Shown piece after piece: positions 1 through 24,000 of a stretch of 24,000 bases of DNA. The position numbers were made by a program, and so were the translations under genes. Position 1 is the stretch's first letter. Every line of letters starts with the position of its first letter. The DNA is from an uncultured Acidobacteriota bacterium (GTDB lineage: Bacteria > Acidobacteriota > Blastocatellia > Pyrinomonadales > Pyrinomonadaceae), in contig CAWGWK010000001.1 in assembly GCA_963826255.1 (NCBI GenBank), positions 1,236,687-1,260,686 on the forward strand, given 5' to 3'. The notes beneath the pieces were generated by a model, which had not been told where the DNA came from, ran no database searches, and saw nothing but the letters and a program-made list of their open reading frames with translations.

Positions 1-1773
1 GCAAAACTAGAAGCTGACCGCATTCGAAAAGAGCGGCAGGCGCAAGCCCGCATGCTATTGGTCTCATTAGCCAGTGACGCGCGGAGTTTCCGGGAGCAAG
101 CGTTGCGCGCTCGCTCACTTGCCAGAATTGCGGATGCACTTTGGACCATTGATCCCGAACAGGGGCGGGCACTTTTCAGGAAAGCTTGGGAGGCCGCGGA
201 GATAGCTTATCGTGAAAACAATGAGCGCCTTAATATCCGCGATGGTGTTGTGGCCCTGAAACCAGACGAAGTTAACGCGGCGACCTTTTCTTCAATAGTC
301 TCAAATCCTGACTTGCGGGAAGAAGTCTTAAGGCTCGTTGGCCCACGCGATCGAATGTTGTCTGAGGAGTTCCTTGAGAAGTTAAAGGAGAGTCAGCTTA
401 AATCCGAAAACACGAGTCCCAGGTTGTGGGACCTTCCCGATGCACTGCAGCAGAGATTGACCCTCGCAGAAAATCTGTTGCGCACGGGCGATACTGAACG
501 TGCACTGCAATTGGCCCAACCTGTTCTAGGCACCGTAACCATCTCAACTCTGAATTTTCTCACGCTATTACGCGAGAAGGATTCCGCTGCTGCCGACCGA
601 CGTTATGCAGCTATGCTGGTTAGCACGGGCAACAATATGATGGCCGACGCAAATACGGTATCGTTGCTGTCATCGTATATCTTTACCCCTAACACGTACG
701 TTATCTTCAACAGCGAAGGCGGCGCCTCATCCTCTTTTATGCCGACCGCGCCGGCAAATGTTAGCCCGCAATTGCGACTCGCTTTTTTCCAGACCGCCAG
801 CGCCGTTCTATTGCGACCGCAACCATCGCCGGAGCAGGATCAAAGCTCCCCGGGAATTGCCGGCAAGTTTATGGTTATCAAGCGCCTACTGCCGCTATTT
901 GAGCAGTACGCGCCGGGGGAAATGGTTGCGTCAATGCGCGGCCAATTTGAGGCACTCAATTCTTTAGTGAGCGACAGTGTTCGTCGCGCAGAAACTGAAT
1001 CGTTACAAAAAGAAATCACTAGTGAGGAGTCGTTTGCAGATCGGGAATCCCCCCTTTTCGATCGGCTTGAGCATGCCGAAACTTCAGATGAGCGCGATCA
1101 TCTTTATTTCAAACTGGCTTCACTCGCTCTCAAAGCAGATGACCTGAAGGCTCGCGACTATGTAAGCAAGATTGAAGAGAGCGAATTTCGCAAACAAGCA
1201 GAAGCGTGGGTTGACTGGAGTTTGGTCGTCACTGCTATCAAGAAGAAAAAGGCCGACTTGGCGTTGGAACTCAACCGCATTGGAGAGTTAACCCACATCC
1301 AACGAGTGTGGGTCCTCACTCAAACGGCGAAACTGCTGGCGAAGACTGATCGCGTCAAAGCTTCATCGTTGCTTGACGCCGCAAACGCCGAAGCGCGTCG
1401 AATTGACGGAGGAAATCTGGATCGACCGTGGGCGTTATTTGCGATCGCCAATGCTTTGAGAGTGTTCGAGCCTTCGCGAGTGTCAGAAGCCATCTTTGAT
1501 GCAGTTAAGGCGGCAAACTCGACCGACGGGTTCACGGGTGAAGGCGGTATGATTACGCAGGCAATGCATAGCAAGGGTGTGGTCAGCATAAATCCGCAGA
1601 ACGTTCCCGACTTTGATATCGAAGAACTTTTCGCTGCGCTAGCAAAGGAAGATTACGAGCGCGCTGTCCAGTTCGCACGCGGCTTCCAGGGCGAAGCCGC
1701 TCGAGCAAACGCGACCATCGCAATTGCTCGCTCGGTGCTTAATGAAAAAGTGACTCGTGTTCCTACGCCATAA
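1..1773 (+). CDS. hypothetical alpha-helical repeat protein, 5' end probably outside the window
   Basis: Frame 1 is open from base 1: AKLEADRIRKERQAQAR precedes the first ATG at 52, and that ATG has no Shine-Dalgarno. The ORF is longer than 573 codons with helix-rich A/L/R/E composition. I recognise no catalytic motif. Confidence 0.6.
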   Translation, partial: AKLEADRIRKERQAQARMLLVSLASDARSFREQALRARSLARIADALWTIDPEQGRALFRKAWEAAEIAYRENNERLNIRDGVVALKPDEVNAATFSSIVSNPDLREEVLRLVGPRDRMLSEEFLEKLKESQLKSENTSPRLWDLPDALQQRLTLAENLLRTGDTERALQLAQPVLGTVTISTLNFLTLLREKDSAAADRRYAAMLVSTGNNMMADANTVSLLSSYIFTPNTYVIFNSEGGASSSFMPTAPANVSPQLRLAFFQTASAVLLRPQPSPEQDQSSPGIAGKFMVIKRLLPLFEQYAPGEMVASMRGQFEALNSLVSDSVRRAETESLQKEITSEESFADRESPLFDRLEHAETSDERDHLYFKLASLALKADDLKARDYVSKIEESEFRKQAEAWVDWSLVVTAIKKKKADLALELNRIGELTHIQRVWVLTQTAKLLAKTDRVKASSLLDAANAEARRIDGGNLDRPWALFAIANALRVFEPSRVSEAIFDAVKAANSTDGFTGEGGMITQAMHSKGVVSINPQNVPDFDIEELFAALAKEDYERAVQFARGFQGEAARANATIAIARSVLNEKVTRVPTP

Positions 1774-1904
1774 CCGGAACCAATAGCTACAAACTCCAGC
1801 GTCACGAATAACTATCGTCCGAAAAGTCGAAAAGCTTTAACGCGATTTACTGATTTAATCGTCCCCGGTGTTTCTCACTTTCACCTCGCGGAAGGGAGCC
1901 TTAC

Positions 1905-2210
1905 ATGAAACAACCAAGTATATCGTCAGTTTTCCGCTCGGTCACAAGACAAGTATTCCTTCTCACAATTTCCTACGCGCAGCGCACCAAGCTATGCGAC
2001 ACCTGGAATACAGGCTGGCCATGCGCCACAGCCGGCGACGTTCTCAGTTGCCGATCCCTGGCATCATACTGTCCCGCCGAATGCCCTAATCCAGACGGAT
2101 ACAACTGTTGTATCTACGAGGAATATCGCTGTCCACTTTACCCGTTTAGGATTTGGTCCCAGCAGGATTGTGGCGGACAGTGCTTTAACGAAAGGAGTGG
2201 GGCAAGATGA
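1905..2210 (+). CDS. small Cys-rich, probably secreted protein (101 aa, 10 Cys in the last ~75 aa)
   Basis: SD GGAAGGGAG lies 7 nt upstream of the ATG. The N-terminus MKQPSISSVFRSVTRQVFLLTISYA-Q looks like a weak signal peptide. The stop overlaps the next start (ATGA at 2207-2210), which suggests translational coupling. Confidence 0.5.
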   Translation: MKQPSISSVFRSVTRQVFLLTISYAQRTKLCDTWNTGWPCATAGDVLSCRSLASYCPAECPNPDGYNCCIYEEYRCPLYPFRIWSQQDCGGQCFNERSGAR

Positions 2211-2530
2211 AGAAGCGATTGTTAATGCTACTTCTTATTGCGTTGGTGATTGCGGCAGGCATCATAGCTGGACGCACTCGCGCAAATCGGTATGCAAGGC
2301 GAACGAGCTGGCCGGCCGTAACGATTGTTTCTCGTCTGACGGACTATGGCCTGGATGGAGAAGTCCTAAGCTCTGAAATGTTTATTAGACAGCAACACGC
2401 TAATGGCTTTTGGCAAGAGGAGACCGCCAATCGTGGCAATGGTACGTCCCGACGCTCTACTGGGCAGATCGATGTTTCGCGAGTTCCGACTGTGCAAGAA
2501 TACGAGCGAGCCGCTGCTGAAACAGGTTAA
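2207..2530 (+). CDS. membrane-anchored or secreted hypothetical protein (107 aa); the same frame stays protein-like beyond the TAA stop to 2692
   Basis: SD AAGGAG lies ~10 nt upstream. The N-terminus is MKKRLLMLLLIALVIAAGIIAG (signal/anchor). There is a 4-nt ATGA overlap with the upstream ORF. The in-frame continuation is described in findings. Confidence 0.55.
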   Translation: MKKRLLMLLLIALVIAAGIIAGRTRANRYARRTSWPAVTIVSRLTDYGLDGEVLSSEMFIRQQHANGFWQEETANRGNGTSRRSTGQIDVSRVPTVQEYERAAAETG

Positions 2531-3499
2531 CCCGAAGCGCGACTGCTCGGGTATCGCGTGTTCATCCAAAAGGATGCATGGGAAGAATTCTGGTACGCGC
2601 CGGAACTCGATGCAGTGCTCACAGCAGTCAGGTACAACGATGATGGATCAGTGAGCCATGTTATCGAAGCTGTCTCGGTAACTCCCCGCTGATTATTGGA
2701 CCAATCGGCGTTGCCGAGAAATTGGCTTTTCCGTCAACACGAAGCTCCCGCCGTTTGTATATTCCCGAGTTTCTGCGTCCTCTCATACTCACCTGCCACG
2801 CGGATCGGCCCTTTCCCGCTCTAAATGCTTTTTACGATCACTCATAAGGCCAAAAATTGGCTGGCGCACTAAAGGTCTTCCCGGTTCTTCGATCTACGCA
2901 CTTTGTCAATGATGGGTTAACCTGCCACAAAACGGCAAAGACGCAAACTTTGCACATTACTCACGCGCGTGCGTATTGTCTTTTCCAATTAGGGTCTTTT
3001 AGCCTTTGCTTGCATGATCGTCACTCCGCTTCGAAAAGCTCGAATGAAGGTGAAGATATTCCAAGGGGCGCTCGCCTTGGCGCGGTGAGTTGGAGTCCAT
3101 GTGCCAACCTTCCTTGTCCGCCTCTCGCTCCGCGCCACCTTGAACCCAATTGGAAGATCTCTTGCGTAATATCGGTTTCGGTGATAATTTCCCCGCGCAT
3201 CTAGTGGGCTTTTGGAAGGGGTCTGCTGGACCGGCTGGTCAATTCCGATTCCATTTCATTCTCAAGCAGAGGCAATGTTGTGTCTCCACGAGTAGCTGAT
3301 AACGCGGCTTGACTTCTGCATCGAAATGGGGCAAAAGTGCATCCAACCGAGTCAAAATAGTGAGCGAATTTCCCCAGCTTCTATGGAAGGTTTTAGCCTT
3401 TGTGTCTTTATCAGCGTGAAGGTGCCGGTTCCAGATTTGCAGCTATTTGGGAACTGAAGGTGTAATCCTCCCGTTTTTTATTTATGAAGGAGATTAAGA

Positions 3500-3745
3500 A
3501 TGTCCACCAGTGCAAAAGAAGCTAAAGAGAAGTATGCAGAAGTTCGCACAAGTAAAGACGGGCGAAGGTATGTCAACGTTTCTGATGTATTAAATAGTCC
3601 TGCGGGCAGGGCGGAGATTCGCCGTCAGGCTGAGCACTTCAAGCAAGTCCGGCACACGGAGAGTGGAGCAGCCGAAAGCAAAGGTACTAAGGTAACCAAC
3701 AATCCCAACGGAACCAACAGGAGCAGCAACACGACAAAGGGGTAG
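3500..3745 (+). CDS. small hydrophilic hypothetical protein (81 aa)
   Basis: Strong SD GAAGGAGA lies 7 nt upstream of the ATG. The protein is Lys/Arg/Glu-rich with a low-complexity N/T/S tail. I recognise no motif. Confidence 0.5.
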   Translation: MSTSAKEAKEKYAEVRTSKDGRRYVNVSDVLNSPAGRAEIRRQAEHFKQVRHTESGAAESKGTKVTNNPNGTNRSSNTTKG

Positions 3746-3799
3746 TATCTAGAGAATGCAGTAGTTGCAGCTTGCGGGGTCCTTTCCCCCCTATAAAGC

Positions 3800-4660
3800 A
3801 TGCCAGAAAACATTTTCCTCCTTCTCCCACTCATTGGCGGTTTTATCTTCGCCAAAAATTGGAACAAAACAAAGTGGTATGCCGCGCGATGGGAGAAGGA
3901 GCGACTTTTGCTCAATTCTGCGCTTTGGGGTCTGCTCTTTTTCGGAGTTGCCTATCTAATTATCGTCCTTCAGGACGTTCTACCTTGCGCTTGGACCTAC
4001 CCATGCCTCCCTCGTTGGCCTATGGACATGGGTGAATTCAAGTATCTTGGACCATCTCTTCTTGCACTGATAATCGGCAGTTTTCTTTGGAGACCAGCTA
4101 ACCTGATTTGGCAAAAACAAGAGGATGCGATCATCAAGAATGAGGGAACCCTGCTGGATATCTTAGCAAATGATTCAATGAAACAACGGAAGACGGTGCT
4201 CCTCACGCTCAAGACCGGGAAGGTTTACACGGGCTTTATCACGAGCGCCGCTTCCCCGGGTCATTCTCGCCCGATGCTTCGCATCCTTCCTACCAACAGC
4301 GGCTATCGGCACAGGGATACACAGCGCGTGATTTTTACAGCAGCCTATTCTGAGGCTCTCGATGACTTAGCAACCGACTTGGACACATTGGAGGAGGAGA
4401 TCGACGGGGTGCTGATTTCGTTAGCAGAATTGAAGCATAGAGCCATTATGAATCCAATTGACGAGGAGACTATTATCGACCTAGTCGGCCCGCTCGCGGA
4501 TCACGTAAGAGAGTTAGCCAGCCGAAAAGATAGGTTGGCGAGTGGGGTTGAGGATTTCGGCATCTTGATACCGGTTGATGAGATAGCAAGCGTCACACTC
4601 TACCATGCGGAGATTCAGACACAGTATTTCACTCCATTGGAGCAGTTGGACGAAGAGTAA
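3800..4660 (+). CDS. integral membrane protein: three N-terminal TM helices plus a ~170-aa soluble C-terminal domain
   Basis: The 286-aa ORF has hydrophobic segments IFLLLPLIGGFIFA, LWGLLFFGVAYLIIVL and LGPSLLALIIGSFLW. The C-terminus is acidic. No clear SD was found. Function unknown. Confidence 0.6.
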   Translation: MPENIFLLLPLIGGFIFAKNWNKTKWYAARWEKERLLLNSALWGLLFFGVAYLIIVLQDVLPCAWTYPCLPRWPMDMGEFKYLGPSLLALIIGSFLWRPANLIWQKQEDAIIKNEGTLLDILANDSMKQRKTVLLTLKTGKVYTGFITSAASPGHSRPMLRILPTNSGYRHRDTQRVIFTAAYSEALDDLATDLDTLEEEIDGVLISLAELKHRAIMNPIDEETIIDLVGPLADHVRELASRKDRLASGVEDFGILIPVDEIASVTLYHAEIQTQYFTPLEQLDEE

Positions 4661-4871
4661 AGCGAGCTTTGGCAAGATCGTCGTGCGTATCCTTTGCCTC
4701 CCAGAATCATGCGGCAGTCGATATTCATTATTCAAAAGAAGTGCTAAGTATTCGCGTACAGTTGCGCGAATAAGCTCACTGAGCACAATGTCTTTGAAAG
4801 CTCCTTGGTGTCGGCTTCCTCTTACTAGGGACTCAAACGACCAGACTTTGTTTGGCGCACTTATAGGCACA

Positions 4872-4904
4872 CAAAACGGGCGACTCGGAAATTGAGCCGC
4901 CCGT
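4872..4904 (-). terminator. rho-independent terminator downstream of tRNA-Gln
   Basis: On the minus strand a hairpin ACGGGCG(g-ctc...gag-t)CGCCCGT (plus strand 4876-4904) is followed by TTTTGTGTG. It lies 18 nt after the tRNA 3' end. Confidence 0.55.
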
Positions 4905-4921
4905 AAGTGTTTGATTCTATT

Positions 4922-4995
4922 TGGCTGGGAGGCAGGGACTCGAACCCCGATAGCCAGATCCAGAGTCTGGAGTCCTACCATTGGACGACCTCCCA
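4922..4995 (-). tRNA. tRNA-Gln (anticodon CUG)
   Basis: The reverse complement is TGGGAGGTCGTCCAATGGTAGGACTCCAGACTCTGGATCTGGCTATCGGGGTTCGAGTCCCTGCCTCCCAGCCA. It folds as acceptor TGGGAGG/CCTCCCA, D arm GTCC-AATGGTA-GGAC, anticodon arm CCAGA-CTCTGGA-TCTGG (anticodon CTG) and T arm CGGGG-TTCGAGT-CCCTG. The discriminator is G and the CCA is encoded. U1-A72 and G73 are typical of bacterial tRNA-Gln. Confidence 0.92.
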
Positions 4996-5146
4996 GCAAG
5001 GATTCTGAATTTACGTATCGAGGCTAAGCTTGTCAACTACAGTACAGAAATAACAAATGGGAGGTTCAGAGTTCAGCCTCACACTGCTGTTTTGAGGCGC
5101 AGGCTGAAGCTTGAACTCTGAACTGTTCATGCAATCCCTGTCGATA

Positions 5147-6202
5147 TTAATCATTAACGTGAGGCAGCTTGAACTTACCCGCTGCGGCCAACTCCTCCAC
5201 TTCCTCCGGGAGATACTCCCAATGCCATGGTTCCCCTGACACTGTCCGCACAAAACCATGCTTCGGCCCGTTTCTCTTCAGCCACTCGTAGATCTTGTCG
5301 GATCCATTGATCTTATCTCTGGTGTTGAGATCAAACGCTTGTCCGTGTTGGTGGTCTGACCTGCCTGGTTTGGCGGCTAGATTGCCCTGCCCTTTCTTGA
5401 ATAGGTCAAACAGCTGAGCCTGTCGCTGGAAGGTGCGAAAGGCGCTGTGGATTGCGAGTGGAATATTCTCCTCCTCGGCAGCGTCTTTCAGTTTCATGTA
5501 CGCATCGAGGCTGTCGAATGTGATCTGTTCCATCTCACCGCCGACCCCAACGATATTCACCAGCAGTTTAGGACCAATGTGCTCACCTCTGCGCCAACAC
5601 GCATTCGGTCCTTTTTGATCGGTCCAATCGTCTGAGAAGTAGAGGTCGGAGCAGCCATCTTTCAAGTTTGAAGCTAGTGTCCATCCGATCTCTTCACCGA
5701 GCTCCATCTCACCTTGCTCGATCTTGATGTTGCTGACTTTAACGTGTTTGCGATCGGATGAAGTTTCAGTAACAACAACAAACGACTTAATCGGTATCGT
5801 TGTCCCCTTCGAGGTAAAGTTTGGCGGGCCTTCACGGATGAATGCCTTCTTATCGACGCAGGTCATGTTTGTGCCACTCGGCGGCAGATCCCATTTCGAC
5901 GGCGCGAGGCCGGCAGTTTCATTCTTGAACCCGCCCTCCAAATTCGTGGCAGCGGTCCAGCCGAAAGGTTTTCCAGTGTCATTTGCAGCAGCGAGCACGT
6001 AAGTGTGCCTGTCGGAATCCGCTTTGACATCCAGCACCCGCACTTCCGTTCGCTGCGGAATGATTTTGAAGTCTCCGACATTCTTGCCGGGCGGCAGCTC
6101 TTCGCCGGCTTTGTATGTCTGTGCTCTAAATTTTTCGTCGCGGATAAGGGCTTTGTTCGACTCCACGACAAATACTTTCCCAACGTAGCTCGTAAAGTTC
6201 AT
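5147..6202 (-). CDS. peptidase M15 (VanY-type D,D-carboxypeptidase / cell-wall hydrolase) with two N-terminal SH3b-like repeats and no signal peptide
   Basis: The C-terminal motifs are SAFRTFQRQ, SDHQHGQAFD (SxHxxGxAxD Zn site) and EPWHWEY (second His). Two ~70-aa modules each end in GWT(A/L)A(T/S)NL. SD GGAGGGGAGG lies upstream of the ATG at 6202. Confidence 0.85.
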   Translation of the reverse strand: MNFTSYVGKVFVVESNKALIRDEKFRAQTYKAGEELPPGKNVGDFKIIPQRTEVRVLDVKADSDRHTYVLAAANDTGKPFGWTAATNLEGGFKNETAGLAPSKWDLPPSGTNMTCVDKKAFIREGPPNFTSKGTTIPIKSFVVVTETSSDRKHVKVSNIKIEQGEMELGEEIGWTLASNLKDGCSDLYFSDDWTDQKGPNACWRRGEHIGPKLLVNIVGVGGEMEQITFDSLDAYMKLKDAAEEENIPLAIHSAFRTFQRQAQLFDLFKKGQGNLAAKPGRSDHQHGQAFDLNTRDKINGSDKIYEWLKRNGPKHGFVRTVSGEPWHWEYLPEEVEELAAAGKFKLPHVND

Positions 6203-6424
6203 GGCTAATCCTCCCCTCCGGTATGAAACGTTTGAATTATCCCGTCATTCTATATGGCGAAACTCGCAAATACATTTTGTGCAGCCCGTAAAAAACTAAT
6301 GCTTGAACTGGAGTGTGTTCAAGATGCACAATGGGGTCTGTTCTAGCGGCTAGAACGGCACACCTAAACGCAAACAAAGACAATTGCCTTTTATCTTCTT
6401 TTTCCGAACCCATACGGAGAGTCG

Positions 6425-6703
6425 ATGACTGAACACGACAAGGACGAGCAGCTTGCCCAATACCGGCTCAAACTCGAAGAGACTGCCGCCCTCGTAGCTC
6501 GTATTCGTCACGAGATTAACAATCCCCTTACCGGTGTGTTGGGCCAGGCCCAACTTTTATTGCGTGAAGAATTGAGCGAACGATCGCGGAAACGAGTCCA
6601 GACGATTGAAGATCTTGCACTGCGGTTGAGAGACGTTGTGGCCCAGTTACGTGAGGTGCAAAGACCGGGCGGCGACGGCGAGAGCGAACAGTCGGCTAGC
6701 TAG
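6425..6703 (+). CDS. stand-alone HisKA/DHp-domain protein (92 aa), no ATPase domain
   Basis: The H-box RIRHEINNPLTGVLGQAQLLL is embedded in two predicted long helices. SD GGAGAG lies 5 nt upstream of the ATG. The ORF ends 8 bp inside the convergent rSAM gene. Confidence 0.6.
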   Translation: MTEHDKDEQLAQYRLKLEETAALVARIRHEINNPLTGVLGQAQLLLREELSERSRKRVQTIEDLALRLRDVVAQLREVQRPGGDGESEQSAS

Positions 6704-7604
6704 TAAGCCGCTTCACTGATTCTTTCAACATCAAGCGCCGGCTGCTGATCGTCGCCATGTGAAAAGGGACCACACATCCGCAGCGATCGCAATCGGCGTT
6801 GTCGCCCATCATGCATTTTCCCTTTTGCTCGCCGGTTGGACCAAACGCGAACGCTTTCAAACGAAACTCACAATTGTCGGTAACTTTTTTCGCATTCCTG
6901 GATCTCATCAGCTCGAGCGTGGAGTCGAGCATGTTGATGTATCCCGGATACTGCTTCTTCAGCGAAAGAATCTGATCTATCAATTGATCACGTACAGGCC
7001 AGTCAAGCCATAGCACTTCGTTGAGCCCTGTCACTGGCGTGAAGAAGTCGAAGATGATCCCACCGCGTGCGATTGGTCCCCACTCCTTAACGAGATCTTC
7101 CACGCAGTCTTTAGTGATGCTCGTCAGCACGCAGGAGATCTGAATGTTCAACTCCTGATGAGCAACGACGTTCTGTTTTATCTTTTGATAGATACCCGGT
7201 GCACGCATGCGCGCGAAAGCTTCTTCAGTGCCGTCGATTGAGATGACCCAAGTGCAGTTGGGCCAGTTCGGCAGCTCCATCGTTCCGTTGGTAACGATGG
7301 TATTGTGTTTGAAGTACTTCCTGCCAACCTCGATCAGTTGCTTTCGGACCATGGGTTCGCCGCCAACCCACGTGCACAGCATCATGGGATGACCGGCAGC
7401 CTTCATTGCTTCGAGCTTCTCCAGCCACTTCTCGATCGAGAGTTCTTTTTCGTTATCGTGATCTTCCGCGAAGAAATAGCAGTGCTCACAACGCAGGTTG
7501 CAGCGGTTTGTGACGTCGATCGAGCCGACTGCAAACTTCGGCAGACCAAAGACGAATAGTTTGGTGATGTCGCGGAGCTTGTTAAGCTTTCGGCGTACGT
7601 TCAT
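6696..7604 (-). CDS. radical SAM protein (~302 aa) with a C-terminal Cys cluster
   Basis: It has IDVTNRCNLRCEHCYF (CxxxCxxC), a GGEP motif (WVGGEPMV), and the C-terminal KCMMGDNADCDRCGCVVPF. I chose the ATG at 7604. The open frame extends to a TTG at 7658, and neither start has a clear SD. Confidence 0.8.
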   Translation of the reverse strand: MNVRRKLNKLRDITKLFVFGLPKFAVGSIDVTNRCNLRCEHCYFFAEDHDNEKELSIEKWLEKLEAMKAAGHPMMLCTWVGGEPMVRKQLIEVGRKYFKHNTIVTNGTMELPNWPNCTWVISIDGTEEAFARMRAPGIYQKIKQNVVAHQELNIQISCVLTSITKDCVEDLVKEWGPIARGGIIFDFFTPVTGLNEVLWLDWPVRDQLIDQILSLKKQYPGYINMLDSTLELMRSRNAKKVTDNCEFRLKAFAFGPTGEQKGKCMMGDNADCDRCGCVVPFHMATISSRRLMLKESVKRLTS

Positions 7605-7701
7605 GCGGGAGTCATTATGCGGTGACGAGCAGTTTCCCGCAAAGGCGCAAAGACACAAAGAAGGCGCAAGATAGCTTAGCTTGGGTCACCACTGAAAATC
7701 G

Positions 7702-8265
7702 TTAGCTCTTAAGTGCCACCTTTTTCTCTTCATCAGTGTAGACCTTGATCTGGGTGCCGGGCTTGATAACCGCGTTTTTCCCTTTCTTCAAAAATCCTAA
7801 CGGACCAAAAAGAACGACCAGCGCGACTGTGGTCCCCGTCTTGTCATCGCCCTCTTTGCCTTTGCTGGAGCGCAGCTTGATCTTTTGATTATCCACTGTG
7901 GTGGAAGATTCCACGCGGATGCCAAGATTGCCACCCCTGCCCATCATTCCCGCTTTTTTTGCTTGAGCGACAACGCCCTTGACCAGGGTATCTTTGGCAA
8001 TGACAATTTGACCATCTATTTTTACGTCTTCCGCAACCTTGAAATTAAGCGGATCACCTTCAGCCGCCGTCTTACTGGTGATCTCATCGGTTGTAATGAC
8101 CGTGAATTCGGTGCCGTCCGGGATGACTTTCGTATTCTCGGTTTGGTGTTGCTGATCCTGTTTTCTCGTAGCTGCTGATAAGGAAGTGGGAGCAATGAGG
8201 CTGAGTAGTACCAGCATTATCACGACAGTCTGAAGCGGCTTGGGGGAATGGGTAGTTTTCTGCAT
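7702..8265 (-). CDS. secreted/periplasmic hypothetical protein (187 aa)
   Basis: SD AGGAGA lies 7 nt upstream. The signal peptide is PLQTVVIMLVLLSLIAPTSLSA-A. The mature part is beta-rich and Lys/Gly/Thr-rich. The gene sits between two rSAM genes on the same strand. Confidence 0.7.
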   Translation of the reverse strand: MQKTTHSPKPLQTVVIMLVLLSLIAPTSLSAATRKQDQQHQTENTKVIPDGTEFTVITTDEITSKTAAEGDPLNFKVAEDVKIDGQIVIAKDTLVKGVVAQAKKAGMMGRGGNLGIRVESSTTVDNQKIKLRSSKGKEGDDKTGTTVALVVLFGPLGFLKKGKNAVIKPGTQIKVYTDEEKKVALKS

Positions 8266-8345
8266 GGGTTTATCTCCTGAGAGTGGGTTAATAGTTTCCG
8301 CTCTGGGAAAGCAGCGGAGGGCGATAGGTGAGCGGTAAAACCGAA

Positions 8346-10337
8346 CTAGAACGACACCGTTTCTTCTTCAGGTGTCTCGACGAGATAAGGACTGACGAAT
8401 GCTGGTTTCTCTTCGGCGTCTTCTGCAAGCACGGCCTGGATGACCGGCAAGCTCAAAGAGTGTTTGGTAGTTTGCAGCGGAACCGGCTTACCGGCCGCGT
8501 ACACTTTATGACGGCCATGCTCTTCGTACCATTCAGCGAGATTGGCAGTCTTATGCATGTTCTCGATGATCTGCCGCCAGCCGACGCCGGTGTTGTAAGC
8601 GCAGAAGGAGATCTCGCCTTCCTGAGTGCCATAAGGAATCACGCACATCTCAGTGCGGCGAAAATCGTAATTGAAAAGATCCTGGAACCACATGCCTTCG
8701 ACGCAGAGCACGCGCCACATGTCGCCGGCATCGGAAGTCTTCTGGTCCATCCGAGCCATCCGAGCCATCCGATCGTTGCGATCGGAGTTTGAATTAGTAG
8801 ACGAAGGCTTGAACAGGTTGATGATCTGGGAAATCGGAAATCCCTGTGGCGCACGTTCGGCGTTGAAGTTTCGCATGATCGCCATGCCAAGCTGTGCGTA
8901 TGAGAGTTTCCGGCCACGTGCCGTGTCGGTAATCACTGCCACGTCTTTCATGAACTGTTCGTAGTCGAAGAACTCAAACAATGATTTGAATTCTCCAGTC
9001 TGCTTGTTCACGACCAGCAAGGTAAAGATGCCGCAGTTTGGATGGCAGTTACACGACGACCAGCCCCACGGCGCATCCGCGCCCTGCAACATGTCCATCA
9101 CGCTGGTGAAAGCAGAATAGGAAGAGAGCGGGAACCAGTCGCGCAGCGGTTGAATGCTGCCACCGAGTTGATTCTTGAGATCGTGAGTCATGCCCGCGAG
9201 CGTGTAACGCCACTTCTTGCGCAACTCGTCCGAGATATCTTCGTCGCGGCCAGTGAAAGAAACTGGTTGAAAGGCGATCGTCTGAACTTTGTCGATGTTC
9301 TTCGCGGCAAACTCGACGATTTGCCCGATACCATCGTTGTTTAAGTTGTTAACAATCGTGACGACGAGCGTCACCTTGATACCGGCAGCCGCGAGGTTCT
9401 CGATTGCACGCAACTTAACGTCGAACAGGTTACCAACGCCGCGATGCTTGTTCTTCTCTTCGCTCACGCCGTCAAACTGAAGATAGACGCCGTGTTGTCC
9501 GGCAGCCTTCGCAGCTTTACAAAACTCGAGATCTTCAGCGAAGCGAATGCCATTCGTCGCGGCGAGAATTCGATAAAAGCCGATCTTCTTCGCGTAAGCG
9601 ACAGCTTCGAGGTAGTACGGTGAAAGTGTCGGCTCACCGCCCGAGAAGAGAATGATTACTTGCCGGCGTGGTTTGAACGAAACCGCGCGATCGAGAATAG
9701 CTTTCGTGTCTTCGAAAGTCGGCTCGTGCACATAACCAACCTGGTTCGCATCCATGAAGCACGGATTGCACATCATGTTGCAACGGTTGGTCAGGTCAAC
9801 AGTCAAAACTGCGCCGCGTCCGAACTTGATATTCGAAGTTCCATGACGGTGCACGTCTTTGTCTTCGGCGGCACGAAAGTCTCGACCAAAGAAGAGTGAC
9901 TCGATGCGTTCGAGAAACGCAGGATCAGTTGACATCACGTCTTCGAACTGTCCGTGCTTCGGACAATCCTTCCGCATCACGACCTGACCGTTGTCTTCAA
10001 GAATCTGTGCTTTGATTTCACCTGGATGCTCGTGCATCAACGTCTCGAGCGGGATCTCGCCGGAAATCACAGCGTTACGGACTTCTTTTACGCAGGTTGG
10101 ACAAAGACTGTCGGTTTCGCGCGGGAAACCAAGTGGCGGAGCACTGCGCTCGTACGATTTAAGCAACGGGCCGGGCGCCCAGTTCGGACGTATAGCTTCA
10201 CCTTCAGGAAGGCGTTGATTAATTGACTGGAATGCTTTCCAGGCGACATCTGAGAGACCGGAGATGAGCCGGGATCCTTTGACTCCCGACAGCTTGCTCT
10301 TTTCAGATTCCCCCCGGCGAAACTGGTCACTAAACAA
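8346..10337 (-). CDS. large radical SAM enzyme (663 aa), Tes/GDGT-MAS-like (class D rSAM) tetraether/membrane-spanning lipid synthase candidate
   Basis: The rSAM cluster is TNRCNMMCNPCF (Cys codons around 9759-9782). The N-terminus has SLCPTC...KDCPKHGQFED (CxxC...CxxH, rubredoxin-like). Further Cys motifs are SSCNCHPNCG and MCVIPYGTQEGEISFCAYN. The start is a TTG, the first start after an in-frame TGA, with GAGGAGGAG ~11 nt upstream. Confidence 0.8.
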   Translation of the reverse strand: MFSDQFRRGESEKSKLSGVKGSRLISGLSDVAWKAFQSINQRLPEGEAIRPNWAPGPLLKSYERSAPPLGFPRETDSLCPTCVKEVRNAVISGEIPLETLMHEHPGEIKAQILEDNGQVVMRKDCPKHGQFEDVMSTDPAFLERIESLFFGRDFRAAEDKDVHRHGTSNIKFGRGAVLTVDLTNRCNMMCNPCFMDANQVGYVHEPTFEDTKAILDRAVSFKPRRQVIILFSGGEPTLSPYYLEAVAYAKKIGFYRILAATNGIRFAEDLEFCKAAKAAGQHGVYLQFDGVSEEKNKHRGVGNLFDVKLRAIENLAAAGIKVTLVVTIVNNLNNDGIGQIVEFAAKNIDKVQTIAFQPVSFTGRDEDISDELRKKWRYTLAGMTHDLKNQLGGSIQPLRDWFPLSSYSAFTSVMDMLQGADAPWGWSSCNCHPNCGIFTLLVVNKQTGEFKSLFEFFDYEQFMKDVAVITDTARGRKLSYAQLGMAIMRNFNAERAPQGFPISQIINLFKPSSTNSNSDRNDRMARMARMDQKTSDAGDMWRVLCVEGMWFQDLFNYDFRRTEMCVIPYGTQEGEISFCAYNTGVGWRQIIENMHKTANLAEWYEEHGRHKVYAAGKPVPLQTTKHSLSLPVIQAVLAEDAEEKPAFVSPYLVETPEEETVSF

Positions 10338-10382
10338 CGGCTTTTCGTCTCCTCCTCAGTGAAACGCCCAGAACAGTCGAGC

Positions 10383-10411
10383 ATCATAGTGGGCCAAACC
10401 AGCAAAGGCAA
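10383..10411 (-). promoter_or_regulatory. sigma70-like promoter for the rSAM operon
   Basis: The minus strand reads TTGCCT-17 nt-TATGAT, ~45 nt upstream of the TTG start at 10337. Confidence 0.35.
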
Positions 10412-10440
10412 GACACGATTTGCACGCAAAGCCTTTTTTT

Positions 10441-10660
10441 AGCCTGCGGAGCAGGCGCAAGCATAAAGCCTGGGGCGTAAGCCCCAGGTCAAAGCGCGAC
10501 AAGTTTCAAGCCCGCGAATGCGGGCGATAGAACAAATGCGGCAAAACGCGAACAATTTCAGCACCCACCACTGACGCCCACTTCGCGGGCTCGAATTCCA
10601 TTGCTTCCAGTTCCTGGGGCTTACGCCCCAGGCTATATGCTTGCGCCTGCTCCGCAGGCT
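10441..10660. repeat. 220-bp palindromic (MITE/REP-like) element with 48-bp terminal inverted repeats
   Basis: Segment 10441-10488 (AGCCTGCGGAGCAGGCGCAAGCATAAAGCCTGGGGCGTAAGCCCCAGG) is the reverse complement of 10613-10660 with a single mismatch. Each arm contains its own hairpin, CCTGGGGC-GTAA-GCCCCAGG. The core holds another hairpin, GCCCGC-GAAT-GCGGGC. Confidence 0.9.
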
Positions 10661-10683
10661 AAAAGCAAATGAAAGCCGAATCA

Positions 10684-10712
10684 TTGACATAGTATGTATG
10701 GAGGCGTATAAG
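10684..10712 (+). promoter_or_regulatory. sigma70-like promoter for the CHAT/SIR2/STAND operon
   Basis: TTGACA (10684-10689), a 17-nt spacer, then TATAAG (10707-10712). This leaves a ~190-nt leader before the ATG at 10904. Confidence 0.4.
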
Positions 10713-10903
10713 CACGGTGTTTCCTGCGATTTTTCACGCGAACTTGTGCGCCTGCCACCCAGGCGCACGGTTCGGCCGGAATGTTCGATCCTTCTAATTT
10801 CAAAAGGCCTTAGTCGCCACCAGTTAGTTCTCAACACCGTCTCATGCAGGCTTGTCTTGCCTGGTCGTGAGTTTATTCCTCCTACGATCCCGGGAGTTAA
10901 CCA

Positions 10904-13900
10904 ATGTTCGACGAACGCGCTTTTATTTCCCAGGTAGAAAGATCCAATCCCGACGAATTAGCGAAACTGCTTGTTCGGCCCACTCTCGAAGAAGAGAAAG
11001 CCCTTCGCGCGCATTTAGGTGACGAGCGTTACCAGCGGATGCATAGCATGGCGTTGAGGCGGAAGGTCAGCCGCAGCGTCATTGAAAAACCACGAGGAAA
11101 TGTCGTCGTCATACACGGCATCATGGGCGCTGAATTAAGTATCAGCAGCAACGGCCGCGCCGGAGATCTGACGTGGGTCAATGCCTTTCGCATCCTCCGC
11201 GGTTGGCTCGATCGTTTGCGACTGACCGACGATGGCCGCTCGGAATTCAATTCAAAATTCACCGTGACCGCGTCGGGCACTATGAAGCGCTACTACGGCG
11301 AAATACTCCTGGCCCTGTCGGAAAATTGGAACGTTAAGGATTTCTATTTCGACTGGCGAAAGGATCTCGAACTTGCCGCAGATTCACTAAACACGATGCT
11401 CGGTACCTGGCTCGACAATAAGAAGCCGGTACATATCGTCGCTCACTCAATGGGCGGTCTCGTCGCGCGCACTTTTATCCAGAAATATCCTGAGCGCTGG
11501 AAAACGATGTTGGATGAAAAGGGGGAAGACGGTGGCAGACTAATCATGCTCGGTACGCCGAATTATGGCTCGTTCGCCATTCCGCAGGTCATTACGGGCG
11601 TGGAAGGGTTAGTGCGAAAACTGGCAAGGCTCGATTTCCGACATAGTCGCCAGGAACTGCTCGAGACGTTCAATTCCTTTGTGGGCTCGTACCAGATGCT
11701 TCCTTCACCTGAGGTGATGAGCAATATCGAACGTCTTTACGATGCGGGCACCTACAGCAAATTCAATGTCACAGTCTCGCAGCAACATCTGAAAAGAGCC
11801 AGAGATCACCACGAGTGGTTGAAAGATGCTGTTGATCTGGATCGAATGATTTACGTGGCCGGCTACGATCAGCCTACCTACTCGGATATCAGCGACTGGG
11901 ACAGACTGGACGGCACGGAAGGATACGCGATGACCGTCGATGGCGATGGCCGTGTGCCACACACGCTCGCTTTGCTGAAGACCTCTGAAGGAGTTCAGAT
12001 TCCGACGTACTACATTCGTGAAAACCACGGCAATCTCTCGTCCAATGGAAGAATCCTGGCGGCACTCGATGAACTGCTGAAAACAGGTAAAACGGATGCT
12101 CTGCTTCCAAAGTTACCAGAGGACCGGGCGTTAAAGGCAAAGAGCCAGAAAGAATTAAGAGAAGAATACGAGGCCGATCTAAAAGCCGAGGAGACCACAC
12201 TCGCGATCTCGCTCGGTCGCATGAGCTCGAGAAGCATTCCGTTTATGCGAGCCCTGGACGAAGAATGTTCCGAACAGCGCGGAGTTAACACCTTAGCTCC
12301 GCCTGTTATCAGTCCTGAGGAACGAAAGGTTGAAGAAGCGATCACTCGGGGATTTCTACCTTTCCGCGGAGAAGGCAAAGCCACCGACGACTCGGTGGAA
12401 GTTGATGAAAATCTGGAACCCGCAAAAATAGAGATCGGACTCATGTTCGGCGGCATTCAGAGCATTGATTACGACAATGTGCTCAGCGATGAGCAGCACC
12501 CTGTTGATTGCATCTCGGTGGGCCATTACATCGGCGTTCAGCCACAACGGGCCGAGCTGGCGCTCGACGAAGCAATCAGCAAGGCTTTAGTTAAGGAAGA
12601 AGAACTCGGCAACCAGCAAGACACAAAACAAGTCGGCAACCAGGAAAGCTCAGAAGAAATCGGCAAACTTGACCTCATCCTCACTCAATACACGGAACGC
12701 GGAATCATCTACGGCCAGTTGGGCCAACCTTTTTTAATGCCCGATCCGCGCACTGGTCGCGAGTCTAAAACCGAACGTTTGATCGCAGTCGCGGGTATGA
12801 ACGAGCCCGGGCGTTTTGGCATACCGGAGTTGACCGTGCTTGCCAGGGAATTGTGCTGGGCTCTCGGGCGCTTGAATAAACTACACCTTGCTACCGTACT
12901 AATCGGCAGTGGAGAAGGGAATCTGGCATTACGCGATGCCGTCTCCGCATGGTTAAGCGGAATTCGACGTGCAGTGGCTGGTTCAAAATTTGACAGCCGC
13001 AGCGGCAGAAGATTAAAGCGAGTAACTTTCGTCGAGCACGATCCTGGCAAAGTAATTCAATTAAATAACATCATTGCTACTCAGCAGGCACAGTTAGAGA
13101 AGCAGAACTTCACCATCGTTTACCAGAAACTCACCCCCGCCCAAGTAGAAGAATTGAAGGTGAAAGCTTATGAAAAAGCCAGGGAAGACTTGGAGAAGAA
13201 TTGGAAGAAAGAACTGGAGGGGAACAGTTCCAATCCCAACGCGATCCCTTCCCGTGTCACGCTGAGTCTCGATCCAGACAAAAATACCTATCGCTTTGGT
13301 GCGATTACCGAAAACGCGTCGATTCCGGAACGCGATACGGTTATCGATCCTAATCTCGTTTGGACAGCTAACGATGAACTGGCAGGTGAGCAGTGGCCCC
13401 CGGTGCAGTTGGAACGCGGACGGTTTCTCGAAGGACTGTTGATGCCTGCCGACTTGCGAAAGCAACTTTACGGCGCAGCACCATTGGTGATGATGCTGGA
13501 TTCTACGACGGCCCGCATTCATTGGGAGATGGTGGCCCAACCTTCACTCGATTCTTCTCCGGTTCGACGCAGTGCCGCGTTAACTAAAGGATTCAAGTAC
13601 GAAGATGATTTTCTGGGTACTTGTCGAGGGTTAACGCGGCAATTGCGCACGACGTTCGCTCCGCCACCCGAACCACCACCGCCACCTCTGAGTATTTTGC
13701 GGATCCTGATCGTCGCCGATCCTGCCGAGGATGCACATCTGCCCGGCGCCGAAGAAGAGGCAGTTTTGGTTGCAGACCTCTTTGAAAGCTACAACCCTAC
13801 TGACGACATTAAGCGCACACGTGTGGAGGTGAAGCGTCTCTTTGGACCAATCGACGCAACTCGCACCAACGTGCTGCGTGAGTTGATGCTCCGGCGCTAC

Positions 13901-14506
13901 GACATTTTGCACTTTGCCGGCCACTGCGTCTTCCAATGGAACGGAGATCCAAGTCTTTCAGGATGGATTTTCAACGTGAAGCGCAAGGAGTTGTTGAGTG
14001 CAAATGAGCTCAACCGGATCGATCGGATTCCAAAGTTTGTTTTTTCAAATGCCTGTGAATCGGGAATAACGCCGGATCGCGCGCGCGATCGAGACGACCG
14101 GCTCGCTCCGAGCTTTGCGGAATCATTCTTCAATCGCGGAGTAGCAAACTTTGTCTGCACGGCATGGCCGGTGGACGATGTGGCCGCCCGTGTTTTTGCA
14201 ATAACGCTTTATTCGCATCTGTTAGGGCTCAAAAACGACTCAGATAAAACCGTCTCACGTCGTACCGGTGGTGCGGTGGCAATGCATGAAGCGATGAGAG
14301 AAGCCCGGCTCGCCATCGCCCGCACACTTAACGGAAGAACCACCTGGGGAGCCTACCAGCATTATGGCAACCCGTATTTTCGTCTCTTTTATGACGAGTC
14401 TGAACAGTGTGGTCCTGATGCGAGTGAGAATTCTAAAGAGGCCACGGGATTAGAACCTAAAGAGCGTTCAGCAGAGGAAACAGCGCCTCAGGCTGCCGCC
14501 AAATAG
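10904..14506 (+). CDS. 1200-aa fusion protein: N-terminal alpha/beta-hydrolase (lipase/LCAT/PGAP1-like), a ~500-aa unassigned central region, and a C-terminal CHAT caspase-like protease
   Basis: SD GGGAG lies 7 nt upstream. The hydrolase motifs are VVVIHGIMG, the nucleophile elbow HIVAHSMGG (Ser182, 11447-11449), LGTPNYGS, VDGDGRVPH and ENHGNL. The CHAT motifs are ILRILIVADP, ILHFAGHCVF (His1007) and FVFSNACESG (Cys1051, 14054-14056). Confidence 0.85.
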   Translation: MFDERAFISQVERSNPDELAKLLVRPTLEEEKALRAHLGDERYQRMHSMALRRKVSRSVIEKPRGNVVVIHGIMGAELSISSNGRAGDLTWVNAFRILRGWLDRLRLTDDGRSEFNSKFTVTASGTMKRYYGEILLALSENWNVKDFYFDWRKDLELAADSLNTMLGTWLDNKKPVHIVAHSMGGLVARTFIQKYPERWKTMLDEKGEDGGRLIMLGTPNYGSFAIPQVITGVEGLVRKLARLDFRHSRQELLETFNSFVGSYQMLPSPEVMSNIERLYDAGTYSKFNVTVSQQHLKRARDHHEWLKDAVDLDRMIYVAGYDQPTYSDISDWDRLDGTEGYAMTVDGDGRVPHTLALLKTSEGVQIPTYYIRENHGNLSSNGRILAALDELLKTGKTDALLPKLPEDRALKAKSQKELREEYEADLKAEETTLAISLGRMSSRSIPFMRALDEECSEQRGVNTLAPPVISPEERKVEEAITRGFLPFRGEGKATDDSVEVDENLEPAKIEIGLMFGGIQSIDYDNVLSDEQHPVDCISVGHYIGVQPQRAELALDEAISKALVKEEELGNQQDTKQVGNQESSEEIGKLDLILTQYTERGIIYGQLGQPFLMPDPRTGRESKTERLIAVAGMNEPGRFGIPELTVLARELCWALGRLNKLHLATVLIGSGEGNLALRDAVSAWLSGIRRAVAGSKFDSRSGRRLKRVTFVEHDPGKVIQLNNIIATQQAQLEKQNFTIVYQKLTPAQVEELKVKAYEKAREDLEKNWKKELEGNSSNPNAIPSRVTLSLDPDKNTYRFGAITENASIPERDTVIDPNLVWTANDELAGEQWPPVQLERGRFLEGLLMPADLRKQLYGAAPLVMMLDSTTARIHWEMVAQPSLDSSPVRRSAALTKGFKYEDDFLGTCRGLTRQLRTTFAPPPEPPPPPLSILRILIVADPAEDAHLPGAEEEAVLVADLFESYNPTDDIKRTRVEVKRLFGPIDATRTNVLRELMLRRYDILHFAGHCVFQWNGDPSLSGWIFNVKRKELLSANELNRIDRIPKFVFSNACESGITPDRARDRDDRLAPSFAESFFNRGVANFVCTAWPVDDVAARVFAITLYSHLLGLKNDSDKTVSRRTGGAVAMHEAMREARLAIARTLNGRTTWGAYQHYGNPYFRLFYDESEQCGPDASENSKEATGLEPKERSAEETAPQAAAK

Positions 14507-14548
14507 CAACGCAAGAATCGCCGATCATTTTCAAGAGGGGAGCCGATC

Positions 14549-15469
14549 ATGTCGCAAGTGTCAACCGAAACCGAAGTACCGATGCCGCGTACTCTCCAAA
14601 GAAATGACTGGACGCTGCTCTTAAAGAGGATTCGCGAGGGAAGATGCACGCCTTTTCTCGGCGCTGGAGCTTCCTATGGAACGTTGCCGCTGGGTGCGTC
14701 GATTGCCGAAGACTGGGCCAAGGAATTCGGTTATCCACTCGAAGACTCCGACGATCTGATCAAAGTGTCGCAGTTCGTCGCGGTCGAGGTTGAAGACGCG
14801 ATGTACCCAAAGGAAGAACTCGCTGCCCGGTTCCGAAAGGCTGGGCGCCCTGACTTCAGTTCGCCCACCGAGCCGCATCGATTCCTGGCTGAGTTACCGC
14901 TCCCGGTCTACATCACGACGAACTATGACGATTTCATGGTCCAGGCGTTGCGCGACCAGGGCAAGAAACCGGAACAGGAGATCTGTCGCTGGAACAGTCA
15001 GCTCTACAGTCTGCCGTCGGTGCTTGATCGGTTGGATTACGTGCCCAGTGAAAAGACACCGCTGGTTTTTCATCTTCATGGTCATGCCGGAATTCCGGAA
15101 TCACTGGTGTTGACTGAAGACGACTATCTCGATTTCCTGATGGCGATATCCAAGAAAGAAAACAAACTCCTGCCGCCGCGAGTCCAGGAAGCGATGGCAA
15201 ACGCGTCGTTGCTATTCATCGGCTACCGCATTGCCGACTGGAATTTTCGTGTGCTGTTTCGCAGTGTCGTCACTTCGCTTGAAGCAGGTCAGAAGCGAAA
15301 GCATGTGTCAGTGCAGATCCTCCCGATCGGCAATGTAAGTGACAACATCCGGAAGATGAAGGTGCTGAGCTACCTCGACAAGTACTATCAGGAACTCAAT
15401 ACGCGCGTTTACTGGGGCAAGAGCGACGAGTTCATGTCTGAACTGAGAAACATTTGGGAGGTGCTCTGA
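14549..15469 (+). CDS. SIR2_2-family (sirtuin-like, probable NAD+-consuming) protein, 306 aa
   Basis: SD AGAGGGGA is present upstream. The motifs are PFLGAGASYG (Rossmann GAGxS), YITTNYDDF (Asn125), VFHLHGH (His177), LVLTEDDYL and LLFIGYRIADWNF. Confidence 0.8.
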   Translation: MSQVSTETEVPMPRTLQRNDWTLLLKRIREGRCTPFLGAGASYGTLPLGASIAEDWAKEFGYPLEDSDDLIKVSQFVAVEVEDAMYPKEELAARFRKAGRPDFSSPTEPHRFLAELPLPVYITTNYDDFMVQALRDQGKKPEQEICRWNSQLYSLPSVLDRLDYVPSEKTPLVFHLHGHAGIPESLVLTEDDYLDFLMAISKKENKLLPPRVQEAMANASLLFIGYRIADWNFRVLFRSVVTSLEAGQKRKHVSVQILPIGNVSDNIRKMKVLSYLDKYYQELNTRVYWGKSDEFMSELRNIWEVL

Positions 15470-15470
15470 C

Positions 15471-16712
15471 ATGACTGTTCAAAACCTCGAGCTGTATGTT
15501 GGACCACGCCCGTATGAAGAAAGCAACGCGTCCATCTTCTTTGGACGCGAGCGCGAAGCCCGCGATCTGCTGTCACTCGTGATCGCCAATCAATTGCTTT
15601 TGATCTACGCGCCGTCGGGCGCGGGCAAAACCTCACTCATCAATGCCCGCCTTGTTCCGATGCTCGGCCACGTGAAGGATCCGGCGTTGGCGGAACAGCT
15701 TGGACCAGGCAAGGGTTTTGAGGTTTTGCCAATCGCGCGTGTCAGCGGTCTCGTTCCGGAAACGATGGATCTGGATGCGATTCCAAACTCGAACATCTTT
15801 GTCTTCAATACCCTCGTCAGTTGGCGAAAGAAAGACACCGGAACGCCGTCGGCGCAACAACGCAAACTTGCCGAAAGAGAACTAATCGGAAAGCGGCTTT
15901 GCGACTACCTCGAGGAAACGCGACCCGTCGCGGTCCAATCAGTAGAGGGAGACGATGAAGAAGGCGAGCCGTTGTCCCCGCGCGTCGTGATCTTCGATCA
16001 GTTTGAAGAGATCTTTACTCGCCACTACGAGCGCTGGCAGGACCGTGAAGGATTCTTTGAGCAGATCACGGATGCGCTGAAAGGTGGTCCACTGACGTTG
16101 AGACGTTGCGACATCCGCCGTCCTGCCGCGCTGATGAGCCGGCTGGTAAGAGGCGCCAATTCTGTTTGCCTTGCGCTGCGGGAACGTCTCCCTGACGGTG
16201 TTAACCGGCTGCTCAAGGACGATAAAAAGACGGTTGATGAGCGTCTGGAAGTAATCGTGTCTGAGTTGAACACGATTTTGAAGGGTGAAAGCCTCTACGA
16301 CGAGGAGACATTTGCCGGGATCAATTTGCGTGACGAGACGATGCAATCGCTTCAGCAAAAGCGCAAATCACGCAACTTCCTTGCTTCAAACCGATTGCTT
16401 CTCGAAGACGCTTTTCCAGATGAGATTTACCGGCGCGCAGCAGGAGACCGTGCCTTGCGAGTGGTCTTTTCCATGCGCGAGGACTACATCGCCGAGCTCG
16501 ATCCTTACGCACACCTGTTGCCCGACAGGCTCGGTACGCGTTATCGCCTGGATCGCCTGCGTCGCGATGCCGCGCTGGCCGCGGTGAAGAGTCCACTTCA
16601 GTTCACAACTGTGAGTTTCGCTCCGGGTGTAGCTGAGCGCCTGGTCGATAGCCTGTTACAGACTCCAGTGAAAGTCGCGACGCCGGTTACAACTGGTGAG
16701 GAGATGTTGTAG
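15471..16712 (+). CDS. STAND-type P-loop NTPase, N-terminal fragment (413 aa) of a split gene
   Basis: The ATG is 1 nt after the SIR2 stop, with SD GGGAGG 9 nt upstream. The motifs are FFGREREARDL, Walker A IYAPSGAGKTSL (Lys53), Walker B RVVIFDQFEE (Asp176) and VFSMREDYI. The ORF ends EEML* four codons inside an inserted element. Confidence 0.8.
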   Translation: MTVQNLELYVGPRPYEESNASIFFGREREARDLLSLVIANQLLLIYAPSGAGKTSLINARLVPMLGHVKDPALAEQLGPGKGFEVLPIARVSGLVPETMDLDAIPNSNIFVFNTLVSWRKKDTGTPSAQQRKLAERELIGKRLCDYLEETRPVAVQSVEGDDEEGEPLSPRVVIFDQFEEIFTRHYERWQDREGFFEQITDALKGGPLTLRRCDIRRPAALMSRLVRGANSVCLALRERLPDGVNRLLKDDKKTVDERLEVIVSELNTILKGESLYDEETFAGINLRDETMQSLQQKRKSRNFLASNRLLLEDAFPDEIYRRAAGDRALRVVFSMREDYIAELDPYAHLLPDRLGTRYRLDRLRRDAALAAVKSPLQFTTVSFAPGVAERLVDSLLQTPVKVATPVTTGEEML

Positions 16713-16892
16713 CCACTGGTAGTGCCTGGTCTTTCTCTGCGTAATCTCTGCGGTCCTGGGCGCCTCTGCGTGAATGTATTCCTAAGTCCTAATAACCGCA
16801 GAGGCGCCGAGGACCGCAGAGATTACGCAGAGAAGATCTCAAGTTTTGATTTATGCACGGGGAGGCCCGAATATGAGTGATAAGACCTGGAT
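16700..16892. mobile_element. ~193-bp non-autonomous insertion (MITE-like) interrupting the STAND NTPase gene
   Basis: It is flanked by the 9-bp direct repeat AACTGGTGA (16691-16699 and 16893-16901). It contains a 37-bp-stem palindrome. Deleting 202 bp joins the two ORFs in frame. The exact boundaries are uncertain and no transposase is encoded. Confidence 0.45.
16734..16833. repeat. long palindrome (37-nt arms, 26-nt loop)
   Basis: Segment 16734-16770 (TCTCTGCGTAATCTCTGCGGTCCTGGGCGCCTCTGCG) matches the reverse complement of 16797-16833 at 36 of 37 positions. Confidence 0.9.
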
Positions 16893-19689
16893 AACTGGTG
16901 AATTCGTTGAAACAGTGCAGTTGCAGGTAGTCTGCCGGACATTGATTAGTAAGCTCGCGCCAAATGCCACCGAGATTTCGATGGAGCATTTGGAAGCTTA
17001 CGGCAGTCTCGATAAAGCGCTGCAAGTGTTTTACGAAGATTCAATCCGTGAAGTGGTTGAGAAAACAAGGGAAGTACTGCAGCGCAAAGGCAAGAGCGAG
17101 ATCAAAGAAGGAGTCTTGCGCAATTGGTTCGAAAAGAAACTTATTACTCAAGCACACACTCGCGGTCTGATTTATCGCGGCGCCACTCACACGGAAGGTC
17201 TCATCAACGAAGCTGTCAACCTATTGGACCAGGCACACATCATTCGTGAAGAACGACGCGGCAGTGGTCGCTGGTACGAGTTGAGTCACGATCGCTTTGT
17301 CGATCCTATCCTGACCTCAAACAAAGAGTGGATGCTGCAATACTCCGGCGCTGCCAAGGTACGTCAATGGCTGGAAGAACGGGCCACACGTTGGAACCAA
17401 ACTCAGGATGAGACAGCGCTGCTCAGCGAAAACGAACTCAAAGAAGCGGAAAGTTGGGTAGCGAGTGCTGAAGCCTCCGAGCTCGGCTACGATCGATCGG
17501 TAACAAATCTGATTCAGGCCAGCCGCACCCATATAAATAACAAGAAGGTGCAAAGGGAATTCGAGATCGAGAGTGCCAACAAGCTGGCGCGATCGGCGCG
17601 GCGTTTTAAGTGGGCATCGATTGGGCTTGCTGTGATGTTCGTTCTCGCCTTGACCACTACCTTAATTGCTTCGGTCCAATGGAGAAAGGCGTACGATAAT
17701 CTCGAGTTAGCAGAAGAACGGGAACAAGAGGCACAGAGACTGCAAAAACAAGCGTCACAGCAGGCCGAACGCGAGTTATGGGCGAGGGTGGCTGCCATAC
17801 AGGCGGCCAAGGAAGCAGATGCAGCCAGACAAGAGGCAGCAAATCGTGCCGATGAAGCGGAGAAAGCCAAAAAAGAAGCGGTGGAAGCCCAACGAGCAGC
17901 GGAAAAGGCCAGGGGTGAATTACGAGATGCGCTGAAGAAAGCTGAAGAACGCGCGCGCGAAGCTGAGCGAGCGCGAAAGACCGATCAACTGTCTCGCGAA
18001 GCCTTCCGTCTCTCGAGAAGACCGGAGAGTCAACAGGACGCTGTCGAACAATTCAATCGCGCGATTGATGTCTACAAAGAGACCGGCGACCGCGACGCGC
18101 AGGCTGACAGCTATCTGAATCAAGGTCAGGTTTACAAAGACATGGGTGAAGTGGAGCGGGCCGAAGACGCATTCAATAAAGCGTTGCAACTCTATCGACA
18201 CACACCCGCGGACCCGCAAAAACAAGCCAGCACCCTAAACAACATTGGCATTATTTATACTTCGTCCGGTGCGTCGGATCCCCTCACGGGGGAACGTAAC
18301 GAGGAGGCTTTGGCAACTGCAAAGACGAAGTTCTACAGTGCCCTCACCATGTATCGCGCCCTTCAAGACCTGTTTGGTGAAGCTGCAACTTTGACGAACA
18401 TCGGTGATGCCCAATTGGCGATGAAATCCAAGGATGATCGCAGGCGGGCGTCGGATTTTTACGAGCGAGCCCTGGGTATCTACACATACTCCGTGATGAA
18501 TAATTCTGCAAATCAGGAAAAACACTTAAGGGCCCTTCTTGGAATGTTCATCTCATTGGGCAACAAGCAGGCTCTGCTGGCTGAGGCTAATGAGGACACG
18601 TTTTCGTTAGATGATCGTATTGAAATGTATAAGGAAGCCCTCGATCTTTACACGCAGCTCAACGATAAGCGTGGCATGGCGATCGCCAATACCAAAATCG
18701 GAGCAGCAACTGAAGAGGCTTTGCAAAGCGCGGCAACCGAGAACGTTGAACGCTATGAGAAGCTCGTATTGGATAGTTACAAGAAAGCCGCGGATCTTTA
18801 CAAAGAGTCGCATGATGCAATCGGAGAGGCTGGCGCGCACATAAGTTTAGGGCACTATTACCAGACGCTCGCGGATCCGGAAAAGCGGAGCAAAGCGGTA
18901 GGTGAGTACAGCCTGGCGGCGACTATTTACCGGAGTATCGACGATCGTGCCGGACAGATTCGTGCTCACAAGGCTCTCTACGATTTCTATGCGACGTCCT
19001 CCGAGGCGGAGCACAAAGCAAAAGCTGTTGCATCTTTGGTCCTCATGAACGACCTCTACCGAGAGCTCGAAAATGTAAGGGGACAGAGTGACACGTATCT
19101 CAAACTCGGCGCGCTTCACGAGAATCTTCAATTTCGCGATAAGGCAGAAACCGCCTTCGACGAAGCCTTGAAGCTTTATCGAACTTCGGGTGATAAGAAA
19201 ACAGAAGCAGACGTCCTCGGAGAGATTGGCAGAATATATGCTAAGTCGAAAGATAAAGCGGGTGTGGAGTTAGCGGTACAACGACTCAACCAGGCCGCTG
19301 ATATTTACCGCGAAACCAAGAGCACAGAGGCGTTGGCCGCCACCTATAACAAGCTCGCTGAACTTCACAGCCAAAGTCCGTGGAGGTTGGCTTTCCCGGC
19401 CGACGAAGCGACCCAATGGTACTTGAACGCTGTTAAGTACTATGAGATGGAAGCAGACACGTATCGTGGTAAAGGGTCGAAATCCGACCCGGTGAAGGTG
19501 GCCAAAGTGCTGCGATTCATTGGGTCAGTGTACCGCGATCGGTTGGACGATAAAGCCAAAGCATTGGAGTCGTTGAATCAAGCGCTGAAGCTCTACGAAG
19601 AGGCGCGAAATCCTGCGGGCATCAGAGCGGTTAAGATTGAGATCGCAAACCTGGCGAAGCAAAGCGGCGCTGAGACTTCAAAACCATAA
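16873..19689 (+). CDS. STAND NTPase C-terminal fragment: helical/winged-helix region, hydrophobic helix, coiled coil, TPR array (938 aa from the ATG)
   Basis: SD GGAGG lies 7 nt upstream of the ATG at 16873; the open frame begins at a TTG at 16846. EFVETVQLQVVC continues the NTPase module. The hydrophobic helix is WASIGLAVMFVLALTTTLIASV. A ~100-aa E/A/R/K coiled coil follows. At least seven TPR-like motifs are visible (AEDAFNKALQLYR, ASDFYERALGIYT, IEMYKEALDLYTQ, LDSYKKAADLYKE, AETAFDEALKLYR, VQRLNQAADIYRE, LESLNQALKLYEE). Confidence 0.8.
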   Translation: MSDKTWITGEFVETVQLQVVCRTLISKLAPNATEISMEHLEAYGSLDKALQVFYEDSIREVVEKTREVLQRKGKSEIKEGVLRNWFEKKLITQAHTRGLIYRGATHTEGLINEAVNLLDQAHIIREERRGSGRWYELSHDRFVDPILTSNKEWMLQYSGAAKVRQWLEERATRWNQTQDETALLSENELKEAESWVASAEASELGYDRSVTNLIQASRTHINNKKVQREFEIESANKLARSARRFKWASIGLAVMFVLALTTTLIASVQWRKAYDNLELAEEREQEAQRLQKQASQQAERELWARVAAIQAAKEADAARQEAANRADEAEKAKKEAVEAQRAAEKARGELRDALKKAEERAREAERARKTDQLSREAFRLSRRPESQQDAVEQFNRAIDVYKETGDRDAQADSYLNQGQVYKDMGEVERAEDAFNKALQLYRHTPADPQKQASTLNNIGIIYTSSGASDPLTGERNEEALATAKTKFYSALTMYRALQDLFGEAATLTNIGDAQLAMKSKDDRRRASDFYERALGIYTYSVMNNSANQEKHLRALLGMFISLGNKQALLAEANEDTFSLDDRIEMYKEALDLYTQLNDKRGMAIANTKIGAATEEALQSAATENVERYEKLVLDSYKKAADLYKESHDAIGEAGAHISLGHYYQTLADPEKRSKAVGEYSLAATIYRSIDDRAGQIRAHKALYDFYATSSEAEHKAKAVASLVLMNDLYRELENVRGQSDTYLKLGALHENLQFRDKAETAFDEALKLYRTSGDKKTEADVLGEIGRIYAKSKDKAGVELAVQRLNQAADIYRETKSTEALAATYNKLAELHSQSPWRLAFPADEATQWYLNAVKYYEMEADTYRGKGSKSDPVKVAKVLRFIGSVYRDRLDDKAKALESLNQALKLYEEARNPAGIRAVKIEIANLAKQSGAETSKP

Positions 19690-19714
19690 CAGCCAAAGAT
19701 GCGTGCTATCATCG

Positions 19715-19737
19715 GGAGCGCTTTAGGCGCTCCTTTT
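19715..19737 (+). terminator. rho-independent terminator of the CHAT/SIR2/STAND operon
   Basis: GGAGCGC-TTTAG-GCGCTCC is followed by TTTT, 26 nt after the stop at 19689. The T-tract runs directly into the lpxA start codon. Confidence 0.7.
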
Positions 19738-19738
19738 G

Positions 19739-20539
19739 ATGTCTATCCATCCTACAGCCGTCATCGGCAAGCGTGTCGCGATCTCTGAGAACGTCGTAAT
19801 CAACGCGTATGCGGTTGTCGAGGACGACGTAGAGATCGGTCCGGATTGCGAGATCGGATCACACGCGGTCATCAAGCAGTTTACAAAAATTGGCGCACGC
19901 AACCGGATCTTCGAGCATGCCGTGATCGGCGGAGAGCCGCAGGACGTAAAGTTCCACCGTGAGCGAAGCTATCTCGAGATCGGTGACGACAATCTGATCC
20001 GAGAGTTTTGCACGTTCCATCGCGCCAGCGGCGAAGACGAAATAACTAAAATCGGTTCGCGCAACTTTTTCATGGTGGGAGTACACATCGCGCACAACTG
20101 CCGTATCGGCGACGACAATATCTTCGCGAACGAAGTTGCGCTCGCGGGACACATCATCGTGGAGGACCACGTGTTTCTCTCCAACAATGTCGGCGCGCAT
20201 CAGTTTGTGCGGATGGGTCGTTACGCGATGGTTGGCGGGAAGTCGAAGATAGTGCAGGATGTGTTGCCGTTCTTTATCACTGACGGCAACCCGGCGCGCG
20301 TTCGTGGAGTGAATAGCGTAGGTTTGCGGCGTGCCGGTTTCTCGAGCGAAGCAAGACGTGCGTTGAAAGATGCTTACCGGATGCTTTTTAGGTCCGCGAC
20401 GCCTGTTGAAGAAGTTCTGGTCCAACTGGAGCAGGCGGACGATGAAAACGTTTCGCATCTGGTGAGTTTCATTCGCGGATCGAAGCGAGGTTTTACGAGA
20501 GCGGCTACGGACACCACGGATGACACAGATCAGAGTTGA
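19739..20539 (+). CDS. lpxA: acyl-ACP--UDP-N-acetylglucosamine O-acyltransferase
   Basis: MSIHPTAVIG is followed by left-handed beta-helix hexapeptide repeats. The length is ~266 aa. The conserved C-terminal helical region reads GLRRAGFSSEARRALKDAYRMLF. An alternative TTG start lies at 19736. Confidence 0.9.
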   Translation: MSIHPTAVIGKRVAISENVVINAYAVVEDDVEIGPDCEIGSHAVIKQFTKIGARNRIFEHAVIGGEPQDVKFHRERSYLEIGDDNLIREFCTFHRASGEDEITKIGSRNFFMVGVHIAHNCRIGDDNIFANEVALAGHIIVEDHVFLSNNVGAHQFVRMGRYAMVGGKSKIVQDVLPFFITDGNPARVRGVNSVGLRRAGFSSEARRALKDAYRMLFRSATPVEEVLVQLEQADDENVSHLVSFIRGSKRGFTRAATDTTDDTDQS

Positions 20540-21572
20540 CGAGCTTGCCGAGTTAGTGAAAGGTCGAATGATCGGCGACGGCGCGACTGTCATCGAACGA
20601 ATAGCCGACCTTGAACATGCCGGCCAGTTTGAGATTGCATACGTTGAGAACGAAAGCTTTCTGGCGAATGCAGCCGAGAGCAAAGCTGCGTGTTTGATAG
20701 TTAGCGAGCGGCTCAGTGAGAAGTTGCCGGATCGGACGCTAATCGAAGTTGTTAATCCGAAGCTCGCGTTCTCGTTGATCGGCGCCGCGCTTCATCCTCC
20801 GATTCGTCGCGAACCGTCAATTCATCCGACGGCTGTCGTTGCTGAAACTGCCGACATTGCACTGACTGCCTACATTGGACCTAACGTGTGCATTGGTGAA
20901 TACACGCACGTCGGTGCTTACACGAGACTCGAAGCTGGAGTGGTGCTGGGCGAGAACGTCACTGTTGGCGACGACTGTGTGCTACACCCGAACGTCGTTT
21001 TATACGATGGTGTTTCGATTGGAACTCGCGTGATCCTGCACGCTGCCGTGTGCATCGGCGCTGATGGTTTTGGTTACGTGCGACACGATCTCGGGTATCA
21101 AAAGTTTCCGCAAGTGGGAACGGTGATTATTGAAGACGACGTGGAGATCGGTGCTCACACGTGCGTTGATCGCGCAGCCCTCGGTCGCACACGCATCGGT
21201 CGCGGTACCAAACTCGATAACATGGTCCATGTCGGCCACAACTGCGACATCGGCGAACGTGTGGTCATTGCCGCGCAAACCGGGATCAGCGGCAGTGTCG
21301 TGATCGAAGACGACGCAGTGATAGGTGGCCAGGTTGGCTTTGGAGATCACACGCGCGTGCAGAAGGGAGCGATCATCGGATCGAAGGCAGGGATCTTGCC
21401 GGGCAAGATCGTTCGTCCGGGCGTGTGGTGGGGAATACCTGTGCAACCACTGGACCAGTACAAACGCATGAACGCCTACATGAATCGTCTGCCACAGATG
21501 AACAAACGTCTCAAGCAACTCGAGGAAAAGTTAGACAGGATTGACAAGATTTTTCAGGATAAGCAGGATTAA
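20520..21572 (+). CDS. lpxD: UDP-3-O-acylglucosamine N-acyltransferase
   Basis: MTQIRVDELAEL...GDG is the LpxD N-terminal domain. Hexapeptide repeats follow, with GADGFGY, VIIEDDVEIGAHTCVDRAALG and HNCDIG. The C-terminal coiled coil resembles that of E. coli LpxD. The gene overlaps lpxA by 20 bp. Confidence 0.92.
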   Translation: MTQIRVDELAELVKGRMIGDGATVIERIADLEHAGQFEIAYVENESFLANAAESKAACLIVSERLSEKLPDRTLIEVVNPKLAFSLIGAALHPPIRREPSIHPTAVVAETADIALTAYIGPNVCIGEYTHVGAYTRLEAGVVLGENVTVGDDCVLHPNVVLYDGVSIGTRVILHAAVCIGADGFGYVRHDLGYQKFPQVGTVIIEDDVEIGAHTCVDRAALGRTRIGRGTKLDNMVHVGHNCDIGERVVIAAQTGISGSVVIEDDAVIGGQVGFGDHTRVQKGAIIGSKAGILPGKIVRPGVWWGIPVQPLDQYKRMNAYMNRLPQMNKRLKQLEEKLDRIDKIFQDKQD

Positions 21573-21605
21573 CCTGTCCATCCGGACAAATCTTGTCAAT
21601 CCTGT
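21535..21605. repeat. 18-bp perfect inverted repeat with a 35-nt structured spacer between convergent lpxD and lpxB (probable bidirectional terminator)
   Basis: ACAGGATTGACAAGATTT (21535-21552) is the exact reverse complement of 21588-21605. The spacer contains CAGG-ATTAA-CCTG and GTCC-ATCC-GGAC mini-hairpins. Confidence 0.6.
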
Positions 21606-22792
21606 AAAAACTTTAAGATCGATTGCGCGGCGCGTTGGGAGGCGCCGGGCTGGCCCAGTTTCTCAGCGACGTCTCGTAACGTCGCACGTGCGGCGCGGTT
21701 TGTTTCGGGGTCGAGTAGTTTCAGGAGTTCGTGCGTGAGGTTCTCGCCCGTAAACTGGTCCTGCATAAGTTCTTTCGCGATCTCTTTACCTGCCACCAGA
21801 TTCACCAATCCGAAATGTGGCACCGTAATCAATCGACCTAACGTGTGCCAGTTGATCGGCGATTCCTTGTAAACTACAACCATCGGTGTTTCGAGCAGTG
21901 CTGCCTCCAGCGTTGCAGTGCCGCTGGCGACGGCGGCCGCATCTGAAGCGCCCAGGGCCTCACGAGTTTGTTGTTGGACCAACTTGACGACTTGAGAATC
22001 CTTGCGGGACATGATCGGCAGTGTCTCTTCCGCTGTGCGGCTCGGCGCGACGACAATAACCGGCTGCACGTCAGGACGCGCAACGCGCAGCGTCTCGATT
22101 GCCTGGAGCATGGGCGGCAGAATTCGTTCCAACTCCTTTCGCCGGCTTCCAGGCAAAAAAGAAACGATTGGCCGTGAGGGATCGAGATCGTTGCGCCGGC
22201 AAAACTCTTCGCGTCCGAAACTCGCTTTCACTTCACCTGACAGTGGATGCCCCACAAACTCAACATGGCCCACACCGTGATCTCGATACCATTCGGCTTC
22301 AAACGGCAGAATCGACAACAACAGATCGACGTCGCGTTTGATCTTGCTGACGCGACGCGCCCGCCACGCCCAAAGTTGTGGACTGATGTAATAGATCACT
22401 TTCAAACCACGCCGGTGGAGGGCTGACGCAAGTCGCAGATTGAACTCAGGCCAATCCACGAGTACCACGGCGTCGGGCGATCGTTCGATTGCTGCCGTTC
22501 TAAGTTTGCGGAAGGCGCGGATGAATCTTGGCAAGACGCTGCCGACTTCAACGATTCCCATGATCGCAAGGTCGTCTGAATTGACGATCGTTTCGACGCC
22601 CGCAGTGCGCATCCGTGGTCCAGTCGCGCCGAAAAAGTGGAAGCCGGAGCCATTTGCTCGCAATGCAGTGACCAGCGCAGCAGCGTGAGCATCACCCGAC
22701 GGCTCACCAGCAACGATCATCAAGTTGGGCACGGCGCGAATGATATCAGATCGTAAATTCTGTAAATCCTGTCTATTCGTGTTAGCATCCAC
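21596..22792 (-). CDS. lpxB: lipid-A-disaccharide synthase
   Basis: LMIVAGEPSGDAHAAALVTAL is the LpxB N-terminal signature. Also present are YYISPQLWAWR and ASGTATLEAAL, and the length is ~390 aa. The start is uncertain: GTG at 22792, GTG at 22732 or ATG at 22720. Confidence 0.9.
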   Translation of the reverse strand: MDANTNRQDLQNLRSDIIRAVPNLMIVAGEPSGDAHAAALVTALRANGSGFHFFGATGPRMRTAGVETIVNSDDLAIMGIVEVGSVLPRFIRAFRKLRTAAIERSPDAVVLVDWPEFNLRLASALHRRGLKVIYYISPQLWAWRARRVSKIKRDVDLLLSILPFEAEWYRDHGVGHVEFVGHPLSGEVKASFGREEFCRRNDLDPSRPIVSFLPGSRRKELERILPPMLQAIETLRVARPDVQPVIVVAPSRTAEETLPIMSRKDSQVVKLVQQQTREALGASDAAAVASGTATLEAALLETPMVVVYKESPINWHTLGRLITVPHFGLVNLVAGKEIAKELMQDQFTGENLTHELLKLLDPETNRAARATLRDVAEKLGQPGASQRAAQSILKFLQD

Positions 22793-22799
22793 GCGCCCT

Positions 22800-24000
22800 A
22801 TGATGCGCTATGTGCTGGCACTCCTGATTCTTGCCCTTGCCTGTCATTCGGCATTCGCGCAACAAACTAATCCGGTCGATCGGAAAGTGGCGAATCCGAT
22901 GACCGACACTCCGAACGTCAATCCACTCAATACCGATCAACCCGTGCAACAGCGACGTGCCTCACCGCAAGGCGTGCAAGGCGCCAGCACTGATGAAATC
23001 ACTGTTGTAAGCAACAAGCAGAGTGGGTCAGGTCCTGAGAATGCCCGCATCGCTCACTACGAAGGGAACGTCGATGTGCGCATCGGCACGTACCGGCTCC
23101 AGGCAGACAAAGTTACGGTTTACGAAGCAGAGAACAGGGTCGTTGCCGAAGGCAGCGTCGTTTTCGATCAGGCCGATCAGGCGCGAATCACGGGCTCGCG
23201 CGGCGATTGGAACTATCGCACCAAGACGGGTTACTTCGAAAACTCCACCGGTTTCACAAACCAAACCCAGGACGGGACGCGGATCTATTTCACCGCCGAT
23301 CGCGTCGAGAAGATCAGTCTCGACACGATTGTCGCCACCAACGTGCAAGTCACCGCTTGTGATGAAGACGTTCCGAAGTGGAGTTTTCATGCGAGCAAGG
23401 CAAGGATCAAAACAGGCGATCGCGTGTACGTCTATTCGCCGAAACTGAGACTGAAGAATCTGCCGGTGTTCTATCTGCCGTATGCTTCGGTTTCGATCAA
23501 GCCACGCGATCGCGCTTCAGGTTTTTTGACACCGACCGTCGGAGGCTCCGGAGCAAAGGGCTTTCGTTTGTCGACTGGGTACTATCAAACGCTCGGACGT
23601 TCAGCCGACCTCACTTTTCGCAACGACATCTACACCCAGCGAGGATTGGGGTTTGGTGCAGACATGCGCACGCGTGCGAACTCGAGGTCGTACCTCAACT
23701 TTGGTTTCTATACCGTCAAGGATCGAATCTTTGGTCCGAAGGCTGATGACACTCATCCCGATCAAGGTGGTTCGAGTTTGTATGTTGAAGGTGTGCACTA
23801 TTTCAAAAACGGTTTCATCGCCGCGGCTGACGTCAACATAACTTCCAACCTTGCCTTCCGGCAGGTGTTCTCCGACAACATTCAACAAGCAATCTCGCCG
23901 GAAGAGACCTCGCAGGTTTTTATAAACAAAGATCATGACGAGTACAGCTTCAACTTCCTCGCGCGCACACAGGTGACATCGTTAACGAACGCGCGCATTC
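22800..24000 (+). CDS. lptD: LPS-assembly outer-membrane protein LptD (OstA), 3' end outside the window
   Basis: This ORF is not in the supplied track because it has no stop in the window; I translated it by hand with no stop across 400 codons. The signal peptide is MMRYVLALLILALACHSAFA-Q. The OstA-N-like region reads YEGNVDVRIGTYRLQADKVTVYE...AEGSVVF. The LptD signature is LKNLPVFYLPYASVSIKPRDRASGFLTPTVG. Confidence 0.88.
   Translation, partial: MMRYVLALLILALACHSAFAQQTNPVDRKVANPMTDTPNVNPLNTDQPVQQRRASPQGVQGASTDEITVVSNKQSGSGPENARIAHYEGNVDVRIGTYRLQADKVTVYEAENRVVAEGSVVFDQADQARITGSRGDWNYRTKTGYFENSTGFTNQTQDGTRIYFTADRVEKISLDTIVATNVQVTACDEDVPKWSFHASKARIKTGDRVYVYSPKLRLKNLPVFYLPYASVSIKPRDRASGFLTPTVGGSGAKGFRLSTGYYQTLGRSADLTFRNDIYTQRGLGFGADMRTRANSRSYLNFGFYTVKDRIFGPKADDTHPDQGGSSLYVEGVHYFKNGFIAAADVNITSNLAFRQVFSDNIQQAISPEETSQVFINKDHDEYSFNFLARTQVTSLTNARI

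Follow-up and report, generated by a model that had tools for sequence, protein, structure and literature searches.

A probable composite operon joining a SIR2–STAND module and a phospholipase–macro–CHAT protein in a variable slot of Pyrinomonadaceae

Results

Organization of the locus

We analysed a 24,000-nucleotide stretch of DNA (the window) from an uncultured bacterium of the Pyrinomonadaceae (Acidobacteriota). Four intact, co-directional open reading frames, g1 to g4, were found at 10904-14506, 14549-15469, 15471-16712 and 16873-19689; 42, 1 and 160 bp separate g1/g2, g2/g3 and g3/g4. This confirmed the coordinates given in an earlier note on this DNA. The genes occupy a slot flanked by a Tes-like radical SAM gene on one side and lpxA on the other, and the neighbourhood of g1 in the window comprises radical SAM, SIR2 and lpx genes. 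The features assigned were as follows.

10684-10712, plus strand: sigma-70-type promoter, TTGACA + 17 nt + TATAAG(C), at the head of the variable slot
10904-14506, plus strand: g1, 1200 aa, with an N-terminal helical segment, LCAT/LPLA2-like phospholipase, predicted macro-fold domain and CHAT protease (Pfam, AF2/Foldseek)
11081-12103, plus strand: g1 alpha/beta-hydrolase of the LCAT / lysosomal phospholipase A2 type, residues ~60-400 (Pfam, AF2, Foldseek)
12422-13216, plus strand: g1 predicted macro-fold domain, residues ~507-771 (AF2 and Foldseek)
13418-14371, plus strand: g1 CHAT caspase-like protease domain, residues 839-1156 (Pfam CHAT)
14549-15469, plus strand: g2, a SIR2_2 protein of 306 aa that stands alone and is predicted to act as an NADase effector of the STAND (Pfam SIR2_2)
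15471-16712, plus strand: g3, N-terminal STAND NTPase piece, nSTAND1 (Pfam nSTAND1)
16713-16872, plus strand: g3-g4 spacer with a perfect hairpin of 38-nt arms (16733-16834), then a GGGGAGG ribosome-binding site and the g4 ATG (inverted-repeat search, RNA fold)
16873-19689, plus strand: g4, C-terminal STAND piece with the remainder of the NOD and helical module, a single hydrophobic helix, a charged helical segment and a TPR array (alignment, Pfam TPR)
17620-17676, plus strand: g4 predicted transmembrane helix, residues 250-268, IGLAVMFVLALTTTLIASV (Kyte-Doolittle)
19714-19734, plus strand: terminator-like hairpin followed by a T-run (hairpin search and sequence)

Inspection of the sequence placed TTGACA at 10684-10689 and TATAAG at 10707-12, separated by 17 nt, as had been claimed. 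The automatic promoter scan demands a T at position 6 of the -10 box and missed this site, which ends in G. Since the scan could not decide, we accepted the promoter on its conservation: TTGACA-N16-18-TATAAGC occurs once per locus in 25 related loci, on the plus strand in all of them, 5' of whichever gene opens the slot (g1, or SIR2 where g1 is absent), and the boxes are kept although spacer and flanks have diverged. A terminator, also predicted earlier, was detected as a terminator-like hairpin that stops 5 nt short of the lpxA ATG (19739).

In close relatives the slot contains the SIR2 and STAND genes only (module A, g2-g4), g1 only (module B), or both, with purifying selection throughout. 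The earlier description of the block as an island between envelope-lipid genes thus holds for the variable slot between lipid genes, but not for base composition, in which the four-gene block and its flanks do not differ. No phage or mobile-element genes were found in the window, a repeat search of 10300-20000 gave no CRISPR array, and TIR and SLOG domains were absent among the window ORFs scanned.

g1 combines a phospholipase, a predicted macro fold and a CHAT protease

The reported fusion of an alpha/beta-hydrolase to a CHAT protease was borne out by Pfam matches to LCAT (E 2e-6, 27.7 bits, above the gathering cutoff of 21) and to CHAT (PF12770; E 2.6e-25, 89.9 bits where the cutoff is 24, with positions 4-289 of the 289-position profile covered). 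The hydrolase was modelled by AF2 with a pLDDT of 94.1, and its best Foldseek matches in the PDB were LPLA2 (4x92/4x97) and LCAT, where E reached 7.6e-11, along with the T6SS phospholipase Tle4. The triad of S182 (the nucleophile, in AHSMGG), D348 and H375 is invariant across 75 sequences, and the CHAT dyad, H1007 and C1051, is invariant in the homologue alignments. The dN/dS of g1 was 0.09-0.17.

Between these enzymes lies a domain that the earlier description had overlooked. Residues 401-840 matched no Pfam family, Macro families included, even at E = 10, and a whole-family g1 profile searched against PDB sequences gave no notable match for the middle region; the best it gave was a marginal match to the lipase domain. 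The AF2 model of residues ~507-771 (pLDDT 85.5), however, aligned in Foldseek with dozens of PDB macrodomains at a probability of 1.00, with target TM ~0.65-0.77 and E of 1e-7 to 1e-5; these included macroH2A, DarG, YmdB, MacroD2 and PARP9. The macro-like N-domain of M17 aminopeptidases scored as well as the macrodomains. A glycine-rich loop, IGSGEGN, is conserved, with I667, G668, G670, G672 and N673 invariant. A degenerate second CHAT domain was also considered for this region and rejected, as hhalign against CHAT gave a probability of only 0.1% and the modelled structure is a macro fold. On the modelled structure, the central domain of g1 has a macro fold with putative ligand binding, and such a domain at the centre of a lipase-CHAT protein is new.

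We collected 1842 g1 homologues (~410 clusters at 50% identity), with loci in 166 species genomes from many phyla, across which the distribution is patchy. The g1 tree largely tracks taxonomy, in keeping with vertical inheritance, and g1 is syntenic with lipid genes; across Pyrinomonadaceae, synteny with the Tes-like radical SAM gene and lpxA/lpxD/lpxB is stable. This vertical inheritance and lipid-gene synteny could also fit a non-immune role. Genes for C14 caspases adjoin g1 homologues in eight loci (directly upstream in seven, downstream in L052), a TIR gene lies directly downstream in L047 only, and STAND genes are also found among the neighbours. Some variants carry fused, toxin-like accessory domains (PLD, subtilase), and in a single protein, P0364, an nSTAND1 NTPase is fused to an entire g1-like lipase–macro–CHAT protein.

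SIR2 is accompanied by a two-piece nSTAND1 protein

The g2 protein was confirmed as a stand-alone SIR2_2 protein by its match to PF13289 (E 1.2e-27; 97.2 bits, cutoff 24.5) and by its catalytic residues N125, D127 and H177, invariant in 22 sequences; its dN/dS was ~0.05. In each of the 68 related loci (68/68), SIR2 likewise has a gene of its own. With loci taken as informative for the partner count where at least 300 bp of downstream sequence was present, an nSTAND1 gene directly follows SIR2 in 68/68 SIR2-anchored loci, and intact two-gene versions occur in L085, L086 and L168. SIR2 and nSTAND1 thus form an obligate and very widespread two-gene module.

The nSTAND1 match of g3 (PF20703; E 1.6e-26; 94.3 bits, cutoff 27.1) starts at residue 9. 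Walker A lies at S49-S55 (GAGKTS, K53) and Walker B at D176-E180 (DQFEE), and a 125-aa insert precedes the MREDY strand. Intact nSTAND1 homologues align with g3 across the split, and g4 aligns with the region of these proteins that follows GEFVEPVQLQVVC, in agreement with the proposal that g3 and g4 together make one STAND protein. A TPR array is marked in g4 by TPR_12 (Pfam, E 1.6e-19) and related TPR matches. The hydrophobic helix noticed earlier was located at g4 residues 250-268 (Kyte-Doolittle 19-mer score 2.29). A single such helix stands at the equivalent position in 55 of 57 SIR2-linked nSTAND1 proteins; this conserved helix between NTPase and repeats is a new feature of the STAND family.

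The g3-g4 spacer folds as RNA at -91 kcal/mol, and a 9-bp direct repeat, AACTGGTGA, is present at 16691-16699 and 16893-16901; in silico deletion of 202 bp (16700-16901) yields one ORF of 1338 aa. The long hairpin, the flanking repeat and the restored frame would fit a STAND pseudogene, disrupted when a small mobile element inserted, with module A inactive here, and the earlier note had treated the spacer as an insertion to be removed before cloning. The same split is, however, common to six lineages (L001, L081-84, L088, L089, L090 and L173), in which the new stop, the ribosome-binding site and the MSDKTW start are conserved while the core of the spacer differs or is absent. In L089 and L090 the two ORFs overlap (by ATGA or 11 nt) with no insert, dN/dS was 0.12 for g3 and 0.14-0.17 for g4, and neither contains internal stops. 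A search of related loci turned up neither the spacer hairpin nor the upstream inverted-repeat element. The six-lineage split, the conserved stop, ribosome-binding site and start, the insert-free L089 and L090, and selection together exclude the idea that a MITE-like element inserted recently and duplicated a 9-bp target. A recent disruption of the STAND gene is thereby refuted, and we give the pseudogene reading a negligible chance. The split is an old two-gene arrangement under selection, and removing the spacer before cloning is unwarranted.

The two modules are separable

In the radical-SAM / lpxA slot, SIR2 and STAND stand alone in L081-84, L171 and L172, g1 stands alone in L002, L003, L004, L005, L006, L009 and L014, and the four-gene layout of the window recurs in L001 and L173. 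The SIR2 of L081-84, a lineage in which g1 was lost, is 90% identical to that of the window. The lpxA dS against the window was 0.65 for L081, the closer relative, and 1.4-1.7 for L002/L003. Against L173, g1 has a dS of 2.0, twice that of g2-g4 (0.84-1.05), and because of this discordance the histories of g1 and g2-g4 must differ. All of the genes, both STAND halves included, are under purifying selection.

The earlier note had asked whether lipase-CHAT, SIR2 and STAND-TPR genes co-occur across genomes; lipase-CHAT is mostly separate. SIR2 and STAND are absent beside it in 45 of 61 evaluable loci and adjoin it in 16 (~26%), which fall in Acidobacteriota, Verrucomicrobiota, Rhodothermales and Solirubrobacterales (at least four phyla), with intergenic gaps of 3-44 bp in most. 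In the reverse direction, lipase-CHAT was found beside SIR2 and STAND in none of 38 informative SIR2-anchored loci (0/38), all with type-A cassettes like that of the window. Even so, the two modules lie side by side far more often than chance would give.

We also looked for a SIR2-STAND lineage dedicated to g1. Type-B was a candidate and was rejected, as type-B pairs occur without g1 in L168, L170, L171 and L172. By BLASTP or hhalign, the N-terminus of g1 resembled none of g2, g3 and g4, and the four proteins showed no similarity to one another. An EAD- or Death-like adaptor coupling g1 to g2-g4 was discarded for want of a shared segment in these searches.

Discussion

Interpretation and alternatives

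We regard the block as probably a composite operon of a variable slot of Pyrinomonadaceae (Acidobacteriota), in which two separable conflict modules are placed under one conserved promoter. In module A, g3 would supply the P-loop core of the STAND protein and g4 the rest of the NOD, the membrane helix, a coiled coil and the TPRs. The TPR end would recognise a ligand derived from an invader or from damage, and the NTPase would oligomerise and switch on the co-translated SIR2, which would cleave NAD+ and stop growth, a logic like that of Avs5 with the effector acting in trans. Module B may be a self-contained effector in which the macro-fold regulatory domain, or induced proximity, gates protease and lipase, leading to protein and membrane damage. 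Each module would function without the other; where adjacent, they would be co-expressed and may cooperate. Full independence probably understates a functional link, because adjacency is far above chance and P0364 fuses nSTAND1 to a g1-like protein. Cooperation, perhaps through an ADP-ribose-type SIR2 product, is plausible.

The earlier note proposed a single system with a lipase, a protease and an NADase under the control of one STAND sensor. Such an obligate four-gene system accords with the co-directional genes, single promoter and small gaps, with the recurrence of the layout in L001 and L173, and with the fusion in P0364. Natural variants without one part or the other are nevertheless found in this slot and remain under purifying selection, the reverse census gave 0/38 and lipase-CHAT lacks the pair in 45/61 loci, dS is discordant between g1 and g2-g4, and no shared EAD-type adaptor is detectable between them. 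The comparative data thus already contradict this model, which we consider improbable. A housekeeping or stress role of g1 in the envelope (lipid remodelling or regulated proteolysis), with the gene lying by chance beside a defence cassette in a lipid-gene cluster, seems to us equally improbable. Its largely taxonomic tree, stable synteny in Pyrinomonadaceae, flank-like base composition and lack of any PADLOC match would all suit that role, whereas the patchy occurrence across phyla, the variable conflict-type neighbours (SIR2, TIR, STAND, C14 caspase), the toxin-like PLD and subtilase fusions, the loss in the L081 lineage and the known pairing of hydrolases with caspases in conflict systems speak against it.

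It is also possible, if unlikely, that the modules form a facultative cascade, in which the NAD+ product of the STAND-activated SIR2 (ADP-ribose or a derivative) binds the g1 macro domain and unleashes CHAT and phospholipase, and elsewhere a neighbouring C14 caspase too. The macro-fold domain has a conserved Gly-rich loop, and type II Thoeris uses macro domains to sense His-ADPR, yet a Pfam Macro sequence match is absent even at E = 10 and the top fold matches include the non-ADPR-binding N-domain of M17 aminopeptidases. NAD-processing genes recur beside g1 homologues (SIR2 in 16 loci, TIR in L047), with tight g1–SIR2 gaps, whereas an adjacent NADase is missing in 45/61 g1 loci and 0/38 type-A cassettes have g1. 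C14 caspases directly upstream (seven loci) or downstream (L052) recall SAVED-CHAT activating PCaspase, and type IV Thoeris has a caspase-like effector that is ligand-activated; the P0364 fusion, however, points to oligomerisation, not a ligand, as the trigger, and the SIR2 effectors characterised so far deplete NAD+ rather than signal. A full sirtuin-initiated second-messenger pathway is slightly more doubtful still. In it, a membrane-anchored STAND would sense an invader or envelope cue and activate SIR2, whose NAD+-derived product would be read by the g1 macro domain, so that proteolysis and membrane lipolysis kill the cell; elsewhere it would fire a C14 caspase.

Relation to known systems

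The composite operon was not assigned to any named system by the PADLOC HMMs, as the earlier note had anticipated: g1 had no match, g3 a weak one to mad8 only and g4 a generic TPR match, and the ThsA models aligned to g2 over the SIR2 part only (profile positions 14-219 of 478). NCBIfam gave nothing for g1-g3. The term "undescribed" applies in so far as neither resource made a system call; it does not extend to nSTAND1 with SIR2, TIR or caspase, or to hydrolase–caspase pairing, both already published (PMC8195603, PMC7159879).

Avs5 (AVAST type 5) likewise couples a STAND NTPase to a SIR2 NADase and has a C-terminal repeat sensor, and by analogy the shared outcome would be NAD+ depletion and abortive infection. 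In EfAvs5, SIR2, NOD and sensor are fused in one protein (PMC11897194), whereas the SIR2 described here is a separate 306-aa ORF, not an N-terminal fusion, with NOD and sensor on two further ORFs. The STAND of the window's clade consists of two polypeptides, its NTPase is of the nSTAND1 clade, and a conserved hydrophobic helix lies between NOD and repeats. None of the Avs models of PADLOC matched the locus.

Conflict systems with nSTAND1 (PF20703) have been described (Kaur et al., 2021, PMC8195603), with SIR2 and TIR given as effectors for a related system that bears TPRs, and peptidases given beside nSTAND1. The locus resembles them in its above-threshold PF20703 match and repeat sensor. The portion of that account used here has effectors coupled by fusion or by shared adaptors (EADs), in contrast to coupling by operon only at this locus, and describes neither a membrane helix nor a split. 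In the NTP-dependent ternary conflict systems, an alpha/beta-hydrolase always accompanies a caspase-superfamily protease, and joint action has been proposed (Kaur et al., 2020, PMC7159879); g1, in contrast, fuses both enzymes around a macro-fold domain, and vWA-MoxR and VMAP components are absent from the locus. The locus also differs from the EAD-coupled systems (Kaur 2020/2021) in having no common adaptor on effector and NTPase proteins.

Type I Thoeris (ThsA SIR2-SLOG and ThsB TIR) does not fit the window ORFs scanned, which include no SLOG and no TIR. In type II Thoeris a Macro-domain effector senses His-ADPR, and in type IV N7-cADPR activates a caspase-like protease, so that both place a macro sensor or caspase-like executioner downstream of an NAD-cleaving enzyme, as may be the case here. 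The window, however, has no TIR gene, its candidate signal generator being SIR2, and g1 puts macro, CHAT and phospholipase in one protein with putative ligand binding; the TIR generator of type IV has a counterpart after a g1 homologue in L047 only. By analogy, g1 may resemble SAVED-CHAT/PCaspase of type III-B CRISPR, in which a ligand-sensor-type domain is fused to CHAT, and C14 caspases neighbour g1 homologues in eight loci. The predicted g1 fold is macro rather than SAVED, its context is not CRISPR, and the window has no caspase gene. Type III-E Craspase (gRAMP with TPR-CHAT) differs as well, g1 having no TPR match, no cas neighbours and no array. Composite operons are also known, as in one that unites Pycsar and type IV Thoeris, self-sufficient systems that can synergise (PMC13069673). 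Two systems share one operon there too, but the component systems differ, and synergy here is hypothetical.

Implications

The SIR2 and nSTAND1 pairs number in the thousands and represent a large uncharacterised family. Given its conserved membrane helix, the STAND might be an NLR-like receptor of bacteria with its repeat sensor outside the cytoplasm, and the split form, which has persisted through a long stretch of evolution, offers a natural case in which to study the assembly of NOD and sensor pieces. The phospholipase–macro–CHAT proteins are likewise a large uncharacterised family, in which the predicted macro fold and the neighbouring SIR2, TIR and caspase genes open the idea of a ligand-gated protease to direct testing. 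If the cascade were true, module B would be a plug-in executioner for NADase-based sensors; if the sirtuin pathway were true, it would be a TIR-independent analogue of Thoeris, with lipase–macro–CHAT as a portable executioner for NADase-based immunity.

Gene content and setting of the block

The four co-directional open reading frames, which an earlier note had proposed as a single system with one STAND sensor and three effectors, were borne out with the gaps that it gave. These genes (g1 to g4) are listed below with the other features of the window discussed here.

Features of the window, with coordinates and strand
4925-4995, minus strand: tRNA gene (60.9 bits in Rfam), lying roughly 6 kb 5' of the block
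8346-10337, minus strand: gene of a radical-SAM protein that has an HMPTM zinc ribbon and is homologous to Tes, the tetraether (GDGT) lipid synthase of archaea
10437-10664: 228-bp element between the radical-SAM gene and the promoter, with 52-nt terminal inverted repeats and a 124-nt core
10441-10488, minus strand: Acido-Lenti-1 copy (34.7 bits)
10613-10660, plus strand: Acido-Lenti-1 copy (37.9 bits)
10684-10712, plus strand: promoter TTGACA-17-TATAAG, as read in the sequence
10904-14506, plus strand: g1, lipase-macro-CHAT gene, 1200 aa
14549-15469, plus strand: g2, SIR2 gene, 306 aa, 42 bp after g1
15471-16712, plus strand: g3, first piece of the STAND (nSTAND1), 413 aa, 1 bp after g2
16733-16834: hairpin in the g3-g4 spacer (predicted fold -91 kcal/mol)
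16873-19689, plus strand: g4, second piece of the STAND, 938 aa, 160 bp after g3
17620-17676, plus strand: hydrophobic helix of the STAND (g4 residues 250-268)
19714-19734, plus strand: terminator-like hairpin, ending 5 nt before the lpxA ATG (19739)

Pfam searches upheld every domain call made for the four proteins, with LCAT (E 2e-6) and CHAT (E 2.6e-25) in g1, SIR2_2 (E 1.2e-27) in g2, nSTAND1 (E 1.6e-26) in g3 and TPR_12 (E 1.6e-19) in g4. Residues S182, D348, H375, H1007 and C1051 of g1 and N125, D127 and H177 of the SIR2 protein were invariant across homologue alignments, including all those that had been suggested for mutation in these two proteins, and g3 carries the similarly suggested Walker A K53 together with Walker B D176. 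PADLOC HMMs did not match g1, matched g2 with ThsA models over the SIR2 part only and gave a weak mad8 match to g3, and no NCBIfam model matched g1-g3.

The block lies, as described earlier, between lipid genes, with a radical-SAM protein related to Tes on the 5' side and lpxA, lpxD and lpxB on the 3' side. Base composition gave no distinct signal for the block relative to its flanks, and the tRNA gene does not adjoin the variable slot that runs from the radical-SAM gene to lpxA, so that it is no obvious integration site. The radical-SAM protein scored 311 bits against the Tes model, under the equivalog cutoff of 450; its gene adjoins the slot and is kept across Pyrinomonadaceae, and the protein is interesting with regard to membrane-spanning lipids in bacteria.

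Two separable modules

We surveyed 80 g1-family loci by profile searches, and SIR2 and STAND genes adjoined g1 in only 16 of them, out of 61 with enough flank. When loci were anchored on the g2 family of SIR2 genes, an nSTAND1 gene was found directly 3' of SIR2 in every one of the 68 loci with downstream sequence, while of the 38 loci with over 1 kb of upstream sequence none carried a g1. Among the numbered related loci, the Pyrinomonadaceae slot holds g1 alone in L002, L003, L004, L005, L006, L009 and L014, SIR2 and STAND alone in L081-84, L171 and L172, and both in the window, L001, L173, L007, L024, L054, L076 and L078. The order of lineages given by lpxA dS relative to the window (L001, 0.47; L081, 0.65; L002/L003, 1.4-1.7) indicates that g1 was lost in the L081 lineage, where SIR2 and STAND remained under selection; L002 and L003 have kept g1 without SIR2 and STAND. 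Against L173, dS was 2.0 for g1 and 0.84-1.05 for g2-g4, and this discordance shows that the SIR2-STAND cassette and g1 differ in history. A single system with three effectors was thus not borne out, as the modules occur separately; on these sequence comparisons we regard the block as a composite of two separable modules, SIR2 plus nSTAND1 (g2-g3-g4, module A) and g1 (module B).

The association of g1 with SIR2 and STAND is not random, and the pair lies 3' of g1 in at least four phyla, with gaps of mostly 3-44 bp. In eight loci (L057, L058, L059, L064, L073, L074, L075 and L076; gaps 3-13 bp where called) the SIR2 frame opens right after the g1 stop in the same frame, which may stem from common ancestry, or from a fusion or read-through, either former or conditional. 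P0364, a g1-family protein of 1633 aa from the representative library, joins an nSTAND1 NTPase (residues 13-432) to an entire g1-like protein in one chain and provides a Rosetta-stone link, but its catalytic sites are apparently dead, the Ser of the lipase nucleophile motif (AHEIGG) and the Cys of the CHAT motif (NAVEST) being replaced. No adaptor domain shared between g1 and g2-g4 was found.

Other conflict-type genes also neighbour g1. A stand-alone, co-directional Peptidase_C14 caspase (~275 aa) lies directly 5' of the g1 homologue in seven loci, among them L013 (9136-9960), L016, L019, L022, L026 and L039, from Rubrobacteraceae, Thermomicrobiales, Chloroflexia and Binatia, and downstream of it in L052 (14555-15397), an arrangement reminiscent of cascades in which CHAT activates a caspase. 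The neighbours in L039 include a cyclase. In L047 (Planctomycetaceae, 5480-14779), where a gene for a 1242-aa STAND is followed by the lipase-macro-CHAT gene and, 22 bp further downstream, by one for a TIR_2 protein, TIR occupies the place of SIR2 beside g1.

The g1 family and its macro fold

The g1 family gave 1842 matches, with relatives in 166 species genomes of Acidobacteriota, Verrucomicrobiota, Planctomycetota, Myxococcota, Gemmatimonadota, Chloroflexota, Actinomycetota and Proteobacteria. Its N-terminal enzyme was modelled with a pLDDT of 94 and best matched lysosomal phospholipase A2, LCAT and the T6SS phospholipase Tle4. Sequence searches with residues ~507-771 gave no match, and the model of this region (pLDDT 85.5) has a macro-domain fold with structural matches to macroH2A, DarG, YmdB, MacroD2 and PARP9; the macro-like N-domain of M17 aminopeptidases matches it equally well. 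An IGSGEGN loop is invariant in this domain, which is restricted to the g1 family (410 clusters at 50% identity). Variants of the family include macro-CHAT alone and forms with extra PLD or subtilase domains.

A split, predicted membrane-anchored STAND

Removal of 16700-16901 (202 bp, flanked by the 9-bp repeat AACTGGTGA) recreates a single 1338-aa ORF from g3 and g4. The split could have marked a pseudogene, but this was ruled out: it is common to the window, L001, L081-84, L088, L089, L090 and L173, the split loci have an identical new N-terminus (MSDKTWITGEFVETVQLQVVC) and a GGGGAGG ribosome-binding site, and dN/dS is low (g3, 0.12; g4, 0.14-0.17), comparable to that of lpxA (0.09-0.11). 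Alignment with intact homologues placed the break in a linker just 5' of the GEFVEPVQLQVVC motif. Since the split is shared, selection is purifying and the break falls in a linker, the STAND of this clade is a stable protein made of two polypeptides. The g3-g4 spacer of the window, L001 (9731-9857) and L088 (6337-6440) contains a long near-perfect hairpin that is different in each, with no further copies in the related DNA searched; the hairpin-bearing spacer is missing in L081 (spacer of 23 bp), L089 (ATGA overlap) and L090 (11-nt overlap). They may have arisen as REP-like inserts, or may serve as intercistronic elements for expression or stability. An insert of ~125 aa between Walker B and the MREDY strand (16083-16460, g3 residues ~205-330) was limited, among the STANDs aligned, to the window clade and L085.

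Exactly one strongly hydrophobic helix lies between the NOD and the TPR/WD40 repeats in 55 of 57 SIR2-linked nSTAND1 proteins, in a survey that took in the STAND genes of L007-L166, which implies a predicted membrane-anchored STAND family. Arg/Lys residues flank the N-terminal side of the g4 helix, so the TPRs are possibly extracytoplasmic and the sensor may face the periplasm. SIR2-STAND lineages A and B are ~25% identical, and each is found both beside g1 and without it. Type-B loci L054 (14770-16185) and L076 (14649-15959) have an extra ORF (437-472 aa, no Pfam match) between SIR2 and STAND. SIR2 and STAND modules were also seen duplicated in tandem, and many loci have two different SIR2 genes consecutively and then one STAND (L078, L113, L157, L166; L112, L124, L131, L146, L148, L150, L161, L162).

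Promoter, terminator and upstream element

The promoter named in the earlier note is present, and TTGACA-N16-18-TATAAGC occurs once per locus in 25 related loci, without exception on the plus strand and just 5' of the leading gene in the slot; by our own estimate the ~1.9 Mb searched would yield ~0.2 chance matches. The spacer and flanks diverge among these loci, unlike the motif, whose conservation is a good phylogenetic footprint of a real promoter. The terminator-like hairpin noted after g4 also exists. It leaves only 5 nt ahead of the start codon of lpxA, whose ribosome-binding site must then be part of the hairpin, and lpxA is probably read from the same transcript; in related loci just 7-160 bp separate the last slot gene from lpxA (junctions in L002, L003, L024 and L081). 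The conserved promoter of the slot may also drive lpxA-lpxD in one transcript, and if so, the conflict genes sit within the leader of a lipid A operon.

Each terminal repeat of the 228-bp element is a copy of the Acido-Lenti-1 motif of Rfam (RF01687). The element was absent from all 172 related loci searched and looks like a MITE-like insertion, which suggests that the Acido-Lenti-1 'sRNA' motif can be the end of a mobile element.

Proposed mechanism and novelty

At the level of domains, earlier work already describes nSTAND1 systems whose effectors are SIR2, TIR or peptidases (PMC8195603) as well as hydrolase-caspase pairing (PMC7159879). The literature searched did not contain a trans-SIR2 and membrane-helix nSTAND1 pair, a split STAND under selection, or a phospholipase-macro-CHAT architecture.

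We propose with moderate confidence that in module A recognition at the TPR end would lead to NTP-dependent oligomerisation of g3 and g4, which would switch on the co-translated SIR2 and result in NAD+ cleavage. The logic is like that of Avs5 (PMC11897194), with the effector of module A in trans. Module B would be a phospholipase-macro-CHAT executioner gated by the macro domain or by induced proximity, a logic related to hydrolase-caspase pairs (Kaur et al. 2020), the Macro sensor of type II Thoeris, the ligand-activated caspase-like protease of type IV Thoeris and the SAVED-CHAT to PCaspase cascade. The most interesting reading, though one we consider rather unlikely, is cross-talk in which the SIR2 product would activate the macro domain of g1. 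The block is a good candidate for experiments.

What the first reader, a model, noticed from the sequence alone, without database searches (positions are those of the whole stretch)
16691..16901. STAND NTPase gene split by a 202-bp palindrome-bearing insertion; in-silico excision restores a single ORF
The 413-aa ORF stops at 16712 and the 947-aa ORF resumes in a different frame. AACTGGTGA occurs at 16691-16699 and again at 16893-16901. Deleting one copy plus the intervening 193 bp gives ...GTT ACA ACT GGT GAA TTC GTT GAA ACA GTG CAG..., that is ...KVATPVTTGEFVETVQLQVVC..., a seamless in-frame junction. The junction lies just upstream of the conserved VExxQLQVVC segment found in related single-polypeptide STAND NTPases.

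The inserted segment contains a 36/37-bp palindrome (16734-16833). It introduces a stop four codons after the entry point. Near its exit it also carries a good SD (GGAGG) and an ATG (16873), so both halves could still be translated. The sensor may therefore be either inactivated or converted into a two-chain protein.
Basis: seen in the sequence. Interest (0 to 1): 0.72.

Follow-up and report, generated by a model that had tools for sequence, protein, structure and literature searches.

The report
Anciently split immune-type NTPase, palindrome passenger
The NTPase gene was not broken by the palindrome: relatives without any palindrome carry the same two-gene split, both halves are kept by selection, and the palindrome is a repeat element that landed later in the gap between them.

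Summary

- **The split is old.** Every homologue sharing at least about 57% identity is split at the same point. That is more than 35 N-halves of about 390-430 aa and about 20 C-halves of about 930-940 aa, adjacent wherever a locus was read. Single-chain forms appear only at 47% identity or less.
- **The palindrome is not the cause.** Eight of the 13 distinct orthologous junctions read have no palindrome. There the halves overlap by 4 or 11 nt or lie 14-61 nt apart.
- **The last ~43 nt of the supposed insertion is not inserted DNA.** It is the near-invariant SD, ATG and first codons (MSDKTWITGE) of the C-half.
- **No recoding.** The relative frame of the halves varies among orthologues.
- **Both halves are functional.** dN/dS is 0.09-0.18 at dS 0.5-1.7.

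The palindrome occupies about 16713-16834. It is a secondary insertion of a dispersed REP/REPIN-like repeat built from TCTCTGCG units, and similar arms occur in other Acidobacteriota genomes. Unrelated palindromes sit in the same spacer in other lineages.

In an AlphaFold model of a fused relative, the split falls at the turn of a β-hairpin in the helical lid of the NTPase.

Verdict: a conserved gene fission with a passenger repeat, of modest interest.

The parts
10904..14506 (+). 1200-aa protein with an alpha/beta-hydrolase-like domain and a CHAT (caspase-like) domain; first gene of the cluster and an accessory one, absent in orthologue L084
   Evidence: Pfam CHAT 2.6e-25 and LCAT/hydrolase hits. 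Present in L085, L086 and L087; absent in L084.
14549..15469 (+). SIR2_2-domain protein of 306 aa, the likely NAD-consuming effector; it ends 1 nt before the N-half start
   Evidence: Pfam SIR2_2 1.2e-27. PADLOC ThsA-type SIR2 9.7e-22. A SIR2_2 gene also directly precedes the fused relatives P0039 and P0041.
15471..16712 (+). N-half of the split nSTAND1 NTPase, 413 aa: Walker A GAGKTS (residue 50), Walker B VVIFDQFEE (172), the VVFSMRED strand (331), the first lid helices, and the first strand of the β-hairpin
   Evidence: Pfam nSTAND1 1.6e-26, 94 bits against a cutoff of 27. Motif positions. dN/dS 0.09-0.15 against nine orthologues. Domain mapping from alignment A1 onto the AF2 model of P0039.
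16691..16699 (+). Direct-repeat copy 1, AACTGGTGA, encoding T-G-E in the N-half tail (..PVTTGEEML*)
   Evidence: The same tail occurs in L081 and L085, and as ITGK with synonymous changes in L087.
16713..16732 (+). 20 nt, CCACTGGTAGTGCCTGGTCT, specific to this lineage, between the stop codon and the palindrome; origin unexplained
   Evidence: Absent from all orthologue spacers. In the MFE fold it pairs, with G-U pairs, to codons 4-9 of the C-half.
16733..16834 (.). Palindromic repeat element: arms 16733-16770 and 16797-16834 (three TCTCTGCG units each) around a 26-nt loop; a secondary insertion into the intercistronic spacer
   Evidence: Arms about 90% identical to copies in other genomes, mostly Acidobacteriota (L154, L099, L126, L128 and others). 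Absent from eight orthologous spacers.
16835..16858 (+). Remnant of the ancestral spacer, GATCTCAAGTTTTGATTTATGCAC
   Evidence: Homologous to the L084 spacer (AGATCCACGTTTT...GATTTATGCAC) and to those of L009 and L087 (..TTTGTGCAA..).
16859..16865 (+). Shine-Dalgarno GGGGAGG of the C-half cistron
   Evidence: Retained, with one or two changes at most, upstream of the ATG in the eight aligned junctions. Coordinates.
16873..19689 (+). C-half of the split NTPase, 938 aa. It starts MSDKTWITGEFVETVQLQVVC (second β-hairpin strand and next lid helix), followed by the winged-helix domain (WYELSHD at residue 134), a TM helix (residues 247-268, nt 17611-17676), a coiled coil and a TPR array
   Evidence: The start is invariant in 16 C-halves. 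Pfam TPR_12 1.2e-19. dN/dS 0.15-0.18. Gene callers start it at 16873 (P0035, 938 aa). TM and WHD positions.
16893..16901 (+). Direct-repeat copy 2, AACTGGTGA, encoding T-G-E of the invariant ITGEFVE

Best explanation
An nSTAND1-TPR STAND NTPase that works with an upstream SIR2 effector underwent gene fission in an ancestor of a Pyrinomonadaceae-like (Acidobacteriota) clade. Since then it has been encoded as two adjacent cistrons.

**Shown**
- The cut lies at the turn of a β-hairpin inside the helical lid, between the P-loop domain and the winged-helix domain.
- The N-half ends with the first strand plus a short variable tail.
- The C-half has its own conserved SD and ATG and begins with the second strand (DKTWIT) and the next lid helix.

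**Inferred**
- The two chains must co-fold non-covalently to complete the lid. They would then act like the single-chain relatives: nucleotide-dependent switching that controls the SIR2 effector and, where present, the CHAT effector.

**The palindrome**
- The element at 16733-16834 did not cause the split.
- It is a copy of a dispersed REP/REPIN-like repeat built from TCTCTGCG units.
- It inserted later between the N-half stop codon and the old spacer.
- That spacer has been hit independently by other palindromic repeats in sister lineages.
- Inferred and untested: once transcribed, its hairpin of about -90 kcal/mol probably acts as an intercistronic RNA structure. It could block 3' exonucleases, serve as an RNase III substrate, or break translational coupling, and so shift the ratio of the halves without abolishing either.

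**The direct repeat**
- The 9-nt repeat reflects a T-G-E tripeptide duplicated at the fission point. It predates the palindrome.
For: **Split is general in the clade.**
- every hit with at least 57% identity is either an N-half of 390-430 aa or a C-half of 927-940 aa. Full-length hits share 47% identity or less.
- the N-halves all stop just after LLQTPV(R/K)V.. and the C-halves all start MSDKTWITGEFVETVQLQVVC.

**Junction DNA.**
- Thirteen distinct orthologous junctions were read.
- The halves overlap by 4 or 11 nt, or are separated by 14-160 nt.
- Relative frames are 0, +1 or +2.
- Eight junctions have no inverted repeat.
- SD, ATG and codons 1-9 are near-invariant in the eight aligned junctions.

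**Selection.** dN/dS is 0.09-0.15 for the N-half and 0.15-0.18 for the C-half, at dS 0.5-1.7.

**Fused relatives.** P0039 and P0041 sit directly downstream of a SIR2_2 gene, as the split gene does here.

**Structure.** AF2 model of P0039, mean pLDDT 81.8: helix 358-367, strands 368-373 and 376-381, helix 387-403 (PVQLQVVC...). The split maps to the hairpin turn.

**Repeat family.** The arm motif was found in 86 genomic stretches, many from Acidobacteriota, Pyrinomonadaceae or Blastocatellia. Full arms are about 90% identical. They occur as singles and as inverted pairs in both orientations.

**Other palindromes in the same spacer.** L081 and L085 carry CTTTGCG-unit elements, L004 a CTCTGTG-unit element, and L001 a GTAG-tagged element.

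**Independent assembly.** L080 has the identical junction.
Against: - No transcript or protein data exist. Association of the two chains is inferred from the model of a fused relative, not observed.
- The copy number of the repeat in the source genome could not be measured. The source genome was not among the genomes scanned, and the 24-kb window has only this copy.
- A regulatory role for the hairpin is speculation. It may be a neutral passenger.
- How the fission arose is unresolved: an insertion with a target duplication, or a small duplication.
Confidence: 0.85

Rival explanations
1. One reading: a recent MITE-like 202-bp element with a 9-bp target-site duplication inserted into an intact STAND gene and split or inactivated it. 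Precise excision would restore the gene.
For: An exact 9-nt repeat brackets the segment, deletion gives an in-frame ORF colinear with fused homologues, and the segment contains a near-perfect palindrome.
Against: - The same split exists without any palindrome in eight orthologous junctions.
- The 3' ~43 nt of the segment is conserved SD, start and coding sequence.
- The segment ends are not inverted repeats.
- The repeat also flanks a different palindrome in L081 and L085.
- Both halves are under purifying selection at saturating dS.
Confidence: 0.03
2. An old version of the reader's mechanism. In the clade ancestor, a short insertion of about 55-65 nt, carrying a stop, an SD and an ATG, entered the hairpin codons with a target duplication of about 9 bp. 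The repeat AACTGGTGA is the fossil of that duplication. This rivals only the origin of the fission (small local duplication, or coincidence of codon choice), not its present state.
For: - T-G-E is encoded on both sides of the spacer in the window, L081 and L085. In L087 it appears as I-T-G with synonymous differences.
- The repeat sits at homologous positions (p ~1e-4).
- The shortest spacer, in L087, leaves the halves in the same frame separated by one stop.
Against: - No significant repeat is seen in the more distant split orthologues L002, L003, L004, L005 and L009.
- The N-tail varies through indels.
- No homology extends upstream of the repeat.
- In the hairpin, the C-half head (DKTWIT) aligns to the fused relatives (GITEIP) at least as well as the N-tail does.
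Confidence: 0.3
3. Programmed recoding makes one polypeptide despite the interruption: translational bypass from the take-off ACT-GGT to the identical landing ACT-GGT 202 nt downstream, as in T4 gene 60, or frameshifting or readthrough.
For: In this window there are identical codons at both sites, a stop shortly after the first, a strong hairpin in the gap, and an SD-like GGGGAGG before the landing site.
Against: - Gap length runs from an 11-nt overlap to 160 nt, relative frame is 0, +1 or +2, and the matched codons are not conserved among orthologues.
- A conserved SD, ATG and MSDKTW start shows independent initiation.
- 202 nt is about four times the longest known bypass (own knowledge: about 50 nt in T4 gene 60).
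Confidence: 0.02
4. The locus is a decaying pseudogene pair. The split inactivated the sensor and the halves are drifting.
For: An interrupted reading frame and a repeat element inside the locus.
Against: - dN/dS is 0.09-0.18 on both halves over dS 0.5-1.7.
- Full-length halves are retained in every orthologue whose contig is long enough to show them.
- Synteny with SIR2 and lpxA/D/B is conserved.
Confidence: 0.02
5. The palindrome is a self-splicing or self-excising RNA or DNA element, such as a small intron or an invertible or excisable switch, that restores a continuous message.
For: A strong, thermodynamically exceptional hairpin lies exactly between the halves.
Against: - No Rfam family matches. 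The only hits are sub-threshold generic miRNA-hairpin matches.
- The element is absent or different in orthologues that keep the same split.
- Removing the hairpin alone (16733-16834) does not join the frames, because the stop and the SD/ATG remain.
Confidence: 0.02

Closest known systems
nSTAND1-clade STAND NTPases of bacterial conflict systems (Kaur, Iyer, Burroughs & Aravind 2021, PMC8195603; Pfam PF20703)
   Same: The N-half scores 94 bits on PF20703 against a cutoff of 27, with Walker A and B motifs. There is a C-terminal TPR array, and the neighbouring effector genes (SIR2, CHAT caspase-like) are typical of such systems.
   Different: Here the NTPase module is cut in two cistrons inside its helical lid, and this is conserved across a clade. 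Described nSTAND1 proteins, and the nearest relatives found here (47% identity or less), are single chains. A TM helix separates the NTPase from the TPR array.
SIR2-associated STAND defence proteins (Avs-type antiviral STANDs with a SIR2 effector) and Thoeris ThsA SIR2; recalled from own knowledge, plus PADLOC hits
   Same: A SIR2 NADase-type domain is paired with a STAND NTPase that carries a repeat sensor. The SIR2 protein matches ThsA-type SIR2 models at 9.7e-22.
   Different: SIR2 is a separate polypeptide. No PADLOC system model matches the NTPase halves beyond a marginal hit. Defence function is untested.
REP / REPIN elements and the TIR repeats of RAYT-like transposases (Bertels & Rainey 2011, PMC3116915; Di Nocera et al. 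2013, PMC3733652)
   Same: - Short dispersed palindromic repeats, here sitting just downstream of a coding region.
- They occur as singles and as head-to-head or tail-to-tail pairs.
- Several copies occur per genome in other Acidobacteriota MAGs.
- PMC3733652 reports long-TIR repeat families and RAYT-like genes in Acidobacteria.
   Different: - The single arm is not itself a palindrome. It is built from direct TCTCTGCG units.
- No GTAG or CGTC tag abuts the stem.
- No RAYT or other transposase is in the window.
- Near-identical arms appear in MAGs assigned to other phyla, which is unusual for REPINs.
MITEs such as Correia/NEMIS elements (own knowledge)
   Same: About 100 bp, made almost entirely of inverted-repeat arms, able to sit within operons and form RNA hairpins.
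   Different: No target-site duplication belongs to the hairpin itself. The 9-nt repeat belongs to the older fission. No parent IS was identified.
Translational bypass in phage T4 gene 60 (own knowledge)
   Same: In this one genome: matched take-off and landing codons, a nearby stop, and a hairpin in the gap.
   Different: None of these features is conserved among orthologues, and the downstream half has its own conserved start.

Membership tests
   The ends of 16700-16892 (GGAGATGTTG... / ...AAGACCTGGAT) are not inverted repeats. The inverted repeat is internal, at 16733-16834.
   The same repeat flanks a different palindrome in L081 and L085. It persists as I-T-G codons in palindrome-free L087.
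   Palindrome-free orthologues L002, L003, L005, L006, L007, L009, L084 and L087 are still split, with a stop, an SD and an ATG.
   There is no second copy in the window. Only the arm motif recurs in other genomes. The source genome itself could not be scanned.
Conserved gene fission (two-cistron protein) | Both parts adjacent, co-oriented and retained across a clade, with a fused form in outgroups | tested here: met
Conserved gene fission (two-cistron protein) | Purifying selection on both parts after the split | tested here: met
   dN/dS 0.09-0.15 for the N-half and 0.15-0.18 for the C-half.
Conserved gene fission (two-cistron protein) | Independent translation start for the downstream part | tested here: met
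   A conserved GGGGAGG, an ATG and an invariant MSDKTWITGE. Expression itself was not tested.
Conserved gene fission (two-cistron protein) | The two chains physically associate | not testable with these tools
   Inferred from the split falling at a β-hairpin turn inside one domain of the AF2 model of fused P0039.
nSTAND1 STAND NTPase (PF20703) | Profile match above the curated threshold, with P-loop motifs | tested here: met
   94.3 bits against a cutoff of 27.1. GAGKTS at residue 50 and VVIFDQFEE at 172.
nSTAND1 STAND NTPase (PF20703) | NTPase, helical lid, winged helix and repeat sensor on one polypeptide | tested here: not met
   These are divided between the 413-aa and 938-aa products.
REP/REPIN | Dispersed, multi-copy, extragenic short repeat forming a hairpin as an inverted pair | tested here: inconclusive
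   Related arms occur in 86 stretches, and ten genomes each have two hits under an exact 18-base criterion. The genome-wide count in the source was not obtainable.
REP/REPIN | GTAG (or CGTC) tag adjoining the stem | tested here: not met
   No tag abuts the arms at 16733 or 16834. A GTAG lies 11 nt upstream of the stem, at 16719-16722. By contrast, the L001 element is GTAG-tagged.
REP/REPIN | Cognate RAYT or TIRYT transposase in the genome | not testable with these tools
   None among the window's ORFs. The whole genome was not available.
Programmed translational bypass | Matched take-off and landing codons and gap architecture conserved among orthologues, with no separate start | tested here: not met

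The most novel reading that the evidence does not exclude
The fission is not a neutral accident but creates a two-component STAND switch. The nucleotide-binding half and the winged-helix/sensor half are separate chains that complete one lid domain through an intermolecular β-hairpin. Their ratio would be set by the intercistronic spacer, which different lineages have repeatedly re-equipped with different hairpin repeats.

Alongside this, the TCTCTGCG-unit palindromes may be an undescribed repeat family lacking GTAG/CGTC tags. Their arms are about 90% identical across MAGs assigned to several phyla.
Probability: 0.15. Interest if true: 0.5.

Novelty: new variant of a known kind. Interest (0 to 1): 0.3.

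Why it matters
- **Annotation.** Reading this locus as a transposon-broken defence gene would wrongly label a functional, long-conserved system as a pseudogene. It would also suggest a mobile-element arms-race story that the data do not support.
- **What is real.** A STAND (NLR-like) NTPase has stayed functional for a long time although its nucleotide-binding module is cut inside the lid domain. It is a natural split-protein case that could be used to study how the NBD, lid and winged-helix contacts control STAND activation.
- **The spacer.** It shows how REP-like hairpins repeatedly colonise the few non-coding gaps inside a compact operon.

Tried and rejected
- **Rfam.** Gathering-threshold search of the whole window and a permissive search of 16600-17000 gave only sub-threshold miRNA-hairpin look-alikes. 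No known RNA family matches.
- **Terminator scan.** The palindrome is not a terminator-like site, because no T-run adjoins the stem.
- **PDB sequence search with the repaired N-terminal 675 aa.** Nothing useful.
- **Foldseek of the P0039 model against PDB.** The TPR array dominated the hits, so it gave no help with the NTPase domains.
- **Literature search by repeat sequence.** Only unrelated primer matches.
- **Genome-collection scan for the arm motif.** It did not hit the source genome, so the copy number there is unknown.
- **P0002, the 97%-identical N-half.** Its contig has no retrievable DNA. It ends 52 nt after the stop, so whether it carries the palindrome is unknown.
- **Shorter relatives (P0079, P0109, P0116, P0119).** I checked whether these 404-436-aa proteins are further split N-halves. 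They are not: they run through GEFVEPVQLQVVC and the winged helix.
- **Stop-free-stretch test of whether repeat copies are intergenic.** Uninformative, because the repeats themselves lack stops in some frames.
- **Rejected readings.** Translational bypass, frameshifting, an intron, and pseudogene decay; reasons are given under the rival explanations.

Full report
**1. Observation.** The described features are all present.
- AACTGGTGA occurs at 16691-16699 and 16893-16901.
- An inverted repeat has 38-nt arms at 16733-16770 and 16797-16834, 97% complementary, with a 26-nt loop.
- The arm has no chance counterpart in shuffles. The region folds at -107.5 kcal/mol, z = -9.7.
- The 413-aa ORF ends at 16712. 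The next ORF runs to 19689 from TTG 16846, or from ATG 16873 preceded by GGGGAGG.
- Deleting 16700-16901 yields one 1338-aa ORF.
- A 9-nt repeat somewhere in about 400 nt is common: 25% of random sequences and 50 of 118 real windows. At these homologous positions it is not (p ~1.4e-4; 3 of 500 local shuffles).

**2. Context.** The cluster reads, in order:
- a 1200-aa hydrolase/CHAT protein;
- a 306-aa SIR2_2 protein;
- the 413-aa nSTAND1 N-half;
- the 938-aa C-half with TPR repeats;
- then lpxA, lpxD and lpxB.

The SIR2 protein resembles ThsA-type SIR2. nSTAND1 was defined as a STAND clade of bacterial conflict systems (PMC8195603). The nearest named homologues come from Pyrinomonadaceae MAGs.

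**3. The split is ancestral and conserved.**
- A search with the repaired N-terminal 675 aa returned only half-proteins among close relatives. N-halves are 390-430 aa at 59-100% identity. C-halves are 927-940 aa.
- Proteins covering at least 90% of the query share 47% identity or less (P0036, P0039, P0040, P0041, P0043).
- All N-halves stop shortly after LLQTPV(R/K)V.. with variable tails.
- Sixteen C-halves begin with an invariant M-x-D-x-TWITGEFVETVQLQVVC.
- Fused relatives are colinear across the junction (..KTAEGITEIPGEFVEPVQLQVVC..). The "repaired" protein is therefore plausible, though two residues shorter.

**4. Junction DNA in orthologues** (loci; sequences). Thirteen distinct orthologous junctions were read besides the window, not counting L080, which duplicates the window, or the near-identical second contigs L082 and L086.

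| Locus | Spacer between stop and ATG | Palindrome |
|---|---|---|
| L006 | 11-nt overlap | none |
| L003 | 4-nt overlap (ATGA) | none |
| L005 | 14 nt | none |
| L007 | 16 nt | none |
| L087 | 27 nt | none |
| L009 | 31 nt | none |
| L002 | 32 nt | none |
| L084 | 61 nt | none |
| L004 | 86 nt | yes |
| L081 | 125 nt | yes |
| L001 | 126 nt | yes |
| L085 | 127 nt | yes |
| window | 160 nt | yes |

- The relative frame of the halves is 0, +1 or +2. L081 and L082 differ by a 1-nt indel in the spacer. The spacer is therefore non-coding and no recoding scheme is conserved.
- GGGGAGGCCCGAnnATGAGTGAYAARACCTGGATWACYGGTG is near-invariant in the eight aligned junctions with at least 77% identity.
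- The preceding ..AGATCTCAAGTTTTGATTTATGCAC is shared with L084, L009 and L087.
- Only about 16713-16834 is lineage-specific.
- L080, an independent assembly, matches the window exactly.

**5. Both halves are functional.** Nei-Gojobori estimates for the window against nine or ten orthologues give dN/dS of 0.09-0.15 for the N-half and 0.15-0.18 for the C-half, at dS 0.5-1.7.

Synteny is conserved: radical-SAM genes, then CHAT where present, SIR2, N-half, C-half, lpxA/D/B. The fused relatives P0039 and P0041 also directly follow a SIR2_2 gene. SIR2 plus STAND is therefore the ancestral module, and the fission is derived in this clade.

**6. Where the cut lies.** An AlphaFold model of fused P0039 was built with alignment A5 (mean pLDDT 81.8).
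- It shows helix 358-367 (VAEHLVENLL), strands 368-373 (KIQMKT) and 376-381 (GITEIP), and helix 387-403 (PVQLQVVC..).
- Mapping through A1, the N-half ends with the first strand and the C-half begins two residues before the second.
- The split is therefore at a β-hairpin turn inside the helical lid, upstream of the winged helix (WYELSHD). This implies, by inference, obligate co-folding of the two chains.

**7. The direct repeat.**
- T-G-E is encoded in the N-tail (PVTTGEEML*) and in the C-head (WITGEFVE).
- The repeat is also present in L081 (ACTGGTGA on both sides) and L085 (AACCGGTGA against AACTGGTGA), although both carry a different palindrome.
- In palindrome-free L087 it appears as I-T-G-K against I-T-G-E, with synonymous third-base differences.
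- It is not detectable in more distant split orthologues.
- It therefore predates the palindrome. It is a relic of a short duplication at the fission site, or a fossil target duplication of an ancient small insertion. I could not decide between these.

**8. The palindrome.**
- Its arms consist of TCTCTGCG units.
- A scan of 185,579 species-representative genomes for TCTCTGCGNNNTCTCTGCGGT found 86 stretches. Many are from Acidobacteriota, Pyrinomonadaceae or Blastocatellia, and ten genomes have two hits each.
- Whole arms are about 90% identical in L154, L099, L126 and L128, and also in MAGs labelled Heliobacteriaceae and Gemmataceae.
- Arms occur singly and as inverted pairs in both orientations. 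The arrangement arm-GGTGAA-loop-TTCACC-arm seen in L099, L126 and L153 is also the window's arrangement.
- This behaviour is REP/REPIN- or TIR-repeat-like (PMC3116915; PMC3733652). However, no GTAG or CGTC tag adjoins the stem, and no transposase is in the window.
- The same spacer holds other, unrelated or differently oriented palindromes: CTTTGCG-unit elements in L081 and L085, a CTCTGTG-unit element in L004, and a GTAG-tagged GGGGCGGCC element in L001. L084 has a 22-nt single unit.
- The spacer has thus been colonised several times independently.

**9. Mechanism.**
- Shown: two cistrons, an independent start for the second, and selection on both.
- Inferred: non-covalent assembly through the hairpin and lid; nucleotide-dependent control of the SIR2 and CHAT effectors, as in other STAND systems; a hairpin RNA that uncouples or tunes expression of the two halves. 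No T-run follows the stem, so it does not look like an intrinsic terminator.

The locus is a conserved fission variant of a known kind of system, carrying a passenger repeat. Interest is modest.

Noticed in passing
window 10437-10488 and 10613-10664: A second large inverted repeat (52-nt arms, 98% complementary, 124 nt apart) lies in the 566-nt intergenic region upstream of the CHAT gene. The right arm is the Rfam Acido-Lenti-1 RNA hit (37.9 bits against a cutoff of 37). Two inverted copies suggest that this 'sRNA' motif behaves here as a dispersed palindromic repeat.
   Followed up: partly
window 17611-17676 (C-half residues 247-268): A predicted single transmembrane helix (WASIGLAVMFVLALTTTLIASV) sits between the winged-helix domain and a long coiled coil plus TPR array. 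The fused relative P0039 has the same feature. This would put the TPR sensor on the other side of the membrane from the NTPase, which is unusual for STAND defence proteins.
   Followed up: partly
L081 1899-1989; L085 7247-7332; L004 6245-6323; L001 1275-1360; L084 ~7245-7266: The spacer between the two halves carries different palindromic repeats in different lineages: CTTTGCG-unit, CTCTGTG-unit and GTAG-tagged GGGGCGGCC types, plus a 22-nt single unit in L084. This indicates repeated independent colonisation of the same short gap.
   Followed up: partly
L096, L105, L111, L114, L154 and others: Arms built from TCTCTGCG units and ending in GGTGAA are about 90% identical in MAGs assigned to Acidobacteriota, Heliobacteriaceae, Heliomicrobium and Gemmataceae. 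They occur as singles and as head-to-head or tail-to-tail pairs. Either the family is truly cross-phylum, or the MAGs are mis-binned. No paper was found by searching the sequence.
   Followed up: partly
window 16713-16732: The 20 nt CCACTGGTAGTGCCTGGTCT between the N-half stop and the palindrome is absent from every orthologue. In the MFE fold it pairs, using G-U pairs, with codons 4-9 of the C-half, enclosing the SD and AUG in an inner loop. Its origin and meaning are unexplained.
   Followed up: no
L084 4534-5079 compared with window 10904-14506: The CHAT/hydrolase gene is missing in orthologue L084 (SIR2 follows the radical-SAM gene directly) but present in L085, L086 and L087. It is therefore an accessory component of the cluster.
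   Followed up: no
L087 5171-5320; L082 1460-1711: In these two orthologues the halves happen to lie in the same reading frame, separated only by in-frame stops: one TAA in L087, and TAG plus a further stop in L082. L081 differs from L082 by a 1-nt indel. This is further evidence that the spacer frame is free to drift.
   Followed up: yes
window 21526-21614: An imperfect 42-nt-arm palindrome (79% complementary, 5-nt loop) spans the junction of the convergent lpxD and lpxB genes.
   Followed up: no
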